Shown here one piece after another: positions 1 to 64,000 of a stretch of DNA of 64,000 nucleotides. A program made the translations under genes and the position numbers. The notes under the pieces are model-generated. The model was not told where the DNA came from, made no database searches, and worked only from the letters and a program-made list of their open reading frames with translations. The stretch is taken from assembly GCA_045545295.1 (NCBI GenBank), contig JAZQAO010000054.1:20826-84825 (forward strand). The letters run 5' to 3'. The stretch's first letter is position 1. The number at the start of each line of letters is the position of its first letter. Source of the stretch: Clostridia bacterium. GTDB lineage: Bacteria; Bacillota; Clostridia; UMGS1883.

Positions 1-511
1 GAAGATCCCTCTGTCTGTAGCAGGCATACTGCACTCTTCCCTGATTAAGTCCATTTTCTTCGTCCATTTCAATAGCCATCATTTCAGGAGTATTAAAGAG
101 GTCGCAAACCTCAAAAATCAGGTCACGGACAACTTCATAATATTTCGGCGTTGACACCATACGGGAATAAATCCCGAGCCATACATCGTGACCTGCCGAG
201 AAGTTAAGGCGCGGATAAGCCTTAAGTCCTTTGGAATAAATATACGAAAGTTCTTCTTTAAGTTCATCCGTTGTCCATGCACCTTCAATTGCAATTTCGG
301 GATGAGATTCATAGCGGATGCCATTTGCAAGGTTTATGTAAAGGCTGTCGATTCCGTTTTCCGCTGCCATATCAACAACCTCTCTCCACGCTTTTTTCTC
401 TGTCAGAAGTTTTGTGTTAAAAAGCTCACCCGTACACCACGCCTCTGTATCAGAATCATTCCAACAGTTACCTGCAAGATATAAAATAAGACACCAGTTG
501 TCATTTATCAT
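1..511 (-). CDS. TIM-barrel-like putative carbohydrate-active hydrolase, paralog 1 of 5 (5' end in window, C-terminus cut by window edge)
   Basis: Manual translation of the minus strand from ATG at 511-509 gives MINDNWCLILYLAGNCWNDS...EENGLNQGRVQYACYRQRDL, co-linear with the paralogs at 513..1469 and 1470..2429; GGAGG RBS at 521-525. Confidence 0.7.
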   Translation of the reverse strand, partial: MINDNWCLILYLAGNCWNDSDTEAWCTGELFNTKLLTEKKAWREVVDMAAENGIDSLYINLANGIRYESHPEIAIEGAWTTDELKEELSYIYSKGLKAYPRLNFSAGHDVWLGIYSRMVSTPKYYEVVRDLIFEVCDLFNTPEMMAIEMDEENGLNQGRVQYACYRQRDL

Positions 512-512
512 A

Positions 513-1469
513 TTATTTTCCTCCGTTCATTTTATCAATAGAATACCTTGCCTGATTGATTGCATCAAGATTGTAGTTCACGGTTTCAGGCACAGGAGAT
601 TCCCAGCTGCCGCACATCTGAAGTCCGAGGATTTTACTTTCGTCAAGAGTTTCCTTTGCAAGCTTTATTAACTGCTCAAAATTAAAGCTGTTTATTCCTG
701 CACCGCAGAGGAATATATCATAACCCGCCTCTGTAAGTGCTTTAAAGCTTTTAAGCCTGTTATCGCTCCAGTAATCAGCAGGTCTGGGGTGTGCATCGTC
801 AAAAAAGAGTGTGTCATAATACCAGTTGGTAAGTGCAACATCCCTGGGTACATTTTGAAGAAATTCCTCGGGATGTGACCAGTAGTAATCGGCACACATA
901 CTGGGTCTTACTCCCTTTTCACGGATGCAGTCACAAAGATAGTTTACATCGTGCCAGATTAATTCACCCTGACGGTAGCATACATACTGCAATCTTCCCT
1001 GATTAAGTCCGTTTTCCTCGTCATATTCAAGACTGAAAAACTCGGGAGTGTCAAAAATTTCAATAATTTCGTGAATTAAATCCTTTGCAACCTTGTAATA
1101 CGTCTCGGTTGAAACCATTCTTGAATATTCACCGAGCCACGCATCATGTGCCGCAGAAAAATTAAGCATTGGGTACGGTGTAAGACCGATGCTTTTTAAA
1201 TAGTCAAGCTCACTTTTAAGAAAGGCAACCTCCCACGCGTTTTTTACTGCTATTTCAGGATGGGATTTATACTTTATACCGTTTGAAAGGTTTATAAATA
1301 TACTGTCACATCCGTTTTTTGCCGCGTGATCTACTGTTTTACGCCAACAGTCATAATCAAGACGCATCTCACGTCTAAATACGTTACCGTTACACCAGGG
1401 AACATCTACAGAGTCGTTCCAGCAATTCTCGGCAATCCATATCATCATAGAAAGTCTGTTAAGGCTCAT
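513..1469 (-). CDS. TIM-barrel-like putative carbohydrate-active hydrolase, paralog 2 (family not assignable from sequence alone)
   Basis: 318-aa ORF with shared motifs NCWNDS, YKSHPEIAV, NFSAAHDAWLGEYSRMVST, DEENGLNQGRL, DVNYLCDCIREKGVRP; start codon 1 nt from upstream stop. Confidence 0.8.
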   Translation of the reverse strand: MSLNRLSMMIWIAENCWNDSVDVPWCNGNVFRREMRLDYDCWRKTVDHAAKNGCDSIFINLSNGIKYKSHPEIAVKNAWEVAFLKSELDYLKSIGLTPYPMLNFSAAHDAWLGEYSRMVSTETYYKVAKDLIHEIIEIFDTPEFFSLEYDEENGLNQGRLQYVCYRQGELIWHDVNYLCDCIREKGVRPSMCADYYWSHPEEFLQNVPRDVALTNWYYDTLFFDDAHPRPADYWSDNRLKSFKALTEAGYDIFLCGAGINSFNFEQLIKLAKETLDESKILGLQMCGSWESPVPETVNYNLDAINQARYSIDKMNGGK

Positions 1470-2429
1470 TTAATTACCTTCTTTCATTTTCTCCCACGAA
1501 TATTTCCACTGATATATAGCATCAAGGTAATAGTGCTTGTTTTCCTCCATAGGTGCTTCCCAGCTGCCGCACATCAAAACACCGTTTATCTTGTTTTCAT
1601 CAAGCTTTTCACGGGCAAAACGGATTGTCTGCTCCGCATTATAGTTATTCTCATTTGCAGAAGGCTGAAGCATAATGTCAAAGCCTGCATTTGTAAGTGC
1701 CTCAAATGCACCGAGGCGGTTAAGCGACCAGGGATGTGTAGGCTTCGGATGTGCTTCATCAAAATAAAGAAGTCCGTAATGCCACGGGCATACAAGCACA
1801 TCTTTAGGTACATTTGCGATAAATTCTTCGGGATAAGACCAATAGTAGTCAGCACCTATACAGGGGCGTACTCCCTTTTCGCGGACACAGTCGCAAAGGT
1901 AATTAACATCGTGCCAGATAAGGTCAAACTGACGGTAGCAAGCATAGCGGAGCCTGCCCTGATTAAGTCCGTTTTCTTCATCAAGAACAAGTGACATAAT
2001 TTCGGGAGTATCAAAGATATCGCAAACCTCGTGAATCAGTTCTTTTGCAACCTCGTAATATTTTTTGGTTGAAACCATTCTTGAATATTCACAAAGCCAC
2101 ACATCGTGACCGGCACTGAAGTTAAGACGGGGGTAAAATTTAAGCCCTTTTTCCTTGTAACGCCTTACTTCTTCTTGCATAAATTCGGGAGTCCAAGCAC
2201 CCTCTACTGCAATTTCGGGATGTGATTTATACTTAATTCCGTTTGCAAGGTCAATAATTACGCTGTCAAAGCCACACTGGAGTGCTTTGTCGCATATTTC
2301 GCGGAATACATTTATATCTGCACGAAGCACAGGCTGATACAAATTACCATTGCACCACGGAATTTCTGCAGAATCATTCCAGCAGTTATCTGCAAGACAT
2401 ATAAGTAAACAAGTTCTGTCTGTAATCAT
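1470..2429 (-). CDS. TIM-barrel-like putative carbohydrate-active hydrolase, paralog 3
   Basis: 319-aa ORF, same motif set as neighbours; AGGAGA RBS; stop of the upstream GH105-like gene 3 nt upstream. Confidence 0.8.
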   Translation of the reverse strand: MITDRTCLLICLADNCWNDSAEIPWCNGNLYQPVLRADINVFREICDKALQCGFDSVIIDLANGIKYKSHPEIAVEGAWTPEFMQEEVRRYKEKGLKFYPRLNFSAGHDVWLCEYSRMVSTKKYYEVAKELIHEVCDIFDTPEIMSLVLDEENGLNQGRLRYACYRQFDLIWHDVNYLCDCVREKGVRPCIGADYYWSYPEEFIANVPKDVLVCPWHYGLLYFDEAHPKPTHPWSLNRLGAFEALTNAGFDIMLQPSANENNYNAEQTIRFAREKLDENKINGVLMCGSWEAPMEENKHYYLDAIYQWKYSWEKMKEGN

Positions 2430-2431
2430 TT

Positions 2432-4519
2432 TTATTCTCCTAACATATTCATAACGGCCACACCTGCGCCAAGAACGATACCTACGCCGTGGTCGTCATT
2501 TTTGATTGTACCAAGGTTAAGGTAGTATTTTTCTTCTTTATTACAACCTGAGCCCTGACATACTCCGTAAACGTTACCGTCACTGTCAATGCATTTTTCG
2601 CAAAGGGCATTCCACGCCTCAACAACAGTGTCTTTGATATTTTCATCAAGCCAACCGAATTTTACGCCGCGTGCTAGAGCAGTAATAAACATTGCACTGC
2701 CACTTGTTTCAACGTAGCTGTCGTGATTGTTTATAACCTGATGCCATATTCCCTGACGCTTGTCACGGCAACTAAGAACACCACCTGCAAAATTACGGAA
2801 AATCTCAAGAACTCTTTCTCTGTCCTTATGGTCTTTTGGCATAAGCATAAGAAGCTCACTCATAGCAAGGAGCACCCAGCCATTACCTCTGCCCCACGGA
2901 ACACGGTTTGCAAACTCTTCCGGGGGGAAGTAAATATGTGAGTATATGTTCTGGTCGTGCATATACATTCTTTCATAGAAGCCGAAAATCTGCCTTGCAG
3001 CTTCGTCAAAATACTTTTCTTCACTGAATATTGCACCAAGTCGTGCAAGGAACGGAAGACACATATACATATCGTCTGTCCACATTGTCTTTCCGCGGTG
3101 AAATGTACCATCCGGGAATCTTGGGACATTAGTCATCATTTTGTCAGCCATCATTTCAATAAGACGCTTTGCGTTGTTATCCCCTGTGATAAGGTAGTAT
3201 TCGCAAAGAGTTATACCGAATGTACCGATAGAGTCAAGATTATTGAAGTTGGCAGATGCAGAAAGATATGAAGAATATCCCGACACTCTGTCATCGTGCT
3301 TTGCATAGTCGCGGTGCTTTGCAATTGTCTCACCAAAGGAGATATAGTAATCGTAAAATTCTTTTATATCAAGCTTTGCGGCAGTCTGTCGCATACCCTC
3401 TACGCCGACCATAATTGCATAGAACCACTGTCCCCAGAAGCTTGTTTCAACGTTCTGGCGAAGATATGTACCTTTGCGGTAGAAATTCCAGTAACAGGTT
3501 TTTCCGCAGGCTGAAGGCATAGGCTCTGCAAAGTCAAGCTTCATTTCGGGCACATAAGGGTAGCTCGGGGGATCTGTTTCTCTACCGAAAGGTCCTGACC
3601 ATATCCACTGAAGGTCGGGGCAGGTATCCCCTGTTACAAACGAAAGCTGTGTTTCACCGTCAACAGTTGCGGTAAATCCCCATTCTTCCCCTTTTGCACT
3701 CTTTATAAGAAGAGGTGTGAAATCTTTAAATTCAGCCTCATACTTTCCTTTCTCTTCCGATATGTAAAGGGTTTTTCCTTCACTTATTATCTTAATAGGT
3801 GACTTATGCTCAATAACAATCTTACCCTTACATTCTGTATATACGTAAGCGGCTTTTCCCTCATTTTCACAAAGAGAGGTAAAGTCAAATTCTTTTACAT
3901 TTGACTGCTCCGGTTTTACGGGGAAAACCCAGTCAATATTTTCAAAAGTAGGCTCAAATACCTCGTCTTTTTTATAAAGGCGTGAATGTCTTATTACTGC
4001 CTGTCCTTCAAAGCCGTCATTATCAATGTACTGTCTTGTACAGTAAACGTAACTACCTGCACCCATACGAAGTCCGGGAATAAGTATGCGAAGATACCCC
4101 TCAAATCCTTCTTCATCTGCAACAAGCTTTACTACAATACGGTTTTTACCTTTTTTGAAAAGGATATCCGCATCAACTGCAGGAATATTTCTGAAATTCC
4201 CCTCATGTGTAGGAATTTTTTCACCGTTAAAGTAAACCTCTGCATTTTTATTTTTAGCTACATTTATAATAAGCTCTCTGTCATAAGGACCGTCTGCATC
4301 AACACTGATAAAAGCGTAATCACCAACTTCGTAAGAGGGAAAAATTTCGCTAAAATCCGGTCCTGCCTTATGAATGATATCCATTTCCTTGTAATAAGGG
4401 AACGGACGGTAACAAACCTTACTCTTCCCTCTTATTTCAAACATATGGTCGTAGATTTTTCTTAAAATTTCCGCATTTGTAGATGCAACAGTTCTGATAG
4501 ATTTTTCGCAGTATTTCAT
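2432..4519 (-). CDS. GH105/GH88-family unsaturated rhamnogalacturonyl/glucuronyl hydrolase with ~330-aa N-terminal extra domain
   Basis: C-terminal (alpha/alpha)6-type region with WTDDMYM catalytic-Asp motif typical of YteR/UGL enzymes; GGAGG RBS before ATG 4519. Confidence 0.75.
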   Translation of the reverse strand: MKYCEKSIRTVASTNAEILRKIYDHMFEIRGKSKVCYRPFPYYKEMDIIHKAGPDFSEIFPSYEVGDYAFISVDADGPYDRELIINVAKNKNAEVYFNGEKIPTHEGNFRNIPAVDADILFKKGKNRIVVKLVADEEGFEGYLRILIPGLRMGAGSYVYCTRQYIDNDGFEGQAVIRHSRLYKKDEVFEPTFENIDWVFPVKPEQSNVKEFDFTSLCENEGKAAYVYTECKGKIVIEHKSPIKIISEGKTLYISEEKGKYEAEFKDFTPLLIKSAKGEEWGFTATVDGETQLSFVTGDTCPDLQWIWSGPFGRETDPPSYPYVPEMKLDFAEPMPSACGKTCYWNFYRKGTYLRQNVETSFWGQWFYAIMVGVEGMRQTAAKLDIKEFYDYYISFGETIAKHRDYAKHDDRVSGYSSYLSASANFNNLDSIGTFGITLCEYYLITGDNNAKRLIEMMADKMMTNVPRFPDGTFHRGKTMWTDDMYMCLPFLARLGAIFSEEKYFDEAARQIFGFYERMYMHDQNIYSHIYFPPEEFANRVPWGRGNGWVLLAMSELLMLMPKDHKDRERVLEIFRNFAGGVLSCRDKRQGIWHQVINNHDSYVETSGSAMFITALARGVKFGWLDENIKDTVVEAWNALCEKCIDSDGNVYGVCQGSGCNKEEKYYLNLGTIKNDDHGVGIVLGAGVAVMNMLGE

Positions 4520-4544
4520 AAACTATTCCTCCAAATTAATTACT

Positions 4545-4728
4545 AAAAAAGAAGCGTGCCGCTTCACCCATGTCGCGTCCCAACAACATTCAATTTTCCA
4601 ATTGTTGCTCGCGATTGAATTACGCAAATTCCTATACGGTAAAAAAGAAGCGTGCCGCTTCACCCACGTCGCGCACGTACAAAGTGCAAACACAGTTTCA
4701 CGCGTACTAATTTACGCAAATTCCTATA
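4545..4728 (+). repeat. Two tandem copies of a ~93-bp modular interspersed repeat (left module AAAAAAGAAGCGTGCCGCTTCACCCAYGTCGCR, variable core, right module TTACGCAAATTCCTATACGGT)
   Basis: Direct sequence comparison with 7 other loci in this window; core subtypes A and B. Confidence 0.85.
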
Positions 4729-4837
4729 AAATAAAAACAGAAAACGGAAAACAGAATGAAAAGGTAGCTAAATGCTCTTAAAACCGATGTTTTGTTTTTG
4801 CGATTTTGTACCTCCAAATTCCGTTTTCCGTTTATTT

Positions 4838-7800
4838 TCAATTAATAAGTTCTGCCGTAACAGAAGCTATTTTCACATCTGTAAAACCGCTGATTGTAAA
4901 ATCAGTCTTTAAGCGTTCCATATTGTCAAGGCACGCCCCCGTAAGATTAAGGGTAACTGTTTTAAGCTCACCTGTTCCCGTACGGGTTATTTTTTCAGTA
5001 TTCTTAACAAGGCGGTTTCTTGTTTCACCTATTTCAAAGGTGTAATAGGTGAAGTTGAAATCAGTTGTTCCCTCGTCAAGATAAGTAATTGTAACCTTTA
5101 CATTTCCCTCGGTCTGATATGCGACTTCATTCTTGACATTTACACGCATAACGTTTCCTTTGGGAAGCTTATAAAGAGCCTGTCCATTATGAGTAATTAC
5201 TTCAACTTCACTGTCGCAGTCCGCATAGCTGAAGCTGTCGCAGCTACCTGAAAGGTCATACCAACCGCCGTCGGGAGCATTTGCAATAATGTCCGAAACA
5301 TCTGCCCAGCCGATTCTTATAATCTTACCTGTTTCGTCATAGTGACCAAACCACACCTTTGTACCGTCAAGATTAAATGCAGGATGGCAGTGTCCCGGAT
5401 TAATACCTGTCTGCTTTACTCTTGCAACAACATGGCTTACACCTGTGTAACAGTCAATAAGCACTATATCTGAATATTCACCGTTACTGTAACCCGTATC
5501 CGCTACTGCCCAGCGGTTACTTACGGGACTTGTTGCAACGTGGTTATATGCATAGTCACTGTTTATGTAATTACGTTCTGTCCCGTCATATTTAATGGAA
5601 ACAATACCTGGATAGCCGATTGCGGAGCTACCCGAAGATTTATGGAACACTATATGCTCACCGTCGTGTGTCCACATCTCATGGCAAGCAATTTCACCTG
5701 CAGATTTCGCAGAATAAAATCTTGGAACAAATACATTATAGTATTCGTCAGTATCTGTATTAAGCACCCACAATCTGTCATTTACGGAAGTACCTTCGTG
5801 ACAGAAAAGAAGAAGATTCGGCTTTACGGGGTTAATTGAAACATGGTTTGGATCATACCACTCTGTATCGAATACGTAGCTATGAGTAAGATCCCACTCC
5901 CCTGTTTCAATATCAAGTATGGGGAATCTTGAGCCTTCGGCAAGCTTCTTGTCCGACCACTCAACAGAAAGCTTTTCCTCCGTATCCATTACCTGAAGCA
6001 TACCTGCAGCATCTGCATATTCTTCCGGGATGACACCGACTACCTTTTTCTCATAAGTGTCAATATCCATTCTTATTATTTCACTGTCGCGGTTAATATA
6101 GAAAAGTCCGTTAAGTGGCGTTGTCACTATATTATGCTCTCTCTCACAATGGTCGATATACTTTACACTGCTTGTTGTTAAATTGTATTCATAAATCCTG
6201 AAATCGTCGTCACGGACAAAGAATTTATTTCCGTCCGCTGACCATCCCTGCATTGTAAAGTAGCTTCTTATCATATTTTTGCCGTTGAAATCTACCCAGT
6301 TATAGGATCTTCCCGAAACAGGGCAAGTCATTTCCCCTGATATTACTTCACGGTTAAGCTCATTCTTAAAGTAAAGCTGTTCTTGGTATGGATATGCAAT
6401 ATTCTTATCAAGTAAAAATACTTTAACAACCGAGTTTTCAGGATTTTCAGAAAGCTTGAAATCTTCAAATATAAGCTCTTCTGCGGTTGAGCTGTCTGTA
6501 TCAAGGTCAATGGACTTAAGACTGATATTTGTCAGTTCAGAATTCTGATATTCACATACTGCAACGCTGACTTTTTTAGCTTCCTCTGTCTGATTGTAAA
6601 GGCGGACATTCACATCAATAGTTCCGTCAAGTACCTCTTCAATAGCACCGACAGTCCTGCCGTCTGATGAGAATGTACTGTTTGAAACAACATCACCTGC
6701 CACTGTATATGCGGCAAAGTTATCAAAAGAAAGCTGACCTGACTGTGTTCTGAAGTTTGTGAAACGAATATCCTCAACGTTATAAAGTGCCTGGTCTTTT
6801 CTTGTAGTACATTCATAAAGGCCTATTGGAGTTTCGTTAATCTTCACACCATTAATAAAGTAGTCTGCCGTCTGGGTTGCTGTATTAATCTCAATTCTGA
6901 GAGTGAACCATTCATCAAGTATAGGTGCAGTTTCCATAAGATAAACGCTTCTTACTGTACCGGCATTGTCCTGACGTCTTGTGAACATAAATTCACGGTA
7001 ACCCTCGTAATAAAAACAGCAGTCAACTATCTGTGCCCTTTCTTTTGTGCCGTCAGGCAGAAGATAGTTTCCGTACATATGGAAGAAGTAATACTGTGGC
7101 GTATCAGAGTGATTAAATTTCAGGTCCGTTTCGAAAGCCACTTTGTACTGTGACGTTGTGGGGAATTTGTACTGAACAAATTTCTGTGACCCGCTTGTCC
7201 CTTCACGCCATGTATGCATAAAGTAGTTTTTGTTTTTATCAACTTCCAACGCTGTTTTGTAGGGGGCGTCACTGTACGTTGTTATTCCCATTTCAGATTC
7301 TGTAATCTGATGTATTCCCTTCCCTATGCTTTCGGGATAGTAAAATGAATCGGAATAATATACCGCTTTACCTTTAGAAAGAACTCTGTACTCAAGTTCT
7401 TTGTCTATAAGAATATTTTTTCCGTTTTGCATAATTGATGCGGTAATTTTAACAGTGGTATCTTCAAGGGGACGCTTTACAATACCCACTCCTTTTTCAC
7501 TGTTTACATCAATAACGGAAGGATTACTGCTTTCAAATGTGATTTCTACATCTGAAAAATCAATGCCGGAAAGCTTTGTGTAATCAAGGTCAAGATTTTT
7601 TGTTATGTGTTTTACAGACTCTGCCGTAAATACTTCCGGGGTAATAAGCTTTGCAATGTTTGATATTTTACTGTATTCATCACTACAAAGAACAGTGTAG
7701 CTTAACTCCTTTGTAACAGACGCACCGTTCTTTGAAATAGTTGCAGTAACAGTTACTGGCGTATCGTACTTCCCTCTTGTAACTGTGCCGTCACCGGAAA

Positions 7801-10135
7801 GAACATCTGTGTCACTTGAAGAGTAAGTCACTGTAATATCATTTTCACTGATGTAGTCAGCCCATTTGTGATTTTCAAAATCAAGGTCTGCGGTAACTGC
7901 ATCTTTATCCTCTGATGTAAAATCGGTTTCCTTAAGGTTGTTATAAAGATAGAAAATTTCGGGATTTTCGTTATACCATTTTGGGTTATCCGTAATACTT
8001 ACATCGTCTATAAAGAGGTTACCTTTTCCGTACTGACGGAATGTATTGAATTCAAAATCGTTGTAGCCTACAAATTCAGTTCTGTCAACAGATGGATTAA
8101 GAGCATCGTAAAAAGGAATAGGCTCACTGTTAACCTTTACATCATTTATAAATAGGTCAAGAGTCAATGAGTCTTCGTAGTATCTCCACTCAAAGTCTGC
8201 CCATTCTCCCACTTCCGGCAAATAATCCTTTGAAAAATATATTGTTTGACTTTTTTCACCGTTATGTACAGGCATATAAATGTTGTATGCACCGTTGGAT
8301 TCATATCGGAAGTTTGTTTCATTCAACCATACACGTTTGTTTTCACCGTTCACCTTAAATATGCCGTATGTTCTGAATACGTAAATCTGCGGTGCGTCAG
8401 TATGCTCAAACTTCATACGCATACGGTGAATAATATCACCCTTGGGCTTTTCACCTAGAATGTAGTAGGTACTGTTACCCTCTTCCATTCCCACTGGACG
8501 GTATGAATGAAGCAGATACTTCTCATCCTCTACATCAATATAGCTTTTAAATCTCTGTCCTGAGGTTGTATCCTCGGAAAGCTGTGTTGCATATCTTGAA
8601 GACCAGCCGTAAGTGCCTGCAATTGGAGGAGTGGCATTTGTTTCAGAACGTTTTATTCCCGGAACATCGTAAAGTATCATCCCTTTTCCTTCGGGATAAT
8701 AGAAGTTTTCAGACATATGTACCTTTGTGGTTTGTCTGAGCACAGTGAAATAAAGCTTATTAGTCCACGTCTTTCCGCCCCCGCTTACGGTTGCCGTTAT
8801 TTCTACGTTTGTATCACGGTAAAGGTCACGTGTAACGTAGCCTGTATTTTCACTTATAACAATAGCATCGTTATTACTTGTAAATGATACGGAATAACCA
8901 TCGGGAAGAAAATTTTCCGGATTAAGGTCAAGGTTTTCTGTTATAACGTCCCTTGGCTCATTTGTAAGCATTTCTTCCGTTACGTTAAAACGGTCTGTGT
9001 TATTTTCTTTTGTACTTGTTACAATTAAATCATCTATATACACTTTTCCGCCTGTAAATGTACGGAAAACGTTAAAGTCAATGTCATTTATATCTACAAA
9101 ATTTGTGCGGTTTGCATCCTCTTTATCTCTTTCGTAGAATGGTATACTTTCTTCTGTTACTTTTGTGCCGTTTATATACATATCCCATTCTTGGGCATCT
9201 GTATCAAAGAGCCATTCAAGCTCTGTTTCTTCCCCAACTTTGGACATATCTTCTTTTTTAATGTATGCAGACTTAACTTCACTACCGCTGTAATAGGACA
9301 TATAGGTTGAGGCAGCACCGTTTTGGTCATATTTATAGTTTATTTCAAAAATGCGTGCTCTTTCATAGCTACCGTCTACATAATAATTACCGAAAGCACG
9401 GAATACGTAAATCTGTGTGCCCGGCTCGTGGTCAAATGTGACATCAGCCTTGACGGACACTTTGCCCGATGGCTTGTCACCGAATACATAATGTAAAAAG
9501 TTATAGTCGCTGTCTACGGCAACATCACGGTATGCGTTAAGGAAATAATCACCGTTTACTTCGTCTGTAATTGCTTTAAATCTGTTTGCCGCTACGCTGT
9601 CACCCTCAAGCTCTGTTGCAAAGGCAAATGCCCATCCCTCCTCTGTTTCTCTTGTGGGAGATGGCATTGTTTTACTTACTGTAAGAGAGTCTTCCTCTGT
9701 AAAAAGGTTTCCTTTATTATTTGGATAATAGAAGTTTTCTGACAAATGAACTTTTGTAGTCTGTTTAAGAACTGTAAAATTAAGCTCCTTTTTTACACTT
9801 TCACTGCCGTGTGTTACAGTAGCTGTAAGTGTAACGGGAGTATCATGGTAGAGGTTGCGCACAACGTGCGCAACCTCACCGTCAATTGCTATGGCATTTG
9901 AGTTACTTTCAAAGCTTACACTGACACCTTCGGGAAGAATATCGCTTAAATCAAGGTCAAGATTTTTTGTAATAGCACCTGTAACCTCGTTTGTAAGCAT
10001 TTCTTCTGTAAGTGCATCGGCAAAAGAAGCCGCACTCACACTTGCCGCCATAGTTTTAAAACTAAAAGCACCAAACATAAGTGTAACTATGCATATAATT
10101 GCCGTTATTCTTTTAGAAAGCTTTGATTGTAACAT
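4838..10135 (-). CDS. Giant secreted surface protein: signal peptide, repeated Ig-like ~90-aa modules, PL22 oligogalacturonate-lyase-like beta-propeller domain, C-terminal shared module
   Basis: Signal peptide MLQSKLSKRITAIICIVTLMFGAFSF. Repeated LTNE..TENLDL..VSF.SNNDAI...TATV modules. FCHEGTSVNDRLWVLN, CHEMW, NPGHCHPAF motifs matching the Ogl/PL22 metal site. ATG at 10135 preferred over in-RBS GTG at 10144 (GAGGTGA-5nt-ATG). Confidence 0.85.
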   Translation of the reverse strand: MLQSKLSKRITAIICIVTLMFGAFSFKTMAASVSAASFADALTEEMLTNEVTGAITKNLDLDLSDILPEGVSVSFESNSNAIAIDGEVAHVVRNLYHDTPVTLTATVTHGSESVKKELNFTVLKQTTKVHLSENFYYPNNKGNLFTEEDSLTVSKTMPSPTRETEEGWAFAFATELEGDSVAANRFKAITDEVNGDYFLNAYRDVAVDSDYNFLHYVFGDKPSGKVSVKADVTFDHEPGTQIYVFRAFGNYYVDGSYERARIFEINYKYDQNGAASTYMSYYSGSEVKSAYIKKEDMSKVGEETELEWLFDTDAQEWDMYINGTKVTEESIPFYERDKEDANRTNFVDINDIDFNVFRTFTGGKVYIDDLIVTSTKENNTDRFNVTEEMLTNEPRDVITENLDLNPENFLPDGYSVSFTSNNDAIVISENTGYVTRDLYRDTNVEITATVSGGGKTWTNKLYFTVLRQTTKVHMSENFYYPEGKGMILYDVPGIKRSETNATPPIAGTYGWSSRYATQLSEDTTSGQRFKSYIDVEDEKYLLHSYRPVGMEEGNSTYYILGEKPKGDIIHRMRMKFEHTDAPQIYVFRTYGIFKVNGENKRVWLNETNFRYESNGAYNIYMPVHNGEKSQTIYFSKDYLPEVGEWADFEWRYYEDSLTLDLFINDVKVNSEPIPFYDALNPSVDRTEFVGYNDFEFNTFRQYGKGNLFIDDVSITDNPKWYNENPEIFYLYNNLKETDFTSEDKDAVTADLDFENHKWADYISENDITVTYSSSDTDVLSGDGTVTRGKYDTPVTVTATISKNGASVTKELSYTVLCSDEYSKISNIAKLITPEVFTAESVKHITKNLDLDYTKLSGIDFSDVEITFESSNPSVIDVNSEKGVGIVKRPLEDTTVKITASIMQNGKNILIDKELEYRVLSKGKAVYYSDSFYYPESIGKGIHQITESEMGITTYSDAPYKTALEVDKNKNYFMHTWREGTSGSQKFVQYKFPTTSQYKVAFETDLKFNHSDTPQYYFFHMYGNYLLPDGTKERAQIVDCCFYYEGYREFMFTRRQDNAGTVRSVYLMETAPILDEWFTLRIEINTATQTADYFINGVKINETPIGLYECTTRKDQALYNVEDIRFTNFRTQSGQLSFDNFAAYTVAGDVVSNSTFSSDGRTVGAIEEVLDGTIDVNVRLYNQTEEAKKVSVAVCEYQNSELTNISLKSIDLDTDSSTAEELIFEDFKLSENPENSVVKVFLLDKNIAYPYQEQLYFKNELNREVISGEMTCPVSGRSYNWVDFNGKNMIRSYFTMQGWSADGNKFFVRDDDFRIYEYNLTTSSVKYIDHCEREHNIVTTPLNGLFYINRDSEIIRMDIDTYEKKVVGVIPEEYADAAGMLQVMDTEEKLSVEWSDKKLAEGSRFPILDIETGEWDLTHSYVFDTEWYDPNHVSINPVKPNLLLFCHEGTSVNDRLWVLNTDTDEYYNVFVPRFYSAKSAGEIACHEMWTHDGEHIVFHKSSGSSAIGYPGIVSIKYDGTERNYINSDYAYNHVATSPVSNRWAVADTGYSNGEYSDIVLIDCYTGVSHVVARVKQTGINPGHCHPAFNLDGTKVWFGHYDETGKIIRIGWADVSDIIANAPDGGWYDLSGSCDSFSYADCDSEVEVITHNGQALYKLPKGNVMRVNVKNEVAYQTEGNVKVTITYLDEGTTDFNFTYYTFEIGETRNRLVKNTEKITRTGTGELKTVTLNLTGACLDNMERLKTDFTISGFTDVKIASVTAELIN

Positions 10136-10150
10136 CCGTGTCACCTCGAA

Positions 10151-12877
10151 TTATTTAAGAACTAATACACAGTCATTGATGTAGCCTGAGTATCTGTAAA
10201 TGTACATTGTTACACCATTATCAGTGAATGTGTAATCACCGTTTTCATCAAGTGATGCACTTACGGGAACATCATCGTATGTGCCCTGTCTTACCTCATG
10301 ATTTACATAGTCGATAATAACAGGCTTGGGACCGTTTGCGATTGCGTGTGATCTTACAGTTGCACCACGGTCTGTTGAAAGAACTACAGCAATGTTGTTT
10401 CTTGCATAAACATGGCCATAGAAATAGCCCTCACCTGTATCTTCGTTACCTGTTATTGACTGGAAAGGTGCTGAATCACTGGTTCTTACACGCAAGTTCA
10501 AATCAACGATATTGAAGTTTTCGTCAACCTTGATAGCTACGATATCACCAAACTTCAGTCCGCCGGGAACTACAGAATCAATAATTCCGGGGTGTTCTTC
10601 ACGGAATGTATATTCCTCGTCTTTATATCTGCCGGTTACCATATAGATATCTTCACCGTCTGCATTTACGCCCTTAACGCTCTTTATAACAGTCATAGCC
10701 TTGGGAAGGAAGCCTGTACCCTTCTGTGATACAACTTCAACTGCGCCTACTGTCCAGTACTGGTCTGCATCATACGCTCTTGCATTTGATCTTCTTGCAA
10801 GATCGTAAAGCTTTTCATGGGGAATTACCTTAATGTACTTTTCATCAAAATCAGCATCTGTTGGAACAAGGAAAATTGTTGTGTTCGCATCCATATTATA
10901 TTTACCGCTGAAAGAATTACGTTTTGCGTTATAATACTCGGAATAGCTTCCTGAGGGTGTCTTATATACAAGACAGAATCTTGTGGGGTCAAAACCTGTT
11001 GTCTTTGTACAGATTTCAGCATCTGTTGTGGTTTCGATTTCCTTAAGCTCACCGATTGCACTTAATTTAACCTTTACAACCTGTCTTCTGAAATCACCTG
11101 AAGTATTGCCGTCAACATAAAGGTCTGTTTCTGAAAGAATATCTGCACCGTTTTCTGTTGTAACACCGTTGATTTTAATTTTCTTTGCAGTTGCGATTGT
11201 AGCAATGTCGCCTGTGTTAAGGCACATTTTTACAAGGCACTTGCTTGCAAGCTTGGAGGTTGTGTCCTTACCTGCTTTAAGGAAATATGCGTACTGATAT
11301 TGGTCGTTATAATTTTCAATACCTGCAATTTTGCCCTGATAATCAAGACGGAGTGTAACCTCTGAACCAAGTACAGGCTTAACAAACCCATCTACACCGT
11401 TTTCATTATTTTCAAGGAATGTTGCACTGTATTCGTAAGGAGTGTCAACCTCTACCCCTTCAACCATGTGAGTAACAGTGATGATTTCCTTACCGTCTTC
11501 ATCTGTTTCAATAGCCTTTACTTTACAGTCAACCTTATCTTCTGTAACGATTATTTTAACTCTTGCATCATCCTTACTTGCAAAAACAGAAAGCACGCTG
11601 TTTGCTTTAAGAAGCGAAATAGCCTTTGTTTCACCGTTTGTTGTGAAGAATTCAAACTTTTTATAATCACCGTACTTGATTTCATTGCCGTTTTTGTCTG
11701 CAATAATCTGGTTTACCTGGTTATTTGTAAGGAGTAGGAAGTTTTCAAATTCTTCTGCAATAACTACATCATAGCTCTTGTCAAAATTCACATCAACAAA
11801 TGTAAGAGTACCTGATTTAATCTTAAGGTCATTTACCATAAATGCAGGATAGCTGCTTCCGTTATAGATAAAATCAGCATAGGGGCTTACCTCTACATTA
11901 ACTGTTTTGTTGCCGTTATTGTACACAACATTTTTCTTTGTAAACTTTGCTGAATCTGTCTGAAGGTCTTCTGCCTTTACAGTAAGAATAGTGTTTTTCT
12001 TCACGTCTTCTTCAATATAAACGAGCTTTTCCTCGTCTGTATTGTAATATGCGATTACGTTGTAACCAAGAAGTCCGTCAGTAACAACGCTGTCATTTTT
12101 GAGTTTAAGCTCACCAACTATAACATTATTTCCGGGAGCCTGTGACTCACCCTTAATATTTGTAAGACCGTCATCCTTTAACTGTGCCTCAATCTTTGTG
12201 ATGTTGTGATAAACCTCAAGAACTGTTTTTCCTTCTGATACAGAGAAAATCACATCTTCTGATTCAACACCGATTACCTGCATAATATCTGTTTCGCAGG
12301 CTTTTGTCATAAGCTCTACTACATCATAACGTGTTAACGCACTGTCTCTTCCTGCGCCTGTTGTAAGGTCAAGCTGAAGTGCTACAGAATAGAATCCGTC
12401 GGGATATCCGCCCTTTGAATTTGCAATACCGTCATAGCCGAGAGCAGTTACAACAGCCTTTGCAGCCTGATTGAATGTAATTTCTTCTTCAGGTCTGAAC
12501 TTATTATCGGAGCCAACCATAAGATTAGCCACGCCTACTGCATAGATAGAGTCAACATACTGTGTTTCTGCATTAACATCAGTATAAGTAAGCGGAATAT
12601 TTGCCGCTTTGTCAAGATTACAAAGTCCTGCAAGAGCAGTTGCAAACTCCGCTCTTGTAACTTTGTTTACAGGGTCTGTACCTGTTGATGTCCAGATTCC
12701 CACTGCTTTAAGAAAAGCAAGGTCTTTGTTGTATTTTTCAATCTGCGCTTCTGTATAAGTCACCGCAACTGCAGGAGCCTCTGTCTCCTCTGCCGCAAAT
12801 ACAGCAAATGAAGCAGACATTATGAAAATTACCATAACAAGTGAAATGCATTTTTTAAGCATATTCTTCATTTTCAT
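10151..12877 (-). CDS. Secreted cell-surface protein with N-terminal SLH domains
   Basis: Signal peptide; SLH-like segments (LAFLKAVGI...TRAEFATALAGL; YTDVNAETQYVDSIYAVGVANLMVGSDNKFRPEEEITFNQAAKAV); AGGAG RBS. Confidence 0.8.
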   Translation of the reverse strand: MKMKNMLKKCISLVMVIFIMSASFAVFAAEETEAPAVAVTYTEAQIEKYNKDLAFLKAVGIWTSTGTDPVNKVTRAEFATALAGLCNLDKAANIPLTYTDVNAETQYVDSIYAVGVANLMVGSDNKFRPEEEITFNQAAKAVVTALGYDGIANSKGGYPDGFYSVALQLDLTTGAGRDSALTRYDVVELMTKACETDIMQVIGVESEDVIFSVSEGKTVLEVYHNITKIEAQLKDDGLTNIKGESQAPGNNVIVGELKLKNDSVVTDGLLGYNVIAYYNTDEEKLVYIEEDVKKNTILTVKAEDLQTDSAKFTKKNVVYNNGNKTVNVEVSPYADFIYNGSSYPAFMVNDLKIKSGTLTFVDVNFDKSYDVVIAEEFENFLLLTNNQVNQIIADKNGNEIKYGDYKKFEFFTTNGETKAISLLKANSVLSVFASKDDARVKIIVTEDKVDCKVKAIETDEDGKEIITVTHMVEGVEVDTPYEYSATFLENNENGVDGFVKPVLGSEVTLRLDYQGKIAGIENYNDQYQYAYFLKAGKDTTSKLASKCLVKMCLNTGDIATIATAKKIKINGVTTENGADILSETDLYVDGNTSGDFRRQVVKVKLSAIGELKEIETTTDAEICTKTTGFDPTRFCLVYKTPSGSYSEYYNAKRNSFSGKYNMDANTTIFLVPTDADFDEKYIKVIPHEKLYDLARRSNARAYDADQYWTVGAVEVVSQKGTGFLPKAMTVIKSVKGVNADGEDIYMVTGRYKDEEYTFREEHPGIIDSVVPGGLKFGDIVAIKVDENFNIVDLNLRVRTSDSAPFQSITGNEDTGEGYFYGHVYARNNIAVVLSTDRGATVRSHAIANGPKPVIIDYVNHEVRQGTYDDVPVSASLDENGDYTFTDNGVTMYIYRYSGYINDCVLVLK

Positions 12878-12888
12878 GTTCTCCTTTC

Positions 12889-14598
12889 TTATCGGCTTAA
12901 AGCGCCGTAGATTAACTTAGCCGCCTGTGCACGTGTAAGCTTACCTGTAGGCTGGAACTGGGTTTCTGTCATACCGTTGATTACGCCTGCAGATGCAAGT
13001 GCATCAACGCTTTCCTTTGCATATTCTGCAATTTCGCCTGAATCGCTGAAGTTCTTTGCCTCACCGTTTTCAAGAGTGATACCCTTAAAATCAAGCACTC
13101 TCTTAAGCATTACTGCCGCATCCTGTCTTGTAATAGGCTGACCTACACCAAAAGTGAAGTTATCCTGACCTTTTACAATTCCTTTAACCTGTGCACTCGC
13201 AACATAAATATTTGCCCAGTGTCCTAAGAGGTCTGTGAAAATAGTAAGTGCTGTTTCATCATACATATCGAAAGCCATTACATACATCTTTACAAATGCT
13301 TCTCTTGTAACGTAGCTGTCAGGATCAAAGGTATTAAGTGCAATACCGTCGATTACACCAAGACTGTGAAGCTCGTTTACAGCCTCAAATGCCCAGTGGT
13401 CTACAGGAACGTCATTAAACATACTTGTTGAAGGAAGTGTAGGAAGAACTTCAAGGCTTTCATTTTTATTAAGAAGGTCTGAATCAACTATAACTTCCTT
13501 ATCGGGATTTTTCGCGGGGCCGCTGAATCCGCCACCGCCGCCACCGCCGCCACCGCCGGAGGGCTTTGAGTTTTCTTCATTATAGGAAACAACATCTTCA
13601 AACGCCTTTACAACTTCACCTGCAAGCACGAAATCCTGACCTACAAAGGCTTTGTTGATTTCACCTGCCCCGTATTTGTCGCAAGCATCTTCGTAATCCT
13701 GAAGAGTAATGCCGAAGTATTCGATGTACTTTTCAACAGTAGGACCGTTCTTTGTAGCATCAAGCTTATTAAGATTAGCTATTGCAATACTCTGGAAAAG
13801 GTCATTCTTTACATCAGTAATTGTTTCGGGAGCCTCGTTCTTTGCGTTAGCATAGAAAAGCTCATAAACTACATCTTTATTATCACTGTAGTCTCTGTCC
13901 TCTTTATCAAGTGTAAGAAGTGTGCTTTCATCCTCGCAAAGTGTCACGCACTCTTCATCGGTTGTTGTAGCGTTGATATCACGGATAAGCTGTACACCCG
14001 AAAGGATGTTTACTACAGTACCCATATCATTACATTCGTTATTGTAATCTGCTTCACGGATGTTAAGGAAAAGGTCACAGATTACATCTGTATTTTCTGC
14101 AAAATCTGTTTTGTCGATTGAAAGCATATCTGCCTTTTCAGAAAGAAGTGTTTCAATTTCTGCACGGTCTGCAGTTTCAATTGCCGGAAGTGTAACCTCT
14201 TCTATATAAGTCTGGCTTTCAAAGTAGATTTCTGTTGTATCCTTTGAAACAGCCGCTTTTGTACCGTTACCGGATGCAGCGATTACAAGGTAACCTGCCG
14301 GGTCATCTTCTGCAAGCTGAATTTCTGTTTCCACAAATCCGCTGCCGTCTGTTTTAACTTCAAGTGCACGTACGAAATCAGCAGGTGAAGATACCGTAGT
14401 TTCTTTTTCGTACATTACTATTGAAATTTTCTGCACATATTTTGCAGGTGTTGTAACCTGTATTGTAACTACAGATGTGTCGTAGTTTACAGATGCAGTT
14501 ACATCAAACTCTGTTTCTGCCGATACACTAAAGCACATAAGTGAAAGTGTCATAGTGCATACAACAATCATACAGAGGATTTTTTTAATATTCTTCAT
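12889..14598 (-). CDS. Secreted protein with poly-Gly linker and three C-terminal SLH domains (S-layer anchored)
   Basis: FNDVPVDHWAFEAVNELHSLGVIDGI...TREAFVKM and two further SLH copies. G10 linker. Start moved to ATG 14598 (AGAGGAG RBS) rather than the ORF-track Met at 14616, which lies inside that RBS. Confidence 0.8.
   Translation of the reverse strand: MKNIKKILCMIVVCTMTLSLMCFSVSAETEFDVTASVNYDTSVVTIQVTTPAKYVQKISIVMYEKETTVSSPADFVRALEVKTDGSGFVETEIQLAEDDPAGYLVIAASGNGTKAAVSKDTTEIYFESQTYIEEVTLPAIETADRAEIETLLSEKADMLSIDKTDFAENTDVICDLFLNIREADYNNECNDMGTVVNILSGVQLIRDINATTTDEECVTLCEDESTLLTLDKEDRDYSDNKDVVYELFYANAKNEAPETITDVKNDLFQSIAIANLNKLDATKNGPTVEKYIEYFGITLQDYEDACDKYGAGEINKAFVGQDFVLAGEVVKAFEDVVSYNEENSKPSGGGGGGGGGGFSGPAKNPDKEVIVDSDLLNKNESLEVLPTLPSTSMFNDVPVDHWAFEAVNELHSLGVIDGIALNTFDPDSYVTREAFVKMYVMAFDMYDETALTIFTDLLGHWANIYVASAQVKGIVKGQDNFTFGVGQPITRQDAAVMLKRVLDFKGITLENGEAKNFSDSGEIAEYAKESVDALASAGVINGMTETQFQPTGKLTRAQAAKLIYGALSR
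13527..13560 (-). repeat. (GGC/GGT)n simple repeat encoding a Gly10 linker
   Basis: gccaccgccgccaccgccgccaccgcc seen directly; translates to GGGGGGGGGG in the SLH protein. Confidence 0.8.
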
Positions 14599-14617
14599 AT
14601 CTGTAACTCCTCTCAAA

Positions 14618-17518
14618 TCACTTAACTTCCTTTACGAATACATCACGGATATACGCCTTTGACTGTACACCGCTTAACTTGAAGTCTGCACCAAGCTGGA
14701 ACATATTTTCAAGATTCATGTTTTTAAGATTAACCTTTACAGTCTTCCACTTACCGGTGTTATTACGCTGTATATATTCGACTCTGGGACGAAGCTTTCC
14801 GATACCTTCATAATAGTAGTCGGGGTGATTTTTCTCACGTTTAGCATAGGTGCTGATATTTTCCCATTCAAAGTAATCAATCTTTATGGGGAAATATGTA
14901 TTATCAAGATAAGTAATCTCGATTTCAACGTCGGTCTGTTCTTCTTCAAGGTAGTCAGGCTTAACCTTTACTTCCATAAAGTTGTTCTTGGGAATTTCAT
15001 AGTATGTACCCTTGTCATCCTTATGCTCGAGCATAAAGTGGTCTTCACCCTCGTAGCTGTATGTAGAACAAGCTTCGTTAAGGTCTATCTGACTGCCGGG
15101 AGTGGGATTTTCTGTAATGTCGCCTACGTAAGCCCAGCCGACTTCAACAGTCTTATAATCTTCACTCCAGAGACCGAAGAACGCAGTCTTTGCATCCCAG
15201 CTGAACTGCGGATGTGAATGTCCGGGGTTATTACCCTTTGTATGGTTTACAATAACTTTTGACCAGCCTGCCTCGGTATCCATAAGTACAAGCTTTGTAA
15301 AACCGTTTGCACTGTCGATACCAACGTCGGAAATAAGCCAGCGGTTGGAGTTAAGTGCAGTTGCACAGTGTGAGTAGTTGTGGTCACCGTTTACAAGGTA
15401 ACGGTCTTTTCCGTCCCAACGTGCAAAATAGATGCCTTCTTCTGCCGGCGTTTCTGTTTCTGCACCCCAGTTATAACGGATTTCATCGTGATGGGAGTCA
15501 CCTCTTACAGTAAGAAGATACTCACCGTCTGCAAGCCAGTATTCGTGAACACCTGTTTCACCTGTTCTTTCTGGTGAATACTTTTTCTGAGGGAAGCCTA
15601 CCCATCTTTCACCTGTGTCAATATCCATAACCCATGTTCTGTCATTTACATGTGCACCCTCGTGACAATAGAACACAAGATTTTTCTTTACGGGATTCTG
15701 ACAAAGATGTCCGGGATAAGTATAATCTGTTACAAAATCCTTTGAAAAATCAGGTATGAAAATATTTTTCCAGATGTTATTTTCGATATCGTACTGATGT
15801 ATTGAACCGCCCTGATCTCTCATTTCCCAATAACGGGCATCACGTACACCAATTGTAAGTGCCGTTTCATAAAAGTCAACCTGAAGCATTACACCTGTTG
15901 AAAGAGATATATCCTGATAAGCATCGGGAAGGTGTACTACAACAGTTTCTTCATAAGTGTCAAGGTTTATCTTGCAGATTCTTGAATATTTGTCAAGATA
16001 CCACAGATTGTTTTTCTTTGTAAGACAGAAGAAATGCTCAATACCGGGTCTACCACTGCACATATACTTAACCATATAGGTTTTCATATTATATTCGTAT
16101 ATGTTGGAATTCTTGTCACGGAAATAGAATCTGGTATCGTCTGTGGATGTCATAGGCATCGTATAGTAGTTTTTGATTGCATTTTCACCAAGAAGGTTGA
16201 TTGTGTAATAAGTTCTTCCTGTTTCGGGGTCATAGTGTTCTTCCGGGGGCATATAGAATTCACCCATCAGAAGCCAGTTGATAAGACTTGAATCGCCCGT
16301 TGCTCTGAAAGTATCAACTGTTACTCTGCCTGAATTGTAAAGGTCTGAAAGATAACACTTTTCTGTCTTTAAATTCTTCAAAGGAAGCATATTGTTTGCA
16401 AATGCAACAAGGTTATCCATAAGAACGGTCTTTGTAGGCTGGAATACCATGTTACCTGAATTGATAAGCTTAAGACCTGCTACAACAGAAAGAGGATTTG
16501 TCTTTAAATCTTCCCCTTCATAGCCCATAAAGTTTGCATACCACTCACAAAGCTCACTCTGCGGTAAAGGCTCCTTCGCACCGAGAGTCCCTGTGGTATT
16601 CTTTACGATACCGAGGCTTTCCGCCATACCGACATAAGGTTTGAAGTCTGCAGATACATCGACGAAGGAACAAGGAAGGTTCTGCTTCTCTGCCTCTTCC
16701 TTAAGACCTGCAAACTGAATCATATACTTAAGTGTTTCTTCTCTTGTAAGCTCTTTTCCGAGAATAGCATCTGCATTGTCTGCATTGTACTCATCGAAAA
16801 GGCCCATTACATTAAGAGAGTTTGCCGACTTCGAGTTAAAGAGGTCAAATGTTTCCTCTCCGGCATTACGGCTGAGGTTTGTAACCTCAATCTTTGAAAA
16901 CAAGTTATAACCGCCTGTTACAATACGCATATCGCCGCCGTATTCCATTGCCTGACGGAAAGATGCGTCAGAAATGTAGAATGTACATTCCCACCACTTT
17001 GCCTTTTCATATCGCTCTTCATCGGTACCACCCTTAGGGTCACCCATTTTAAGAACGGAGATACGACCATAGGTGTCGGTCGTACCGGGAATGGTGTAGT
17101 CAAAATGGATATAACCTGCACCACCGAAGTCGTAATAGTTGAATGTAATTTTGAAAGTTGTATCTTCAGGAGATGCGAAAGACGGGTCAAACTTCAGATA
17201 CATAATGTTCTGATAATAAACCTTTCTTCCGACGATACCCTTAAGCTCAACCTTTTCGTTATATGTAACGTCTTCCAGTACAGTCTTACCGAAACCATCT
17301 TCGAAAGTCATATGATTCTCTTCTGCGGTATCGGTGAATATGATATACGCATTATCCTTATCAACAGGCGTCGTCGCCTTGATTTCAGTCTGGGGCATAA
17401 TTACGGGATTCTGCCTGACTTCAATCTCTAATGCCAAAGCATTGATGCCGCCCATAAGAACAAGCATCGCAAACAGAGTGACTGCGCATACCAAACCTTT
17501 CTTAAATATTTTTTTCAT
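14618..17518 (-). CDS. Secreted surface protein with PL22 oligogalacturonate-lyase-like beta-propeller domain and C-terminal shared module
   Basis: Signal peptide; VFYCHEGAHVNDRTWVMD, VHEYW, NNPGHSHPQF motifs paralogous to the 1765-aa protein; GGGGGA RBS. Confidence 0.8.
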   Translation of the reverse strand: MKKIFKKGLVCAVTLFAMLVLMGGINALALEIEVRQNPVIMPQTEIKATTPVDKDNAYIIFTDTAEENHMTFEDGFGKTVLEDVTYNEKVELKGIVGRKVYYQNIMYLKFDPSFASPEDTTFKITFNYYDFGGAGYIHFDYTIPGTTDTYGRISVLKMGDPKGGTDEERYEKAKWWECTFYISDASFRQAMEYGGDMRIVTGGYNLFSKIEVTNLSRNAGEETFDLFNSKSANSLNVMGLFDEYNADNADAILGKELTREETLKYMIQFAGLKEEAEKQNLPCSFVDVSADFKPYVGMAESLGIVKNTTGTLGAKEPLPQSELCEWYANFMGYEGEDLKTNPLSVVAGLKLINSGNMVFQPTKTVLMDNLVAFANNMLPLKNLKTEKCYLSDLYNSGRVTVDTFRATGDSSLINWLLMGEFYMPPEEHYDPETGRTYYTINLLGENAIKNYYTMPMTSTDDTRFYFRDKNSNIYEYNMKTYMVKYMCSGRPGIEHFFCLTKKNNLWYLDKYSRICKINLDTYEETVVVHLPDAYQDISLSTGVMLQVDFYETALTIGVRDARYWEMRDQGGSIHQYDIENNIWKNIFIPDFSKDFVTDYTYPGHLCQNPVKKNLVFYCHEGAHVNDRTWVMDIDTGERWVGFPQKKYSPERTGETGVHEYWLADGEYLLTVRGDSHHDEIRYNWGAETETPAEEGIYFARWDGKDRYLVNGDHNYSHCATALNSNRWLISDVGIDSANGFTKLVLMDTEAGWSKVIVNHTKGNNPGHSHPQFSWDAKTAFFGLWSEDYKTVEVGWAYVGDITENPTPGSQIDLNEACSTYSYEGEDHFMLEHKDDKGTYYEIPKNNFMEVKVKPDYLEEEQTDVEIEITYLDNTYFPIKIDYFEWENISTYAKREKNHPDYYYEGIGKLRPRVEYIQRNNTGKWKTVKVNLKNMNLENMFQLGADFKLSGVQSKAYIRDVFVKEVK

Positions 17519-17532
17519 ATTTATCCCCCTTG

Positions 17533-19161
17533 TTATCTTGCGTCATATACGCGGATTGACTTAACACGGAAGTTTTCTCCTGTTGTTGTATTAATAGTCA
17601 AATCGTCTGTAGACACGGGAAGGTTATTACCAATAGCGAATTTTGCATTATCAATCTCTACAACTGCTTTTTTCCATTCGCCACTGTTTGTAAGTGTAAC
17701 AAGCTTGCAATCGTAACCTGACGCAGTCTTGTACATAATTGTAGCCTCACCCACACCCTCGTCAAGATACTCAATTTCAACATTTACTCTTCCGACACCG
17801 TTAAGGCGTGTGTCTGTTACGTCAAAATCAAGTGATTCGGAAGGATCAATTTCGATACAGTTAACACCGTCAACCTCTGTTGCTTCTGCCTTATCCATAT
17901 AGAAGATAACGTCACGGATTTCGGGAACGTCCTTTACACGAAGGCCTGCGGGGTCACCATCGTAGTCGCTTCTTTTTGCAACTGCAATGTCAGATACGTG
18001 AAGACCTGATGTTCCCTGCCAGAAACGGAAGTTACCCTGACCTGTACCATTATCCATGTAGTAGTGGAAATTAGCATTATTTACCCTAACGCTTGCAGTC
18101 TTCCACATCTGTGTTCCTGTTTTTTTCAAACTTACTGTAGTAGATTTAAGTGTGGTAGCTGTTGAAGCGTTATTTGTATATGTAAGGTTGATTTCCTGTG
18201 TATCATCGTCAAAATAAGTAAATTCCATAATTATGTCCTTATCATCAGCACTGATACGAGAAGGATCCACCTTAGCAGTAAATCTGCCTGACATCTTATC
18301 AGCACGGTTAGGTGCTGTAACTGCCGCACGGCACACTCTTCCGCCTGCTTCTGCTACTTCAGTCCAGCCGAGAGTTCCTCCATTTGCAGGAGTGGGACCT
18401 GTTTTATCATCACGTTTTACATTAACCCAAAGCCACAAACCATCTTCTTCAATTTCTGTTGTGTTTGTGGGGTCATCAGTTGTCATCTTGATATTCATAA
18501 CGTTTGCACTCTTTACATCTAATTCAGAAACTGCAGAAACAAGACCGCTTCCATCAACTGCTTCTACCTCGTAGTGATGCATAGAGTCCTTATCAAGATA
18601 CTTTTCCGTGAATGTTGTTTCATCAACAGCTTCTGCAATAAGTATACCGTCGCTGTAAACGTTGTAGTATGCTACATCGTCAAAATCGTCATACGCCTCA
18701 TCCCATGAAAGTTCAATTGCTGAAGGCATATTGTTGCTGTCATAAAGATTCTGGGGCTTTGCAGGCTCCATATTGTCAAGAGGTGTACATAATGTTACAC
18801 CGTCCCAAAGGAACACCTTGTATTCTTCTGTTGAAAGGCTGTTAACATTAACACCTGCTTTAAGAGTATCACTTACAAGCTCACCTGAAAGTGTTACTGA
18901 CTGTGAATCAGTTGCCTTAATCTTACCTGTTTCCTTATCGCAGAGCATAACGATAAGCATTACAGTCTGCGGTGAGGTACCGTTAAGATTTGCTGTTACC
19001 TGTGTGTACACAAGACCTGTCTGAACTTTGGGAATTTCACTCTCTCCTGCGTCCAGATACTTAAAATCTGTGAACTCCACTTTTGCGGCAGATGCCATTG
19101 CTATTGGTGCAAAGGAAAGCACCATTGCAAGAACTACCACTGTTGCCAATAGTTTTTTCAT
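17533..19161 (-). CDS. Secreted protein: Ig-like/FN3 domains plus two tandem copies of the shared C-terminal module
   Basis: Signal peptide MKKLLATVVVLAMVLSFAPIAMASA; FN3-like segment; two module copies (MEFTYFDDDTQEINLTY...WKTASVRV and VEIEYLDEGVGEATIMY...WKKAVVEI); GGAGGAG RBS. Confidence 0.75.
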   Translation of the reverse strand: MKKLLATVVVLAMVLSFAPIAMASAAKVEFTDFKYLDAGESEIPKVQTGLVYTQVTANLNGTSPQTVMLIVMLCDKETGKIKATDSQSVTLSGELVSDTLKAGVNVNSLSTEEYKVFLWDGVTLCTPLDNMEPAKPQNLYDSNNMPSAIELSWDEAYDDFDDVAYYNVYSDGILIAEAVDETTFTEKYLDKDSMHHYEVEAVDGSGLVSAVSELDVKSANVMNIKMTTDDPTNTTEIEEDGLWLWVNVKRDDKTGPTPANGGTLGWTEVAEAGGRVCRAAVTAPNRADKMSGRFTAKVDPSRISADDKDIIMEFTYFDDDTQEINLTYTNNASTATTLKSTTVSLKKTGTQMWKTASVRVNNANFHYYMDNGTGQGNFRFWQGTSGLHVSDIAVAKRSDYDGDPAGLRVKDVPEIRDVIFYMDKAEATEVDGVNCIEIDPSESLDFDVTDTRLNGVGRVNVEIEYLDEGVGEATIMYKTASGYDCKLVTLTNSGEWKKAVVEIDNAKFAIGNNLPVSTDDLTINTTTGENFRVKSIRVYDAR

Positions 19162-19497
19162 AAAAACTCCTCCTTAGAAAAAATGTATGATTAATAAAAT
19201 TATTTGCTTTTTCACAAGAACGGGTGTTTTTCTGAAATTCTGTATTTTACAGAAAAGCTCCCAAAAAAATCACCCAATCTTACCATTTTGTATTATATAT
19301 TATACAATAAAACAAAAAACTCCGCAATACACAATATTAATATTTTTGTGCTCAATATTAATATTTGGTTGATTTTTTAATTTTTTTGTTGTATTATATA
19401 AGCATAGTCTGGAAACGATGGAAATTATTATTAATAAAGGTGTTTAAAGACTTTTTCAATCGGTCTCAAACGCTTTGTTTTTACGGAGGCAGGATAT

Positions 19498-20703
19498 ATG
19501 CACGAACTTACGATTATAGACGACGACAGACAATTTTTAAACAATTTTTCTGTTTTCTTAAAAAAGAATATCAGTTCACAAATTAAATCCACTCTAATTA
19601 TGGAAACGGATTCGGCACTGATGCACCTTCGTATCCATTATCCCGATGTTATTATAATAAATGCAAGGTTTAACGGAGAAAGCGGACTTGACATAATCCG
19701 AAGCTGCAAAAAAACAAATAATACTTCAAAATTCATAGTCATAAGCGATGAAAAAGACTTTGAAGTGTTGCAGGAAGCCTTACGCCTTGGTGTATACGAT
19801 TTTTTCTTAAAACCTGTTGATTATTCCGTTCTGCTTGAATCTGCAAATAAGATTTTTTCAACTTTAGATAAAGAAACACCCAAGCATTCCGAAAATGACG
19901 TAAGACCTGTGAAAGACAGAATGTTTTCAGACCTTCTTGCAGGACGCATAAAAAATCCTGTTGACCTATCTCTCCGTCTTGCGGAATCTGAACTGAAATC
20001 CGACTACATAAATCGTCCGTGTGCCCTTGTAAACATACATATAAACAGCTTTTCAAGATGGCTTACAATGTGTTGGGATGAAGGTGCAGAAAGATTTTAC
20101 CGTGAAGTGAGCAATGCACTTGCAGGTATCAGCAAAAAGGCTGAGTTTGTTATTGCAAGAACGTTTTACAGCAACATTGAGTTACTTTGCATAAACAATT
20201 CCCAAATGTCTACCGAGGAACTTCTTGAAGAATGTATTCCGTTATTTTCAAAAATCATTCTTGACAAATTGGGAGTTTATTCAGAAATTCATGTAACAAA
20301 AATTTTCTCTTCCCTCTCAGAAATTATGAAATACAATCTGCAGGAACCTATCAATAATGATAACAAGTCAGAAGAAGTTATTGAAAAAGCCCTAAAATAT
20401 ATGCGGCACAACTATTTCCGTGAGTTTACACTTGATGATGTTGCAGATTATGTTAAACTTTCAAAAGAATATTTCTGCTCATACTACAAGAAAAAAACGG
20501 GGGAAAACTTTCTCGACTCACTTACCCGTCATCGCATAGAAATGTCTAAAAAGCTTCTCGCAAATACTACACTGACAATCAATCAGGTAGCGGAAAGTGT
20601 TGGCTATCGAAGTGCATCATATTATCATAAAACCTTCAAACTCTCATGCGGAATGTCACCATCTGATTTTCGTAAAAAAGCTACTGCTGCAAAAGCAGAA
20701 TAA
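19498..20703 (+). CDS. Response-regulator-like AraC-family transcription factor with Asp-less (Asn) receiver domain
   Basis: N-terminal CheY-like fold aligns (DD at 9-10, Ser ~87, Lys in FFLKP) but phospho-acceptor position is Asn55 (VIIINARFNGESG); C-terminal AraC HTH (LTINQVAESVGYRSASYYHKTFK). Confidence 0.8.
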   Translation: MHELTIIDDDRQFLNNFSVFLKKNISSQIKSTLIMETDSALMHLRIHYPDVIIINARFNGESGLDIIRSCKKTNNTSKFIVISDEKDFEVLQEALRLGVYDFFLKPVDYSVLLESANKIFSTLDKETPKHSENDVRPVKDRMFSDLLAGRIKNPVDLSLRLAESELKSDYINRPCALVNIHINSFSRWLTMCWDEGAERFYREVSNALAGISKKAEFVIARTFYSNIELLCINNSQMSTEELLEECIPLFSKIILDKLGVYSEIHVTKIFSSLSEIMKYNLQEPINNDNKSEEVIEKALKYMRHNYFREFTLDDVADYVKLSKEYFCSYYKKKTGENFLDSLTRHRIEMSKKLLANTTLTINQVAESVGYRSASYYHKTFKLSCGMSPSDFRKKATAAKAE

Positions 20704-20836
20704 TCACTGTTTTTATTATACCATTCGTGAATTTTGCTGTAAATATTTTCAATATATTTTGCCGTAAACTGCAAAAAACGACACAGTCAAATCAAAAAAA
20801 CTGCACATTTGAGTATAAGTCTCAAATATGCAGTTT

Positions 20837-21637
20837 TTATTTGTTTTCAGCCATATCCCACTGAAGCCCTGTGTTTATTACATAACGAAGGGTTCTCGCA
20901 TCAAGTCTTTCAGTCCAGGGATAATTTTCGTGGTATATGTCACAGTAGTCTGTACGATAGAGTTCTAACTTTATCTCCGCAGGCATAGTCGGTTTATATG
21001 GGAGAAATTTCTTCCCTTCCTTAAGTGCTTTCACAGTGCGGAAGGATGCATCATAAATTTCCTGCCGTGATTTTTTTGTATCGTAAAGCTGTGCCGTGTT
21101 TCTGCAGTTAGCTCCTTTAACGCTGACACACTCAATATCTCCGAAAAAGCTATGTGCTTCACGGACTGCCGCATCATCTCCCGACATCATGGCAAGAGGT
21201 ACACCGAAATGACCTGCCACCATTGCCCACTGACCAAGTTCCCCGACTTTTCTGCCGTTTATGTAATAATTAAACCACTCTATACTCGACTGGGTATGGT
21301 CAAGGAAAGCATTTTGTGTACCTGCCATAGCGTGAGCACCTATAAAGAAGGTTGCATCAAAGCTTTCATCAAGGCTCTGCCACCAATGTTTGTGTCCCCC
21401 GTCAAGAACGGCACGGCTGTCGATAAGACTCTTATCAATATTATCCCCGGGGCCGTGGCAGTCAAGAACATACACTTCGTCCGCACCTGAGTCAAACGCA
21501 CCCTTGATTGCCGCATCGGTATCATAGGCAAGCGCTCGGCACGCCTCTTTATTTTCAGGTGTGTAAAAAGGGAAAACCTGATTTATGGAATTAACCTCCG
21601 TTGCACCTTCAAGGTCGGTATGGATATAAATTTTCAT
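20837..21637 (-). CDS. Peptidase M55 family D-aminopeptidase (DppA-like)
   Basis: MKIYIHTDLEGATEV N-terminus and GELG...AGHFGVPLAMMSGDDAAVREA pattern like B. subtilis DppA; start at internal Met 21637. Confidence 0.7.
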   Translation of the reverse strand: MKIYIHTDLEGATEVNSINQVFPFYTPENKEACRALAYDTDAAIKGAFDSGADEVYVLDCHGPGDNIDKSLIDSRAVLDGGHKHWWQSLDESFDATFFIGAHAMAGTQNAFLDHTQSSIEWFNYYINGRKVGELGQWAMVAGHFGVPLAMMSGDDAAVREAHSFFGDIECVSVKGANCRNTAQLYDTKKSRQEIYDASFRTVKALKEGKKFLPYKPTMPAEIKLELYRTDYCDIYHENYPWTERLDARTLRYVINTGLQWDMAENK

Positions 21638-21713
21638 AATAAACAATCCTTTCAAAATAAATTTATATTGCAAAAAGTCCACTGTTGTGTTACTATTCTC
21701 ATAGGGTGATTTT

Positions 21714-22520
21714 ATGATACGTAATACGATTTCCGAGTTTTATAATGACATATTAAAATATGACCATATCTCCTTTGAGGATATGTCCTGGCCGGGTATT
21801 GAAACCCAGTCACATACGGGGTATGAAATGATTTTTTTGAAATCGGGCGATGCTACCTTCATTGCCGATGAAAAAATTTTCAGTGTAAAACCCGGCAGCA
21901 TAATCCTTACCCCACCTAATACCCGTCACATCATAAACTTTAACGAAACGGCGTATTATGACAGATTTGATGTGATTTTTGACCCATCTGTAATTCACCC
22001 CGAAGTATATGAAGAAATTCCCTCTGGGGCAAATGTTTTTTGTACGGAAAAGCCTGAATATTTCCTCTCCTTGTTTGAAAAAATTGATTTTTACTGCAGA
22101 CATTTTTCGGGTGATTCTCTTTGCAAAATCATCTTGAATGTAGTTGAGGAAATCTTTTACAATATCGCGATAGAAACAAAGGAAACCTCCGGAATTGTGC
22201 CGTACGACAACTACATTTCCGATTCAACATTTACGAAAATCATTGAATTTATAAGTAAAAACATCACTAACCCTTTCACCCTCGAAGATATGTGCGATGA
22301 ACTTTATATTTCAAAAAGCAATCTTCACAAGCTTTTTTCAAAACACCTCGGTAAAAGCCCCAAAAAATATATTACCGAAAAACGTCTTGCCATAGCACGC
22401 CTTGAAATCCTTTCAGGGTCACTTCCTACAGAGGTTTTCCATAAATACGGATTTTCTGACTATTCCTCTTTTTACAGAAGCTATCGGGCGTATTATGGAC
22501 ATTCACCGTCGGAAACCTAA
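21714..22520 (+). CDS. AraC-family transcriptional regulator (cupin N-domain + HTH)
   Basis: C-terminal AraC HTH signature (ITEKRLAIARLEIL...YGFSDYSSFYRSYRAYYGHSPSE). Confidence 0.8.
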   Translation: MIRNTISEFYNDILKYDHISFEDMSWPGIETQSHTGYEMIFLKSGDATFIADEKIFSVKPGSIILTPPNTRHIINFNETAYYDRFDVIFDPSVIHPEVYEEIPSGANVFCTEKPEYFLSLFEKIDFYCRHFSGDSLCKIILNVVEEIFYNIAIETKETSGIVPYDNYISDSTFTKIIEFISKNITNPFTLEDMCDELYISKSNLHKLFSKHLGKSPKKYITEKRLAIARLEILSGSLPTEVFHKYGFSDYSSFYRSYRAYYGHSPSET

Positions 22521-22642
22521 ATATCCGGGGATAAAAAAATGCTTCAGAATGGACAAACTAAGCTATTGCAAATTCGAAATGTGAAGTTCGAAATTCGAAA
22601 TGATGGATGATTTTCTCTGAATAGAAAATCCTTTTATTAAAA

Positions 22643-22673
22643 TGAAGATTTTTGCTTCAGCAAAAATTCACCT
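22643..22673. terminator. Weak hairpin between convergent genes, inside a larger imperfect inverted-repeat region (22565..22710)
   Basis: tttttgcTTCAgcaaaaa palindrome seen directly; flanked by TTCGAAAT-type repeat arms. Confidence 0.35.
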
Positions 22674-22757
22674 TCACTTCGCACTTCGCACTCCGAATTT
22701 CGCATTTAAAAAGTTACCTTTTTGCTTTCTGGACTTTTTTACATCTCCTTTATAGCT

Positions 22758-24761
22758 TCATCTGTTTGCGGTGATTTTATAATACAGAGTCTTAAGTTGT
22801 GATCTTGTAAGTGCATCCTTTAATTGAGTATCAGGCTCATAGTCAAGATAAACTATACCATAAGTGTATTCGCTCATACGCTCCGCAAGCGAGGAAATTT
22901 CGGAATACAGTTTTTCTTCATCATCACGTTTTTCATAAAGACAGTTGTAATAATCAAGGCAAAGCACCATCATCCTGAAAACATCAACACCGTACAAAAT
23001 TCCGCGGATATCTTCGTTGATTTTTGAAAGCAGTGCCTCTCCCTCGGGCTTTTTTCTCATATCCTGAGGGTTAAGGGCAGTGCTTTCGTCAGTAAAAAGT
23101 TCGGGAGAAAGAGATTCTGTTTCTTCCGTTCTTATTTTCCGAAGTTCCCTCAAAGCTTTTTCAAGCTTTTTTACAGTTTCATAACCGCTTGCTACGGCAT
23201 TTTCTCCCAGGTGGGATTCGTTATAAAAAGGCTTTGCGGGGATTTTTCCGTCCCACTCGGAAAGGTGTGTGAGAATACTTGTGTCAAACCAGTTACGCCA
23301 TGATCCGCAATAGCTCACGGCGTCCTCGATAAGTCGGTAAGCCTCTTTTGCACGCTCTGCATATTTTCCGTACATATCGTCAAAATACTTGCCGATAAGC
23401 TTGTCAGTATCGCAGTTTCTGTCACGGCTGATATTAGCAAGCACATATTGATTAAGACTTCTCACTCCCCAGTCGAGGACGGGGGTGTGCATATACTCAA
23501 TTTCCGTCACACCGCAGTCTATGTAATACTTAACGTCGTTTATTATCCTCTCCGTGAAAAGAAGCGGCAAATCCTCATATTTTGAAACGTTATAATACTC
23601 ATTCATCGCAAGCATCATACCTGTTTTTGTCCAGTCATTGAGAGTACGTTTATATATTCTGTTTTTGCCGCAAGTATCGTCGCTTAAATCGTGGTGGTAG
23701 CACCTTAAAATCGGGCAAAAAAGCGGATAGTCTCCCGCTTTTATAAGATTCTCGGGAACGGGATTCTCAGGTGCTTCAAGGGTATCTGTACCCTCATAAG
23801 CATCGAATGAAAGTCTTATATTATGGTCAATAATACCATCACGATACGCCTGGTCAATTCTTTTTCTTATATGTGAAAGATAATGCAGAGTTCTGTCCGT
23901 TCCGTTTCCGAGGGCACTGCATTTTTCACAATTACAACTTGCCCCCCAGGTATCAAAGCCTGCAAGTTCAAACACCGATTGGTCTTTCCAGTCGGTCTTT
24001 ATTTTATCAATGACAGTTTCCGCAAGCTTGTCAAGTAATTCTTCATTGGTAACACAGAACTGAACGTTAATGGCATTTTTCTCATTTATTTCGCCTTCAC
24101 GCTTACCGTACCAGTCTTTGTGCACTTCAATATAATATCCGCCGTTCTCATCAACGTTTTTCGGATTAAGAATTTTTGTAAAAACGTGGCCACCTGTTTT
24201 AAGAGTGAAGCACAGCTTCTGCTGAAGTTTTTTCGTATTCGGAAAACAAGCGTGTATGTTCATTCTGTTTCTCGCCATCCATACGGTAAGGCTCATTGAT
24301 TCTTTGAGAAGTCCTTCAAAATGAAACCCTCTGCCGTCAGGCATATCGTATTTATAATTTTTACATTCAACGGCAATAAGTTTCTTCAATTCAGGGACAA
24401 ATTCCTCTGTAGGAGAATACCAGCGAATTCCCTGTGCTTCAAGGAATTCATACACTGCATAAAGCAGTCCTTTTCTAGAATTGCCTTCCAGAACAGCATC
24501 ACTGCCGTCAGTGTATATTCTGAATTCTTCTCCGTCTTTGTCAAGACACTTGAGAATAATGTTTCTATCGCCTTTTTCGTGAGATACAGAGGTCTTTATT
24601 CCGCATTTATTAAGATAAACACAAAGTTCCTCTGCCGCATAAGAAACCGTACATCTTACGGCAGATTCCTTGTCGTTTTCAAAATCAATTTTATTTTCAT
24701 CATGTGCCCAAAGTTCATAATACTTTTCCGCATCGGGATATGGAAGCACTATTGTCAACAA
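22758..24761 (-). CDS. Large hypothetical protein, possibly glycoside-hydrolase-like (DUF4838-like impression); TTG start
   Basis: 667-aa ORF, no recognisable catalytic motif; LYAVYEFLEAQGIRWYSP N-terminal pattern; Cys cluster CNCEKCSALGNG; start codon is TTG at 24761-24759. Confidence 0.55.
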   Translation of the reverse strand: MLTIVLPYPDAEKYYELWAHDENKIDFENDKESAVRCTVSYAAEELCVYLNKCGIKTSVSHEKGDRNIILKCLDKDGEEFRIYTDGSDAVLEGNSRKGLLYAVYEFLEAQGIRWYSPTEEFVPELKKLIAVECKNYKYDMPDGRGFHFEGLLKESMSLTVWMARNRMNIHACFPNTKKLQQKLCFTLKTGGHVFTKILNPKNVDENGGYYIEVHKDWYGKREGEINEKNAINVQFCVTNEELLDKLAETVIDKIKTDWKDQSVFELAGFDTWGASCNCEKCSALGNGTDRTLHYLSHIRKRIDQAYRDGIIDHNIRLSFDAYEGTDTLEAPENPVPENLIKAGDYPLFCPILRCYHHDLSDDTCGKNRIYKRTLNDWTKTGMMLAMNEYYNVSKYEDLPLLFTERIINDVKYYIDCGVTEIEYMHTPVLDWGVRSLNQYVLANISRDRNCDTDKLIGKYFDDMYGKYAERAKEAYRLIEDAVSYCGSWRNWFDTSILTHLSEWDGKIPAKPFYNESHLGENAVASGYETVKKLEKALRELRKIRTEETESLSPELFTDESTALNPQDMRKKPEGEALLSKINEDIRGILYGVDVFRMMVLCLDYYNCLYEKRDDEEKLYSEISSLAERMSEYTYGIVYLDYEPDTQLKDALTRSQLKTLYYKITANR

Positions 24762-24791
24762 TAAAATTCACTACCTTCTCATTCGTTGTTT

Positions 24792-25742
24792 TTATAACAG
24801 TTTGCTCCATTTATTTTTCGCACTTGAAGCCGCCTGAATTGCCGCAAAAATGCGGAATTTATTTCTTTCTGTTGTACTGCGTCCGGTAACAATAAGAAGT
24901 CCCTGTGCTTTATCCTGAACGGCATTTTCAAGAGTAAATCTTAAATTATGTTCAAGGTTAAAGGTTGAATCTATGGAGCCGGCAGGAATAATATCGTATC
25001 CTGCCTCGGTAAGTTTTCTGTAGCTTTCACGCTTTTTTATATCGTAAGGGTCATCGGGAAGCGGTGCCGAAACATCCGGGAACATATGACCGAAATACCA
25101 CGGACTTACCACAACATCCTTTCCGATGTTTTTTTCAAAAGTTTCAAAGTCTTTCCAAAAAGCATCCGCCCACATCCATGGTCTTACCCCTTTATCTCTT
25201 ACGCACTGAAGCATAAACTTAACATCGTGAAGCAGTAGTTCGTGCTGTCGGTAGCACGCATAGGTGAGGTTACGCTGACTGTCCTCCCCTTCTTCATTCA
25301 TACCGATGTGGAAAAGTTCGGGAGTTTCAAATATATCGCACACCTCATAAATAAGGTCTTTAACTACTTCATAATAATCAGGGGTGGAAAGCATTCTGCC
25401 GTAAATACCGAGCCAAGCATCGTGTGCCGCGGAAAAATTCAGTTTCGGATAGACCTTGAAGCCCATAGAACGAAGACGTCTTACTTCCTCCGTCATATAT
25501 TCAGGAGTCCATCCCCCTTCAATCCACAGTTCGGGATGGGATTTATAGCAAATTGCATCACCGATATTTATAACAAGAGCTTCTACGCCATTTTCCTTTG
25601 CAAAGTCCACAACCTGATCCCAGGCTGCCTTCTCGGTAATTATTCTTGTATTGAACACATTACCTGCATAATCGGCACGGGTGGTTGAATCTATGCCGAA
25701 ATTATCTCCAAGAGAGAGCATTAAATAGAGTGTGTCTTTCAT
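24792..25742 (-). CDS. TIM-barrel-like putative carbohydrate-active hydrolase, paralog 4 (divergent C-terminus)
   Basis: Start at internal Met (MKDTLYLMLSLGDNFGIDS), aligned to paralog N-termini; GGGAGG RBS at 25752-25757; motifs YKSHPE, NFSAAHDAWLGIYGRMLST. Confidence 0.8.
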   Translation of the reverse strand: MKDTLYLMLSLGDNFGIDSTTRADYAGNVFNTRIITEKAAWDQVVDFAKENGVEALVINIGDAICYKSHPELWIEGGWTPEYMTEEVRRLRSMGFKVYPKLNFSAAHDAWLGIYGRMLSTPDYYEVVKDLIYEVCDIFETPELFHIGMNEEGEDSQRNLTYACYRQHELLLHDVKFMLQCVRDKGVRPWMWADAFWKDFETFEKNIGKDVVVSPWYFGHMFPDVSAPLPDDPYDIKKRESYRKLTEAGYDIIPAGSIDSTFNLEHNLRFTLENAVQDKAQGLLIVTGRSTTERNKFRIFAAIQAASSAKNKWSKLL

Positions 25743-25743
25743 A

Positions 25744-26706
25744 TTATTTACCTCCCAAAAGCTTTTCCCTTGCGTACTTTGCCTGGTATATGGCATCCAT
25801 ATACCAATACTTGCTGTCATCCATAGGCGCCGCCCAGCTTCCGCAGATAATCATACCGCGAATTTTGTCCTGATTAAGGTTTTCAAGAGCGTAGCGGATT
25901 GTATGCTCAAAATTATGAGTGTTTACATTTGCTCCGCCCTGAAGCATAATATCAAATCCGTTTTCAGTGAGAAGCTTGAAGCTTTTGTAGCGGTTTGTGC
26001 TCCATTCGTCAGTCGGAAGTGGATTTTGTGCATCACCGTAAAAACTGCCGTAAAGCCAGTTACACACAAGGACATCCTTTTTGACATTCTTTATAAACTC
26101 TTTGGGATATGACCAGCAATAGTCACCGCCAATGGCAGGTCTTACGCCTTTTTCTCGGATGCAGTTACACAGGTATTCCACATCGTGCCACACAAGATCA
26201 AACTGACGATAGCAGGCAAAATCGTACCGCTGCTGATTTGTCCAGTTTTCCTCATCAAGGACAAGTGAAAAGAATTCGGGGGTGTCAAAAATGTCGCAAA
26301 CTTCGTGAATAAGCTCCCTCGCCACCTCATAATATCGTTGTGTTGAAACCATTCTGGAATATTCCTCAAGCCACGCATCGTGACCTGCAGAAAAGTTAAG
26401 TCGGGGATACAGTTTTATCCCCTTTTCGTCACGAAGACGCTTTACCTCTGACCGCATAAATTCAGGTGTCCACGCCCCCTCAACGGCAATTTCGGGGTGG
26501 GAATCAAACCTTATACCGTTTGCAATATCAAGAAGAATACTGTCGCAGCCGTTTTCAGCCGCACAATCAACTATTTCGTTCCATGCCTTTACATCTGCCC
26601 TCAGTTTTTTATAATAAATCTCTCCCTGACAGTCAGGTCTTGTGGGAGAATCGTTCCAGCAGTTGTCCGCAAGACAAACAAGCAAACACCATTTTTCAGC
26701 AATCAT
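25744..26706 (-). CDS. TIM-barrel-like putative carbohydrate-active hydrolase, paralog 5
   Basis: Start at Met 26706 (MIAEKWCLLVCLADNCWNDS) with GGAGG RBS; the ORF-track 370-aa extension lacks RBS and family support. Confidence 0.8.
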   Translation of the reverse strand: MIAEKWCLLVCLADNCWNDSPTRPDCQGEIYYKKLRADVKAWNEIVDCAAENGCDSILLDIANGIRFDSHPEIAVEGAWTPEFMRSEVKRLRDEKGIKLYPRLNFSAGHDAWLEEYSRMVSTQRYYEVARELIHEVCDIFDTPEFFSLVLDEENWTNQQRYDFACYRQFDLVWHDVEYLCNCIREKGVRPAIGGDYCWSYPKEFIKNVKKDVLVCNWLYGSFYGDAQNPLPTDEWSTNRYKSFKLLTENGFDIMLQGGANVNTHNFEHTIRYALENLNQDKIRGMIICGSWAAPMDDSKYWYMDAIYQAKYAREKLLGGK

Positions 26707-26830
26707 AGCTTTTCCTCCATAAAAAGATTGAAAAATTTCTTTTATAATCATTTTACCACGATAAATTTTCCTTGTAAATTGCAAAAATAAGAAAAGCACA
26801 TTGCAAAAAGTCCACTGAATTCTATCTCTA

Positions 26831-26923
26831 AAAAAGAAGCGTGCCGCTTCACCCACGTCGCACCCTCACAGGAGTGCAAACAAAGTTTCCTGCGTCATAA
26901 TTTGACGCAAATTCCTATACGGT
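26831..26923 (+). repeat. Single copy of the modular interspersed repeat (core subtype C)
   Basis: aaaaaagaagcgtgccgcttcacccacgtcgca...ttgacgcaaattcctatacggt. Confidence 0.85.
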
Positions 26924-26971
26924 AAAAAAAATTGTACATTTTGGGGACTGTCCCCAAAATGTACAATTTTT
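26924..26971. terminator. 48-bp perfect palindrome (24-bp stem) flanked by A/T runs: bidirectional intrinsic terminator at the spoVT stop
   Basis: aaaaaaaattgtacattttggggac t gtccccaaaatgtacaatttttttt read directly. Confidence 0.8.
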
Positions 26972-27517
26972 TTATTCTTCCATGTGCTTTCCCAAAAATC
27001 CTGCCGCACTCTGGCAAAGCTTTTTTTCAACTTCACCCACAGGCATAGACTCTCTTTCTGACACCATCATTACAGAGCCTATTGAATCGCCTTCGCTTAT
27101 AATGGGGGCAATTACGCCTGCAAAATACTTTTCAGAGCCTTTTACTACCGGGAGTCCTTCCCCTCCCGTTGAATCAATAACAAAGATATTTTTCTTTTCC
27201 ATTGTTTTTTCAACATCTTCGCTGATTCTCTTTTCAACAAGTTCCTTTTTAGGCGCTCCCGAAACAGCAATTACACTGTCCTTATCAGTGATAACAACGG
27301 CTAAACCGCTTGTTTTGGAAAGAGTTTCTGCATAACCTGCAGCAAACTCACCAAGCTCTCCAATCGGTGAGTATTTTTTGAAGATTACTTCCCCATCGCG
27401 CTCCGTGAATATCTCAAGTGGATCGCCCTCGCGGATGCGGAGAACACGACGGATTTCTTTGGGTATAACTACACGACCTAGGTCGTCTATTCTTCTTACA
27501 ATTCCTGTTGCTTTCAT
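26972..27517 (-). CDS. spoVT: Stage V sporulation protein T (AbrB-type N-domain + GAF-like C-domain)
   Basis: MKATGIVRRIDDLGRVVIPKEIRRVLRIREGDPLEIF swapped-hairpin AbrB motif; ~181 aa like B. subtilis SpoVT; AGGAG RBS. Confidence 0.8.
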   Translation of the reverse strand: MKATGIVRRIDDLGRVVIPKEIRRVLRIREGDPLEIFTERDGEVIFKKYSPIGELGEFAAGYAETLSKTSGLAVVITDKDSVIAVSGAPKKELVEKRISEDVEKTMEKKNIFVIDSTGGEGLPVVKGSEKYFAGVIAPIISEGDSIGSVMMVSERESMPVGEVEKKLCQSAAGFLGKHMEE

Positions 27518-27799
27518 TATATAAATGCTCCTTTTGGTTTGATTTACATTTCTATTGTGTGCAACCGTGGAATTTTTATGTAAGGAAAAAGGTGGGATTT
27601 GTACAATTGACAAAACAACCAAACTGTAATTCATTATTGAATTAGTACATTGTACACAAAAGCTTATTTTTTACAAATTTTAGAACATATTGACATATTT
27701 CACCAACACAGTATATTAAATATATCAAACAACACCCAACAACAAAATTTTTCTCTATATTTATTCCACAATAAATCAAACCAAATAACAGCTGACAAA

Positions 27800-28924
27800 T
27801 CACATAGGTAATCTGTCAATTATGTCTTTTGCCTGAGGATGTCCGTTTTTTGCTGCGGCTTTCAGCAATTCTACAGCCTCAAAGAAATTTTGCTCTACTC
27901 CGTCACCATTCATCAAAAGAACCGCAAGATTATATTGGGCATACATATCATTCTGTTCTGCCGAAAGACGGAAAAGCCTTGCCGCTTCTGTATGGTCAGG
28001 TGCTATTCCATATCCGTTAAAATAGCATAATCCCAAATTGTGCTGTGCCTTTGCATTTCCCTGCTCCGCAGACTTTTTATACCAATACACAGCCTGCTTA
28101 AAATCTTGTGTTACACCATCTCCACGCTCATAGCAAACGCCAAGATTATACTGTGCATCGTCAATTCCCATTTTGGCAAGCTCTGTATACATTTTTACTT
28201 CGTCTGACATTTGAACATCATCAGCCCCTTCGTTCTGATGAATATCAATTATTTCGTTATCCGAACTTACTGTAACATAGATTCCATCAGGAATATCTGA
28301 AAGTTCACATTCTCTTGCAATCTGAAAAAATTCCTTTGTTTTTTCATAGCATAAATCATAAATAAAGTCAAATTCGTCCTTATCCGGATCACTTTTTGCA
28401 GCTTGCAAAATTAAACCCATCTTGTCATCCAAAGAAAAATGCTGCAAGCTGTTTTGATTTGCCCTTTTCAGAAAATTTTGCAAATATTTTGGAAGTTTGA
28501 CATTTCGTGAGATTATATAATCACTGTTGTGAGTATCTGAAAAGATGAAGATTATTTCGTCAACCGGAGCTTCCGCATCGTTATGAAGCTTACTGAAATT
28601 ATGAAGAGTTGTTATTACATCTCCCCAATTCCCACCGATTTTAATACTGAACTGAACGCATTGACAGGGATGTATAGCCAATTCTATTTCTCCTTGTTCA
28701 AAAAGATCCATTTCGTCTTCGGTTATATCCGCCCATCTGGTTACAATTATAAGCTTATTTCCGAAAAAATATGCATTTGTTCCATCCGGAACAAGCATCG
28801 GATTCATACCGCAAAAATCAGCCAGAATATATACCCCGTCCGGTTTTGATATTTTAAGGCAGTTTCCTCTTTTTGGCATTTCTTCGGTTTTAACAGTTAC
28901 ATCTCCATACTTTTGACAGAACAT
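27800..28924 (-). CDS. Sel1-repeat (TPR-like) protein with uncharacterised N-terminal domain
   Basis: C-terminal Sel1 repeats (AQYNLGVCYERGDGVTQDFKQAVYWYKKSAEQGNAKAQHNLGLCYFNGYGI...). Confidence 0.7.
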   Translation of the reverse strand: MFCQKYGDVTVKTEEMPKRGNCLKISKPDGVYILADFCGMNPMLVPDGTNAYFFGNKLIIVTRWADITEDEMDLFEQGEIELAIHPCQCVQFSIKIGGNWGDVITTLHNFSKLHNDAEAPVDEIIFIFSDTHNSDYIISRNVKLPKYLQNFLKRANQNSLQHFSLDDKMGLILQAAKSDPDKDEFDFIYDLCYEKTKEFFQIARECELSDIPDGIYVTVSSDNEIIDIHQNEGADDVQMSDEVKMYTELAKMGIDDAQYNLGVCYERGDGVTQDFKQAVYWYKKSAEQGNAKAQHNLGLCYFNGYGIAPDHTEAARLFRLSAEQNDMYAQYNLAVLLMNGDGVEQNFFEAVELLKAAAKNGHPQAKDIIDRLPM

Positions 28925-28941
28925 ATCATTTTTCCTCCTGA

Positions 28942-31401
28942 TTAAGATTTATATAAAGTTACATTTCCGTTAAAGAAGTAATCATACTTACTTTTAAAAG
29001 CATTAAGCTGCATTGTAAGCTCATTCGCCTCCTGAATATTTCCGACACTTTTATGTGCAGCAATAAGCGTTGTATAGCTCTCAGCTACCAGCAGTACATG
29101 TGCATTTTTATAAAAAGCATTTAAAACAAGATTGTGTCTTTTTTCAAAACATTCCAACGCTTCATCAAATTCCCATTGTTTTTTAAGCATTTCTCCCTTT
29201 GTTTTCAAAGCTTCAGCCATTTCAAGTTTATAAATCGACAATGGGGTTTCCATTATAATTGCACTGTTAATCTCAAGCCCCTTATCAAGTAACGAATATG
29301 CTTTTTCCGTGAGTTTTAAATCCGTATATATTTCTGAGGCCATATAGTAACATTTATAAAGTTGCTGTTTTAACGGGATTGTATGAATATCCTCAGAAAT
29401 TTCACTATACAACCGAAGTGCGGTCTTTAAATATTCAACAGTATCTTCTTCGTTTTTCAGTCTGTGCCGTACACGGGCAAGATTCAGATAGCTTTCTGCA
29501 ACAATCATGCGAATTTCAACAGTTTTGCTTCTGTCAATTAACTTCAGTGCAACATCATGAGCCTTTGAAAAAGCTAATTCTGCAGCGTTAAGGTGGTTTT
29601 CAACGTTTATTCCGATATGCTGCTCACCATCGTTCTTAAAGGTATTATAGGCAATAATATTTGTGCTTGAATCATTATAGTATTTATTTATTGCCTCTGA
29701 AAGATTTGCTGCAGCACCTATGAAAACAAAAGCCTGTTCCTCCATATCTAACCGATTGTAGTATTCTCCTATACTGCTGAGGTTGAACAAGACTTTTTTA
29801 AGCGTTTGCAGTGAGTTTGAAGGCACACCTGAACCCCTGTATTCAAGAAGCTTTTCTTTAAGCTCTTTAAGATTCACTTTTATGGTCGTTTTAAGCCCGA
29901 TTATGTTATCGCTCTCATACTGACATTTTGCAAGTAATATATAAGCATAAATAAGGTCTACCACAGAGTTTTCAACAGTATCTGACATATATATTTCTCT
30001 TCGGATTCCGATAGCTTTTTCTATGTAACTATAGCAATTTTCACTGTAATTTCCTGTTTTAATAAGAAGAAGCGCTGCCGATTCATAAGCCTCCGCAATA
30101 TGAATTTTCGCAAAATTTTCGTTTACAAACACTGATGCAGACATAAATCTGACTATTTCCATAAAAGACGCAGCAGCCGCATCTGTATTTTTGCCGCAGA
30201 CATAAATATCAGCCAATTCTTTGTATGCTGCAATAACATTTTCTGCATTTTCCTTAGTTGAAGAATTCTCAAAGTCGAATTTTCTTTGGTCTATATATTT
30301 TTTTTGCCATAAAGCCGCATTTTCTGTATCAATTGCACAACCGTCACCGTACTTATACATTGAAACCAAAGCGGGTATTGCATCTGATACCCCTTCCATA
30401 GCTGCGCTGCTTATCATTTTCATTGCTATGTCAGCGTTCTTTTCTACATATATTCCTTTAAGAAAAGCCAAGCCGATAAAGAAGTCCCGTTCGGGAGTTT
30501 TCTCGCTGATAACAATTCCATTTTCTGCAAGTAGCTTTTTTATAATATCTTTTATACGATCAGTTTCCGAAGACGATATTATTTCCGGAAGTGCAGGATA
30601 GTTTGACTTAACCTCATCTGCATTGGTCTTCACTGCCTCTATCGGAACAATCGTTTTATGCAAAGACTTTGCAATGGGATATTCTACAATTTTGATATAG
30701 TTTTCCTCTTCCAGTATGCTGGGGGTTACCATAAGAATAAAAATTGCACTATTCTGAAGTTCCGATTTTATACTGTCATTAAAATCTTCTCCGGGAACCA
30801 AAAACTCGTCATACCAGATTGCAATATTTTTCAGTTCATCGCTTGAATGAATGATATCAAACAGCTTTTGGGTATACTTCCTGTCTTTTTTTCTGTAACT
30901 GAGGAATATCGTGGCATCGAAAGACTTACGAAGTTTACCAAAGTCATACGCAAGCGAAAGTGCCTGTGTTAAAAAGAGGCGGATTTTTTCCAAATATGGG
31001 ATTGCAGTAAAATCAACATTTTCAATGCAAGCGTTTATACACTGTATATTTGCAAATTTTTCGTTAAAAATTGCTTCAAGACCGTTTTCAACCATAATCG
31101 GAAGAACCGGGATTTTAGCTTCGATTGCTGCATCAAATCTCCGCCTGTCAAAACCTGAATCAAACAGGACGCTTGAAGAAACTATCAGCACATAAAGGTT
31201 TACTTTTGAAACGTCAAAATCATAATCCGTTTTATAAAGCTCCTTGTTCTCTTTGTCATCATAAAAAATTGTACACTTGCAAATGTCAAAAATATCATTC
31301 TTGATTTTAAGGAAATGGTCTGAATCTTTTTCATAGAAATCACAAAACAATTTATAATGAGACTGTGACATATCCTGAACATTGCTTAAATACTTTATCA
31401 T
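28942..31401 (-). CDS. TIR-domain protein with Sel1/TPR-repeat C-terminal region
   Basis: TIR-like segment IFLSYRKKDRKYTQKLFDIIHSS...AIFILMVTPSILEEENYIKIVEYPIA; preceding degenerate TIR-like segment; Sel1/TPR helices downstream; locally AT-rich. Confidence 0.7.
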   Translation of the reverse strand: MIKYLSNVQDMSQSHYKLFCDFYEKDSDHFLKIKNDIFDICKCTIFYDDKENKELYKTDYDFDVSKVNLYVLIVSSSVLFDSGFDRRRFDAAIEAKIPVLPIMVENGLEAIFNEKFANIQCINACIENVDFTAIPYLEKIRLFLTQALSLAYDFGKLRKSFDATIFLSYRKKDRKYTQKLFDIIHSSDELKNIAIWYDEFLVPGEDFNDSIKSELQNSAIFILMVTPSILEEENYIKIVEYPIAKSLHKTIVPIEAVKTNADEVKSNYPALPEIISSSETDRIKDIIKKLLAENGIVISEKTPERDFFIGLAFLKGIYVEKNADIAMKMISSAAMEGVSDAIPALVSMYKYGDGCAIDTENAALWQKKYIDQRKFDFENSSTKENAENVIAAYKELADIYVCGKNTDAAAASFMEIVRFMSASVFVNENFAKIHIAEAYESAALLLIKTGNYSENCYSYIEKAIGIRREIYMSDTVENSVVDLIYAYILLAKCQYESDNIIGLKTTIKVNLKELKEKLLEYRGSGVPSNSLQTLKKVLFNLSSIGEYYNRLDMEEQAFVFIGAAANLSEAINKYYNDSSTNIIAYNTFKNDGEQHIGINVENHLNAAELAFSKAHDVALKLIDRSKTVEIRMIVAESYLNLARVRHRLKNEEDTVEYLKTALRLYSEISEDIHTIPLKQQLYKCYYMASEIYTDLKLTEKAYSLLDKGLEINSAIIMETPLSIYKLEMAEALKTKGEMLKKQWEFDEALECFEKRHNLVLNAFYKNAHVLLVAESYTTLIAAHKSVGNIQEANELTMQLNAFKSKYDYFFNGNVTLYKS

Positions 31402-31496
31402 TTATAAACTCCCATCACATTTCGCACTCTTAAAAGCATAACAAAACACGCACAAAAGGCCAATAAACTCCGTATATTTCAGCCATATAGCAAAAC

Positions 31497-31540
31497 AACA
31501 ATGCCTTTTGAGACTGCAACAGTTGCAATTCCAAAAGGCA
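31497..31540 (-). terminator. Compound hairpin downstream of the GT2 gene
   Basis: aatgccttttg ...loop... caaaaggcatt 11-bp stem read directly; weak T-tract. Confidence 0.35.
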
Positions 31541-31545
31541 TTCTT

Positions 31546-32496
31546 TTAATCTTCTTCAGTTCTTTCGCTGATAATATACCGGGGTCTGTTTTTCACTTCC
31601 ATATATATTTTACCTATATATTCCCCGATAATACCTATGCATATAAGCTGTACAGAAGAAAGCAAGCAAATAGCTGCAACGATACTTGCCCAGCCCGCCT
31701 CAGTTATCCCGACAAATTTTGCTACAATAGCCCATATCAAGCCAATCACACTACCGGCTGACATAATTATGCCAAGGGTTGAAATCAATCGGAGAGGTTT
31801 GACAGAAAGGCTTGTAATTCCGTCAATTGCAAGTGCAAGCATCTTACTGAGAGGATAATGAGTTTCACCGGCAAATCTTTCTTTACGCTCATAGTAAACT
31901 GAGCTTGATTTAAATCCCACAAGAGGAATCATTCCGCGCAGGAACAGATTAACTTCCCTGAAGTTTGCAAACTCCTTCAAAACTCTGGAAGAAATCAGTC
32001 GGTAGTCCGCATGATTGAACACCACCTCTGCCCCCATAGCATTCAGGAACTTGTAAAAACCTTCAGCAGTAGCTCTTTTGAAAAAGGTATCTGTTTTCCT
32101 GCTGCTTCTTACGCCGTAAACCACTTCCGAGCCGGATAAATATTCTTCAACCATCTGCGTCATAACAGAAATATCATCCTGTCCGTCGCAATCAATTGAG
32201 ATAGTAATGTCACATTTGTCCTTTGCTTCCATAAGTCCGGCAAGAACAGCGTTCTGATGTCCGCGGTTACGGCTCTGAGAAATGCCGACAAACGACTTGT
32301 TTTCACTGGCAAGATTCTTTATAATTTCCCATGTTGTGTCCTTACTGCCGTCATTCACAAACATTATTTTGCTTTCTTGTGAGATCAGATTTTTCTCCTG
32401 CATTAGCTCAAGCTGTTCAAGAAAAAGCGGTGCCGTGATTGGCAATACTTTTTCCTCGTTATAACAGGGAATTACCATATATAATATCGGTTTCAT
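31546..32496 (-). CDS. GT2 polyprenyl-phosphate sugar transferase (GtrB/CsbB-like) with C-terminal TM helices
   Basis: VIPCYNEE, FVNDGSKDTT, DCDGQDD motifs; two C-terminal hydrophobic helices. Confidence 0.8.
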   Translation of the reverse strand: MKPILYMVIPCYNEEKVLPITAPLFLEQLELMQEKNLISQESKIMFVNDGSKDTTWEIIKNLASENKSFVGISQSRNRGHQNAVLAGLMEAKDKCDITISIDCDGQDDISVMTQMVEEYLSGSEVVYGVRSSRKTDTFFKRATAEGFYKFLNAMGAEVVFNHADYRLISSRVLKEFANFREVNLFLRGMIPLVGFKSSSVYYERKERFAGETHYPLSKMLALAIDGITSLSVKPLRLISTLGIIMSAGSVIGLIWAIVAKFVGITEAGWASIVAAICLLSSVQLICIGIIGEYIGKIYMEVKNRPRYIISERTEED

Positions 32497-33959
32497 TTCT
32501 TTTCACCTTCAGGCATAATGCCTTCCTTTCTTTTTCTGAATAGATAAAATTGAGATATTATTATAAGAAAAGGTATAACACTGTAATGATATCTTCCCGC
32601 AACCTCAACAAGCATCTGAGCACATATTATACCAATTACATACAACGGTAAAATATATACCGGAGATTTGTTGGAGGTTTTCAGCATTTTACATGCACCT
32701 AAAATACTCAATAATACTGTAAAATAATAAAAGATATTACAAATTGAATTCATATATCCAACTTCCGGAATTATAGTCTTACAATACTCTACGCAAGCAG
32801 TATCATCACCCAGAAAAACGTATAGCTTACTCATGAAAAGTCTGACAAAATCAATGTTACCGGAAGTTATTCTGGTTTTAGCTTCACCCAGCATCTGCTT
32901 TTGCGCCCAGTCAGCCGTTGCTCCCTCCTGGTCGTTGTAGTAGGAAAGCAAAGCGGAATCTTCCTGATTCCACGATCCCTTCGACTGTTCATTGAAACCT
33001 ACATAAATATTATATCCAGGTACAGATGCGGCTGCTTCCCCTATTCTGGAGGTAAAATGCACATTCCACAAACTTCCCAGAGAAAAATACACAACAAACA
33101 ATGCCGCAAAAAAAGATAGCCACTTACAAAAAAAAGCTTTATGAAACAGCTCTTTGAATCTTAATACAAAAATCCAGATAAGCATTGCAATAACAAGCAC
33201 CATTGCAATGGGTCTGCTTACGTTAATGCACTGTAAAATAACGGCCGCTAAAGCACCGTAAAACAGCATTTTTTTCCAGTTTAAAGCTTCTTCTTTCTGT
33301 GATATCACAATGACAAGATATACAAATCCAAGTATAAATGTTGTATAAAGCGGGTCAGACAACACCAGGCAGTTATATATCGTCTGCGAAGGACAAATTG
33401 TCCACAAAGAAAAAGCTAATACTGCAGAAGTGGTTGAAATTAAATTCTTGACAATTTTATATATAAAAACACCGGAAATTACAGACAAAACGACATTCAG
33501 CATTGTTGCCAAAAATACGCTCTGTCCGAAAATTTTCATAAAAATACTTAAAAATGTCGAATATCCCAATATATGCGGAAACAAAGCAACATAACGGTTT
33601 GGTGTTTTCCACGATTCTGACAAAGCAGCAGCTACATCATAAAAAGTTTCGTAATCCACCTGTGGCTCTATTCTCTTAAAATAAATCCACGCAAATTTGA
33701 AAACGAAACAAATCAAGGACAAAACTATCAACAATCTAGCATCCGATGATGAGTCGAAATATGTTTCATATTTTTTTGATACTTTCACAACGGCAAAAGC
33801 CAGCAAAATCGCTCCGAGCATTGCCGAAGTTGCATAAAAATTACCCATAAATGTTATAAATGCAAATGCCCCCATAAAAGCCATAAGCATTAACCTGTAT
33901 AAGTAACACGGTATTTGTTCATTAAGACTCCTCTTAATTTTTTTTGTAGTCATAACCAT
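32493..33959 (-). CDS. Polytopic membrane protein, probable GT-C-fold glycosyltransferase partner of the GtrB-like enzyme
   Basis: 488 aa, >10 predicted TM segments; 4-bp overlap with downstream GT2 gene (translational coupling). Confidence 0.55.
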   Translation of the reverse strand: MVMTTKKIKRSLNEQIPCYLYRLMLMAFMGAFAFITFMGNFYATSAMLGAILLAFAVVKVSKKYETYFDSSSDARLLIVLSLICFVFKFAWIYFKRIEPQVDYETFYDVAAALSESWKTPNRYVALFPHILGYSTFLSIFMKIFGQSVFLATMLNVVLSVISGVFIYKIVKNLISTTSAVLAFSLWTICPSQTIYNCLVLSDPLYTTFILGFVYLVIVISQKEEALNWKKMLFYGALAAVILQCINVSRPIAMVLVIAMLIWIFVLRFKELFHKAFFCKWLSFFAALFVVYFSLGSLWNVHFTSRIGEAAASVPGYNIYVGFNEQSKGSWNQEDSALLSYYNDQEGATADWAQKQMLGEAKTRITSGNIDFVRLFMSKLYVFLGDDTACVEYCKTIIPEVGYMNSICNIFYYFTVLLSILGACKMLKTSNKSPVYILPLYVIGIICAQMLVEVAGRYHYSVIPFLIIISQFYLFRKRKEGIMPEGEKK

Positions 33960-33989
33960 TTTCTCCTTATATAATTATCCGTATGATTT

Positions 33990-34463
33990 TTACGGATAGT
34001 CAAAACCACCGTTATCAATGTTGCATCTTTTTAATCTGCCTGCTCCCTTTTTTAATCCCTTTACAAGACCATACTTCTCTATGGATAATCTCATATATTC
34101 AGAGCAGGAAGGTTCAAACCTGCATTTATTCCTTATGTGCGCCGGAGCGTATCTTTGATATATTTGTATCATTAAAACGGCTGTCTTTTTCAGATATATC
34201 ACCATAAAAATAAAAAAGACCAGACAAGCAGTCACACTACTGACAATCAAAGATCGGCTTACAAAGTAAGAAGCAAAAAAACACACGCCCAAAAGCACTA
34301 CATTCCCCACCAGAATCAGCAGAATTTTAATCCAGTTAATTTTAGGTCTGACTAGTATTCTTTTGTAGTTGCACGACGTAGGATTGTTTTCATCACTGAA
34401 TAATTGTTGTGCCAAAACATTCATATTTCCAAAATCTTCTTCAGAAAATTCAATACTTTTCAC
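33990..34463 (-). CDS. YidD-family (membrane protein insertion efficiency factor-like) protein with ~90-aa N-terminal 2-TM extension; GTG start
   Basis: IYQRYAPAHIRNKCRFEPSCSEYMRLSIEKYGLVKGLKKGAGRLKRCNIDNGGFDYP matches YidD CRFxPxCS...RC.P..GG.D.P; GGAGG RBS 8 nt before GTG. Confidence 0.65.
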   Translation of the reverse strand: MKSIEFSEEDFGNMNVLAQQLFSDENNPTSCNYKRILVRPKINWIKILLILVGNVVLLGVCFFASYFVSRSLIVSSVTACLVFFIFMVIYLKKTAVLMIQIYQRYAPAHIRNKCRFEPSCSEYMRLSIEKYGLVKGLKKGAGRLKRCNIDNGGFDYP

Positions 34464-34514
34464 CGAAAATCCTCCGTTTTACAAAAATCCACACATAAGC
34501 ATTGTTTTTATAGA

Positions 34515-34736
34515 TTATGCTTCTTTTTCAAATATCAACATATAGTAGTTCACGGGTGTCGGCTGCTGAAAACAACCGGGAGCTTCAGTTACGGTAATTG
34601 TTTCCATTGAATGGTATGTCCAACCATTTCTTGCTTCACCGTTAATAATATCTGCAAACATATCGAATGCTGCCTGTGTGTTACCTTTGTCAACACTAAC
34701 GCTCTTAGGACCTGCTACTGCTTTATACTGTTTCAT
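34515..34736 (-). CDS. Small hypothetical protein (DUF4177-like impression)
   Basis: Start chosen at internal Met MKQYKAV with AGGGGA RBS; the longer ORF-track form lacks RBS. Confidence 0.45.
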   Translation of the reverse strand: MKQYKAVAGPKSVSVDKGNTQAAFDMFADIINGEARNGWTYHSMETITVTEAPGCFQQPTPVNYYMLIFEKEA

Positions 34737-34920
34737 AAAATCCCCTCTTCTTTCGTAGTTGCTTATGTGTGAATTTACTGTATCATTTTCATCGACGACT
34801 GCCTTTTTTATTTTAACACTTTTTTCAAAAATTGTCAATTAAAAACAGTGCTTATTATGCTTATTCAATTTTTCCTTTTTTAAATTTCTATTTTACTTTT
34901 TCCGCTTACTGTGTTACAAT

Positions 34921-35108
34921 AAAAAAGAAGCGTGCCGCTTCACCCACGTCGCGTCCAAACTTAACTTAAAACCCACAAATATTGCTCGCGATAAAAAACG
35001 CAATTTCCTATACGATAAAAAAGAAGCTTGCCGCTTCACCCATGTCGCGCACCTGCAAATGTCGAACATAGCTTCACGCGAATAAAATTACGCAAATTCC
35101 TATAAGGT
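34921..35108 (+). repeat. Two tandem copies of the modular interspersed repeat (core subtypes A and D)
   Basis: Direct sequence identity of left and right modules with other loci. Confidence 0.85.
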
Positions 35109-35130
35109 AAAAAAGGGTGGTGATTCTGCA

Positions 35131-35973
35131 ATGAAACTGTGCGATTTACACACACATTCCGTTTATTCCGACGGAACAGATACTCCTGCCGGAATTGTTT
35201 CCATCGCATTAAAATCCGGTCTTAGTGCAGTTGCTTTATGTGACCACAACACGGTTGACGGTCTGTCTGAATTTATAAAAGCAGCAAACGGTAAAAAAAT
35301 CAAAGCTATTGCAGGAGCAGAATTTTCTGTTGATTATCTTGGAACAGAGCTGCATCTTCTCGGTCTTTTCATACCGGAAAGCTCTTTCCCTCAGGTATCT
35401 TACCTGATGCAGGATGTAAAAAAGCGAAAAGAAAAAAGTAATTTTGAGTTAATTCATCTGCTTAACAAAGCAGGTTATTCCATAGATTTTGAACGGATAA
35501 AAAGCTCTACCCCCTCAGGATCTTTCAATAGAGCACATATTGCCGAAGAACTTACAAGGAAAGGCTACACAGCATCTATTTTGGAAGCTTTCAGGACACT
35601 TTTGTCACCTGAATGCGGTTTTTATAAAGAGCCAAAGAGGATATCAGTTTTTGAAATGCTGGACTTTTTAAAGAATATAGGCGCAGTTCCCGTTCTTGCA
35701 CATCCTTTTCTAAACTTAAACGAAAAAAATCTCAGGGAGCTTTTGCCTCAACTTACAAAAAAAGGGCTTATCGGAATGGAGTGCCTTTACTCTTCCTACA
35801 GCTCTGAGGAAACCGAGAAATCCCTGCTTTTAGCAAAGGAATTTGGACTGAAGTGCAGCGGTGGAAGTGATTATCACGGCAACAGAAAGCCGGATATAGA
35901 ACTTGGAACAGGAAAAGGAAATCTGGCAGTCCCGTACACATGGGCAGAAGAGCTTGAAGACTTCATAAAATAA
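35131..35973 (+). CDS. PHP-domain phosphoesterase (TrpH/YciV-like)
   Basis: DLHTHSVYSDGTDTP and CDHNTVDG metal-binding motifs. Confidence 0.8.
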   Translation: MKLCDLHTHSVYSDGTDTPAGIVSIALKSGLSAVALCDHNTVDGLSEFIKAANGKKIKAIAGAEFSVDYLGTELHLLGLFIPESSFPQVSYLMQDVKKRKEKSNFELIHLLNKAGYSIDFERIKSSTPSGSFNRAHIAEELTRKGYTASILEAFRTLLSPECGFYKEPKRISVFEMLDFLKNIGAVPVLAHPFLNLNEKNLRELLPQLTKKGLIGMECLYSSYSSEETEKSLLLAKEFGLKCSGGSDYHGNRKPDIELGTGKGNLAVPYTWAEELEDFIK

Positions 35974-35990
35974 ATTACGGAGGAAATTTA

Positions 35991-36419
35991 ATGGATGATT
36001 TTAACCTGAAAAGATTTCACGACGCACAAAGCTTCAGCTATGAAACAGCTCTCAGAGAAATGCAAAACGGTTCAAAACAAACCCACTGGATATGGTATAT
36101 CTTCCCTAATTTAAAAGGGCTCGGAAAGAGCTACAATGCTGAATTTTACGGAATCAGCGGTCTTGAAGAAGCCATAGCTTATATGCAGGACCCTATTCTA
36201 AGCGGAAGATTGATTGAAATTGCCAAAGCCGTTACGCAGCATAGCGAAAAAACCGCTTTAGAAATAATGGGCTCTTCTATTGACGCAATAAAACTTCGTT
36301 CCTGTATGACCTTATTCAGAGAAGCTGCACCTGAAATTGAAGTGTTTGATGATGTGCTCAGAATTTTTTATAACGGAAAGCCGGATTTCAAAACATTTAG
36401 TATGTTGAAAAAAAGCTAG
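35991..36419 (+). CDS. DUF1810-family protein
   Basis: HWIWYIFPNLKGLGKS signature; GGAGG RBS. Confidence 0.65.
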   Translation: MDDFNLKRFHDAQSFSYETALREMQNGSKQTHWIWYIFPNLKGLGKSYNAEFYGISGLEEAIAYMQDPILSGRLIEIAKAVTQHSEKTALEIMGSSIDAIKLRSCMTLFREAAPEIEVFDDVLRIFYNGKPDFKTFSMLKKS

Positions 36420-36518
36420 AATCCGCATCAAAAAATATTTTTATCAAAAGACAATTTATTTACTATTGATTTTATATTTCTTATATGCTATTATAACCGA
36501 CAGAAAGGATGTTTTTAA

Positions 36519-36782
36519 ATGAAAATAAAAGACGGTTACATATTGAGCTCAGTCGCAGGGAAAAACATTGTCGTTTCCGTTGGCAGCGATGCGGATTTTT
36601 CCGGAATGCTGACACTTAATGAAACAGGAATGTTTTTCTGGAAGCTGCTTGAAAACGAAACAACAAAAGAAGAAATGATTTCAGCAGTTATGGCAGAGTA
36701 TGATGTTGACGAAAAAACAGTTTCCGAAGACATAGAAGAGTTTTTGACAAAAATAAGAGAAAAAGGAATACTGGAGGAATAA
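36519..36782 (+). CDS. PqqD-like small protein (RiPP-recognition-element type)
   Basis: 87 aa; LTLNETGMFFWKLLENETTKEEMISAVMAEYDVDEKTVSEDIEEFLTKIREKGIL matches PqqD pattern (LN.tg..iW.l.dG..t.eei...l...y.v......dv..fl..L...gl). Confidence 0.5.
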   Translation: MKIKDGYILSSVAGKNIVVSVGSDADFSGMLTLNETGMFFWKLLENETTKEEMISAVMAEYDVDEKTVSEDIEEFLTKIREKGILEE

Positions 36783-36785
36783 ATT

Positions 36786-38018
36786 ATGGAAATAAAGCAA
36801 GAGATAAGACTGCTTGCGCAAGAGGTAGAAAAAGAGATTGCTCCCCTCCTTGACAAAGTTGACAAAACAGCAATGGCAAATCAGGAGAAGGTGCTTGATG
36901 CATTTATAAAGCACCGTGTAGGTGAAAATTGTCTCTATCCCTCAACCGGATACGGTTACGGAGATGTTGGTCGGGAAACACTTGAAAGCATTTATGCCGA
37001 TGTTTTCGGTGCGGAGGACGCAATTGTAAGGCACAACATTGTAAACGGTACACACTGTCTTGCAATTTCTCTGTTTTCTGTTCTGAGACCCGGTGACACC
37101 CTTCTTGCCGGTGCAGGAAAACCATACGATACTCTTGAGGAAGTTATTGGCATTTCAGGAAATGCAGGAGGAAATCTTAAAGAATTCGGCATCGGATATA
37201 AGCAGGTTGACCTGATAGATGGAAAAATTGATCTTGATGGAATAAAAAAAGCCCTTACTCCCGATGTAAGGGCAGTTATTCTTCAGCGTTCAAAAGGATA
37301 TGACTGGAGGGATACCTTAAGCAGCCAGGCACTTGGAGAAGCTATTTCTTTTGTTCACGGGATAAATCCCGATATTTGCTGTATTGTTGATAACTGCTAC
37401 GGGGAATTTGCAGAAACAACCGAACCAACACAGTTCGGAGCAGATATGGTAGTTGGCTCGCTTATAAAAAACACCGGTGGCGGAATTGCTCAGACAGGAG
37501 GTTATATTGCAGGCAAAGCAAAATATATTGAGCTTGCCGCAAACAGAACTACTGCACCGGGAATAGGCAAAGAATGTGGCGCAACAATCGGGCAGAACAG
37601 ATTTATGTATCAGGGGCTTTTTATGGCTCCTCACACCGTTGCACAGGCGATTAAAAGTGCAATTTTCGCCGGAGCGCTTCTTTCTAAAATGGGCTACGAG
37701 GTTAATCCTCTCCCCGACGGGAATCATTATGATATAATACAGGCCATTAAATTTAACGACAAGGATAAGCTTATAAGGTTTATTCAGGGCATTCAGAAAG
37801 CATCTCCCATTGACAGCTATGCTATTCCGATGCCTTGGGATATGCCGGGTTATCAGCATCAGGTAATTATGGCGGCAGGTACGTTTGTATCCGGCGCGAG
37901 CATTGAATTAAGTGCAGATGCACCGATTAAGGAGCCGTATGTAGGATTTTTACAGGGCGGACTTACTTATGAAAGCGCAAAGCTTGCTATTATGTACGCC
38001 GCAGGCGAAATACTATAA
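36786..38018 (+). CDS. YnbB / aluminium-resistance family PLP-dependent enzyme (Met-gamma-lyase-like fold)
   Basis: PSTGYGYGDVGRETLESIYADVFGAE, GKPYDTLEE, RSKGY, VDNCYGEF, SLIKNTGGGIAQTGGYI motifs; start 4 nt after the pqqD-like stop, with its RBS inside that gene. Confidence 0.75.
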   Translation: MEIKQEIRLLAQEVEKEIAPLLDKVDKTAMANQEKVLDAFIKHRVGENCLYPSTGYGYGDVGRETLESIYADVFGAEDAIVRHNIVNGTHCLAISLFSVLRPGDTLLAGAGKPYDTLEEVIGISGNAGGNLKEFGIGYKQVDLIDGKIDLDGIKKALTPDVRAVILQRSKGYDWRDTLSSQALGEAISFVHGINPDICCIVDNCYGEFAETTEPTQFGADMVVGSLIKNTGGGIAQTGGYIAGKAKYIELAANRTTAPGIGKECGATIGQNRFMYQGLFMAPHTVAQAIKSAIFAGALLSKMGYEVNPLPDGNHYDIIQAIKFNDKDKLIRFIQGIQKASPIDSYAIPMPWDMPGYQHQVIMAAGTFVSGASIELSADAPIKEPYVGFLQGGLTYESAKLAIMYAAGEIL

Positions 38019-38032
38019 ATCATAAATTAAAA

Positions 38033-38078
38033 AGTTGGAGTAAAGAGCCGAGTTCTCTACTCCAACTTTTTAATTTAA
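38033..38078. terminator. Bidirectional hairpin terminator between convergent genes
   Basis: aaaaagttggagta ...15 nt... tactccaactttttaa; 10-bp perfect stem with A/T runs both sides. Confidence 0.65.
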
Positions 38079-38293
38079 CTGAAAATTGCGGTAAGTATTG
38101 CTATAACCAGCGCAATAACCATAACAACTGCACAAACTTTCGCCAGTGTTATGAGAAAAACTATTCTTGTAATCCAGTAAAGCAGCAAAAGTCCCAGTGC
38201 AACTACTCCGGAAGCTATTACGACTTTCCCGAAAACAGAATCAAGAAATGCCGCAATAATTGCAACTACGATTATTAAAACTACCCAAGTCAT
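38075..38293 (-). CDS. Small two-TM membrane protein (hypothetical)
   Basis: 72 aa, hydrophobic; AGGAG RBS before ATG 38293. Confidence 0.45.
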   Translation of the reverse strand: MTWVVLIIVVAIIAAFLDSVFGKVVIASGVVALGLLLLYWITRIVFLITLAKVCAVVMVIALVIAILTAIFS

Positions 38294-38384
38294 AATAAAT
38301 CTCCTTTTTCTCAACAAATTGCTCTGTTATTAAGCATATTAACACATTTTTCTCCTTTTGTCAAAACTTTACTTTCATACAATT

Positions 38385-38476
38385 AAAAAAGAAGCGTGCC
38401 GCTTCACCCATGTCGCGCACCTGCAAATGTCGAACATAGCTTCACGCGAATAAAATTACGCAATTTCCTATACGGT
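38385..38476 (+). repeat. Single copy of the modular interspersed repeat (core subtype D)
   Basis: Identical core to the second copy at 35017..35108. Confidence 0.85.
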
Positions 38477-38511
38477 AAAAAAAGGTTGATGCGATGCATC
38501 AACCTTTTTTG
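38477..38511 (-). terminator. Intrinsic terminator overlapping the stop codon of the GRE activase gene
   Basis: aaaaaaaggttgatgc gat gcatcaacctttttt; 9-bp stem plus T6. Confidence 0.7.
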
Positions 38512-39314
38512 TCGGAAATAATATTTTTTAATTCTTCAATTTTATCTTTGTCGGGAATATTGAAACTTTGAACTTTCCTGCCAAGTGCAGTATATTTATG
38601 CTCTCCCATAGCATGATATGGAAGGAGTTCAACTTCTTCCGGATATCCGTTTGTGTCAAAAAATGCTTTGATTTTTTTCAGTTCTTCTTCGCTGTCATTT
38701 ACATCGGGGATAACGGGAATTCTTACCCGTACACAAGCAGCGGATTTCAGGAGCTTTGCAAGATTTTCAAGAATAAGAGTATTCGAAACACCCGTATATT
38801 CTTTATGAATTTCGTTGTTCACAGCCTTGATATCATACAAAAACAAATCGGTGTAGGGGCGTATCTCTTCAAAGTTGTCCCACGGCACACATCCTGCGGT
38901 ATCAACTGCGGTATGTATGCCGTTTTCTTTGCATTTTTTTAAAATTTCAAAAAGAAAATCTATCTGCAGCATACATTCTCCGCCCGAAAATGTTACGCCA
39001 CCGCCCGAGGTTTCGTAAAAGGTTTTATCTTTTATAATTTCATTAAAAACTTCATTAACTGTATATTCTTTTCCGCAGATTTCCTTTGCGTCGTTAAAGC
39101 AGAAAAAGTTTTCGTTATCTGCCGTAATATCCTTGCATTTTCCGCAATTTGTGCACTTATTTTTATAAAACAAGATTTCTTTTTTGAAATTCTGACTTTC
39201 TGGATTATGACACCATTTACATCTTAAATTACAACCCTTGAAAAACACCGTTGTACGTATTCCGGGACCGTCAACATATGAATTTCTTTCTATGTCAAAT
39301 ATTGTTGCTTTCAT
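38499..39314 (-). CDS. Glycyl-radical-enzyme activating enzyme (PflA family radical SAM)
   Basis: DGPGIRTTVFFKGCNLRCKWCHNPES (CxxxCxxC) and GGVTFSGGEC motifs; extra CTNCGKC auxiliary-cluster segment; GGAGG RBS. Confidence 0.85.
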   Translation of the reverse strand: MKATIFDIERNSYVDGPGIRTTVFFKGCNLRCKWCHNPESQNFKKEILFYKNKCTNCGKCKDITADNENFFCFNDAKEICGKEYTVNEVFNEIIKDKTFYETSGGGVTFSGGECMLQIDFLFEILKKCKENGIHTAVDTAGCVPWDNFEEIRPYTDLFLYDIKAVNNEIHKEYTGVSNTLILENLAKLLKSAACVRVRIPVIPDVNDSEEELKKIKAFFDTNGYPEEVELLPYHAMGEHKYTALGRKVQSFNIPDKDKIEELKNIISDKKG

Positions 39315-39369
39315 TGTTTACCTCCTGAATTGCACACTTCAACATTCCAAAATATCGCCCAAAACCGTT

Positions 39370-40125
39370 TTAAATTGTTGCACAATTATCTCCTCCGTCT
39401 GCCACAACCGTGTGCCCGCAGATAATTTCACCGAAATCACTCATAAGGTAAAAAGCAAGCTCTGCAATTTCGTCAGGTCTTATAAAACGTTCTATTGCGT
39501 GACGTTCGTATTTTGCATTTATGTCGTTTGCATAATGTGAAATCATTGGCGTAAATGTTGCCCCGGGGGCTATGCCGTTGATTATAATGCCATTATGCCC
39601 GTATCGTTTTCCAAATGCTCTTGTCCACTTGATAGTTGCTTCCTTGGAAGCTCCGTAACTGCCGACTATATCCATACATACCGCATTTGAAGCGATGTTT
39701 AAAATGTTGCCCCGCACATTGTTTGCAAGCATATAATCAATTTCGTTACGCATAAGGAAAAATGCTGCTTTGAAATTTATATCAGTCAGAGTGTCCCACT
39801 CATCCTCTGTAATATCCCACGGCTCATAGCCTCTGCCCGTGTACTGGCTTGTTCCCAAAGCTGCGGCATTTACAAATCCGTTAAGTCCCCCTAAAGTTTC
39901 AGCTACTTCATCAAATAATGTAATATGGTCGTTTACCTTTGTAATATCAAAAGCCTTGTAATACAAATTTCCGCTGTTTATTTCATTTGCGGCATCTTTT
40001 AATTTTTTCTCATTTCTTCCGGCAATAAGCACCTTTGCGCCGGCGTCGCAAAACCTTTTTGCGATAGCCTTTCCGATACCGCTGCCACCGCCGAAAACCA
40101 GTATTTTATTATTTCTCAGATTCAT
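39370..40125 (-). CDS. Short-chain dehydrogenase/reductase (SDR)
   Basis: GGGSGIGKAIA Rossmann motif; YGASK catalytic-type motif; 4-bp overlap with upstream GRE gene. Confidence 0.85.
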   Translation of the reverse strand: MNLRNNKILVFGGGSGIGKAIAKRFCDAGAKVLIAGRNEKKLKDAANEINSGNLYYKAFDITKVNDHITLFDEVAETLGGLNGFVNAAALGTSQYTGRGYEPWDITEDEWDTLTDINFKAAFFLMRNEIDYMLANNVRGNILNIASNAVCMDIVGSYGASKEATIKWTRAFGKRYGHNGIIINGIAPGATFTPMISHYANDINAKYERHAIERFIRPDEIAELAFYLMSDFGEIICGHTVVADGGDNCATI

Positions 40126-42242
40126 TTTTGAGTAGTCCTTTCGATAATATTATCCTGTAATGCTTCATTAAGCTTGACAAAGTAGTCAGAAAATCCCGAC
40201 ACTCGAACACGCAGGTTTTTATAATCTTCGGGGGTCTTCTTAGCGTTAATCAAATCTTCTTTTGAGACGTAGGTAAGCTGAAAATGCACGCCACCGTTTT
40301 TGAAATAGGTTTCAAGCATATCAACAGTTTTTTCAAAGTTGTCATCGTTTTTAACAAGCTGTTCGTCGATAGTGATGTTAGTAACCGTTGATCCGCATCC
40401 GATAGCATTGGGGTCAATCTTGGCAATGGAATTTAAAAGTGCAGTCAGCCCATTTCTGTCCTTGCCTTCGCCTTGCCCGAGACCGAATTTGAGGGCGTCA
40501 CCTTTCTGTCTTCCGTCGGGGGTGGCTTCTGTTTTCTCGCCAAACCACTTATAGTGCTGATGGTATCCCGTAAGGTCGCCCACAAGCCAGTGGTAGCCGA
40601 AGAGGTTGGTTTTATCCTTTAAGAATTCATACAAGCTCTGATATAGCTTCTGTGCTACATAGTTAGACCTGTCGGTGTCGTTCCCGAAAAAGTCACCTTT
40701 TTTCAGAATTACGGCACGGAGCTCTTCGTATCCCTGCCAGTTGTTCTTAAGTGCATCAATAAGCTCTGCCATTGTGATAATTTTCTCGTCAAATACAAAC
40801 TGCTTTACGATTATGAGCGAATCAATAACATTTGCAATTCCCATATACATGGGGGAGGCAATCACAACATCGCCTGCACCTTGTGTAAGACTTTTTGCTT
40901 TTTCAATGCACCCCTGAAAGAAAATGCTTGAAAGGTAGTTTATATCCTTTGCGCGAATACTGTTATATTTGTTGTCGTATTCATAAGCAATTTCAAGGTC
41001 GGAAAACATTTCTTCAAGAAATGCCCGGTAAAATTCGTCGAAGCTTTTTGTGCTTATTATTTTTTCTGATTTTCTGTGAAAGAGTGTTTCGATACTGCGG
41101 ACAAAATTTATTTTTGAGTTACTACCTGCGATTGCACCAAGAAAAGCCGGCTCATTACAACCTACGGTTGTGTAGCCTACAGCCTTTTCAAATGGGAAAC
41201 CACAGATTTCGGTATAGCACTTCATTCGCTTTTCATCATTCTGGAAAGCAATTCGCTTATGTGGGTCCTTTCTTTCACAGTCAAGTGCAAAACGGAATAC
41301 TTCTCTTGGAGTTTTCTTTGTCCAGCGAAGCGTTACTTGCGGAATCCAGGTGGGAAGCTCAAGAAGGCTCTCAAGTATAAGCTCCGATACTTCGTTGAAT
41401 CCGTCTTCGCCGTTTTCTAAATATCCGCCTATGCAAAAGTGTGACTCGCCACCTCTTGTAAAATTAGGGTTATCTATATGTGTTGCCGCCTGAAGCATAA
41501 GGAAAAGCTCCTGCAGATATTCTTTTGCTTCTTCTTTTGTAAGAGTACCATTTTTAATATCAGTTTCATAAAACGGGGTAAGGTATCTGTCAAGTGTTCC
41601 TACACTGTCGGGGTCTGCGGAAAAACATACGTAAATTGTAAGAACTGCCTCGTAAAAAGAGGAGGGCTTATTTTCAGGAACCCTGAGAAGTGCTTCGGAC
41701 AATTTTGTGAGGTTTTGTCTGTGCTTTTCGTTGCTTGTAATTTTCGATAATTCCAGAGCTTTGTCGGAGCATTTGTGTGCCCATTTAATAAATGTGTTTG
41801 CAACATTTTTTAAAGCATTCAAAAACTCTATTTCTTCGGGAATTGTATGCTTTTTCAATGAATCTTCAATCTCGTCAATTATTCCTGAAAGCCCTTTTTC
41901 AAGAACTTTCTTATAATCTGCAGTTGCATGCTGCCATTCAAAGGTAGAAAGGTTGTCAATGGGCTTTTTGTAAAATTCTTCGGCAAGAATCTGGAAGGAT
42001 TTATGTCCTATACGGTGGAAAGCATCGCCAACAACTGTGTTGTCGCAGTTGAAAAAACCCGTCATAGCGGAATATTCTGTCAAAACAGGCTCCTGATTTA
42101 ATATAAATTCGCAAAGCCTTTTTGACTCTCGCTGTTGTTTTGAAAGAAATAAATCCTCTCTGTCAAATCTCGTTTCTGTGGTGTGTGCATACATCTTTCC
42201 TTCAAGTGTCAATTTGGCAAGTGCCGTGATTCTTTCGTTCAT
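40122..42242 (-). CDS. Glycyl radical enzyme, PFL fold, Cys-x-Glu (eliminase-type) active-site loop, substrate unknown; unusually short (706 aa)
   Basis: C-terminal glycyl radical motif RVRVSGFSDYF, ATPDGRQKGDAL and GGVHFQLTYVS segments as in PFL/DhaB; active-site loop VGCNEPA; AAAGGCGG RBS before ATG 42242. Confidence 0.8.
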   Translation of the reverse strand: MNERITALAKLTLEGKMYAHTTETRFDREDLFLSKQQRESKRLCEFILNQEPVLTEYSAMTGFFNCDNTVVGDAFHRIGHKSFQILAEEFYKKPIDNLSTFEWQHATADYKKVLEKGLSGIIDEIEDSLKKHTIPEEIEFLNALKNVANTFIKWAHKCSDKALELSKITSNEKHRQNLTKLSEALLRVPENKPSSFYEAVLTIYVCFSADPDSVGTLDRYLTPFYETDIKNGTLTKEEAKEYLQELFLMLQAATHIDNPNFTRGGESHFCIGGYLENGEDGFNEVSELILESLLELPTWIPQVTLRWTKKTPREVFRFALDCERKDPHKRIAFQNDEKRMKCYTEICGFPFEKAVGYTTVGCNEPAFLGAIAGSNSKINFVRSIETLFHRKSEKIISTKSFDEFYRAFLEEMFSDLEIAYEYDNKYNSIRAKDINYLSSIFFQGCIEKAKSLTQGAGDVVIASPMYMGIANVIDSLIIVKQFVFDEKIITMAELIDALKNNWQGYEELRAVILKKGDFFGNDTDRSNYVAQKLYQSLYEFLKDKTNLFGYHWLVGDLTGYHQHYKWFGEKTEATPDGRQKGDALKFGLGQGEGKDRNGLTALLNSIAKIDPNAIGCGSTVTNITIDEQLVKNDDNFEKTVDMLETYFKNGGVHFQLTYVSKEDLINAKKTPEDYKNLRVRVSGFSDYFVKLNEALQDNIIERTTQK

Positions 42243-42377
42243 ATTAATACCGCCTTTCACCATAAGTATATCTGTATTATCGGAAATGTAAATACACAAA
42301 ACACTCCGTTTATACTTTTCGCTACAAAATTATTGACTTAATACTATGAATATGGCATTATAAGAGAAGGTGATAGT

Positions 42378-43160
42378 ATGAATAATAACTTTATCATAAC
42401 AGAAATCGGCAGAGCCATACTTGTGGGTAAAGATGAATATCCTGCCGCGAAAGTAACCTTCGGCGGAAAATTGAAATATAACGAACTTATATATCATTTA
42501 AGCGGAAAATCAACAGTTCATTTCGATGGAAAAATTCTTGAAACAGAGGAAGATACGATTCGCTTTTTGCCCAAAGGAGAAAATGGAGAATATATTGTTG
42601 AAAAAAAAGCAGCGGGAGAGTGTATAGATGTATTTTTCGATACTGATATTCCCGTGTCGGAAGAAGCTTTTGTAGTGAAAGTCGCCCAAAGTGCAACTGT
42701 TTCAAGCTTGTTCAAAAAACTTTTTTCAGTATGGGTTGCTAAAAACGATGGCTATTATTATGAATGTATATCACTGCTTTACAGAATTCTTGCCGAAATG
42801 CAAAAGCAAAACTACATTCCACCCAATCAGTACGACACAATAAAACCTGCGATTGAGTATATAATGGAAAATTTCCTTAAAAGCAAAATTTCAGTTCCTT
42901 TTTTAGCTGAAAAATGTGGTATAAGTGAGGCGTACCTTAAAAAATTGTTTGTCAAAAAGTTCGGAATGTCACCCCTTCGGTATATTATTCGATTGAAAAT
43001 AAATCACGCCTGCGATCTTCTGCATTCAAATCAGTATTCAGTAACGCAGGTTGCAGAGCTTTGCGGATATGACAATGTATATTTTTTCAGCCGCCAGTTT
43101 AAAGAATATGTCGGTATCACCCCCACAGAGTTTGTTGAAAAATATAAGTCTTCAAAATAA
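42378..43160 (+). CDS. AraC-family transcriptional regulator, divergent from the GRE operon
   Basis: C-terminal AraC HTH (NQYSVTQVAELCGYDNVYFFSRQFKEYVGITPTEF). Confidence 0.8.
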   Translation: MNNNFIITEIGRAILVGKDEYPAAKVTFGGKLKYNELIYHLSGKSTVHFDGKILETEEDTIRFLPKGENGEYIVEKKAAGECIDVFFDTDIPVSEEAFVVKVAQSATVSSLFKKLFSVWVAKNDGYYYECISLLYRILAEMQKQNYIPPNQYDTIKPAIEYIMENFLKSKISVPFLAEKCGISEAYLKKLFVKKFGMSPLRYIIRLKINHACDLLHSNQYSVTQVAELCGYDNVYFFSRQFKEYVGITPTEFVEKYKSSK

Positions 43161-43248
43161 AAAGCCCGCCGCTTCACCCATGTCGCACCCTCGCAGGAGT
43201 GCAAACAAAGTTTCCTGCGTCATAATTTGACGCAAATTACTATACAGA
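43159..43248 (+). repeat. Degenerate copy of the modular interspersed repeat (core subtype C), then hairpin terminator 43253..43276
   Basis: aaaaagcccgccgcttcacccatgtcgcaccctcgcaggagtgcaaacaaagtttcctgcgtcataatttgacgcaaattactatacag. Confidence 0.7.
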
Positions 43249-43275
43249 AACAAAAAAACGGCTAAAGCCGTTTTT

Positions 43276-43950
43276 TCACTTACAAAGGTTTATAAAATTT
43301 TCAAAAAACCTGTTTTCAATGGGATTTCCTTCTACAAAGCTTTTTTCAGGATGCCACTGAGTTGCAAAGATGCGTTTTTCTTTCCATTCAACAGCTTCAA
43401 TAACACCGTCATCTGATACTGCAACAGTTCTGAGTCCGGGTGCAAGCTTATCTATTGCCCAATAGTGATATGAATTGACCTCTGCAAAGTCCGAATTAAA
43501 CACATCGTAAACAAAGGAATTCTTTTCTATGCTTATTTTATGGTTTCTTGACATGGGATTACTGTGTATACTTTCATCAATCTCTTTCAGGTTTCCACCT
43601 AAATACACGTTTATCGCCTGAAGTCCGCCACAGATTCCTAGTATTGGTTTGTTGTTTTTTACAAACCAATCAATTAATTTTGCATCCAGAGAATATTCAT
43701 CATAGGCTTGTTCTTCACGAAATGGCTCTCCTCCCCAGTATGATGGGTTGATATTCGTACTGCTTCCCGGAACTATAAGTCCGTCACATTTTTCACAGAT
43801 TTCAGTGAAGCCGTATTCTGTCATGATACAATTCATCCCTACCTTATATTTTTCAGCCATAAGCTCCCAGAAACAAGGTATAGAAAAACGCTCATCCCAA
43901 CCATCGCCACGTCCCATATTGACATATCTTAAAACAGTTGCAAAATTCAT
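43276..43950 (-). CDS. Peptidase C26 / class-I glutamine amidotransferase-like gamma-glutamyl hydrolase
   Basis: GICGGLQAINVYLGGNL (nucleophile Cys) and ATQWHPE motifs; AAGGTGA RBS. Confidence 0.75.
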   Translation of the reverse strand: MNFATVLRYVNMGRGDGWDERFSIPCFWELMAEKYKVGMNCIMTEYGFTEICEKCDGLIVPGSSTNINPSYWGGEPFREEQAYDEYSLDAKLIDWFVKNNKPILGICGGLQAINVYLGGNLKEIDESIHSNPMSRNHKISIEKNSFVYDVFNSDFAEVNSYHYWAIDKLAPGLRTVAVSDDGVIEAVEWKEKRIFATQWHPEKSFVEGNPIENRFFENFINLCK

Positions 43951-43966
43951 AAATTCACCTTGCCTA

Positions 43967-46438
43967 TTATAATACTTTATATCCCTGTGCTTCTACAGCA
44001 CTTTTTAATACTTCAACTGTTACGCTGTCGTCGTGTTTTACAATTGCAGTACCTTTTTCGTGGCTGGGTATCGCCTCTGAAACACCTGATATTCCTTCAA
44101 GTGTCTGCTTTACTCTTGCCTCACAGTGAGGGCACATCATACCTTCAATTTTAAGTGTTGTTTCCATTGTTTCTGTCTCCTTTTCTTTATATGTTTTAAA
44201 TAAATTTAATCTTAACGCATTTGATATAACACAGACACTGGAAAGACTCATTGCCGCAGCACCGAACATAGGATTTAACGTCCAGCCTGTTATATTAATC
44301 CACACACCGGCAGCAAGGGGAATTCCCACTACATTATAGAAAAATGCCCAGAAAAGATTTTCGTGAATATTTTTTAGGGTTTTACGGCTTAGTCTGATTG
44401 CCTCAACTACTCCCATAAGGCTCTTTCCTGTAAGAACAATGTCAGCTGATTCCACTGCCACATCTGTTCCTTTTCCTATTGCAACACCTACGTCAGCACG
44501 GGTAAGTGCGGGAGCATCGTTGATACCGTCACCCACCATCATTACTTGACCTTTTTCCTGAAGTTTGCGGATTACCTCTTCTTTTCCGTCGGGTAACACA
44601 TCAGAAATAACGTTCGTGATACCAAGTTCTGATGCAATTGCCGTGGCGGTATTTTTGTTGTCACCGGTAAGCATAACAACCTCTAACCCTAGACCTGTAA
44701 GGATTTTTACTGTATCCTTGCTGTCATCTTTAACCGTATCTGCTATGGCTATAATGCCTGCAATTTCTTTTTCTTTTACAAATATAACCGGGGTTTTCCC
44801 CTGACGTGCAAGCCTATTAAGATTTTCACGGATAGCGTCATTTACAAAAGTAAGCTCTTCAACCATTTTCAGATTTCCACCACAGATGTTTTCTCCAAAG
44901 ACACTGCCCTTTACTCCGTTTCCCGGAAGAGATGTAAAGGAGTCTGCCTTTATCGACTCAATCCCTTTTTCTGAGCAATAAAGGTTAATTGCCTTTGCAA
45001 GCGGATGCTCGCTCTGAATTTCAAGAGCGTAAGCAATCTTAAGAACATCGTCTTTTGAAAAGTTGCCAAAGGAAATCACATCTGTAACCTTTGGCTCACC
45101 TTTTGTAAGGGTGCCTGTTTTATCAAGGGCTACAAACTTTACTTTTCCTGCGTTTTCCAGAACTTCGGAAGTTTTGTAAAGTATTCCATGTTTAGCCCCT
45201 ACACCACTGCCTACCATTATGGCAACCGGTGTTGCAAGACCTAACGCACAAGGGCAACTGATTACAAGCACTGAAATTCCCCTAGCCAGTGAAAATCCAA
45301 AGCTCTTTCCCAAAATGAGCCATATAAGCATACTCACAAGAGCAATAATTATGACAGTCGGAACAAAAATGCCCGAAACCTTATCTGCAATTTTTGCAAC
45401 AGGTGCTTTTGTTGATGCCGCATCACTTACCATTTTAATTATTTTTGAAATAGTTGTGTCTTCCCCAACACTTATGGCACGGCATCTGAGATAACCTGAC
45501 TGATTGATTGTTGCAGCCGAGACCTTGTCTCCGGAAGTTTTATCCACTGGCATACTTTCTCCGGTAAGTGCCGTTTCATTAACTGCACTGCTACCTTCAA
45601 TTACTATGCCGTCTGCCGGAATGCTTGCTCCCGGTTTTACGACGAAAATATCATCAACAACAACATCCCTTGAATCTACTGTAATTTCTTTTCCGTCACG
45701 GATAATTGTTGCAGTTTTCGGAGAAAGCTCCATAAGACTTTTTATGGCATTTGTGGTTTTTCCCTTTGAATATGCCTCAAGCAGCTTTCCAACTGTGATA
45801 AGAGTAACAATCATTGCAGCTGATTCAAAATAAAGCTCATGCATATACTTATGTGCAACGTGAATATCTCCGTTTATATATGCACTGCACATCACAAAAA
45901 GAGCATATACACTGTAACAAAAGGATGCAAGCGACCCAAGCGATACAAGCACATCCATATTCGGAGCACGGTGAATTGCACTTTTAAATCCGCTTATGAA
46001 AAACTTTTGATTTATTACCATAATTATGCCTGAAAGAAGCAGCTGCGCAATACCTACGGCAAGGGGATTATCCTTGAAAACACCGAAATAAGGCAAACCA
46101 AAGAGCATATTCCCCATTGAAAAATACATCAGCACCACTAAGAGCGCGACAGAGAATATGAGCCTGTATTTCATAGCAGTAATTTCTCCTTTTTCGCTTA
46201 AGTCACTGCCTTGTGTTTCCTTCTTTTCTCCTGCTACTGATGCTTTGTAACCAGCATTTTCTACTGCACTGATAATACTCTGATGCGATGCAGTTCCCTC
46301 TGTTATCATAGTATTTGTAAGAAGATTTACACTGCAGCTTGTAACACCGTTAACTTCTGATACTGCTTTTTCCACGCGGGCACTGCACGCAGCACAGGAC
46401 ATACCTGTAACTATATACTTATTCATAATCTGTTTCAC
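43967..46438 (-). CDS. copA: Copper-translocating P1B-type ATPase with N- and C-terminal HMA domains; GTG start
   Basis: GMSCAACSARVEKAV and GMMCPHCEARVKQTL HMA motifs; CPC in SCPCALGLATP; DKTGTLT; GDGINDAPAL. Confidence 0.9.
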   Translation of the reverse strand: MKQIMNKYIVTGMSCAACSARVEKAVSEVNGVTSCSVNLLTNTMITEGTASHQSIISAVENAGYKASVAGEKKETQGSDLSEKGEITAMKYRLIFSVALLVVLMYFSMGNMLFGLPYFGVFKDNPLAVGIAQLLLSGIIMVINQKFFISGFKSAIHRAPNMDVLVSLGSLASFCYSVYALFVMCSAYINGDIHVAHKYMHELYFESAAMIVTLITVGKLLEAYSKGKTTNAIKSLMELSPKTATIIRDGKEITVDSRDVVVDDIFVVKPGASIPADGIVIEGSSAVNETALTGESMPVDKTSGDKVSAATINQSGYLRCRAISVGEDTTISKIIKMVSDAASTKAPVAKIADKVSGIFVPTVIIIALVSMLIWLILGKSFGFSLARGISVLVISCPCALGLATPVAIMVGSGVGAKHGILYKTSEVLENAGKVKFVALDKTGTLTKGEPKVTDVISFGNFSKDDVLKIAYALEIQSEHPLAKAINLYCSEKGIESIKADSFTSLPGNGVKGSVFGENICGGNLKMVEELTFVNDAIRENLNRLARQGKTPVIFVKEKEIAGIIAIADTVKDDSKDTVKILTGLGLEVVMLTGDNKNTATAIASELGITNVISDVLPDGKEEVIRKLQEKGQVMMVGDGINDAPALTRADVGVAIGKGTDVAVESADIVLTGKSLMGVVEAIRLSRKTLKNIHENLFWAFFYNVVGIPLAAGVWINITGWTLNPMFGAAAMSLSSVCVISNALRLNLFKTYKEKETETMETTLKIEGMMCPHCEARVKQTLEGISGVSEAIPSHEKGTAIVKHDDSVTVEVLKSAVEAQGYKVL

Positions 46439-46722
46439 CTCATAAGTTTTTTCAGTATATCGAGCAGTTCATCAACTGTTGATTCTTTACCGTCTTTTAT
46501 ATCTTTTTCAACACAGGTTTTTATATGATTGGAAAGAATTTCCCGATTCAAGGCATCCAGCGCAGCATTTGCCGCAGTTATCTGCGTTATAACATCGGTG
46601 CAGTAAGCATCCTCATCAATCATCCTGCCAATTCCTCTTATTTGCCCCTCAATACGCTTTATTCTGTTTAAAAGCAGCTTTTTTTCGTTATCAGTTCTTT
46701 CTTTTTTTCTGCAGCAATCCAT
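46435..46722 (-). CDS. csoR: CsoR-family copper-sensing transcriptional repressor
   Basis: LLNRIKRIEGQIRGIGRMIDEDAYCTDVITQITAANAALDAL matches CsoR/DUF156; 4-bp overlap with copA. Confidence 0.8.
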   Translation of the reverse strand: MDCCRKKERTDNEKKLLLNRIKRIEGQIRGIGRMIDEDAYCTDVITQITAANAALDALNREILSNHIKTCVEKDIKDGKESTVDELLDILKKLMR

Positions 46723-46751
46723 ACCCTCACCTCACAGCTATTATATACCCC

Positions 46752-46772
46752 CTAGGGGTATATTGTCAACAA
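46752..46772. promoter_or_regulatory. Candidate CsoR operator: perfect palindrome TATATACCCCTAGGGGTATAT upstream of csoR-copA
   Basis: Read directly; resembles TACCC-N-GGGTA type CsoR operators. Confidence 0.55.
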
Positions 46773-46890
46773 AAAATTAGTACTTACACAACTTTTATCT
46801 TAAGAAATCTTATTTTAACGTAATTAAGGGAGATATAAAGAAATCGAATTTCTTTATATCCCCTTTAATTCAATCTTCTGATATATTTTT

Positions 46891-47075
46891 TAATTTAGAG
46901 GAATTTGCGTAAATTAGTACGCGTGAAACTGTGTTTGCACTTTGTACGTGCGTGACGTGGGTGAAGCGGCACGCTTCTTTTTTAATTTATAGGAATTTGC
47001 GTAAATTAGTACGCGTGAAACTGTGTTTGTACTTTGTACGTGCGCGACGTGGGTGAAGCGGCACGCTTCTTTTTT
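46891..47075 (-). repeat. Two tandem copies of the modular interspersed repeat in reverse orientation (core subtype B), abutting the stop of the transglycosylase gene
   Basis: ...gacgtgggtgaagcggcacgcttctttttt repeated twice. Confidence 0.85.
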
Positions 47076-47769
47076 ATTGCTGACTCAAAATATCAGAAGC
47101 CTCTTCTTCGGAAAGTTTTCCATTTTCCACCATAGCCTCAACAACAGTCTTTTGCCTTTGTTTTGCAAGATCGGGGTTGTTATCAAGAGAATATACTGAC
47201 GGCGCATTTGGAATCCCTGCAAGAAGTGTTGCTTCATAATCGCTCATATCAGCAGGCTCTTTCCCGAAATAGCCCACGGAAGCATCCCGGATTCTGTAAT
47301 ATCCGCTTCCGTAGTATATATTATTAAAATAAAGTTCCAATATTTCATCCTTTGAAAACTTTGCTTCAAGCTTAAAGGCAACAAACGACTCTGCTACTTT
47401 TCTTGTAAGAGAATCATCATTTATGAAATAAATATTTTTCGCAAGCTGCTGTGTTATTGTACTGCCACCTTCTGCAAAAGTTTTCTTTTCAAAATTTGAC
47501 TTAAATGCTCTTATTATGCCCTTTATATCTATCCCCTTATGCTCATAAAAACGCCTGTCCTCAACGCAGACCATAGCATCCTTAAAAGTTGGATTGATAT
47601 CGGAAATCTTTGTATAGGAGCTGTAAGTTTGGATTTTCTTTACAGCATCGTCAAGTGACAACTGACTTATTGCCTGTTTGTACTTTCCGTAACCTGCGGC
47701 AACTACTCCGACGATAATCAAAAGTGCCAGTGTTAATATAGTCGATATTATTCTTTTTATAAATTTCAT
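47074..47769 (-). CDS. Monofunctional peptidoglycan glycosyltransferase (GT51, MtgA-like) with N-terminal TM anchor
   Basis: EDRRFYEHKGID and GGSTITQQLAKN GT51 motifs. Confidence 0.8.
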   Translation of the reverse strand: MKFIKRIISTILTLALLIIVGVVAAGYGKYKQAISQLSLDDAVKKIQTYSSYTKISDINPTFKDAMVCVEDRRFYEHKGIDIKGIIRAFKSNFEKKTFAEGGSTITQQLAKNIYFINDDSLTRKVAESFVAFKLEAKFSKDEILELYFNNIYYGSGYYRIRDASVGYFGKEPADMSDYEATLLAGIPNAPSVYSLDNNPDLAKQRQKTVVEAMVENGKLSEEEASDILSQQ

Positions 47770-48575
47770 ACTGTTTCACCCCGTTTTTTTCTTACTTTGC
47801 CCGGAGAAATTCCCCGCACCTTTTTAAAGACAGCGGCAAAGTAGCTGCTGCTGTTAAATCCGCAGTTCTGTGCAATCTCCGTAATGGGCAAATCTGTCGT
47901 TATAAGAAGCTTTTCCGCGTTTTTTATACGCACCGTTGCAATATACTCATTTACTCCAAATCCGGTATACGCTTTGAACTGTCTTGAAAAATGGCTCTCA
48001 CTGAGTGCAAACTCCCCGGAAAGCGACGAAAGTGAAAGCTCCTGATGGTAATTGTCCCGTATATGCAGAACTGCTTTTTGAATTATGGTATCGTTAAACG
48101 ATACCTCTCCTTGCTTATCTGCATCTGTCATACGGCAGAGGGAAACAAGAATTTCCCTTATATATCCTGCAATAAGATCATCCGAGTAGCTATCCTTATT
48201 ATAATACTCCGATGCAGCTTTTTCAATAGTTTCCTTCAGCGGCGGAGCTTTAAAATATCTTTCCTTAAAGCATCTGAATATTCTGTCAGATGCGGCACAC
48301 ATTATATACTCATTTGTAAAAGCTATCAGAATTCTCTCTGCACCTTCATTCATAAGAGCTGCAGTCCTGTGGATAGTATGAGGAGGAATCAGTATAACAT
48401 CACCCTCAGAAAGGTCATAAATTCTTTCATCGACAAAATAGCGCACTCTTCCCTTTTTAAGAAAATATATCTCATAATGATCGTGATAATGAGCGCTCGG
48501 CATATTAAAAGCACTTGACCTGTGTTTTTCATTTATTTCAACATTTTCTATAATTTCATCTACTGCGATCCCCAT
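47766..48575 (-). CDS. AraC-family transcriptional regulator (cupin + HTH)
   Basis: Start at Met 48575 with GGAGGG RBS; AraC HTH (ITEIAQNCGFNSSSYFAAVFKKVRGISPGK). Confidence 0.8.
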   Translation of the reverse strand: MGIAVDEIIENVEINEKHRSSAFNMPSAHYHDHYEIYFLKKGRVRYFVDERIYDLSEGDVILIPPHTIHRTAALMNEGAERILIAFTNEYIMCAASDRIFRCFKERYFKAPPLKETIEKAASEYYNKDSYSDDLIAGYIREILVSLCRMTDADKQGEVSFNDTIIQKAVLHIRDNYHQELSLSSLSGEFALSESHFSRQFKAYTGFGVNEYIATVRIKNAEKLLITTDLPITEIAQNCGFNSSSYFAAVFKKVRGISPGKVRKKRGETV

Positions 48576-48719
48576 AAAATTCCCTCCATAATTGAATATA
48601 TCAGTTTCTATTCTTTTTTTCAAGCAAAAATTTAACATTTTTAGCGGATTTAAGCAAATTATTGATAGAAATTAAAAATTTTTTGATATATACTGTAATT
48701 TGAATGGAGGTATGTAATT

Positions 48720-49985
48720 ATGAAAGAAAAAATAATACAGTTTGGTGAAGGCGGATTTTTAAGAGGCTTTGTTGACTGGATGATTCAGATAATTAACGAA
48801 AAAACTGATTTTGGTGCAAAAGCAGTAGTTGTTCAACCGATTGATAAAGGAATGTGCGATATGCTTTCCTCTCAGGGCTGCAAGTACACTCATATATGTC
48901 GCGGAAGTGAAGGTGTCGATATAAGAAAGATCGACGTTATTTCGCGTTGCGTAAAACCCTATGAAGATTTTGAAGCATATCTGAAGCTTGCGGAAAATTC
49001 TGATTTCCGTTTCATTGTTTCAAACACTACTGAAGCCGGCATTGTTTTTAACGAAAGCGACAAATTTACAGACACACCGGCATTATCTTTCCCTGGAAAG
49101 CTTACGCAGCTTCTTAAAAAGAGATTTGACCTCAAGCTTCCGGGATTTGTATTTCTTCCCTGTGAGCTTATTGACAAAAACGGTGAAAACCTAAAAAAGA
49201 CAATTCTTCAGTACATCAAGCTCTGGAATCTTGGAGACGATTTTAAAAGCTGGATAGAAAACGAAAATATTTTCTGCAACACTCTTGTTGACAGAATCAA
49301 CACGGGATTTCCTAAGGACGAATATGACGAGCTTGGTATTGACGACCAGATGCTCAACACTTCAGAGTATTTCCACCTTTGGGTAATTGAGGGATACAAC
49401 GGACTTTTCAGCGAAATTCCTTTTGATAAATGCAACCTTAACGTAATTGTAACCGATAATCTTGAAATGTACAGAACAAGAAAAGTCCGCATCCTTAACG
49501 GGGCTCACACATCACTTGTTCCTTACGCTCTTCTCGAAGGCTTTGATACTGTTAAATCATGCGTTGATGACGAAGGGATGCTCGGTCACATCAAAAAGTG
49601 TGTATATGATGAAATAATCCCCACACTTGACCTTCCTAAAGAGGAGCTTATTCAGTATGCGGATGATGTTATAACACGTTTTTCAAATCCATATATAAAG
49701 CATTATCTTTCATCAATCGCACTTAACTCTGTAAGTAAATTCAAAGTCAGAGTTCTCCCCTCAATTCTTGAATATATAAACCGTTTTGGAAAAATGCCCG
49801 AAACTCTCATTTTCTCATTTGCAAAATTAATTGATTTTTACAGAACAGATATGACAAACGATGATAAAGCTGTTTGCGAATTTATGAAAAAAGCATCAGT
49901 AAAAGAAATTCTCTCAAACAAGGAACTTTGGGATTATGACCTCTCCTATCTTTGCGAGGAGGTAGAAAAATATGTTAATAAATAA
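48720..49985 (+). CDS. uxaB: Tagaturonate reductase / altronate oxidoreductase
   Basis: IIQFGEGGFLRGFVDW, FIVSNTTEAG, CNTLVDRI, RKVRILNGAHTSLVP, RFSNPYIKHYLSSIALNS co-linear with E. coli UxaB (mannitol dehydrogenase family). Confidence 0.8.
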   Translation: MKEKIIQFGEGGFLRGFVDWMIQIINEKTDFGAKAVVVQPIDKGMCDMLSSQGCKYTHICRGSEGVDIRKIDVISRCVKPYEDFEAYLKLAENSDFRFIVSNTTEAGIVFNESDKFTDTPALSFPGKLTQLLKKRFDLKLPGFVFLPCELIDKNGENLKKTILQYIKLWNLGDDFKSWIENENIFCNTLVDRINTGFPKDEYDELGIDDQMLNTSEYFHLWVIEGYNGLFSEIPFDKCNLNVIVTDNLEMYRTRKVRILNGAHTSLVPYALLEGFDTVKSCVDDEGMLGHIKKCVYDEIIPTLDLPKEELIQYADDVITRFSNPYIKHYLSSIALNSVSKFKVRVLPSILEYINRFGKMPETLIFSFAKLIDFYRTDMTNDDKAVCEFMKKASVKEILSNKELWDYDLSYLCEEVEKYVNK

Positions 49986-51342
49986 GATTGACAACGTAGA
50001 AGTTAATCTTGAAAACGGTCACAAATATGCCCGCACAGATATTAAAATCGGAGAAAACATCATAAAGTACGGTCAGCCTATCGGTCACGCTACTGAGGAT
50101 ATAAAAAAAGGCGAGCATGTGCACACACATAATATGAAAACAAACCTCTCCGGGGAGCTTGAGTATACTTACGAGCCGGGAGAGGTTATGCGGGATAAAA
50201 TCGAAACTGACAGAACCTTTATGGGGTACAGACGAAAAAACGGCTCTGTCGGAATCAGAAACGATGTGTGGATTATTCCTACTGTTGGCTGTGTAAACAG
50301 CCAGGCTAAGGTAATTGCCGAAAAGACAGGAGCTAAGGCATTTACACATCCTTTCGGTTGCTCACAGCTGGGTGATGACCAGACAGTTACTCAGCTTATT
50401 CTCCGTGGACTTGTAAACCACCCCAATGCCGGAGGAATACTTGTTCTTGGACTTGGTTGCGAAAACAATCATATTGATTTGTTCAAGTCTGTTCTCGGCA
50501 CTTGGGATGACGAGCACGTTAAATTTCTCAACGCTCAGGACACAACAGACGAGATTGAAGAAGGTATAAAAATTGTAAAGGCACTTCAGAAAAGAGCCGC
50601 AGGTTTCACACGTGAACCTATACATATAAGCGAGCTTAAGATAGGTCTTAAATGCGGTGGAAGCGATGGTTACAGCGGTATAACTGCAAACCCTCTTGTC
50701 GGAAGACTTTCTGACTACCTTATTTCTATGGGTGGCAGTTGTGTACTGACGGAAGTACCTGAAATGTTTGGTGCGGAGCATCTTTTGATGAAACGTTGCA
50801 GGAACAGAGAGATTTTTGATAAAACAGTTGAACTCATCAATAATTTCAAAAAATACTTTATCCGCCACAATCAGGTTGTATATGAAAATCCCTCTCCGGG
50901 TAATAAAGCCGGTGGAATTACAACTCTTGAGGAAAAATCCCTCGGATGTGTGCAAAAAGGTGGTCTTGGCGAGGTTGTAGATGTACTTGACTACGGTGAT
51001 GTACTTAAAGAAAGCGGTCTCTCGCTCCTTAACGGTCCCGGTAATGACATCGTTGCAGTAACAAATCTTACTGCATGCGGAGTTCACATGATTCTCTTCA
51101 CAACAGGCAGAGGAACTCCACTTGGTGCACCTGTTCCTACAATTAAGATTGCTACAAACAAGGCTTTGGCAAAAAGAAAGCCCGGCTGGATTGATTTTGA
51201 TGCAAGCGGTCTCCTTGACGGTGAGGAGCTTACAGAAGCATTGCTTGACTACTGCATAGATATTGCCGAAGGAAAGCAAGCTAAAAACGAAATTAACAAG
51301 TGTGAGGAAATCTCTATTTTCAAAGATGGAGTTATGTTATAA
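49972..51342 (+). CDS. uxaA: Altronate dehydratase
   Basis: SAF N-domain (MLINKIDNVEVNL) plus GD_AH C-domain; overlaps uxaB by 14 nt. Confidence 0.8.
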   Translation: MLINKIDNVEVNLENGHKYARTDIKIGENIIKYGQPIGHATEDIKKGEHVHTHNMKTNLSGELEYTYEPGEVMRDKIETDRTFMGYRRKNGSVGIRNDVWIIPTVGCVNSQAKVIAEKTGAKAFTHPFGCSQLGDDQTVTQLILRGLVNHPNAGGILVLGLGCENNHIDLFKSVLGTWDDEHVKFLNAQDTTDEIEEGIKIVKALQKRAAGFTREPIHISELKIGLKCGGSDGYSGITANPLVGRLSDYLISMGGSCVLTEVPEMFGAEHLLMKRCRNREIFDKTVELINNFKKYFIRHNQVVYENPSPGNKAGGITTLEEKSLGCVQKGGLGEVVDVLDYGDVLKESGLSLLNGPGNDIVAVTNLTACGVHMILFTTGRGTPLGAPVPTIKIATNKALAKRKPGWIDFDASGLLDGEELTEALLDYCIDIAEGKQAKNEINKCEEISIFKDGVML

Positions 51343-51387
51343 TCAAATGTTTCCTACGTCTTAATTTTACTCAATTTTCCGTAATAC

Positions 51388-51575
51388 AAAAAAGAAGCGT
51401 GCCGCTTCACCCATGTCGCACCCTCGCAGGAGTGCAAACAAAGTTTCCTGCGTCATAATTTGACGCAAATTCCTATACGGTAAAAAAGAAGCGTGCCGCT
51501 TCACCCATGTCGCACCATCACAGAAGTACATACACGGTTTCCTGCGACATAATTTTGCGCAAATTCCTATACGGC
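51388..51575 (+). repeat. Two tandem copies of the modular interspersed repeat (core subtypes C and E)
   Basis: Direct comparison; subtype E carries compensatory stem atgtcgca/tgcgacat. Confidence 0.85.
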
Positions 51576-51617
51576 AAAAAAGAAAGTCGCATCACAAATG
51601 ATGCGACTTTCTTTTTT
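51576..51617. terminator. Bidirectional intrinsic terminator between uxaA (+) and the aldolase operon (-)
   Basis: aaaaaagaaagtcgcatcacaaatgatgcgactttcttttttg; 14-bp stem, A6/T6 flanks. Confidence 0.8.
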
Positions 51618-51626
51618 GTGTTTAAA

Positions 51627-52574
51627 TTATTTCTTAAGGTATTTTGCAATCTCTTCTGTAACAAGCTTTGTAACAAGATCAATGTTATCCTGTGACATTG
51701 AGAAGTTCTTGTTAATATCAGCTTTGCCTGTGCTGCTGAAGAGCTCAAGCTTCTTTGTTGTTTCAAGCTTAACAGCTTCAACTGCTGCAGGAATAAGGTC
51801 GATAATACCTTTGTCCATACTGTGGAACTTTCTGAATTCCGCCTCAACTGCAGCAACGTTAATATCTGTGAAAATGTTAACCTTGCTGATACCCTCAGCA
51901 ATTGCCTGCTTGAAATCGTTATCTGTAAGACCTGATCCACCATGAAGAACAAGGGGAACATCTACAGTATTTGCGATTGTGCGGATTCTTTCAAAGTCAA
52001 GTTTTGGGGGCAATTTGTAAGCACCATGTGCGTTACCAACTGCGATTGCAAGTGCATCAACACCTGTCTTGTCTACGAAATCCTTTGCAAGCTTAGGATC
52101 TGTAAAGAAAGCAGAAGGATCTGCAAGGTGATCGCTACCCTCAGCTGAACCCTCATTATCACCAACGTGACCAAGCTCACCCTCGATTGTTGCACCGTAA
52201 GAATGTGCAATATCTGCCATTTCCTTAACTTTTCTCACGTTTTCTTCGTAGCTGTCTGTTGAACAGTCATACATAACTGATGAGAAACCAAGCTTAAGAG
52301 CTTTGATACAAGTATCATAAGTAAGACCATGGTCAAGATGTACAACTACGGGAACAGATGCCTTCTTAGCCATAGGAATGAGGTAGTAAGAAACTTCCTC
52401 AAGAGGACCGTAAGGCAAAAGTACCTCTGCAGTACCCATAATAACCGGTGAACGTGTGCTTTCTGCAGCTGCAATGATACCGCGTGCAAGTTCAAGGTTT
52501 ACTGCATTAAACAGACCAACAGCATATTTATTAGCTTTTGCCGGTCTGAGAACTTCGTTCATATTAACTAACAT
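51627..52574 (-). CDS. Class II fructose/ketose-bisphosphate aldolase family protein
   Basis: KYAVGLFNAVNLE, PVVVHLDHG, LVLHGGSG motifs aligned with class II FBA. Confidence 0.8.
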   Translation of the reverse strand: MLVNMNEVLRPAKANKYAVGLFNAVNLELARGIIAAAESTRSPVIMGTAEVLLPYGPLEEVSYYLIPMAKKASVPVVVHLDHGLTYDTCIKALKLGFSSVMYDCSTDSYEENVRKVKEMADIAHSYGATIEGELGHVGDNEGSAEGSDHLADPSAFFTDPKLAKDFVDKTGVDALAIAVGNAHGAYKLPPKLDFERIRTIANTVDVPLVLHGGSGLTDNDFKQAIAEGISKVNIFTDINVAAVEAEFRKFHSMDKGIIDLIPAAVEAVKLETTKKLELFSSTGKADINKNFSMSQDNIDLVTKLVTEEIAKYLKK

Positions 52575-52609
52575 TTGTTTTCCTCCTTTAAGTAATAGAG
52601 TTTTATATT

Positions 52610-53743
52610 TTAGTCAATAACTTCAACAGTCTTGTTGTAGAATGACTTAAGTGCTGCTGTAGCAAGAGTATGTGAAAGAACAGTTTCTTCAGGTCTGAAG
52701 AGACCAAAGGGAACTTCCACACCTGAATATTCAAGCATAAATGCCGCAATCTGCTGCTGAATAGCATCAGTAAAACCAAACTCGAATATAGGACCTGTAA
52801 TTGTAGGAATCATAGGCTTGTAACCGATAATGATACGATTCCAGGACTGTTCCTTACCCCATGAGGATGTGTAGTAGAATGCGTTTGCATCGTCTGAAGA
52901 GAAACGGGCACTGCAATCCATACCGTAAATTTCAAAGAACCAACGGTTTGTTGAACCGGGACACATTCTCTTTGTTTCGAATGTAATCGGGATTTCGTCA
53001 CCATCAGAATTAAGAGTTGTACAGAAAATTGTGCAGTTATCAAATGTATCACAAACTGCTGTACCGCCCTTACCGTCGGGACGCTCCTTAATGATATTAC
53101 TGAAATGAGCTCTTACAGTCTTGGGTTTGAAGCCAAGGCGGAAAGGAACGTGCTGTGTGTGAATACCAAGGTCACCAAGGCAACCGTACTCACCGTTGAA
53201 CTTCACCATTCTCTTCCAGTTGATAGGCTTATTTGTATCCATATCACTGCAGTGATTAAAACCGCAATGAACTTCAAGGATTTTACCGAACTTACCTTCG
53301 TTAAACCAATTTATCATTGTCTGCATAGCGGGATAATAAGGGAACTCGCTGCAGCAACGAACAAAAGTATTGGGATTTTCCTCAATAGCCTTCATAATAT
53401 TTTCGTTAGCCTTTTTATCAATACCGAAAGGCTTTTCACCAAGAAGTGCTTTACCACTCTTGATAATATCAATATAGAACTGTTCGTGCAGATTATGAGG
53501 AACTGCACAGTAAATAGCATCAATATCTTCCTTATCAAGAAGTTCCTTATAGTCTGAAACTGCATACTTGATATCGGGGAAGTTCTTCTGGAACCATTCC
53601 ATTTCCTTGGGAACAACTGAGCAGATACCAACTATTTCAGGTCTGGGAACATCTTCTGTAAGATGACACCATCTTGCTGCAGCTGAAGCAAATTCTCTTG
53701 CCATAAGACCGCAACCTATAAGACCGAATCTTACTGTTTTCAT
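52610..53743 (-). CDS. Gfo/Idh/MocA-family NAD(P)-dependent oxidoreductase
   Basis: MKTVRFGLIGCGLMAREF N-terminal Rossmann. Confidence 0.85.
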   Translation of the reverse strand: MKTVRFGLIGCGLMAREFASAAARWCHLTEDVPRPEIVGICSVVPKEMEWFQKNFPDIKYAVSDYKELLDKEDIDAIYCAVPHNLHEQFYIDIIKSGKALLGEKPFGIDKKANENIMKAIEENPNTFVRCCSEFPYYPAMQTMINWFNEGKFGKILEVHCGFNHCSDMDTNKPINWKRMVKFNGEYGCLGDLGIHTQHVPFRLGFKPKTVRAHFSNIIKERPDGKGGTAVCDTFDNCTIFCTTLNSDGDEIPITFETKRMCPGSTNRWFFEIYGMDCSARFSSDDANAFYYTSSWGKEQSWNRIIIGYKPMIPTITGPIFEFGFTDAIQQQIAAFMLEYSGVEVPFGLFRPEETVLSHTLATAALKSFYNKTVEVID

Positions 53744-53829
53744 AGTGTTTTTCCTTTCATTTTTACATACTTAATAAAGTGCACAAGGGCTGTCGCATAA
53801 CTGCGACGGCCCTTTGTGATTTTTAGTTA

Positions 53830-55200
53830 TTAATAACCGAAATGCTTTTCAGTTTCAGCTACTGCTTCTTCAATGATTGCAAGACCCTTAAGCGCAGCTT
53901 CGTCGTCGAGAATCATCGGAGGTGACATACGAAGGATGTGACCTGACGGTACCCAAGCAAGACCCTTTTCGAAAGCCTTCTGGTAAATCATTGTACCAGC
54001 TTCTGCGAAAGGTTCCTTAGTATCGCGATCCTTAACGATTTCCATAGCCTGAAGACATCCGATAGCACGAACATCACCGATAATGGGATGAGCAGCCTTC
54101 ATCTCTTCCATCTTCTTAAGCATGATTTCACCAAGGTGAGCAGAACGCTCGTTAAGCTGTTCTTCTTCGATAACCTTGATTGATTCAAGAGCTGCAGCAC
54201 AAGCCATGGGGTTACCACCGTAGCTTGAAGATGCAGAAATCTTTTCAATTGCGGGAGCAAGGTCTTCTGATACTGCAAGTGCTGTAACAGGGAAACCGTT
54301 ACCGAAGCCCTTACCAAGTGTTGTGATATCTGCAGTTACATTCCAGTGATCCATAGCAAGGTACTTACCTGTTCTAGCCATACAGTTAAGAACTTCGTCT
54401 GCGAAGAGAAGGATGCCGCGCTTGTCGCAAAGAGCACGAAGTGCGGGAAGGAAATCTGCAGGAGGAATGATTGTACCGCCCCAACCCTGAATAGGCTCGA
54501 GAACGATTGCAGCAACATTCTTACCGCCTGAAGCACACTGATTATCAAGTGTACCTTCAATCATTCTGATGTAGGGTGATGAATCCTTCCAAGCTTCTTC
54601 AGGAGTTCTGCCAAAGAAGTCACGGTAAGGATTAGGTCTGGGAACGAGCATAAATCCGGGAGCTCTCATATGTGTGTCGGGGCCAACAACAGCAAGTGAG
54701 TTAGCACCATAAGTCTTACCGTGGAAGTCTCTCCAGAAAGAGATGAATTCCTGCTTGCCCGTAGCAGCTCTTGCACAACGAAGACCTGCTTCAACAGCAG
54801 TCGTACCTGAATCGTAGAACTGGAAACCACCGAAACGGCCGCCTGTGATTTCGTGAAGCTTTTCAACAAGCTCCATCTTTACTTTTGTAGTAAAGTCGTG
54901 GCAGTTCATAAGGTTCTTAGCGTGGAAAGCAACAGCTTCACTGATCTTGGGATGACAGTGACCGAGACCTGTTACATAAATACCTGATGAGAAGTCGAGG
55001 TATGTATTTCCGTCAACGTCTTTAAGTGTGTAACCGTAACCTGATTCAAATGTTACGGGGAAAAGTTTAACCTGGCTTGAGTAACCCTTCATGTACTTAG
55101 CACATCTCTCGTGGTACTCGATTGATTTGGGACCGGGAACTGTTTCCGATACCATGTTGGGAACTGTTGTAAGATCAACGCTTGCCCAATTCTTACTCAT
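53830..55200 (-). CDS. Class-III (omega) PLP-dependent aminotransferase
   Basis: GIYVTGLGHCHPKI and ADEVLNCMARTGKYLAMDH...TLGKGFGNGFP motifs. Confidence 0.85.
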   Translation of the reverse strand: MSKNWASVDLTTVPNMVSETVPGPKSIEYHERCAKYMKGYSSQVKLFPVTFESGYGYTLKDVDGNTYLDFSSGIYVTGLGHCHPKISEAVAFHAKNLMNCHDFTTKVKMELVEKLHEITGGRFGGFQFYDSGTTAVEAGLRCARAATGKQEFISFWRDFHGKTYGANSLAVVGPDTHMRAPGFMLVPRPNPYRDFFGRTPEEAWKDSSPYIRMIEGTLDNQCASGGKNVAAIVLEPIQGWGGTIIPPADFLPALRALCDKRGILLFADEVLNCMARTGKYLAMDHWNVTADITTLGKGFGNGFPVTALAVSEDLAPAIEKISASSSYGGNPMACAAALESIKVIEEEQLNERSAHLGEIMLKKMEEMKAAHPIIGDVRAIGCLQAMEIVKDRDTKEPFAEAGTMIYQKAFEKGLAWVPSGHILRMSPPMILDDEAALKGLAIIEEAVAETEKHFGY

Positions 55201-55510
55201 AGCAAAAACCTCTTTCTTTTTATAATTTAGCCCCCTTGCAGATTGCGCGGGGAAATTGTTTACAATATAATTATATACGAAATGAAGATGATGTCAATAA
55301 AATTTTTCACTTTTTTTGATGATTTTCTTCATTTTTTTACCGATATATCCCCATTTTCCCTATTTTTAGCCGTTTTCGTTTTTTATTTTCATTCTTTCGT
55401 TTATCTTTCGTTTAGTTTATTATCGTCTTTTGATTTTCTTTATTTAGGCTTTCGCATCTTTTTTATTTACCTTTCGGAAAATCATAGTGCATTACATTTT
55501 CAATTATCTA

Positions 55511-55539
55511 TTGACAGACGTGTCGCATTATGTTAAAAT
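55511..55539 (+). promoter_or_regulatory. Sigma-A-type promoter TTGACA-17-TAAAAT driving the lysine riboswitch leader
   Basis: Read directly at 55511-55516 and 55534-55539. Confidence 0.55.
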
Positions 55540-55552
55540 ATGTAAAAACAGA

Positions 55553-55775
55553 TTTGGTAGAGGTGCGGAATCTATCAGTACGATATGCAACTCGGGACAT
55601 TCCTGCATATCTGAAAGGAGCTTCCGCCGAAGTTTTGGGAGGCAATGTCCGTTTCCCGGGCTGGGCTGCAGTACAACATATTGCAGACTGTCACGTAAGT
55701 GGAGCGCTATCGTATATTTATGGCACTTTTTGTGTCTTTTTGCGGTACAGGCTCTGCCTGTACCATTTTTGTTTA
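55553..55775 (+). promoter_or_regulatory. Lysine riboswitch (L-box) with terminator-type expression platform
   Basis: GGTAGAGGTGCGG, CTGAAAGGAGCTTCCGCCGAAG, ACTGTCA, GGAGCGCTATCG segments match conserved L-box elements (as in B. subtilis lysC leader); terminator ggtacagg-ctctg-cctgtacc + atttttgttt at 55745-55775. Confidence 0.65.
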
Positions 55776-55795
55776 ATTAAATAGGAGGGTTTAAA

Positions 55796-57418
55796 ATGAA
55801 ATTTTTAAACAAAAAGAACATTCTCTCCTTCTTCACATTTATCCTTATTCTTGCAACAGCAATCATTGCTTTTGCAGAAGGTGAAGAAGCAGAACACGTA
55901 AGCAAATTTGCTTCAACATTCTGGGCACTTGTTCCCCCGGTTGTAGCAATCGTGCTTGCGCTCATCACTAAAGAAGTGTACTCTTCCCTTTTTGTAGGTA
56001 TTCTTTCAGGCGCACTTCTTTTCGCAAACTTTGATCTGGAGATTGCAATGAACCACATGCTCGTGGATGGATTCATTGCATCACTTTCCGACAGCTGGAA
56101 CGTAGGTATCCTTGTATTTCTCGTTATCCTCGGTGCTATCGTTGCTCTTATGAATAAGGCAGGCGGCAGCGCAGCGTTCGGAAGATGGGCTTCCACAAGA
56201 ATCAAGACAAAGTTTGGTGCACAGTGCGCAACAATCGCACTTGGCGTACTTATCTTCATCGACGACTACTTCAACTGTCTCACAGTTGGTTCGGTAATGC
56301 GTCCTGTTACAGACAAGTTCAAGATTTCAAGAGCAAAGCTTGCTTACCTTATTGATGCTACAGCAGCTCCTGTTTGTATCATCGCTCCCATTTCTTCATG
56401 GGCTGCAGCAGTTGCAGGTTTTGCAGAGGGTTCAGGAATGAACGGTCTTGAGCTTTTCATCAGAGCTATCCCCTATAACTTCTACGCTCTTCTCACAATT
56501 GTAATGATGTTTACTCTTGCGATTATGAAGTTTGAGTTTGGCCCCATGAAAAAGCATGAAGCTAACGCTGAAAACGGTGACCTCTTCTCTTCAGATGATG
56601 CAGAAGTTTTCAAGGCTCTTGAAAATAATAACCCCGATTCCAAGGGCAAGGTTATTGATCTTGTTCTCCCTGTTATTGTACTTATCATCACTTGCGTAAT
56701 CGGTATGATTTACACAGGCGGTTTCTTCAGCGGTGAAAGCTTTGTTGACGCTTTTGCAAACAGCGACGCTTCCGTTGGTCTTGTAATCGGTTCTTCAATC
56801 GCACTTGTATTCACAATTATTTATATGTTCGCTCGCAGAGTGCTTACGTTTAAAGAATGTATGGGCTGCGTTCCAGAAGGTTTCAAAGCTATGGTACCTG
56901 CAATAATGATTCTTACATTTGCATGGACTCTTAAGGCTATGACAGACTCTCTCGGTGCTGCAGATTACATTGCAGGTCTTGTTCAGGGTTCTGCTGAAGG
57001 TTTTGTTAACTTCCTTCCCGCAATTGTATTCCTTGTTGCTTGCGTACTTGCATTTGCATCAGGTACTTCATGGGGTACATTCGGTATCCTTATTCCCATT
57101 GTTGTAGCAGCATTTGGTGGCTTCAGCAGCGAAATCACAATCATTGCAGTTTCTGCTTGTATGGCAGGTGCAGTTTGCGGCGACCACTGCTCACCCATTT
57201 CAGACACAACAATTATGGCATCTGCGGGAAGCCAGTCAAACCATATTAACCACGTTAACACACAGCTTCCCTATGCTATATTGGTTGCTGCAATTTCTTT
57301 TGTATGTTATCTTATCGCAGCGTTTATACAGAATCCGTTCATTCTTCTTCCCATCGGCATTGTTATTACAATAGTAACACTTTTTGTAATAAAGAAGATA
57401 ACAACAAAGAACGCGTAA
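55796..57418 (+). CDS. NhaC-family transporter, probably a lysine transporter given the L-box leader
   Basis: 540 aa, ~12 TM; NhaC-family architecture; AGGAGGG RBS. Confidence 0.8.
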   Translation: MKFLNKKNILSFFTFILILATAIIAFAEGEEAEHVSKFASTFWALVPPVVAIVLALITKEVYSSLFVGILSGALLFANFDLEIAMNHMLVDGFIASLSDSWNVGILVFLVILGAIVALMNKAGGSAAFGRWASTRIKTKFGAQCATIALGVLIFIDDYFNCLTVGSVMRPVTDKFKISRAKLAYLIDATAAPVCIIAPISSWAAAVAGFAEGSGMNGLELFIRAIPYNFYALLTIVMMFTLAIMKFEFGPMKKHEANAENGDLFSSDDAEVFKALENNNPDSKGKVIDLVLPVIVLIITCVIGMIYTGGFFSGESFVDAFANSDASVGLVIGSSIALVFTIIYMFARRVLTFKECMGCVPEGFKAMVPAIMILTFAWTLKAMTDSLGAADYIAGLVQGSAEGFVNFLPAIVFLVACVLAFASGTSWGTFGILIPIVVAAFGGFSSEITIIAVSACMAGAVCGDHCSPISDTTIMASAGSQSNHINHVNTQLPYAILVAAISFVCYLIAAFIQNPFILLPIGIVITIVTLFVIKKITTKNA

Positions 57419-57425
57419 ATTCAAA

Positions 57426-57459
57426 CAAAAAACTCCCGTAGAAAGCGGGAGTTTTTTTT
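57426..57459 (+). terminator. Intrinsic terminator after the NhaC-family gene
   Basis: aaaaaactcccgtagaaagcgggagtttttttt. Confidence 0.8.
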
Positions 57460-57649
57460 ACCGTATAGGAATTTGCGCAAAATTATGTCGCAGGAAACCG
57501 TGTATGCACTTCTGTGATGGTGCGACATGGGTGAAGCGGCACGCTTCCTTTTTAATTTATAGAAAATTGCGTTTTTTATCGCGAGCAATATTTGTGGGTT
57601 TTAAGTTAAGTTTGGACGCGACGTGGGTGAAGCGGCACGCTTCTTTTTT
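57460..57649 (-). repeat. Two tandem copies of the modular interspersed repeat, reverse orientation (core subtypes E and A)
   Basis: accgtataggaatttgcgcaaaattatgtcgcaggaaaccgtgtatgcacttctgtgatggtgcgacatgggtgaagcggcacgcttcc... and second copy. Confidence 0.85.
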
Positions 57650-57742
57650 ATTCAAAATTCCCTTCTTAATATATTGACCTTTTATTCTTGTTGATGTATA
57701 ATTATACATATATGTGTATTTTTCAGCAAGGAGGTTGTCTGC

Positions 57743-58567
57743 TTGAAAAAAATTGCTCTTATAGTTAATTTTGACAAACCAAACGCACAGGCGGTTACTA
57801 ATAATCTAATACAGCTTCTTTGCGACAAAGCCGAAGTTTTTTCTTTGCCTGAATATGCCTCACGTCTTAAAGGAGTAAAGGCGCTTGAAGAATCCGAGCT
57901 TTTTTCTCTGTGCCCTGTTGTCGCAGTACTCGGTGGTGACGGAACAATTATTGATGCGGCAAAAAAATGTGCGCCCTACAAAAATATTCTTGTTGGAATA
58001 AACACAGGCAATCTCGGTTACTTATCCACGATTGAGGGAACTAACCTTACAACTGCTGCAGATATTCTTACAAGTGATAATATTTCATACGACAACCGAT
58101 ATATGCTTTGTGTCAAAATATACTCAAAAGGTGTTCTCTCAGCAACATATCACGCGCTTAACGAGGTTGTTCTGAGCCGCACCGACGCTTCAAAGCTTAT
58201 GGATATTACGGCATACAGCAATGGTGAGACAGTCTGCCATTACAGGGCTGACGGCATTATTGCAGCGACACCTACCGGTTCTACAGCCTATTCCCTTTCC
58301 GCAGGCGGTCCTGTTGTATCACCCGATGCCGATGCGATGCTTCTTACCCCCATTTGTCCGCACATGCTCCGAGCAAGATGCATTGTTCTTCCGCCGAAGC
58401 TTCTTACAATCAAATCAGAAGCATTATCAACAGTTTCAGTAGACGGGCAGATATTTTCTTCACTGGATAAAGACGGTTATATAACTGTTGAAAAATCCAC
58501 CTATTCAGCAAGGCTTGTCCGCAGTAAGGACACAAGCTTTTACGATATTCTTCAAAAAAAGCTGTAA
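57743..58567 (+). CDS. nadK: NAD(+) kinase; TTG start
   Basis: GGDGT, NEVV, ADGIIAATPTGSTAYSLSAGGP motifs; AGGAGG RBS 8 nt before TTG. Confidence 0.85.
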   Translation: MKKIALIVNFDKPNAQAVTNNLIQLLCDKAEVFSLPEYASRLKGVKALEESELFSLCPVVAVLGGDGTIIDAAKKCAPYKNILVGINTGNLGYLSTIEGTNLTTAADILTSDNISYDNRYMLCVKIYSKGVLSATYHALNEVVLSRTDASKLMDITAYSNGETVCHYRADGIIAATPTGSTAYSLSAGGPVVSPDADAMLLTPICPHMLRARCIVLPPKLLTIKSEALSTVSVDGQIFSSLDKDGYITVEKSTYSARLVRSKDTSFYDILQKKL

Positions 58568-58581
58568 AGGATTGAATTAAA

Positions 58582-59034
58582 ATGAGAAATAAAAGACATG
58601 ATGCAATTATTAGTCTTATAAACGAAAAAAACATAGAAACACAACAGGAGCTTACTTTTGAGTTGTCTGCAGTCGGTTTTGAAGTTACCCAGGCGACGGT
58701 TTCCAGAGATATAAAAGAACTGCGCCTTATAAAAAAGCTCAATAAAGACGGCAGATATGTTTATGCCACAAACACAGTTGGCGAAACCTCTGTCGTTACA
58801 GACGAAATGTCTATTATACTTGCAAAAAGCATTGTCCGCGTTGACTATGCTCTCAACACGGTTGTTATCAAAACGCTTACCGGAATGGCTCAGGGCGCTG
58901 CAAGCGTGCTTGATGCAATGAATGTTCCGGAATGTCTCGGCACAATTGCCGGTGATGATACGATTTTTGTTGTAACTCGCAGTGAAAGCGCATCTGAAAA
59001 GCTTTGTAAAAAGTTAAAAAACATGATTGATTGA
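58582..59034 (+). CDS. argR: Arginine repressor
   Basis: QQELTFELSAVGFEVTQATVSRDIKEL wHTH; C-terminal GTIAGDDTIFVV. Confidence 0.9.
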   Translation: MRNKRHDAIISLINEKNIETQQELTFELSAVGFEVTQATVSRDIKELRLIKKLNKDGRYVYATNTVGETSVVTDEMSIILAKSIVRVDYALNTVVIKTLTGMAQGAASVLDAMNVPECLGTIAGDDTIFVVTRSESASEKLCKKLKNMID

Positions 59035-59044
59035 GGAATAGTTT

Positions 59045-60727
59045 ATGCTTATTCAGCTTGACATTGAAAATGTCGCCGTAATAGAACGCGCGTCAATAGA
59101 ATTTGATACAGGTCTCAACGTCATAACCGGTGAAACGGGTGCAGGTAAATCTCTGCTCATAAATTCACTCAACATGGTGCTCGGCAGTCGCAGCACGCGC
59201 GACATTATCCGCGAAGGTGCAGATTCGGCAAGGGTCAGCGCAGTATTTTTCTTTAAGGATGCGGACTCAATACTCGAAGATGCCGGAATAGCTCCCGACG
59301 ACGGAAACATTGTTATTACAAGAAAGCTTTTCCGCGATGGAAGAAATGTCTGTCACATAAATGGTTGTGCAGTAAATGTTTCCCTTCTTCGCTCAATCGG
59401 AGAAAAGCTTGTTGTTATCCACGGACAACACGACAGCAGTGTGCTTATGGATACAACATCTCACATTCATTTTCTTGATGCATTTGCCAAAAATGAAGAT
59501 TTACTTTCCTGTTACAAAGAAATTTACAGGAATTTAATGAGTGCACAAAAGCAGTTAAAAGAGTTAAATGACGACGCTGCATCCAGGCAGAATGAAATAG
59601 ATTACCTCACCTATCAGACTGATGAAATAGAAAAGGCAGAGCTTTATCCCGAAGAAGAGGACGAGCTGATCGCCAGAAGAACAATCCTTGAAAATTCAGA
59701 GCTGATTGCAGACCTTGCACAAAAAGTATATCTTGCTCTCGGCAGTGATGCAGGTGCAAAATCGCGCCTTTATGATGCAAAAAAAGCTCTTGAGAAGCTT
59801 TCGGATATAGATAGCGACACAATTGAAAAATGCGAAAAAATCAGCGAGATTTATTATGAAACGGAAGAGCTTGCACATGATATATATTCATATTTGTCGT
59901 CTGTTGAATACAACCCTGCTGAACTCAGCAAAATTAATGACAGACTTTCTGTCATAAGCGCTCTTAAACGAAAATACAACGGTGATGTAAAAGCTATACT
60001 TGAATTCTACGACTCAGCATCGGAAAGGCTGTGTTTTCTTAAATCTTTTGATGAAAACAAAGATGAGCTTACAGCCCTCTGCACCAAGCTTGAAAAAGAT
60101 GCCAAAGAGCTTGCACAGAAACTTACAGATTCCCGCAAAAAAAGTGCAGTACTTCTTTCTGAAAGGCTCACCGCTGAGCTTGAAAATCTCGATATGCCAA
60201 AATGTAAAATTGAATTTTCACTTATTCCAACACCCCTTTCTGAAAACGGTAGTGAAAACGCAGAGCTTCTTATATCTACAAATGCAGACACACCGAAGAG
60301 TCTTTCAAAAATTGCCTCCGGAGGTGAAATCAGCAGAGTGATGCTTGCAATTAAATCCGTTTTTTCTTATTTCGACAAAATCCCTACTCTTTTATTTGAT
60401 GAAATCGACACCGGTGTTTCGGGGCGTGCCGCAGAAAAAATCGGTCTTAAAATGCAGACTCTGTCAAAAAGCTATCAGATTATATCAGTAACACATTTGC
60501 CGGTAATTGCAGCATGTGCAGGTCGTCACCTATTGCTCGAAAAGAATTTTGACGGTGATGGATTCAAAACGGAAATCAAAGTTCTTGACAAGGAAGAACG
60601 AATAAATGAAATTGCCCGTATCATAAGCGGTGATAAGATAAGCGATATTTCACGTAAAAATGCGCTTCAGATGCTTTCTTTTCATTCTGAAGAGCAATTA
60701 TCGGACGATTCAAACCCTTTTAAGTAA
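59045..60727 (+). CDS. recN: DNA repair protein RecN
   Basis: Walker A GETGAGKS; SMC-like coiled coil; conserved nadK-argR-recN order. Confidence 0.9.
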   Translation: MLIQLDIENVAVIERASIEFDTGLNVITGETGAGKSLLINSLNMVLGSRSTRDIIREGADSARVSAVFFFKDADSILEDAGIAPDDGNIVITRKLFRDGRNVCHINGCAVNVSLLRSIGEKLVVIHGQHDSSVLMDTTSHIHFLDAFAKNEDLLSCYKEIYRNLMSAQKQLKELNDDAASRQNEIDYLTYQTDEIEKAELYPEEEDELIARRTILENSELIADLAQKVYLALGSDAGAKSRLYDAKKALEKLSDIDSDTIEKCEKISEIYYETEELAHDIYSYLSSVEYNPAELSKINDRLSVISALKRKYNGDVKAILEFYDSASERLCFLKSFDENKDELTALCTKLEKDAKELAQKLTDSRKKSAVLLSERLTAELENLDMPKCKIEFSLIPTPLSENGSENAELLISTNADTPKSLSKIASGGEISRVMLAIKSVFSYFDKIPTLLFDEIDTGVSGRAAEKIGLKMQTLSKSYQIISVTHLPVIAACAGRHLLLEKNFDGDGFKTEIKVLDKEERINEIARIISGDKISDISRKNALQMLSFHSEEQLSDDSNPFK

Positions 60728-60740
60728 AGGAGGATAATTA

Positions 60741-61151
60741 ATGGAACAAATCGGAGAAGTTGTTGAACTCAAAGGCAAACGTGCCATTATAAGAATATAC
60801 CGTGCATCAAGTTGTGGCGAAAACTGCGCTCATTGCAGTGGTGAATGCAAACCTACCGCTGCAATGGTGGAAGCAATAAACGGAATCAGTGCAAAAGTTG
60901 GCGATACGGTTAAACTTGAGATGAATTCCGGTAGTTTTCTTCTGTTGGCTTTCACGGGGTACATCCTCCCCATCCTTGTATGTATAGCCACATACTTTAT
61001 TGCAGAGCATTTTACTTCAAATACCGTTATCGCAGATATAAGCGCAATAGCTTCGCTGGTACTGGTGCTGGCAGTATTCTTCTTAGTTGACAAGCTGCTG
61101 CATTTTAAATCCACAAGATTTTCAAGCCGGGTTATTAAAATTTTAAGATAG
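60741..61151 (+). CDS. RseC/MucC-family membrane protein (SoxR-reducing-system component-like)
   Basis: N-terminal Cys cluster SSCGENCAHCSGEC followed by two TM helices. Confidence 0.55.
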   Translation: MEQIGEVVELKGKRAIIRIYRASSCGENCAHCSGECKPTAAMVEAINGISAKVGDTVKLEMNSGSFLLLAFTGYILPILVCIATYFIAEHFTSNTVIADISAIASLVLVLAVFFLVDKLLHFKSTRFSSRVIKILR

Positions 61152-61160
61152 GAGAAAAAT

Positions 61161-61820
61161 ATGATTAAAGCTTGTATTTTTGATATGGACGGCACAGTCG
61201 TCAATACAATTAATTCGATAGCTTACTTTGCAAACACCGCTTTAAACAGTGCCGGACTTGCATCAATAGACACCGCAGAATATAACTACTTAGTAGGAAA
61301 CGGTGCAAAGACGCTTATAGAACGTGCGTTAAACAAGGTTGACGCTGATAATTCTCTTTTTGAGAAAGTATACACAAAGTACACTACCGACTACAATAAT
61401 GATTTCCTGTATCTTACAGAGCCGTATGAGGGAATCCTTGATATGCTAAAGGCAATAAAGGACAAGGGCATTAAAACAACAATTCTTTCAAACAAACCCC
61501 ATATCACTGCCGTTAAAGTCAGCAATGCACTTTTCGGGGATGAGCTTATCGATATATGCTACGGTGCACGCGACGGGATCGCTCTTAAGCCTGACCCCGC
61601 AGGTGTTTATGACATTCTCAACGAGCTTGGCATTTCCAAAGATGAATGCATATATATTGGAGACACTTCTACCGATATGAAAACCGGCAAAAGTGCAGGA
61701 CTTTACACAGTAGGAGTATTGTGGGGTTTCCGCAAGCGTGATGAGCTGGAAGATAACGGAGCAGACACGATTATTGCCCATCCGTCTGAACTTCTTCACA
61801 TTATAGATAACCTTTCTTAA
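61161..61820 (+). CDS. HAD-superfamily hydrolase (subfamily IA)
   Basis: FDMDGTVVNT motif I; ILSNKP; GDTSTDMKTGKSAG motif IV. Confidence 0.8.
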   Translation: MIKACIFDMDGTVVNTINSIAYFANTALNSAGLASIDTAEYNYLVGNGAKTLIERALNKVDADNSLFEKVYTKYTTDYNNDFLYLTEPYEGILDMLKAIKDKGIKTTILSNKPHITAVKVSNALFGDELIDICYGARDGIALKPDPAGVYDILNELGISKDECIYIGDTSTDMKTGKSAGLYTVGVLWGFRKRDELEDNGADTIIAHPSELLHIIDNLS

Positions 61821-61835
61821 GGAGGATTTAAGTTT

Positions 61836-63590
61836 ATGGACATTTTTTCAATACTGACCCTTATCGGAGGTCTTGCACTTTTCCTTTATGGAATGGATGC
61901 AATGGGCGACGGACTTAAGAAGCTTTCCGGTGGTAAGCTTGAAAGCATTCTTGCCACTCTTACCTCAACAAGACTTCGTGCATTTTTCCTCGGCTTTGCA
62001 GTTACGGCCATTATTCAATCATCTTCTGCCACAACCGTAATGCTCGTCGGTTTTGTTAATGCAGGTATTATGTCACTCGGACAGACAATCGGCATTATTC
62101 TGGGAGCAAATATCGGTACAACAGTTACCGCATGGCTTCTCAGTCTTACGGGAATCAGCGGTGAAGCATCATTTATTTTAAAGCTTTTTAAACCCTCATC
62201 ATTCACTCCCATACTTGCTGCAATCGGTGTTATTATGACAATGGTCGGAAAAAAGGACAAGCATAAAAACCTTGGAATTATTTTTATCGGTTTTGCTGTT
62301 CTTATGTTCGGTATGGACACTATGAGTGATGCTATGGAAGGTCTTGGTGAATCACAGAAATTCAAAGACCTTCTTGTAATGTTTGAAAACCCCATTCTCG
62401 GCATTCTTTCAGGCACGATACTTACCGCTATCCTTCAGTCTTCATCTGCTTCGGTGGGTATTTTACAGGCGCTCTCTCTGGCAAGCTTTATCCCCGTTTC
62501 CACAGCGTTTCCGATTATTCTCGGTCAGAATATAGGCACAACAATTACGCCTGTTCTCTCATCTATAAGCGGTAACACAGATTCTAAACGTGTTGCGCTT
62601 GCTTGCGTTTACATCAAAATAATCGGTGTTGTTGTAATTACAGTAGCGTTCTATGCACTTCATTCAGCTATGGATTTTTCATTTATGCATATTAATTCAA
62701 CTCCGCTTAATATCGCTATCATACACACTGCCTTTAATATTCTTTCAACTATAGTTCTTATGCCTTTCTGTAAGCTTATTGAAAAGCTGGTAATATTCAG
62801 CATAAGAGGAAAGAAAGACGAAGAGCAGAACGCTTTTGGTGCACTTGACGACAGATTCCTTACTATGCCGGCATTCGCAGTTGAAAACTGCCGCCAGCTT
62901 GTTAACGAAATGGCTACACGTGCAAAAAAGGCACTTCTTGACTCTATACAGCTTCTGGAAAATTATGATGAAGAAGTTGCAAAACAAATTCTTGAAAGCG
63001 AATCTGAAATTGACCAGTACGAGGATAAGATAAGCTCGTATCTTCTTAAGATTTCGGAACATACTCTTTCCCAGAAGGATAGCCGTGAGGTTTCGCAGCT
63101 TCTCCATGTTATAGGCGATATTGAAAGAATATCTGACCACTCTGTCAACATTCTTGAAGCCGCACAGGAAATACACGAAAAGGGTATAAATTTCTCAGAA
63201 GAAGCACAGCACGAAATTTCAATAATCGCAAACGCAACAAGAGAAATTCTTGCTCTTTCTGTTGAAGCACTTGTACGCGAAGACCTTAATGTTGCAAAGA
63301 AGGTTGAACCTCTTGAGCAGATTATTGATAAACTTAAATACAAAATCAAAAATAACCACGTGCAGAGACTCCGCCAAGGTAACTGTACAATAGAACTCGG
63401 GTTTGTACTCTCCGATCTTATTAATAATTTCGAGAGAGTTTCTGACCACTGCTCAAATATCGCGGTTTGTCTTATCGAAATTGAGCATAATTCATTTGAC
63501 ACACACGAATACTTGAGCAATGTCAAAGAAACCGGTGCAAACGAATTCTTTGAATATTACGATATGTATAAACAGCGCTATTCACTGTAA
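61836..63590 (+). CDS. Na/Pi cotransporter family protein (NptA/YjbB-like) with C-terminal PhoU-like domains
   Basis: Duplicated QSSSATTVMLVGF / QSSSASVGILQAL motifs; PhoU-like helical C-terminus. Confidence 0.85.
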   Translation: MDIFSILTLIGGLALFLYGMDAMGDGLKKLSGGKLESILATLTSTRLRAFFLGFAVTAIIQSSSATTVMLVGFVNAGIMSLGQTIGIILGANIGTTVTAWLLSLTGISGEASFILKLFKPSSFTPILAAIGVIMTMVGKKDKHKNLGIIFIGFAVLMFGMDTMSDAMEGLGESQKFKDLLVMFENPILGILSGTILTAILQSSSASVGILQALSLASFIPVSTAFPIILGQNIGTTITPVLSSISGNTDSKRVALACVYIKIIGVVVITVAFYALHSAMDFSFMHINSTPLNIAIIHTAFNILSTIVLMPFCKLIEKLVIFSIRGKKDEEQNAFGALDDRFLTMPAFAVENCRQLVNEMATRAKKALLDSIQLLENYDEEVAKQILESESEIDQYEDKISSYLLKISEHTLSQKDSREVSQLLHVIGDIERISDHSVNILEAAQEIHEKGINFSEEAQHEISIIANATREILALSVEALVREDLNVAKKVEPLEQIIDKLKYKIKNNHVQRLRQGNCTIELGFVLSDLINNFERVSDHCSNIAVCLIEIEHNSFDTHEYLSNVKETGANEFFEYYDMYKQRYSL

Positions 63591-63648
63591 GGATTCATTA
63601 ACGGATTTTTCGAACCTTACCTGCAACAAATTTTACGAGGATACACTT

Positions 63649-64000
63649 ATGAATCAGAAAAGATTGGTTACAATACAAGATTTATCATGCTTTGGGAAGT
63701 GCTCCATAACGGCGGCACTTCCCGTTATCTCTGCCTTGGGAACAGAAGCCGTGGTGCTTCCCACCGCCGTTCTTTCCACACATACGGGAGAGTTTGAAAA
63801 TTATACGTTCCACCCACTTTACAGTGAATTCGGTAAGATAACAAGCCACTGGAAAGAACTCGGAATAGAGTTTGACGCAATCTATATAGGCTACATCGGC
63901 TCTGAGGAGCTTATTGATTCCGTTAATTCCTTCCTCGACAGTTTTTCGGGCAATGCTGTAATTTTCCTCGATCCGGCAATGGCTGATAATGGGAAATATT
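63649..64000 (+). CDS. Pyridoxal/pyridoxamine kinase-like (PdxK/PdxY family), 5' fragment running off the window
   Basis: LVTIQDLSCFGKCSITAALPVISALG...PTAVLSTHTG; GAGGA RBS. Confidence 0.7.
   Translation, partial: MNQKRLVTIQDLSCFGKCSITAALPVISALGTEAVVLPTAVLSTHTGEFENYTFHPLYSEFGKITSHWKELGIEFDAIYIGYIGSEELIDSVNSFLDSFSGNAVIFLDPAMADNGKY

Follow-up and report, generated by a model that had tools for sequence, protein, structure and literature searches.

A lasso-B1-like RiPP recognition element coupled to ynbB in gut Clostridia: probable remnant of a peptide-maturation cassette

A gene for a small, stand-alone RiPP recognition element (RRE) lies immediately upstream of a gene for a PLP enzyme of the YnbB family in the Clostridia DNA considered here (the window, meaning the whole 64,000-nt stretch that was analysed). 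The question that this locus raises is whether the two proteins work together. An RRE and an unexpected enzyme in a tight operon can mimic a new biosynthetic partnership, and we think that the decay of a larger cassette explains the RRE-ynbB arrangement better.

The 87-aa protein matches PF05402 (PqqD) over profile positions 3-67 of 67, at 67.5 bits against a cut-off of 23.4 (E 1.3e-18). This match, set beforehand as a test that could refute the first-pass annotation, bears out the assignment to the PqqD/RRE type. The AF2 model of the protein (pLDDT 91.2) has the order beta-beta-beta-alpha-alpha-alpha, with strands at 7-12, 15-20 and 30-33 and helices at 35-45, 50-60 and 65-81, that is, the three-stranded sheet followed by three helices of a winged helix-turn-helix fold. 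The top Foldseek match is TbiB1 with its leader peptide bound (5v1u, TM 0.80-0.84, 30% identity), and a profile of the RRE finds TbiB1 in the PDB at E 2.6e-10; TM is 0.76 against both TfuB1 and PqqD. TbiB1 and TfuB1, the lasso B1 proteins of split-B systems, are the best PDB matches in both structure and sequence, and like the window RRE they are stand-alone PqqD-like proteins of about 85-90 aa with a beta3-alpha3 winged helix.

The 410-aa product of the downstream gene matches PF06838 (Met_gamma_lyase) at 589 bits over profile positions 4-402 of 405, and matches the YnbB-family structures in the PDB (3GWP/3I16, 3HVY, 3HT4, 3FD0 and 3JZL) at 438-457 bits, with 453 bits for 3HVY, described as 'YNBB B. 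subtilis ortholog'. It contains the segment GSLIKNTGG, and the Lys of SLIKN is presumably the PLP-binding (Schiff-base) residue, by analogy with PLP enzymes of Cys/Met metabolism. Alignment shows SLIKN to be kept across all four arrangement groups described below, and reveals no insertion, deletion or motif specific to RRE-linked YnbB when compared with YnbB that has no RRE neighbour. The YnbB assignment made from the sequence alone stands, while the accompanying description of a poorly understood aluminium-resistance family is outdated: B. subtilis YnbB is strictly required for the 5-aminopentanolylation of EF-P Lys32, a function known from that species only, where mass spectrometry and genetic work revealed it (PMC5885033). 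In B. subtilis the 5-aminopentanol group is believed to be built up on EF-P itself, and YnbB has been proposed to form the first intermediate (PMC5885033). The window enzyme most likely does the usual job of its family, in B. subtilis a needed step in this modification. There, too, ynbB comes second in an operon of two genes, ynbAB (PMC5885033), but the gene upstream of ynbB in this EF-P pathway (YnbB, GsaB, YmfI) is ynbA and not an RRE gene.

The two genes, which lie at the positions first given for them, are packed closely (Table 1). The RRE gene ends in TAA (36780-36782), and a 3-nt spacer (ATT) separates this stop codon from the ynbB ATG, which is in the same frame. The GGAGG Shine-Dalgarno sequence of ynbB is 8 nt from that ATG, and its position within the RRE gene confirms the translational coupling that had been proposed. 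Read-through into a fused protein across TAA ATT ATG was considered and rejected because the frame relation does not hold in a related locus (L001). A promoter-like site in the 99-nt gap 3' of a DUF1810 gene and a hairpin terminator bracket the pair as a unit, which may also be transcribed by read-through from the upstream PHP/DUF1810 genes. The hairpin is the shared end of this unit and of a convergent 80-aa membrane ORF.

Table 1. Coordinates and supporting evidence for the RRE-ynbB unit and its signals (positions within the window).
Feature	Position	Strand	Basis
Candidate sigma-70-like promoter, TTGATT-17 nt-TATTAT, TG ahead of -10	36466..36494	+	Consensus scan, prediction
87-aa stand-alone RRE (PqqD family, lasso-B1-like winged helix)	36519..36782	+	PF05402, AF2, Foldseek
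GGAGG Shine-Dalgarno of ynbB, within the final codons of the RRE gene (Leu-Glu-Glu)	36773..36777	+	Sequence
410-aa YnbB-family PLP enzyme	36786..38018	+	PF06838, 589 bits
Hairpin terminator, 20-bp stem, T-runs on either side	38027..38073		Sequence; strong hairpin

It had been remarked that no RiPP maturase adjoins the RRE gene and that no precursor-peptide ORF lies nearby, and a wider search of the window agrees on both counts. Among the window proteins scanned, which represent most of its ORFs, there is no lasso cyclase, B2, YcaO or SPASM gene, and no ScmC or S26 gene (each sought with a purpose-built HMM) or second RRE was found in the window. The one radical-SAM gene found among these proteins (38499-39314) lies 480 nt further downstream and on the other strand. 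It was examined as a partner for the RRE and rejected, as its product is a glycyl-radical-enzyme activase (324 bits to TIGR02494, cut-off 174) paired with the glycyl radical enzyme at 40122-42299. No precursor ORF was detected in the window by conservation, leader HMM or regex. The HMM for the YxxPxΦ leader gave no meaningful match in the window (best E = 18) nor in any YnbB-linked locus, with which the regex agreed, and no conserved small intergenic ORF is present across 29 YnbB-linked loci.

The resemblance of the RRE to lasso B1 proteins extends to genomic context. A leader-peptidase-type gene lies directly 3' of the RRE gene in lasso systems and in relatives of the window RRE. Lasso leaders carry the motif YxxPxL, which resembles the YxxPx[L/F/I] of precursors beside cassette RREs (see below). 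Genes for HPr-kinase-like proteins, nucleotidyltransferases and ABC proteins accompany lasso clusters and RRE cassettes alike (PMC7533575). That said, the peptidase is a transglutaminase-like B2 in lasso clusters but an S26-type Ser/His peptidase in the RRE relatives, the annotated loci of those relatives showed no lasso cyclase, and the combination of B2 with an Asn-synthetase-like cyclase is absent from those loci as well as from the scanned window proteins. The lasso B1 models NF033536 / NF033530 score below cut-off for the RRE (40 bits against 80, 36.6 against 70); lasso_PqqD_Bac, the highest-scoring NCBIfam model, misses its membership threshold (40 bits against 80).

Two other PqqD-containing systems can be compared. 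PqqD of PQQ biosynthesis shares PF05402 and the fold with the RRE (5sxy ranked seventh in the fold search), but the PQQ-pathway model TIGR03859 scores the RRE at 23.7 bits, under its cut-off of 46; there is no PqqE-type radical-SAM gene in the window and nothing resembling pqqA/B/C among the window proteins scanned. The second is the SynChlorMet system of NCBIfam (ScmC, the PqqD-like ScmD, and the radical SAM/SPASM proteins ScmE/F). Relatives of the RRE adjoin ScmC-family proteins (PF27840), some of their loci hold a radical-SAM protein that matches NCBIfam radical SAM/SPASM maturase models, and the ScmD model TIGR04248 matches the window RRE weakly. These scores are far under the equivalog cut-offs (25 against 100, 30 against 125 and 89 against 400), and the cassettes of the RRE clade differ in adding an S26 peptidase and an ABC exporter. 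None of these partners, exporter and peptidase included, occurs beside the RRE in the window.

What, then, is the usual setting of this RRE? A metagenome scan covered the best 80 of at least 503 confirmed RRE matches, so that rarer arrangements may be missed. Within these 80, the order ScmC-RRE-S26(-ABC) recurs in about 50 loci, about 10 loci include a radical-SAM gene and four include DUF1846, and an RRE beside YnbB occurs in only two loci, both of them the closest relatives. The contexts away from ynbB include ScmC-RRE-DUF1846, ScmC-RRE-S26-ABC and RRE-rSAM-precursors-ScmC-S26-ABC; members of the same clade are also found beside a DUF1846 gene and, as solitary genes, beside the pst operon or elsewhere (L164/L179). 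In 10 of the loci fetched, short precursor-like ORFs, with about seven distinct sequences among them, lie beside a radical-SAM or ScmC gene. They begin with a leader of the form MKKxYxxPxΦ(E/D), where Φ is L, F or I, and those in radical-SAM cassettes contain Cys.

This cassette of ScmC-like protein, RRE, S26 peptidase and ABC exporter, with optional radical-SAM maturase and YxxPxΦ-leader precursors, appears to be undescribed in the literature searched, and it may define a peptide-maturation and export system that is common in gut Clostridia. ScmC and SynChlorMet returned only unrelated acronyms, and no publication found combines any two of PqqD, YnbB, aluminium-resistance protein, DUF1846 and PF06838. 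The literature role of DUF1846/UPF0371 is limited to a hemin-binding protein in S. pneumoniae.

The history of the pairing itself emerges from a scan of species-level genomes for YnbB, again limited to the best 80 of 207 confirmed matches, so that rarer arrangements may be missed. Among these 80 genomes, each with one ynbB, an RRE gene lies upstream of ynbB in 25, and the RRE-ynbB pairing, whose presence in related genomes had been posed as a check, thus passed it. All 22 genomes in this set with a YnbB at least 78% identical have the pairing. The arrangements divide into 16 RRE-YnbB (L001 is one such context), nine RRE-S26-YnbB (as in L002-4, L008-10 and L095), nine S26-YnbB and 46 with neither gene, in which the upstream genes are variable. 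The RRE-bearing loci are flanked upstream by DUF2232, an AI-2E transporter or DUF1810. Of the nine S26-YnbB loci, seven were checked to lie directly behind an FtsH gene, an eighth follows a C-terminal fragment of FtsH where its contig ends, and the contig of the ninth is cut inside S26. YnbB orthologues outside the gut Clostridia lineage have unrelated genes upstream.

The S26-like gene inserted between RRE and ynbB shows the invariant motifs G-x-S-M-x-P and L-H-R, and its copies in the different contexts are homologous. In neighbour-joining trees, built without support values, the peptidase-containing arrangements are basal in the YnbB tree, peptidase-less ones arise in about three places, and the YnbB-linked RREs form one clade nested among cassette RREs. 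Read from these sequence comparisons, the pairing appears to have arisen once, in one gut Clostridia lineage, with about three losses of the S26-type peptidase gene from between its neighbours; a sister clade has kept S26-YnbB without the RRE. Where relatives retain the peptidase gene, the GGAGG at the end of the RRE gene serves that gene; of the 17 peptidase-less junctions tabulated, 16 use a GGAGG at this same position for ynbB. The next start codon comes 0-12 nt further on. Deletion of the peptidase gene left ynbB on the ribosome-binding site of the peptidase, and the coupling of RRE and ynbB is the result of this deletion.

The RRE has not decayed in the process. Each of the 40 copies examined is an intact ORF of 86-87 aa, and the RRE remains intact and constrained in all of the approximately 17 species that followed peptidase loss. 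Its dN/dS is about 0.14 among 29 unique orthologues and 0.138 after peptidase loss, compared with 0.15-0.18 for the S26 peptidase and 0.05 for YnbB, values that are approximate, with synonymous sites near saturation (dS about 1.4). Purifying selection of this kind indicates that the RRE is functional. Its conserved residues make up the hydrophobic core and positions in beta3, alpha1 and alpha3, and are common to YnbB-linked and cassette RREs. A functional shift of the groove after capture by ynbB was looked for and rejected, the changes being conservative only (L/I, F/L, M/L, S/P). Constraint on the last two residues (E-E/D) is specific to YnbB-linked copies and matches the GGAGG codons.

The reading that we favour, and that we regard as somewhat more probable than not, is that the RRE is a working remnant of a peptide-maturation cassette and that its coupling to ynbB is inherited architecture and not a new enzyme partnership. 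The usual home cassette of the RRE clade comprises a ScmC-like P-loop (HPr-kinase-related) protein, the RRE, the S26-type Ser/His peptidase and an ABC exporter. A single ancestor within a gut Clostridia (Oscillospiraceae-like) lineage would have fixed an RRE-peptidase pair immediately ahead of its one housekeeping ynbB; in the sub-lineage of the window, the peptidase gene would later have been deleted cleanly, the ynbB ATG taking the place of the peptidase ATG. The translational coupling would be inherited, since this deletion would have put the ynbB ATG at its present distance from GGAGG. Because the RRE agrees with cassette RREs in its core and groove residues, it probably still binds a YxxPxΦ-type peptide segment. 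Most likely it would serve some peptide or enzyme whose gene lies at another place in the genome, and its co-expression with ynbB would be a matter of history. A gene that inherits the internal ribosome-binding site of a cassette in this way is a caution for genome mining by RRE neighbourhood.

One consideration argues against the remnant view. If RRE and S26 acted purely as a pair on a distant peptide, losing one should free the other from selection, yet the RRE stayed constrained without S26, and S26 stayed in the sister clade without the RRE. The only constant neighbour of both is ynbB, so that a YnbB-related role stays open, and what is left is an orphan RRE under selection in about 25 species (among the best 80 of 207 YnbB matches), beside the sole ynbB found in each. 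The RRE could, as first suggested from the sequence, feed YnbB as a dedicated substrate-recruiting subunit, presenting a peptide or protein segment to the PLP enzyme. The substrate would then be either a RiPP-like peptide from another locus, which YnbB would tailor, or the protein substrate of the EF-P pathway. The history of the pairing is no evidence for such feeding, and we consider it unlikely, but several observations speak for it: the 0-12 nt coupling holds in 25 of 25 RRE-bearing genomes (best 80 of 207) across three upstream flanks, the crown clade never lost the RRE, against about three losses of the intervening peptidase, and purifying selection outlasted those losses. Assembly of 5-aminopentanol on EF-P itself also makes a protein-binding adaptor not absurd (PMC5885033). 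Against such a subunit stand the single origin of the pairing, without convergent recurrence, the lack of any distinguishing feature in RRE-linked YnbB, the sister clade with S26-YnbB alone, and the capture of the same RRE clade beside the unrelated DUF1846 and alone beside the pst operon. The groove is the same as in cassette RREs. YnbB orthologues elsewhere, including the one studied experimentally, do without an RRE, and none is known in the B. subtilis EF-P pathway. PLP chemistry needs a free amine, and a leader-bound internal peptide offers no obvious one.

Less likely again is a role outside both RiPP biosynthesis and YnbB, such as that of a small winged-helix regulator or of a chaperone for another protein, to which the position of the gene would be irrelevant. 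The solitary clade members fit it, as does the persistence of RRE and peptidase each without the other, but it has no positive evidence, and the groove and core residues are those of RREs beside precursors.

More doubtful still is domestication of the RRE as a YnbB accessory subunit that holds a short linear segment for EF-P modification. A candidate for this segment is the aromatic/His-V-K-P stretch just ahead of the modified Lys32 loop of EF-P (loop peptide FQHVKPGKGAAF). In Firmicutes this stretch reads FQHVKPGKG and loosely resembles the Y-x-K-P leader motif of RRE-clade precursors, in three or four residues only, a resemblance that may well be chance. If true, it would take RREs for the first time beyond peptide natural-product biosynthesis, into the modification of a translation factor.

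Least probable of all is that the RRE ORF is a dead relic, kept open because its translation and terminal GGAGG are needed for ynbB expression: the internal ribosome-binding site, the 0-12 nt stop-start spacing and the YnbB-specific final E-E/D fit this, but the full-length copies, the low dN/dS across the whole gene, conserved positions well beyond the 3' end and a confidently predicted RRE fold do not.

Two observations concern the wider window. The class-III aminotransferase at 53830-55200 was considered as a GsaB and rejected; it resembles acetylornithine aminotransferase, and its best 25 NCBIfam matches include no model for a GsaB-type glutamate-semialdehyde aminomutase. A search of the whole window with Rfam at the gathering threshold gave no cis-regulatory RNA near the operon; the only match in the window is a lysine riboswitch at 55550-55717.

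The first-pass annotation described the 87-aa protein as a PqqD-type RiPP recognition element (RRE), and this assignment holds. The protein passes the PqqD model PF05402 at 67.5 bits against a cut-off of 23.4, and its nearest NCBIfam models are those of lasso-peptide PqqD chaperones, every curated cut-off of which it misses. An AlphaFold2 model made with 43 homologues as input is confident (pLDDT 91.2), and the predicted fold has the three-strand, three-helix topology of an RRE. Of the PDB structures, the model matches TbiB1 best (TM 0.80-0.84, 30% identity), a lasso-peptide B1 RRE whose crystal structure includes its own leader peptide; TfuB1 and PqqD come next. Searching the PDB with the sequence profile of the family returned lasso B1/PqqD chaperones only.

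Translational coupling of ynbB to the RRE gene, with a ribosome-binding site inside the latter, had also been proposed, and the junction bears this out: the two ORFs are 3 nt apart, and a GGAGG within the final RRE codons lies 8 nt ahead of the ynbB ATG. Predicted signals bracket the pair on both sides, and no Rfam family matched in the region. The two genes share a reading frame, with only TAA ATT between them (36780-36788); read-through of the RRE stop codon would yield a fused RRE-YnbB protein. This frame relation is not kept in L001, a relative with the same gene order, which suggests that it is probably incidental.

Features of the window and of related loci (L-numbers denote fetched relatives)
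Feature	Position	Strand	Remarks
Promoter-like site	36466-36494		predicted; 5' of RRE + ynbB
RRE, 87 aa	36519-36782	+	PqqD family
GGAGG	36773-36777		final codons of RRE gene
ynbB, 410 aa	36786-38018	+	PLP enzyme
Terminator, 20-bp stem	38027-38073		predicted; 3' of RRE + ynbB
Glycyl-radical-enzyme activase	38499-39314	-	glycyl-radical-enzyme island, 38499-43160
Short-chain dehydrogenase	39370-40125	-	same island
Glycyl radical enzyme, short, 725 aa	40122-42299	-	same island
AraC regulator, divergent	42378-43160	+	same island
Repeat core	4552-4576, 4648-4672, 26837-26861, 34928-34952, 35024-35048, 38392-38416, 43162-43186, 51395-51419, 51489-51513
Repeat core	46952-46976, 47044-47068, 57522-57546, 57618-57642	-
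103-nt repeat copies, 96% identity	35016-35118, 38384-38486		flank PHP-DUF1810-RRE-ynbB-80-aa ORF block
Sel1-repeat protein, 374 aa	27800-28924	-	adjoins TIR_2/TPR protein
TIR_2 domain + TPR repeats protein, 819 aa	28942-31401	-
Lysine riboswitch RF00168	55550-55717	+	95.9 bits
Na+/H+ antiporter-family (NhaC-type) gene	55796-57418		riboswitch directly upstream
FtsH-S26-ynbB, no RRE	L041 2087-5608		sister lineage; also L039, L046, L051, L052, L055, L056
ScmC-RRE-DUF1846	L099 5256-7763		also L005-L007, L097, L098, L100, L133, L166, L180
Candidate precursors	L139 7435-7641; L165 2729-2914; L171 2707-2892; L150 3586-3666; L013 4070-4294 and 4276-4482; L132 4957-5100		shared leader
Candidate precursor	L140 1945-2154	-	same leader

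The 410-aa protein passes PF06838 (589 bits) and matches five solved YnbB-family structures at 438-457 bits, among them 3HVY, deposited as 'YNBB B. subtilis ortholog'. Its earlier description as one of a poorly understood aluminium-resistance family is outdated, since 5-aminopentanolylation of EF-P Lys32 in B. subtilis depends strictly on ynbB together with gsaB and ymfI; the added group is believed to be built directly on EF-P, and YnbB is proposed to move a fatty-acid-synthesis intermediate off acyl carrier protein, making the first intermediate (PMC5885033; also PMC11388002). In the literature searched, no paper connected PqqD-type proteins with YnbB.

No maturase partner adjoins the RRE gene, as the first-pass annotation had observed. 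The only radical-SAM gene nearby, 480 nt downstream of ynbB on the opposite strand, was rejected as a partner, being the glycyl-radical-enzyme activase beside its enzyme. No RRE partner was found among the window proteins scanned (all but a few smaller ORFs), which otherwise serve polysaccharide degradation, transport and housekeeping, and HMMs built in this analysis detected no second RRE, S26-like serine peptidase or ScmC (an HPr-kinase-related P-loop protein) in the 64-kb window.

A protein search with the RRE gave 66 homologues at 42-100% identity. At 75% identity YnbB directly follows the RRE; at 52-64% a 149-162-aa gene stands between them, under two upstream flanks (DUF2232/GdpP/L9/DnaB, or an AI-2E transporter); at 48-53% the order is ScmC-like protein, RRE, DUF1846; and at 45-47% it is either ScmC, RRE, 162-aa gene, ABC exporter, or RRE, radical SAM, two small ORFs, ScmC, 160-aa gene, ABC exporter. 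Copies of the 149-166-aa gene from all these contexts are homologous (29-38% identity), and their products match signal peptidase I and S24 models weakly but consistently. Their invariant motifs G-x-S-M-x-P, L-H-R and G-D-x-Q are, as we read them, the pattern of a Ser/His (ER/SipW-type) S26 peptidase. In a metagenome scan with an RRE alignment, the best 80 of at least 503 matches (42-63% identity) were classed by HMMs built here, those for S26, ScmC, ABC, radical SAM and DUF1846 resting on few sequences each: about 50 loci were ScmC-RRE-S26, mostly with an ABC exporter next, a radical-SAM gene adjoined the RRE in about 10, four were ScmC-RRE-DUF1846, a few held a solitary RRE, and only the two nearest to the window were RRE-S26-YnbB.

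In 10 of the fetched loci, short ORFs (about seven distinct sequences) adjoin a radical-SAM or ScmC gene and share an N-terminal leader, MKKxYxxPx[L/F/I][E/D], followed by Cys-containing cores in those beside radical-SAM genes. YxxPxL is the leader motif recognised by lasso B1 proteins, and the resemblance of the candidate precursors to it fits the structural match of the RRE to TbiB1. The cassettes annotated here differ from lasso clusters in showing no lasso cyclase or B2 protease. With its S26-type leader peptidase, the cassette of ScmC, RRE, S26 peptidase and ABC exporter has the look of a RiPP-like system, so far undescribed, in gut and rumen Clostridia. Several cassettes sit within polysaccharide-biosynthesis loci (L011, L013). 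Lasso clusters of rumen Firmicutes, too, are often accompanied by HPr-kinase-like, PqqD and nucleotidyltransferase genes (PMC7533575).

The same RRE clade has undergone a second capture, between a ScmC-like protein and DUF1846/UPF0371 (~500 aa, PRK13663). The three genes overlap or lie at most ~20 nt apart; in the RRE tree the loci group as a single clade, and their flanking contexts are of at least two kinds. Little is known of DUF1846, whose sole reported function is hemin binding in S. pneumoniae.

The pairing of RRE and YnbB recurs in related genomes, a check on which the first-pass annotation had made its reading depend. In a scan with a YnbB alignment, one genome per species, the best 80 of 207 matches lay in 80 different assemblies, all gut or rumen Clostridia MAGs; screened with HMMs built in this analysis, 25 have the RRE beside YnbB (16 RRE-YnbB, 9 RRE-S26-YnbB), 9 have S26-YnbB without RRE, and 46 have neither. 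Among these 80, the RRE accompanies YnbB in every one of the 22 genomes with 78% or more YnbB identity to the window, and neither RRE nor S26 occurs in any below ~62%, where the upstream gene is variable (oxaloacetate decarboxylase, pyruvate:ferredoxin oxidoreductase gamma subunit, M42 peptidase, ACT, NUDIX, racemase). A full FtsH gene lies directly upstream in 7 of the 9 S26-YnbB loci; L054 shows a C-terminal piece of FtsH at a contig end, and the L038 contig breaks off within the S26 gene. In this lineage the stop codon of FtsH adjoins or overlaps the start of the peptidase gene.

Trees were made by neighbour-joining, without support values. The YnbB tree places the S26-YnbB group as sister to the RRE-bearing group, within which RRE-S26-YnbB is basal and RRE-YnbB emerges in about three places; in the RRE tree, the YnbB-linked RREs all fall into a single clade that is nested among cassette RREs. 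These topologies indicate one origin of the association followed by vertical inheritance, with repeated loss of the peptidase gene thereafter. At RRE-S26-YnbB junctions the GGAGG in the final RRE codons serves the peptidase gene, and at RRE-YnbB junctions the ynbB ATG lies where the peptidase ATG had been (gap 0-12 nt), an anatomy indicating that the coupling was inherited from the RRE-peptidase pair. The junction sequence of one lineage (L020) differs from the others, consistent with a separate deletion of the peptidase gene.

All 40 RRE copies examined are intact (86-87 aa). Values of dN/dS, approximate because synonymous sites are close to saturation, are ~0.14 for the RRE (0.138 without the peptidase, 0.103 with it) and 0.046 for YnbB by pairwise Nei-Gojobori comparison, and 0.15-0.18 for the S26 peptidase with or without RRE, its catalytic motifs being kept; they point clearly to purifying selection on RRE and peptidase alike. 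In the FtsH-S26-ynbB lineage, the retained Ser/His motifs and a dN/dS of ~0.18 indicate that the peptidase persists without its usual RRE partner.

The best-supported account is that an RRE and S26-peptidase half-cassette was captured once ahead of a single housekeeping ynbB in a gut Clostridia lineage, that the sub-lineage of the window subsequently lost the peptidase gene by deletion, and that the RRE persists on its own, under constraint and co-expressed with ynbB. We lean slightly towards an RRE that has kept its binding to a YxxPxΦ-type peptide segment and serves partners whose genes lie elsewhere. The conserved core and beta3/alpha1/alpha3 residues are common to YnbB-linked and cassette RREs, and the differences are conservative. 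The main rival, in which the RRE has turned into an accessory of YnbB, draws on the lasting adjacency to ynbB and on the persistence of RRE and peptidase each alone beside it, but seems unlikely given the single origin of the association, a sister clade with peptidase and ynbB and no RRE, and the parallel capture beside the unrelated DUF1846. YnbB itself is also unaltered: its alignment showed no special insertion, deletion or motif in the RRE-linked clade, and the SLIKN lysine is retained. An adaptor role of the RRE in EF-P modification is taken as a lead only; Firmicute EF-P reads FQHVKPGKG around Lys32, a likeness of 3-4 residues to the Y-x-K-P leader of the RRE clade. That the RRE gene is a dead relic is very improbable, being contradicted by the selection data.

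An intergenic repeat is dispersed through the window; its 25-nt core (AAGCGTGCCGCTTCACCCATGTCGC) occurs 13 times, against 0 expected by chance. Copies are often paired, ~96 nt apart, and every one has a GC hairpin and T-run scored as a terminator; additional copies flank the glycyl-radical-enzyme island. The repeat had no Rfam match at the gathering threshold, looks like a REP- or MITE-like element, and may be the reason that synteny differs from the relatives. In these an HMA P-type ATPase comes straight after ynbB, an order that makes the island look like an insertion. Its glycyl radical enzyme reached ~280 bits with the sulfopropanediol and hydroxyproline dehydratase models, well short of the cut-offs of both, and was assigned to neither. 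The TIR_2/TPR protein and its Sel1-repeat neighbour may act together in TIR-based defence or signalling. The antiporter family that follows the lysine riboswitch is also found downstream of ynbB in three RRE-S26-YnbB relatives (L002, L008, L009).

Follow-up and report, generated by a model that had tools for sequence, protein, structure and literature searches.

On balance we favour the view that the four-gene cassette described here is induced by its substrate and serves in anaerobic catabolism or detoxification, and that its glycyl radical enzyme (GRE) represents a new functional subfamily. Because the GRE matches no enzyme of known function, the cassette probably performs an undescribed anaerobic breakdown reaction. 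Most likely it is induced by its substrate, a small hydroxylated compound that undergoes radical 1,2-elimination or ring-opening, and a short-chain dehydrogenase/reductase (SDR) handles the carbonyl product. The cassette lies in the window, i.e., the whole 64,000-nucleotide stretch of DNA that was analysed, and consists of the following open reading frames:

38499-39314, (-) strand: radical-SAM GRE-activating enzyme (activase), 271 aa; Radical_SAM and Fer4_12 (Pfam)
39370-40125, (-) strand: classical SDR, 251 aa; Pfam adh_short (7e-39) and adh_short_C2 (3e-42)
40122-42242, (-) strand: GRE, 706 aa, start ATG
42378-43160, (+) strand: divergent AraC/XylS-type regulator, 260 aa; Pfam HTH_18 (2.5e-21) and HTH_AraC (8e-18)

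All four were found intact where the earlier note on this DNA had placed them, as were the 4-nt overlap between the GRE stop and the SDR start (40122-40125) and the strings RVRVSGFSDYF and VGCNEPA in the GRE translation. The observation is real and was confirmed in every detail, including that the GRE system is complete, having both an activase of its own and an AraC regulator in divergent orientation; the interpretation placed on it is partly supported. The cassette is not a product of chance, since its gene order recurs in dozens of loci and codon changes relative to its relatives are mostly synonymous (2.3-2.6 to 1), and it is under purifying selection.

With a mass of 81.0 kDa, the GRE stands at the lower edge of the 80-100 kDa size range of these enzymes (PMC13450708). 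It carries the Pfam domains PFL-like (4e-86) and Gly_radical (4.7e-22), its predicted structure (AF2; pLDDT 94.6, pTM 0.92) is a confident GRE fold, and Foldseek places it against solved GREs at TM 0.79-0.84 and 18-25% identity. The mechanical reading frame extends to a TTG at 42299; since this codon is upstream of both the best promoter-like site (42292-42265) and the RBS, and more than 200 homologues are 705-712 aa long, the start giving 706 aa is the correct one. The shortness remarked upon previously is real and conserved, at 706 aa against 787 aa for glycerol dehydratase (GD), with 59 residues fewer at the N-terminus and ~22 fewer elsewhere. The N-terminal 104 residues are specific to the family, and alignment with generic GREs starts only at about residue 104. 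Two loops carry the catalytic motifs:

41151-41162, (-) strand: Cys loop G361-C362-N363-E364, all four residues invariant in the family alignment (96 sequences spanning 42-96% identity)
40191-40205, (-) strand: glycine loop R680-V681-S682-G683-F684, the GRE fingerprint, with G683 as predicted radical site

The fingerprint RVxG[FWY]x6-8[FL]x4Qx2[IV]x2R (PMC13450708) is fitted as RVSGF-SDYFVK-L-NEAL-Q-DN-I-IE-R, and R680 and G683 are invariant in the same alignment, as are W103-Q104-H105, D212, H268-F269 and G559-Y560. The Cys loop aligns with GCVEP of GD (C433/E435) and with its counterparts in HplG, HypD, HpyG and HpsG.

The enzyme belongs to a discrete clade of short GREs (~706-712 aa) found at 71 loci, all in MAGs of uncultured gut Clostridia; this is a large family, so far found only in these organisms. 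The conserved core is the AraC regulator, the GRE and the activase (59, 72 and 54 loci, respectively). Between the GRE and the activase there may be accessory genes for an SDR, for a Sapep/PepV dipeptidase (222 bits to TIGR01887, whose cut-off is 208), for PGA_cap, for hydrolases of the PTE type and of the beta-lactamase fold, and for GDSL and S9/BD-FAE esterases; orthologues of these genes occur on both sides of the deepest split in the GRE family. The GRE-SDR-activase arrangement given in the earlier note is present in the window, but the operon is modular and this is just one of its reduced forms (5 of the 47 complete operons). Compared to the closest relative, locus L006, DNA identity is 91% and homology stops exactly at the cassette borders; elsewhere the cassette sits in unrelated gene neighbourhoods. 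For these two reasons the pectin genes, once offered as a hint to the substrate, are uninformative. No conserved transporter was found across the family loci.

Residues of the GRE pocket were mapped by pairwise sequence alignments at ~25% identity, in which E364 aligns with GD E435 and H105 with GD H164, the proposed general acid (PMC13450708). D212-S213 aligns with GD H281-S282, in the loop bearing the essential acid/base residue D278 of HypD, with the ambiguity that the HypD alignment sets D278 opposite D210. The predicted pocket residues (N97, H105, D212, S213, E266, N363, E364 and Y560) are acidic or hydrogen-bonding and include no conserved Arg/Lys anchor of the kind present in sulfonate lyases, so that the favoured substrate would be a hydroxylated compound that is neutral or cationic, whether a polyol, an amino alcohol or a hydroxylated amino acid. 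The Cys-x-Glu loop had been read as the mark of a dehydratase or lyase. It is not diagnostic: isomerases also have it, and since the decarboxylase HPAD carries Glu505 two residues past its catalytic Cys503 (PMC13450708), Cys-x-Glu alone is no proof of elimination chemistry. Among curated models and structures, the highest scores all go to eliminases or isomerases (GD family, HpsG, HypD and HplG; 275-282 bits), against 164-210 bits for decarboxylase models and 89 bits for PFL.

In the course of events that we favour, the AraC-type regulator would sense the substrate or a relative of it and activate the divergent promoter from a putative site overlapping the -35 element. The activase would cleave S-adenosylmethionine and abstract a hydrogen from G683, as is known for radical-SAM activases and their GREs, whose motifs are present here, and the glycyl radical would in turn generate a thiyl radical on C362. 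This thiyl would abstract a hydrogen from the carbon bearing or adjoining a hydroxyl of a small polar substrate, E364 would serve in acid/base chemistry, aided by H105 and the family-invariant D212, and a neighbouring O- or N-leaving group would be expelled (1,2-elimination) or a ring opened (isomerisation) to give an aldehyde or ketone. The carbonyl would then be converted by the translationally coupled SDR, in the window most likely by reduction with NADPH. Across the family, the optional accessory hydrolases would probably free the compound from precursors in which it is bound by a peptide, amide, ester or lactone linkage; all of these hydrolases are absent from the window. Against this reading, accessory content does not follow the GRE tree, and the tie between these genes and the GRE substrate is for that reason circumstantial.

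The SDR is translationally coupled to the GRE by the 4-nt overlap, and its conserved catalytic set is complete (G12xxxGxG, N86-A-A, S145, Y156xxxK160). An orthologue encoded beside a GRE only 44-45% identical has 64% identity to the window SDR. SDR genes are present in 28 loci of the family; because 21 of the 47 complete operons have none, the SDR is an optional accessory and reduction of the product is not obligatory. No NCBIfam equivalog was reached by the SDR, the best match being a glucose 1-dehydrogenase subfamily (147 bits against a cut-off of 215). Among classical SDRs, a residue of the R38 type after beta-strand 2 marks the class that prefers NADP(H), and R38 of the window SDR fits such a preference.

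Since the SDR often adjoins a PTE-type hydrolase and its best models are sugar 1-dehydrogenases, it could instead oxidise a lactol. We regard it as possible, though doubtful, that the two enzymes form a dehydrogenase/lactonase pair, in which a hydroxy-aldehyde or deoxy-sugar made by the GRE would cyclise to a lactol, the SDR would oxidise this to a lactone and the PTE-type enzyme would open it, or that the pair prepares the GRE substrate; the window would then have lost its lactonase, with hydrolysis spontaneous or encoded elsewhere. The two genes are adjacent, in either order, in L006, L008, L010, L020, L022, L023, L025, L035, L042, L053 and others, and L006 is set apart from the window by a single clean indel of 845 bp, which carries its PTE gene, located after the SDR and before the activase. 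The best SDR structures, like the models, are glucose 1-dehydrogenases, and the PTE family includes phospho-furanose lactonases. However, the SDR matches are all far under equivalog cut-offs, operons with an SDR and no PTE gene exist, as do those with PTE and no SDR, and the PTE fold also covers many non-lactonase hydrolases. The NADP(H) suggested by R38 is commoner in reductases, but Bacillus glucose dehydrogenases also use NADP.

It is unlikely that the GRE, like HPAD, IAD or AAD, uses its radical to decarboxylate an acid, here one freed from a conjugate by the accessory amidases and esterases. HPAD shares the Cys-x-Glu loop, IAD has an essential Glu502 as proposed proton donor, and the amidases and esterases of the family operons could free carboxylic acids. 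Set against this are the lower scores of the decarboxylase models (IAD 210 bits and HPAD 164 bits, compared to 275-282 for eliminases), the absence of an HPAD-type small subunit gene, the invariance of the His aligned with the dehydratase general acid, the failure to identify, at the pocket positions that were mapped, any conserved basic residue that could bind a carboxylate, and an SDR that would have no obvious role after decarboxylation.

Less probable still is that the GRE is a known one in diverged form (B12-independent glycerol/propanediol dehydratase, HypD, HplG, CutC or a sulfonate lyase), orthologous to it and acting on the same substrate, even though GD, HplG, PD and HypD head the structural and sequence matches. 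Clear orthology to a GRE of known function, which would have refuted the earlier note, was not found. No NCBIfam GRE model gives more than 282 bits, and the cut-offs of the full-length enzyme models are 678-1150. The shortfall exceeds 700 bits for every equivalog model and is ~400 bits for TIGR01774, the subfamily model of the GD family (281.6 against 678.2). Identity to any solved or named GRE is at most ~30%, the best plasmid-borne match is 30% identical (tblastn), and the Foldseek identities of 18-25% single out no nearest neighbour. GD of Clostridium butyricum (1R8W/1R9D) is the best PDB sequence match (230 bits over 600 aligned residues) and has the best query-normalised TM-score among the top Foldseek matches (0.84). 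It shares the Cys-x-Glu loop and the residues aligned with H105 and S213, and in both systems a radical-SAM activase is encoded next to the GRE and the pathway has a dehydrogenase that reduces the product, in the window presumably the SDR. Yet identity is ~25-30%, the shorter N-terminus of the window GRE is unrelated in sequence, GD H281 is replaced by D212, D447 by Ser and the Cys-loop Val by Asn, and the GD reductase is an iron alcohol dehydrogenase, not an SDR. At locus L057 a bona fide GD-like GRE (881 aa) is encoded beside a member of the short family, which argues for different functions.

The hydroxyproline-type enzymes HypD (6VXC/6VXE), HplG (7VUA), HpyG (8ID1) and HpzG (8IOF) all have the Cys-x-Glu loop. 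HplG is the top Foldseek match (E 3e-43, TM 0.82) and the second-best sequence match (222 bits), the essential D278 of HypD lies in the same loop as the invariant D212, the position of HypD D339/F340 holds the acidic E266, and the pairing of peptidases or epimerases with a downstream reductase in hydroxyproline pathways recalls the Sapep dipeptidase and PGA_cap genes of the family. Identity is, however, 22-25%, and the HypD equivalog reaches 275 bits against a cut-off of 1100. The HypD carboxylate contacts S334, Y450 and T645 are not conserved, since at position 377 the window has Lys where the family consensus has Thr and position 559 is Gly, and the cassette has no genes for P5C reductase, OrtAB or hydroxyproline epimerase. 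The isomerases YbiW and PflD (1,5-anhydrohexitol-6-phosphate; 8ID7, 8ID0) share the Cys-x-Glu loop and form a ketone via ring C-O cleavage, and PflD, at 765 aa, is nearest in size among characterised GREs; their scores are lower (177-183 bits), the short-GRE family has no accompanying kinase, PTS or aldolase genes, and no conserved phosphate-binding basic residues were identified in its 96-sequence alignment. Neither CutC D216/Y208/T502 nor the sulfonate-lyase Arg/Gln/Arg triad was seen as a conserved feature of the family.

The activase scores 323.9 bits against NCBIfam TIGR02494 (glycyl-radical enzyme activating protein; cut-off 174). It aligns with E. coli PFL-AE over the whole core, and the radical-SAM core and CX3CX2C site (C28/C32/C35) are common to it, PFL-AE and the two-cluster ferredoxin-domain activases of the CutD, GD-AE and HypD-AE type. 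Relative to PFL-AE there is an insertion between residues 41 and 80, and the extra Cys cluster reported previously, the cluster-like set C54, C57, C60 and C72, is real and conserved. Most GRE activases have eight extra cysteines, which suffice for up to two clusters, PFL-AE and RNR-AE having none (2026 review). Of the eight positions the window activase keeps C1-C3 and C8, with Thr at C4 and the C5-C7 motif deleted; exactly one of the two auxiliary Fe-S cluster sites has been lost and the auxiliary domain is reduced, which makes the enzyme intermediate between the two-cluster activases and the minimal PFL-AE. Sister operons keep all eight cysteines, in a full-length or compact form of the activase. 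That the cassette is a decaying or non-functional remnant is hardly credible: L006 has an in-frame TAA at GRE codon 410, and the window has lost the PTE gene and half of the activase ferredoxin domain, but the four cassette ORFs in the window are intact and lack no catalytic motif, synonymous changes predominate, and the reduced activase is no one-off, C4 being absent in ~37% of 51 aligned activases and the insert being shortened also in L001, L003, L006, L007 and L022.

The regulator has its HTH at residues 176-254; the N-terminal domain has no family match and is presumably the sensor. A divergent orthologue of ~260 aa adjoins the GRE in 59 loci. The control elements are as follows:

42243-42377, no strand: shared 135-bp control region (consensus scan and sequence)
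42292-42287 and 42270-42265, (-) strand: -35 (TTTACA) and -10 (TATACT) of the GRE promoter-like site, followed by the RBS (consensus scan)
~42325-42287: conserved operator-like block GTAGCGAAAAGTATAAAC ... TTTGTGTATTTACA, overlapping the GRE -35
42333-42361, (+) strand: promoter-like site for araC (consensus scan)
38391-38405, (-) strand: intrinsic-terminator-like hairpin GAAGCGGCACGCTTC, then TTTTTT (consensus scan)

Across 14 aligned intergenic regions, taken from diverged loci, the block CGAAAAGT(A/G)(C/T)AAA ... GTG(C/T)ATTTAC is conserved, as is TTGACA of the opposite promoter, and the block is a candidate AraC site. The terminator-like hairpin, 94 nt 3' of the activase stop, is likely the end of the operon. 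The same hairpin belongs to a dispersed 96-nt repeat.

By ORF call on the window, the stretch from 38499 to 43160 holds four genes, all of them intact and with domain assignments confirmed by Pfam, and a consensus scan located a hairpin 3' of the last of them:

40122-42242, minus strand: glycyl radical enzyme (GRE), 706 aa
39370-40125, minus strand: short-chain dehydrogenase/reductase (SDR), 251 aa
38499-39314, minus strand: radical-SAM GRE-activating enzyme (activase), 271 aa
42378-43160, plus strand, divergent from the other three: AraC-type regulator, 260 aa
38405-38391, 3' of the activase gene: hairpin with T-run, probably the end of the operon

The four-gene arrangement proposed in the earlier note was thereby borne out, with each ORF at its position; the GRE motifs that it quoted were found in the translation, and the SDR start and GRE stop share 4 nt, as it had stated. 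The SDR is translationally coupled to the GRE. Mechanically, the GRE reading frame extends to a TTG at 42299, upstream of the ATG of the 706-aa form at 42242. Since the best promoter-like site (-35 TTTACA, 16 nt, -10 TATACT; 42292-42265, consensus scan) and a ribosome-binding site just upstream of the ATG both fall within this extension, and since more than 200 GRE homologues measure 705-712 aa, the 706-aa length assigned earlier is correct. Thus the cassette is real and the core reading of it holds, namely that this is an inducible and complete GRE system without orthology to a known enzyme.

The GRE carries the expected catalytic features. The superfamily fingerprint that includes the radical glycine, RVxG[FWY]x6-8[FL]x4Qx2[IV]x2R (PMC13450708), is matched as R680-V-S-G683-F, SDYFVK, L, NEAL, Q, DN, I, IE, R (Pfam Gly_radical, 4.7e-22), and G683 is the predicted radical glycine. 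The Cys loop reads G361-C362-N363-E364; C362 is invariant in the family alignment and pairs with the catalytic cysteines of five GREs of solved structure, as expected for the Cys loop within the 10-stranded GRE barrel, and the adjacent Cys pair of PFL/TdcE is missing, in agreement with the earlier description of a loop unlike that of PFL. An AlphaFold2 model built from a 96-sequence family alignment was confident throughout (pLDDT 94.6, pTM 0.92) and superposed in Foldseek on every solved PFL-like GRE with TM 0.79-0.84. A dedicated activase is encoded next to it (TIGR02494, 323.9 bits, cut-off 174.35). Between the GRE and its relatives, codons with synonymous-only differences exceed amino-acid-changing codons by 2.3-2.6 to 1, and W103-Q104-H105, D212, H268-F269, G361-C362-N363-E364, G559-Y560, R680 and G683 are invariant across 42-96% identity. 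Judged from its sequence, the GRE is genuine and under selection. At 81.0 kDa it lies at the bottom of the usual 80-100 kDa GRE range, and the characterised PFL-like GREs among its matches are all longer (759 aa or more); it is ~81 residues shorter than glycerol dehydratase (GD), and the N-terminus accounts for 59 of these.

Clear orthology to a GRE of known function had been named as the finding that would overturn the earlier reading. It was looked for and is ruled out by NCBIfam cut-offs, a PDB sequence search and Foldseek, and for PflD, HypD, CutC, HpsG/HpfG, IAD and HPAD the score lies below each curated equivalog cut-off.

Scores of the window GRE on NCBIfam models, none of which reaches the cut-off
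TIGR01774 glycerol-dehydratase family: 281.6 bits, cut-off 678.2
HpsG (equivalog): 280 bits, cut-off 1000
HypD (equivalog): 275 bits, cut-off 1100
HpfG (equivalog): 247 bits, cut-off 1000
CutC (equivalog): 222 bits, cut-off 1050
IAD (equivalog): 210 bits, cut-off 1100
PflD-type (equivalog): 207 bits, cut-off 1109
HPAD (equivalog): 164 bits, cut-off 1150
PFL, TIGR01255: 89.5 bits, cut-off 994

The best solved-structure matches in the PDB sequence search were glycerol dehydratase (230 bits) and HplG (222 bits), and Foldseek identity to the listed solved GREs was 18-25%, with no neighbour standing out. Of the X-succinate synthases, the BSS and MASS chains reach only 118-145 bits, and their small Fe-S subunit ORFs were absent between and beside the GRE, SDR and activase genes. 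A 2026 superfamily review, which covers all characterised GREs and describes entire clades without experimental validation, contains no characterised GRE that resembles this one (PMC13450708). Full-text literature searches and that review gave nothing on a GRE of ~706 aa and no case of a GRE with a linked SDR, PTE, M20 or PGA_cap gene; a preprint on a metallo-bile-salt hydrolase was set aside, as it concerns an unrelated amidohydrolase family.

To delimit the family, 1.84 billion 50%-identity cluster representatives were searched. Full-length matches starting at residue 1 ran from 795 down to 543 bits (52-39% identity), followed by a shell of a few other GREs of ~705-712 aa near 390 bits, and most GREs scored 210-270 bits. 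Because the alignments of this bulk do not begin before about residue 104, the first 104 residues are specific to the family. By these scores the short GREs form a discrete, sharply bounded clade. A scan of 185,579 species, each represented by one genome, recovered 71 loci, all in metagenome-assembled Clostridia without a cultured representative (Christensenellales, Acutalibacteraceae, Oscillospiraceae, Ruminococcaceae and Candidatus Ornithomonoglobus), from the gut of ruminants, deer, rabbit, human and bird; the family also has a Lentisphaeria member at ~46% identity. No isolate genome carries the family, nor does any PLSDB plasmid, where the best match was the C. butyricum GD at 30%. One new point is that the window GRE belongs to a widespread, uncultured-only clade.

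ORFs were called and clustered across all loci. The constant core consists of the divergent AraC gene (59 loci), the GRE (72) and the activase, which follows the GRE in 54 loci as the last gene of the operon. Between GRE and activase lies a variable gene set.

Genes found between GRE and activase
SDR: 28 loci
PTE-family hydrolase: 22 loci
M20 dipeptidase: 19 loci (TIGR01887 Sapep family, 222 bits, cut-off 208)
beta-lactamase-fold serine hydrolase: 9 loci
PGA_cap protein: 7 loci, always together with the M20 dipeptidase
GDSL esterase, S9/BD-FAE esterase, EamA permease, YitT-family membrane protein: occasional

Among the 47 complete operons, 21 are GRE-activase only, five have the GRE-SDR-activase form of the window, and the others are combinations up to GRE-M20-PGA_cap-PTE-SDR-activase. 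Accessory content did not correlate with GRE subclades and was scattered over the GRE tree. At the distant locus L080, the GRE is only 44-45% identical to that of the window, yet PGA_cap, M20, SDR, PTE and beta-lactamase-fold genes are all present, and the SDRs of L080 and the window share 64% identity. The accessory genes are orthologous across loci, and the window holds a reduced form of a modular operon; the SDR is an optional member of an accessory toolbox that has been shuffled between loci. Deep family members showed no conserved transporter or informative neighbour, their neighbourhoods being unrelated, and the EamA-type permease and YitT-family protein occur only sporadically.

The closest relative, locus L006, is 91% identical to the window in DNA over a stretch that begins exactly at the AraC stop and ends shortly after that of the activase, with no homology outside the cassette, and differs by one clean 845-bp indel holding a PTE gene, which the window lacks, between SDR and activase. 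The cassette copy at another locus, L001, includes M20, PTE and SDR genes and a PGA_cap fragment. It is flanked at one end by genes for ParB, a relaxase, a NikA-like protein, RepA_N and a group II intron maturase, and at the other end by TnpV (L001:1-7000 and 14600-15700), which suggests that it resides on an integrated mobile element. Several MAGs have two cassette copies that differ in their accessory genes, or have the cassette in tandem array with other paralogous GREs. Since homology ends at the cassette borders in L006 and the L001 copy lies beside relaxase, RepA_N and TnpV genes, horizontal movement is indicated, and together with the multiple, differently equipped copies this argues that the cassette travels, and is refitted, as one unit. 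The pectin-related genes near it in the window, from which the earlier note had speculated about the substrate, say nothing about it.

Some further features of these loci were observed. The L006 GRE (L006:4360-6480, 94% amino acid identity to the window) has an in-frame GAA-to-TAA change at codon 410, so that the gene has either become a pseudogene recently or been misassembled in the MAG. At L007, L009, L012, L035, L037, L040 and L057 the short GRE often stands in tandem with other AraC-plus-activase GRE units that are 25-29% identical to it; in several of these GREs (719-753 aa) the glycine loop has the unusual sequence RVCGWN and the Cys loop reads GCYEP, one unit is flanked by GDSL and EamA genes, and L057 additionally encodes a glycerol-dehydratase-like GRE of 881 aa. 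In these MAGs the repertoire of uncharacterised GREs appears to be expanded.

As to chemistry, the Cys-x-Glu loop of GRE 1,2-eliminases and isomerases, in which the Glu contacts the hydroxyl of the substrate, is present as the invariant C362-N363-E364. The earlier note had treated this motif as a mark of dehydratase/lyase-type GREs; it is a requirement for these eliminases and isomerases, but HPAD has it too, so that it is suggestive only. Eliminase and isomerase NCBIfam models score above decarboxylase and PFL models. Pocket positions were mapped by pairwise alignments at ~25% identity, which are ambiguous between D210 and D212. In these, H105 pairs with GD H164, the proposed general acid, whose counterpart in HypD is H160; at this position the HplG alignment is one residue off, HpyG has Glu and the HypD alignment ends short of the region. 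D212-S213 pairs with GD H281-S282, in the same loop as the essential D278 of HypD, E266 corresponds to HypD D339/F340 and the GD Y339 region, and G559-Y560 to the HypD T645 region. No conserved Arg/Lys anchor like that of the sulfonate lyases was found among the mapped pocket positions, and position 377, the counterpart of the carboxylate-binding Y450 of HypD, is variable (Lys in the window, Thr in the family consensus). Because of the eliminase-like scores, the mapped pocket residues, the missing anchor and the variable position 377, we favour radical 1,2-elimination or ring opening of a small neutral or cationic hydroxylated compound, which may be a polyol, amino alcohol or hydroxylated amino acid. 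Peptide-derived hydroxyproline-type amino acids, ester- or amide-bound amino alcohols, teichoic-acid polyols, sphingoid bases and quinate-type cyclitols were considered as candidates, without ranking.

The SDR has the full classical set of residues (G12GGSGIG, N86-A-A, S145, Y156, K160; Pfam adh_short, 7e-39) and an Arg after beta-strand 2, which is typical of NADP(H)-preferring SDRs. In its simplest role, it would reduce a carbonyl product of the GRE. A serious alternative is that the SDR and the PTE-type hydrolase form a lactol-dehydrogenase/lactonase pair, for which it speaks that their genes often adjoin and that the nearest SDR models are sugar 1-dehydrogenases. The accessory genes of the family are rich in hydrolases: the dipeptidase, the PGA_cap protein (with weak similarity to MslH, a peptide epimerase), the PTE-type and serine hydrolases and the esterases. 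This set suggests, circumstantially, that the complete system frees the GRE substrate from a conjugate. One further hydrolase, a Peptidase_C26 protein (gamma-glutamyl hydrolase/PuuD-like, amidotransferase-fold; window 43276-43950, minus strand, and L030:4602-5165 directly after the activase), was rejected as an accessory and its linkage to the GRE is doubtful: it adjoins the cassette in only two loci, at 37% identity, and the window copy goes with the copA operon, 16 nt downstream of a copper-ATPase-like gene (43967-46438, same strand) that has a 95-aa ORF (46435-46722) just upstream.

The activase has the CX3CX2C motif at C28, C32 and C35. In most GRE activases a ferredoxin-like insert supplies eight cysteines, which suffice for as many as two auxiliary clusters, and PFL-AE has none (PMC13450708). 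In the family this insert takes three forms: full-length with eight Cys, compact with eight Cys, and that of the window. The last keeps C54, C57, C60 and C72, corresponding to C1-C3 and C8 of the 2x[4Fe-4S] ferredoxin motif, with C80 also present; C4 is replaced by Thr and the C5-C7 motif is deleted, whereas sister activases keep all eight. The C4 cysteine is missing in ~37% of 51 aligned activases. In bacterial ferredoxins, C1-C3 and C8 ligate one cluster and C4-C7 the other. Since C4-C7 are lost and C1-C3 and C8 kept, the window activase has probably lost exactly one auxiliary cluster and would be a natural one-auxiliary-cluster variant; the single extra Cys cluster noticed earlier is thus C54, C57, C60 and C72.

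In the regulator, Pfam detects HTH_18 at residues 176-254 (2.5e-21), giving the C-terminal double helix-turn-helix of AraC-type proteins. An intergenic alignment of 14 diverged loci showed that the TTGACA of the araC-side promoter is conserved, together with a block CGAAAAGT(A/G)(C/T)AAA and a second, related element, GTG(C/T)ATTTAC, which overlaps the -35 of the GRE promoter. In the window these elements lie at ~42325-42287. For AraC-family activators, a site overlapping the -35 is the usual arrangement, and we infer that the conserved block is a putative AraC-protein site. Near the operon there was no Rfam match of any kind, and riboswitch control was rejected.

Gut GREs carry out difficult anaerobic chemistry, yielding, for instance, trimethylamine, p-cresol, skatole and the precursor of H2S. 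We think it reasonably likely that the short GRE performs a radical reaction on a substrate new to GREs, at the centre of an unrecognised toolbox pathway that is AraC-controlled and horizontally shuffled in uncultured Clostridia of the gut (Christensenellales, Oscillospirales). In this reading, optional dipeptidase, PGA_cap, PTE, beta-lactamase-fold and esterase genes would serve to release a hydroxylated compound of dietary or host origin from its peptide or ester conjugates, and the activases would make up a natural series in which the auxiliary Fe-S clusters number two, two in compact form, or one. If so, this series could reveal the purpose of the ferredoxin domain in GRE activases, on whose role the one-cluster form bears directly, and an abundant dietary or host substrate would mean a new reaction among gut microbial transformations. 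The interest of the cassette rests mainly on the likely new GRE reaction and on its tractability: the clade is a well-defined target (sharp sequence boundary, unique N-terminus, invariant Cys-Asn-Glu loop), the dedicated AraC sensor and conserved operator offer a practical reporter-screen handle for finding the substrate, and the combinatorial accessory hydrolases constrain what it can be.

Other elements of the window were noted. A 41-nt direct repeat bracketing the cassette was rejected as a sign of mobility, as it is part of a genome-wide dispersed intergenic element of ~96 nt. This element has 13 copies in the 64 kb (0 expected), single or in tandem pairs 92-96 nt apart, and two of the copies bracket the cassette:

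copies at 4558, 4654, 26843, 34934, 35030, 38398, 43168, 51401, 51495
copies on the minus strand at 46952, 47044, 57522, 57618

Its 5' end is conserved as AAAAAAGAAGCGTGCCGCTTCACCCA(T/C)GTCGC, including a hairpin which, taken on the opposite strand, reads like a terminator, and its 3' end as ACGCAAATTCCTATA, around a variable middle with apparent paired changes; it has no Rfam match. The only Rfam family at gathering score in the window is a lysine riboswitch aptamer (RF00168, 95.9 bits; 55550-55717, plus strand). At 36519-38018 (plus strand), an 87-aa PqqD-family protein is encoded immediately upstream of a 410-aa Met_gamma_lyase match (PF06838), and nothing in the window ties this pair to the GRE cassette. 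At 28942-31401 (minus strand), an 819-aa protein combines an N-terminal TIR domain with C-terminal TPR repeats, an architecture reminiscent of anti-phage defence or signalling proteins.

Follow-up and report, generated by a model that had tools for sequence, protein, structure and literature searches.

The described element that most resembles the repeat reported here is SPRITE of Streptococcus pneumoniae, which we take as its closest analogue in functional class, a likeness drawn by description and not by homology. SPRITE is a ~105-nt repeat resembling a Rho-independent terminator, with a stem (an 18-bp duplex), a long U-rich tail, A/T-run termini and 28% GC; it is enriched near gene 3' ends and between convergent genes, its partner IS is not known and a target duplication is not established, and in the view of its authors it is parasitic, and either tolerated or co-opted as a terminator (PMC3049150). 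The segment at 51388-51575 of the DNA studied here (a stretch of 64,000 nt, analysed whole and called the window) belongs to a family that is likewise a ~100-nt non-coding Firmicute repeat with a stem, a U-rich tail, A/T-run termini and a position near gene 3' ends. Unlike SPRITE, its unit has a 6-bp stem, a T6 tail and 44% GC, and the family shows a variable core of two kinds, arrays of unlike subtypes, an exact junction with T-runs and empty sites.

A second point of reference is the bcr1 (group A) repeats of the Bacillus cereus group, which are ~155 bp long, intergenic and not conserved in distribution between related strains; they are transcribed with neighbouring genes, compensatory changes keep their stem-loops, and they form a mobile class without its own transposase, flanked by 5-bp direct repeats and able to adopt a cruciform-like double stem-loop (Delihas 2011, PMC3184786). 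The present family shares with them a Firmicute host, a non-conserved distribution and compensatory stem changes, but only a short closing stem and a terminal hairpin are conserved in it, its end is terminator-like, and any duplication is indistinguishable from the T-run.

Other mobile or repetitive elements offer more partial parallels. REP/BIME elements of proteobacteria are G+C-rich, imperfect palindromes of 20-40 nt whose tag is GTAG or CGTC; they mostly come in inverted pairs and are linked to a RAYT gene. They are extragenic, lie after genes, are often clustered, and have been proposed to act in termination or mRNA stabilisation. The present repeat is also extragenic, post-gene, hairpin-forming and clustered, but its unit of 94 nt is non-palindromic overall and arranged head-to-tail, without GTAG at the foot of the hairpin and without a RAYT-like gene in the window. 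PATEs derived from IS200/IS605, like other elements mobilised by HUH enzymes, lack terminal inverted repeats; they carry subterminal hairpins recognised by TnpA, and elements of the IS200/IS605 type insert in one orientation, 3' of a fixed short target, with no obvious duplication. A 3' hairpin that is kept in shape and an insertion strictly 3' of oligo-T recall this behaviour, as a mechanistic analogy only; the 5' end of our unit, however, has no matching hairpin, the target would be oligo-T rather than a defined tetra- or pentanucleotide, and we found no TnpA in the window and no full-length partner among the loci examined. Class C (IIC) group II introns insert directly behind the hairpin of an intrinsic terminator, always in one orientation, and group II introns are several hundred nucleotides or longer, with ribozyme domains and usually a reverse transcriptase gene. 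In contrast, the present unit is short, has neither ribozyme domains nor a reverse transcriptase, has no Rfam intron match, and does not require a hairpin at its target.

The repeat is short, non-coding, multicopy and polymorphic for presence and absence, as a classical MITE would be, but has no terminal inverted repeats. Because it failed the classical MITE, REP/RAYT and Rfam tests, we file it among the terminator-like interspersed repeats. Compared by description, it departs from SPRITE and bcr1 in sequence, in its short hairpin, in having two core families, in its mixed arrays and in the exact junction with pre-existing T-runs.

Results

Repeat units and their census

The segment 51388-51575 consists of two head-to-tail repeat units of 94 nt each (51388-51481 and 51482-51575); across the family, unit length ranges from 92 to 96 nt. 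On the strand that ends in T, which is the - strand for this pair, a unit opens with the conserved ACCGTATAGGAATTTGCG, passes through a variable core of ~45 nt between the conserved ends and closes with GACRTGGGTGAAGCGGCACGCTTC followed by T6, so that each unit of the pair ends in GGGTGAAGCGGCACGCTTC-TTTTTT. This conserved 3' end is a 6-bp hairpin with a GCA loop plus T6, and of the 13 window copies 12 have all of its elements, namely a 6-bp stem containing G+C, a loop of 3 nt and T6. Conservation also extends to the non-stem bases GACRTGGGT, which a hairpin would not call for. At the 5' end there is only a weak A+T hairpin around GCG, unlike the 3' hairpin, and terminal inverted repeats are absent, the 5' end ACCGTATAGG... 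showing no complementarity to the 3' end ...GGCACGCTTCTTTTTT.

A search with the 19-nt core of the conserved end, GAAGCGKGCCGCTTCACCC, allowing up to 3 mismatches, found 13 copies across eight intergenic loci of the 64-kb window, as three solos and five two-unit arrays, against an expectation of 0 (no match in 100 shuffles). An nhmmer search with an HMM built from the copies recovered the identical 13 in the window and no degenerate extras; the count of 13 given in the first-pass annotation is thus confirmed by both searches. Together the copies occupy 1,219 of the 64,000 nt, about 1.9%.

Two core families can be distinguished. Family I has the form CGCR-TGAAAC...GCAC...-YGCG and takes in the subtypes named C, D and E in the first-pass annotation, and family II has the form TCGCG-AGCAA...TTTGG-ACGCGA. 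There are six subtypes, each with two or three copies that are 96-98% identical and lie at unlinked loci.

Short open reading frames within the units were considered and rejected, since both the ATG and the frame vary between subtypes. In a search of the window against Rfam 15, no family matched the units at or near its gathering score, and in a permissive search of 51300-51650 the matches on the units were noise, the strongest ones falling on the host terminator. The sole Rfam match in the window is a lysine riboswitch at 55550-55717. CRISPR, attC, a tRNA-derived SINE (there are no tRNAs) and a riboswitch or ribozyme (no Rfam match on the units) were all rejected as identities for the repeat.

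Adjacency to T-runs and genomic setting

Units directly follow an oligo-T run and share its strand. Among 18 independent sites, 17 have five or more T within the 6 nt that lead up to the first unit; the background, taken over the intergenic (position, strand) pairs of the window, is 4%. At 14 of the 18 sites a host terminator hairpin adjoins, with a dG of -11 to -29 kcal/mol as against -7.0 kcal/mol for the element's own, weak hairpin.

At the locus from which the analysis started, the subtype E unit (51482-51575, - strand, family I) stands directly after the T-run of the bidirectional intrinsic terminator of the fructose-bisphosphate aldolase (Fba) gene. This terminator (51576-51617; A6, 13-bp stem, T6; dG -25 kcal/mol) belongs to a gene at 51627-52574 on the - strand, and its T-run is the array's insertion point. 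The subtype C unit (51388-51481, - strand, family I) follows, with its 3' hairpin and T6 at 51388-51412. The E unit is 97% identical to the copy at 57460-57553 and the C unit 98% identical to that at 26830-26923.

All three solos follow terminators. The C copy at 26830-26923 (- strand) comes directly after the T8 of the bidirectional spoVT terminator (26924-26973), and a subtype D copy at 38385-38476 (- strand) directly after the T7 of the terminator of a radical-SAM gene (38477-38510). A degenerate C copy with the hairpin GAAGCGGCGGGCTTT at 43155-43249 (- strand) follows a terminator at 43250-43276, and the stop codon of an AraC gene lies inside its A/T-run.

The arrays extend this pattern. 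On the - strand near the start of the window, a D' unit of family I (4641-4732) stands first, after TTCTGTTTTT, and a B1 unit of family II (4545-4640) second, with the start of a GH88 gene (4519) 25 nt downstream. On the + strand, two D' units stand in tandem: the first (46892-46983) follows ATATTTTTT, 22 nt downstream of a hairpin at 46828-46863, and the T-run of the second (46984-47075) overlaps the stop codon of a convergent transglycosylase gene. An E unit (57460-57553, + strand) comes directly after the T8 of the terminator of an NhaC-type antiporter gene (57427-57459, + strand) and is followed by a B2 unit (57554-57649, + strand), a 24-nt spacer and a conserved NAD-kinase promoter, TTGACC-17-TATAAT. 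In six of the eight window loci the unit is co-directional with a gene and behind that gene's own terminator.

The remaining array shows that a hairpin is not required for a site. Its D unit (35017-35108, - strand, family I) adjoins a T-run without a host hairpin, namely the complement of an A6 run, and its second unit is a B2 copy of family II (34921-35016, - strand). An extended -10 promoter, TTTACT-17-TACAAT, is predicted upstream of the array at 34892-34920 (+ strand), and the A6 falls between this predicted promoter and the ribosome-binding site of a PHP gene (35131, + strand). If the promoter prediction is right, the two units (34921-35108) probably lie in the 5' UTR of this gene, antisense to it, in the orientation that has no T's after the hairpin.

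Four arrays combine unlike subtypes, namely E+C, E+B2, D+B2 and D'+B1. In each of the seven window loci with clear bounds, the 5' and the 3' T-run are followed by the same base; this is usually A, and the single G case is the Fba array, whose inner junction has A. T-runs flank both sides of the units and mask any target-site duplication.

The window contains no transposase, reverse transcriptase, recombinase or other candidate mobilising gene, and in particular no Y1-transposase-like, RAYT-like or TnpA gene; the genes on either side have ordinary housekeeping roles and occur in both orientations. Among the loci examined there was no longer element with the same ends, and there were no orphan or long-range pairs of ends. 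Orphan 13-nt 5' ends do occur beside T-runs in the loci L121 and L074.

Copies and empty sites in other assemblies

Eleven further copies were found outside the window: one in L005, two in L019 and one in L074, which are Clostridia metagenome-assembled genomes (MAGs), one in each of the metagenome contigs L114-L119, and a divergent one in L121. A scan of a genome collection with the 17-mer GCCGCTTCACCCAYGTC yielded real copies at three of 113 loci among the matches listed (L005, L019 and L074), the others listed being chance matches in high-G+C genomes, and a metagenome scan with a 25-mer yielded six loci. A viral-contig scan, a plasmid BLAST and a phage BLAST returned no repeat copies. Where the repeat occurs in other assemblies the element is up to 98% identical and the flanks have no similarity to the window; thus the L074 copy is 98% identical to the unit at 34921-35016, and the rest of the L074 locus is unlike the window.

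The opposite pattern is seen in relatives, where a syntenic block of Fba, GFO, aminotransferase, antiporter, NAD kinase, ArgR and RecN genes is present. The terminator site of the antiporter gene was compared with L121, L123 and L134. In L121 and L134 the antiporter gene has the orthologous terminator, CTCCCGC...GCGGGAG-T7, without the repeat, and in L123 a different hairpin with T7 stands at the same position, again without the repeat. In all three, a spacer of 19-23 nt follows the terminator and leads to the conserved NAD-kinase promoter (TTGACC-17-TATAAT), whereas in the window the terminator and its T8 are followed by two units (190 nt), a 24-nt spacer and the same promoter. Because the length of the spacer is unchanged with respect to the relatives, the window's additional DNA consists of the units and nothing else, attached where the T-run ends; the relatives' spacers have diverged, so that the boundaries of the empty site are fixed only to within the T-run. 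In syntenic stretches of 20 kb there are no copies in L120 and L123-L128 and one in L121/L122, as against 13 in the 64-kb window.

Three other comparisons did not yield empty sites. The loci L129-L133, with close Fba homologues on short contigs, were rejected as empty counterparts of the Fba array, since their downstream neighbours differ; L127, in which Fba lies beside an AraC/PFL block, was rejected as a deletion between the direct C copies at 43155 and 51388, the junction sequence being unsupportive; and a homologue search with the PHP gene, made to find a 5' UTR without the repeat, turned up nothing above 67% identity.

Folding and covariation

The first-pass annotation had proposed that the core folds into two stems on the T-ending strand. 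The strings themselves are present: the C copy carries cgcagga/tcctgcg and atgtcgca/tgcgtcat, and the E copy carries cacagaa (ttctgtg on the - strand) and tgcgacat, with a perfect 8-bp outer stem atgtcgca/tgcgacat and an inner stem that has two G.U pairs on the - strand and A.C on the + strand. The two stems, however, share four bases (tgcg) on one side and therefore cannot both form fully. Enforcing either of them costs 4-9 kcal/mol relative to the minimum free energy (MFE; -30.6 kcal/mol for C and -27.9 kcal/mol for E), and neither is present in either MFE structure.

Across 23 copies, RNAalifold returned the terminal hairpin only, which was invariant there and without covariation. For family I alone it returned a G.U-rich fold with double-sided changes at none of 19 pairs, all variation in this predicted fold of the T-ending strand being between G.U and Watson-Crick, and for family II alone a 5-bp closing stem plus the terminal hairpin. 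Consensus energies of the reverse complements were equal or better for all copies pooled and for family II, and in the reverse complements of family I the closing stem replaced the G.U-rich fold.

Covariation was scored on an anchor-based layout of 19 distinct copies, as a MAFFT alignment displaced family II's left arm by some two columns, so that the closing stem looked broken. Across 24 copies, conserved pairing is limited to the terminal hairpin and a closing stem of 4-5 bp, CGCR/YGCG. The closing stem is paired in 18-19 of the 19 distinct sequences, with one pair changed from G-C to A-U (CGCG/CGCG to CGCA/TGCG) in five of the 19. The terminal hairpin is 98% paired in the same set, and in the L121 copy it shows three compensatory pairs, GAAGCG-GCA-CGCTTC becoming GCAGGC-GCA-GCCTGC with the GCA loop kept. 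Both pairings are Watson-Crick (about 15 distinct sequences, with low covariation power) and hence fit either strand, DNA or RNA alike. The hairpin and T-tract that had been described at the 3' end are real and conserved, their shape being kept through compensatory changes. The strand-specific covariation ascribed to the cores is not supported by these copies, as there is no family-wide fold and the real covariation is Watson-Crick and strand-neutral.

The T-ending strand folds about 4-5 kcal/mol better than the opposite one because it is G+T-rich, and shuffles show an equal difference (mean z of the asymmetry +0.54), so that its advantage is an effect of composition. Subtype E alone deviates, with a z of about -1.8 to -1.9 and a fold 10-12 kcal/mol better on the T-ending strand, which leaves some room for RNA- or ssDNA-level selection on that strand. 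Scored against dinucleotide shuffles, whole units average a z of about -0.3 when the T-ending strand is folded and of about -1.7 when its complement is. For the core, what emerges is largely what the first-pass annotation had named as evidence against its own proposal, namely no supported covariation when all copies are aligned and stems of equal quality on both strands.

Terminator-like end and promoters

A terminator scan called the 3' hairpin and T6 terminator-like, and this end is oriented like the host terminators that it follows. Since the hairpin and T-tract are conserved and co-oriented, a terminator-ended RNA segment is plausible wherever a copy is transcribed from upstream. Carried on read-through transcripts, a unit could plausibly serve as a weak back-up terminator or a 3'-UTR structure. 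Efficient termination is argued against by the unit at 4545-4640: the 25 nt that separate it from the GH88 gene downstream contain no detectable promoter.

The -10/-35 elements sought beside the copies were not found: a search of 22 copies for sigma-70-type sites, covering the 50 nt upstream and the first 25 nt of each, gave none, and promoter scans found no outward-facing promoter inside the unit. Genuine promoters nearby are clear and of the type TTGACC/TTGACA-17-TATAAT. Of the features expected of a ~95-nt RNA gene with its own terminator, the terminator-like end is supported; the core structure, the promoter and conservation in synteny are not.

Discussion

The units probably represent a non-autonomous, non-coding interspersed repeat family that targets T-runs and carries a terminator-like end. 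On our best reading, the family has proliferated in a pig-gut-type Clostridia lineage and is not a stand-alone structured-RNA gene. This is supported by presence and absence at orthologous sites, the multicopy spread, the adjacency to T-runs and the lack of promoter-like sites.

We infer that insertion beside oligo-T, mostly at the tails of terminators, is the work of an enzyme acting in trans, and that the unit's own hairpin and T6 recreate the insertion target. If each unit recreates its target in this way, head-to-tail arrays of unlike subtypes would result. The orientation of insertion would be coupled to the strand of the T-run, and since the element's terminator would then point as the T-run already does, insertions might be nearly harmless, being co-directional behind terminators and antisense in a 5' UTR. 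What the enzyme recognises could be the conserved ends together with the hairpin kept in shape, possibly on single-stranded DNA, although the latter is a guess.

A more specific route, which we think quite unlikely, would involve a single-stranded intermediate that recognises oligo-T, either ssDNA handled by an HUH-type enzyme or a terminated, U-tailed transcript copied back at T/A runs, and would yield self-extending terminator arrays. If it were true, insertions that were aborted or truncated would account for the orphan 13-nt 5' ends of L121 and L074, and the family would exemplify a previously undescribed mobility in Firmicutes that targets terminator tails.

It would be tempting to see in the units, as the first-pass annotation did, an independently transcribed structured sRNA of ~95 nt with its own intrinsic terminator, or a derivative of one, whose cores are kept by RNA-level compensation. 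Such an RNA could explain the terminator-like 3' end of all copies, the G-C to A-U change in the closing stem and the compensatory pairs of the terminal hairpin, as well as the G.U pairs of subtype E, confined to the T-ending strand on which that subtype folds 10-12 kcal/mol better, and a T-strand fold of family I that varies only between G.U and Watson-Crick. That same fold, however, has no double-sided changes, no consensus core fold spans both core families, the strand asymmetry is accounted for by composition, the proposed stems are mutually exclusive and suboptimal, and Rfam offers no match. The setting is equally unfavourable, given a promoter-like site in none of 22 copies, a 5' neighbour that is mostly a host terminator, orthologous sites in relatives without copies and two copies antisense inside a probable 5' UTR, and we regard an sRNA gene as very improbable. 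The Watson-Crick, strand-symmetric nature of both conserved pairings might rather suggest a DNA-level site for a chromosomal protein (a nucleoid protein, a site-specific recombinase or an integron-like attC), with the hairpins as cruciforms; the complement of the T-ending strand shows more structure than shuffled versions of it, and conserved ends around a variable centre recall attC in a general way. Yet there is neither an integrase nor a cassette organisation among what are ordinary housekeeping neighbours, no binding partner can be named, and a strict coupling to T-runs with a presence/absence pattern is unexpected of a site for chromosomal architecture, which makes this reading extremely doubtful.

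A module selected by the host in cis is unlikely as well. Under this reading the unit would be a second terminator or 3'-UTR stabiliser, spread and homogenised from T-run to T-run through gene conversion or recombination, and retained as an insulator of neighbouring transcription units; the six of eight window loci that are co-directional behind a gene's own terminator, the hairpin and T6 that pass a terminator scan, and the conserved GACRTGGGT, which could be a site for a protein or an RNase, all point this way. Close relatives, however, lack the element at the same terminators. Its hairpin is weak (-7.0 against -11 to -29 kcal/mol) and usually redundant behind strong bidirectional terminators, and two loci offer no useful termination, one antisense in a 5' UTR and the other antisense after a convergent gene. 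Mixed arrays are also easier to obtain by repeated insertion, which is what the reading as a T-run-targeting repeat supposes.

Taking the units as such interspersed repeats has practical consequences. In annotation they should be masked as interspersed repeats and not entered as sRNA genes, and they are likely to break short-read assemblies of the lineage. The feature worth following is the specificity for oligo-T targets together with the putative enzyme behind it, and the empty and filled sites and the mixed arrays provide a handle for finding an enzyme that recognises T-runs.

More generally, a target in terminator tails combined with a terminator cargo that points the same way would make the family a clean natural example of a near-harmless repeat. 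The copies would put a second, weak terminator behind many genes, and at one locus at least they appear to add a structured leader of 190 nt to a gene.

Strand distribution and gene boundaries

The strand on which the repeat unit ends in a terminator-like hairpin followed by T6 is the minus strand for nine of the 13 units, which is the G-rich strand at window positions 1-48000, as GC skew is negative across that interval. This count fits the way terminators are distributed and provides no evidence for a replication-strand bias; the majority of genes in the first ~34 kb of the window lie on the minus strand.

One repeat unit has its terminator-like end 25 nt upstream of a GH88-domain gene that starts at 4519 on the minus strand and has a good ribosome-binding site. 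No promoter-like site was found throughout 4450-4900, around this start, and the gene must be expressed by transcription that reads through a long hairpin and two units of the repeat (4520-4837). At gene ends, the stop codons of an AraC-family gene (42378-43160; stop at 43158-43160) and of a transglycosylase gene (47074-47769; stop at 47074-47076) both fall inside the A/T-run of a unit, so the insertions either adjoin the ends of coding sequences or alter them.

Partial copies and other repeats

Orphan 5' ends of the element, 13-14 nt long and lying immediately 3' of a T-run with the remainder of the element absent, occur at L121 11081-11093, in a relative's locus syntenic with the window, and at L074 4825-4838, in a locus from another assembly (ACCGTATAGGAAT, AATTTTATAGGAAC). 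Such stubs may derive from insertions that were aborted or truncated, or may be what a deletion left behind. A single bidirectional terminator in L121 is bordered by a full copy and by a 5'-end stub, which point in opposite directions. In L074 (4670-4905), the 94-nt element is flanked by two copies of a different repeat, inverted relative to each other (AAACATCTCTCCCTC ... CTCCCTCGTCAGAGGGAG); the hairpin and T-run 5' of the element are supplied by one of them.

The window and L074 genomes also share a second repeat family, unrelated to the 94-nt element: a long intergenic palindromic A+T-rich stretch at window 22560-22720 is matched at three places in L074 (within 3102-3285 and 5943-6011) with 76-78% identity. 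Furthermore, tandem arrays of ~320-aa genes occupy two places 24 kb apart (1-2430 and 24792-26710), comprising five paralogous gene segments spaced ~958 nt apart with 64-72% identity (repeat families D1, D2, D5 and D9); the one member scanned (25744-26709) had no Pfam match.

Putatively regulated genes and the antiporter terminator

A CsoR-type metal-sensing repressor gene (46435-46780, minus strand; PF02583) has a TTGACA/TATAAT promoter whose spacer is the palindrome ATATACCCCTAGGGGGTATAT, likely an autoregulatory operator. On the plus strand, a lysine riboswitch (55550-55717; Rfam RF00168, 95.9 bits) lies immediately 5' of an NhaC-type Na+/H+ antiporter family gene (55796-57418), which probably encodes a lysine-regulated transporter. 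The hairpin of the orthologous antiporter terminator is split in L120, another relative's syntenic locus, by a ~2.7-kb insert (2531-5219) carrying TnpW-like, NikA-like, HTH and DNA-methylase genes. Because this insert interrupts the hairpin, the antiporter terminator is a landing site for another mobile element too.
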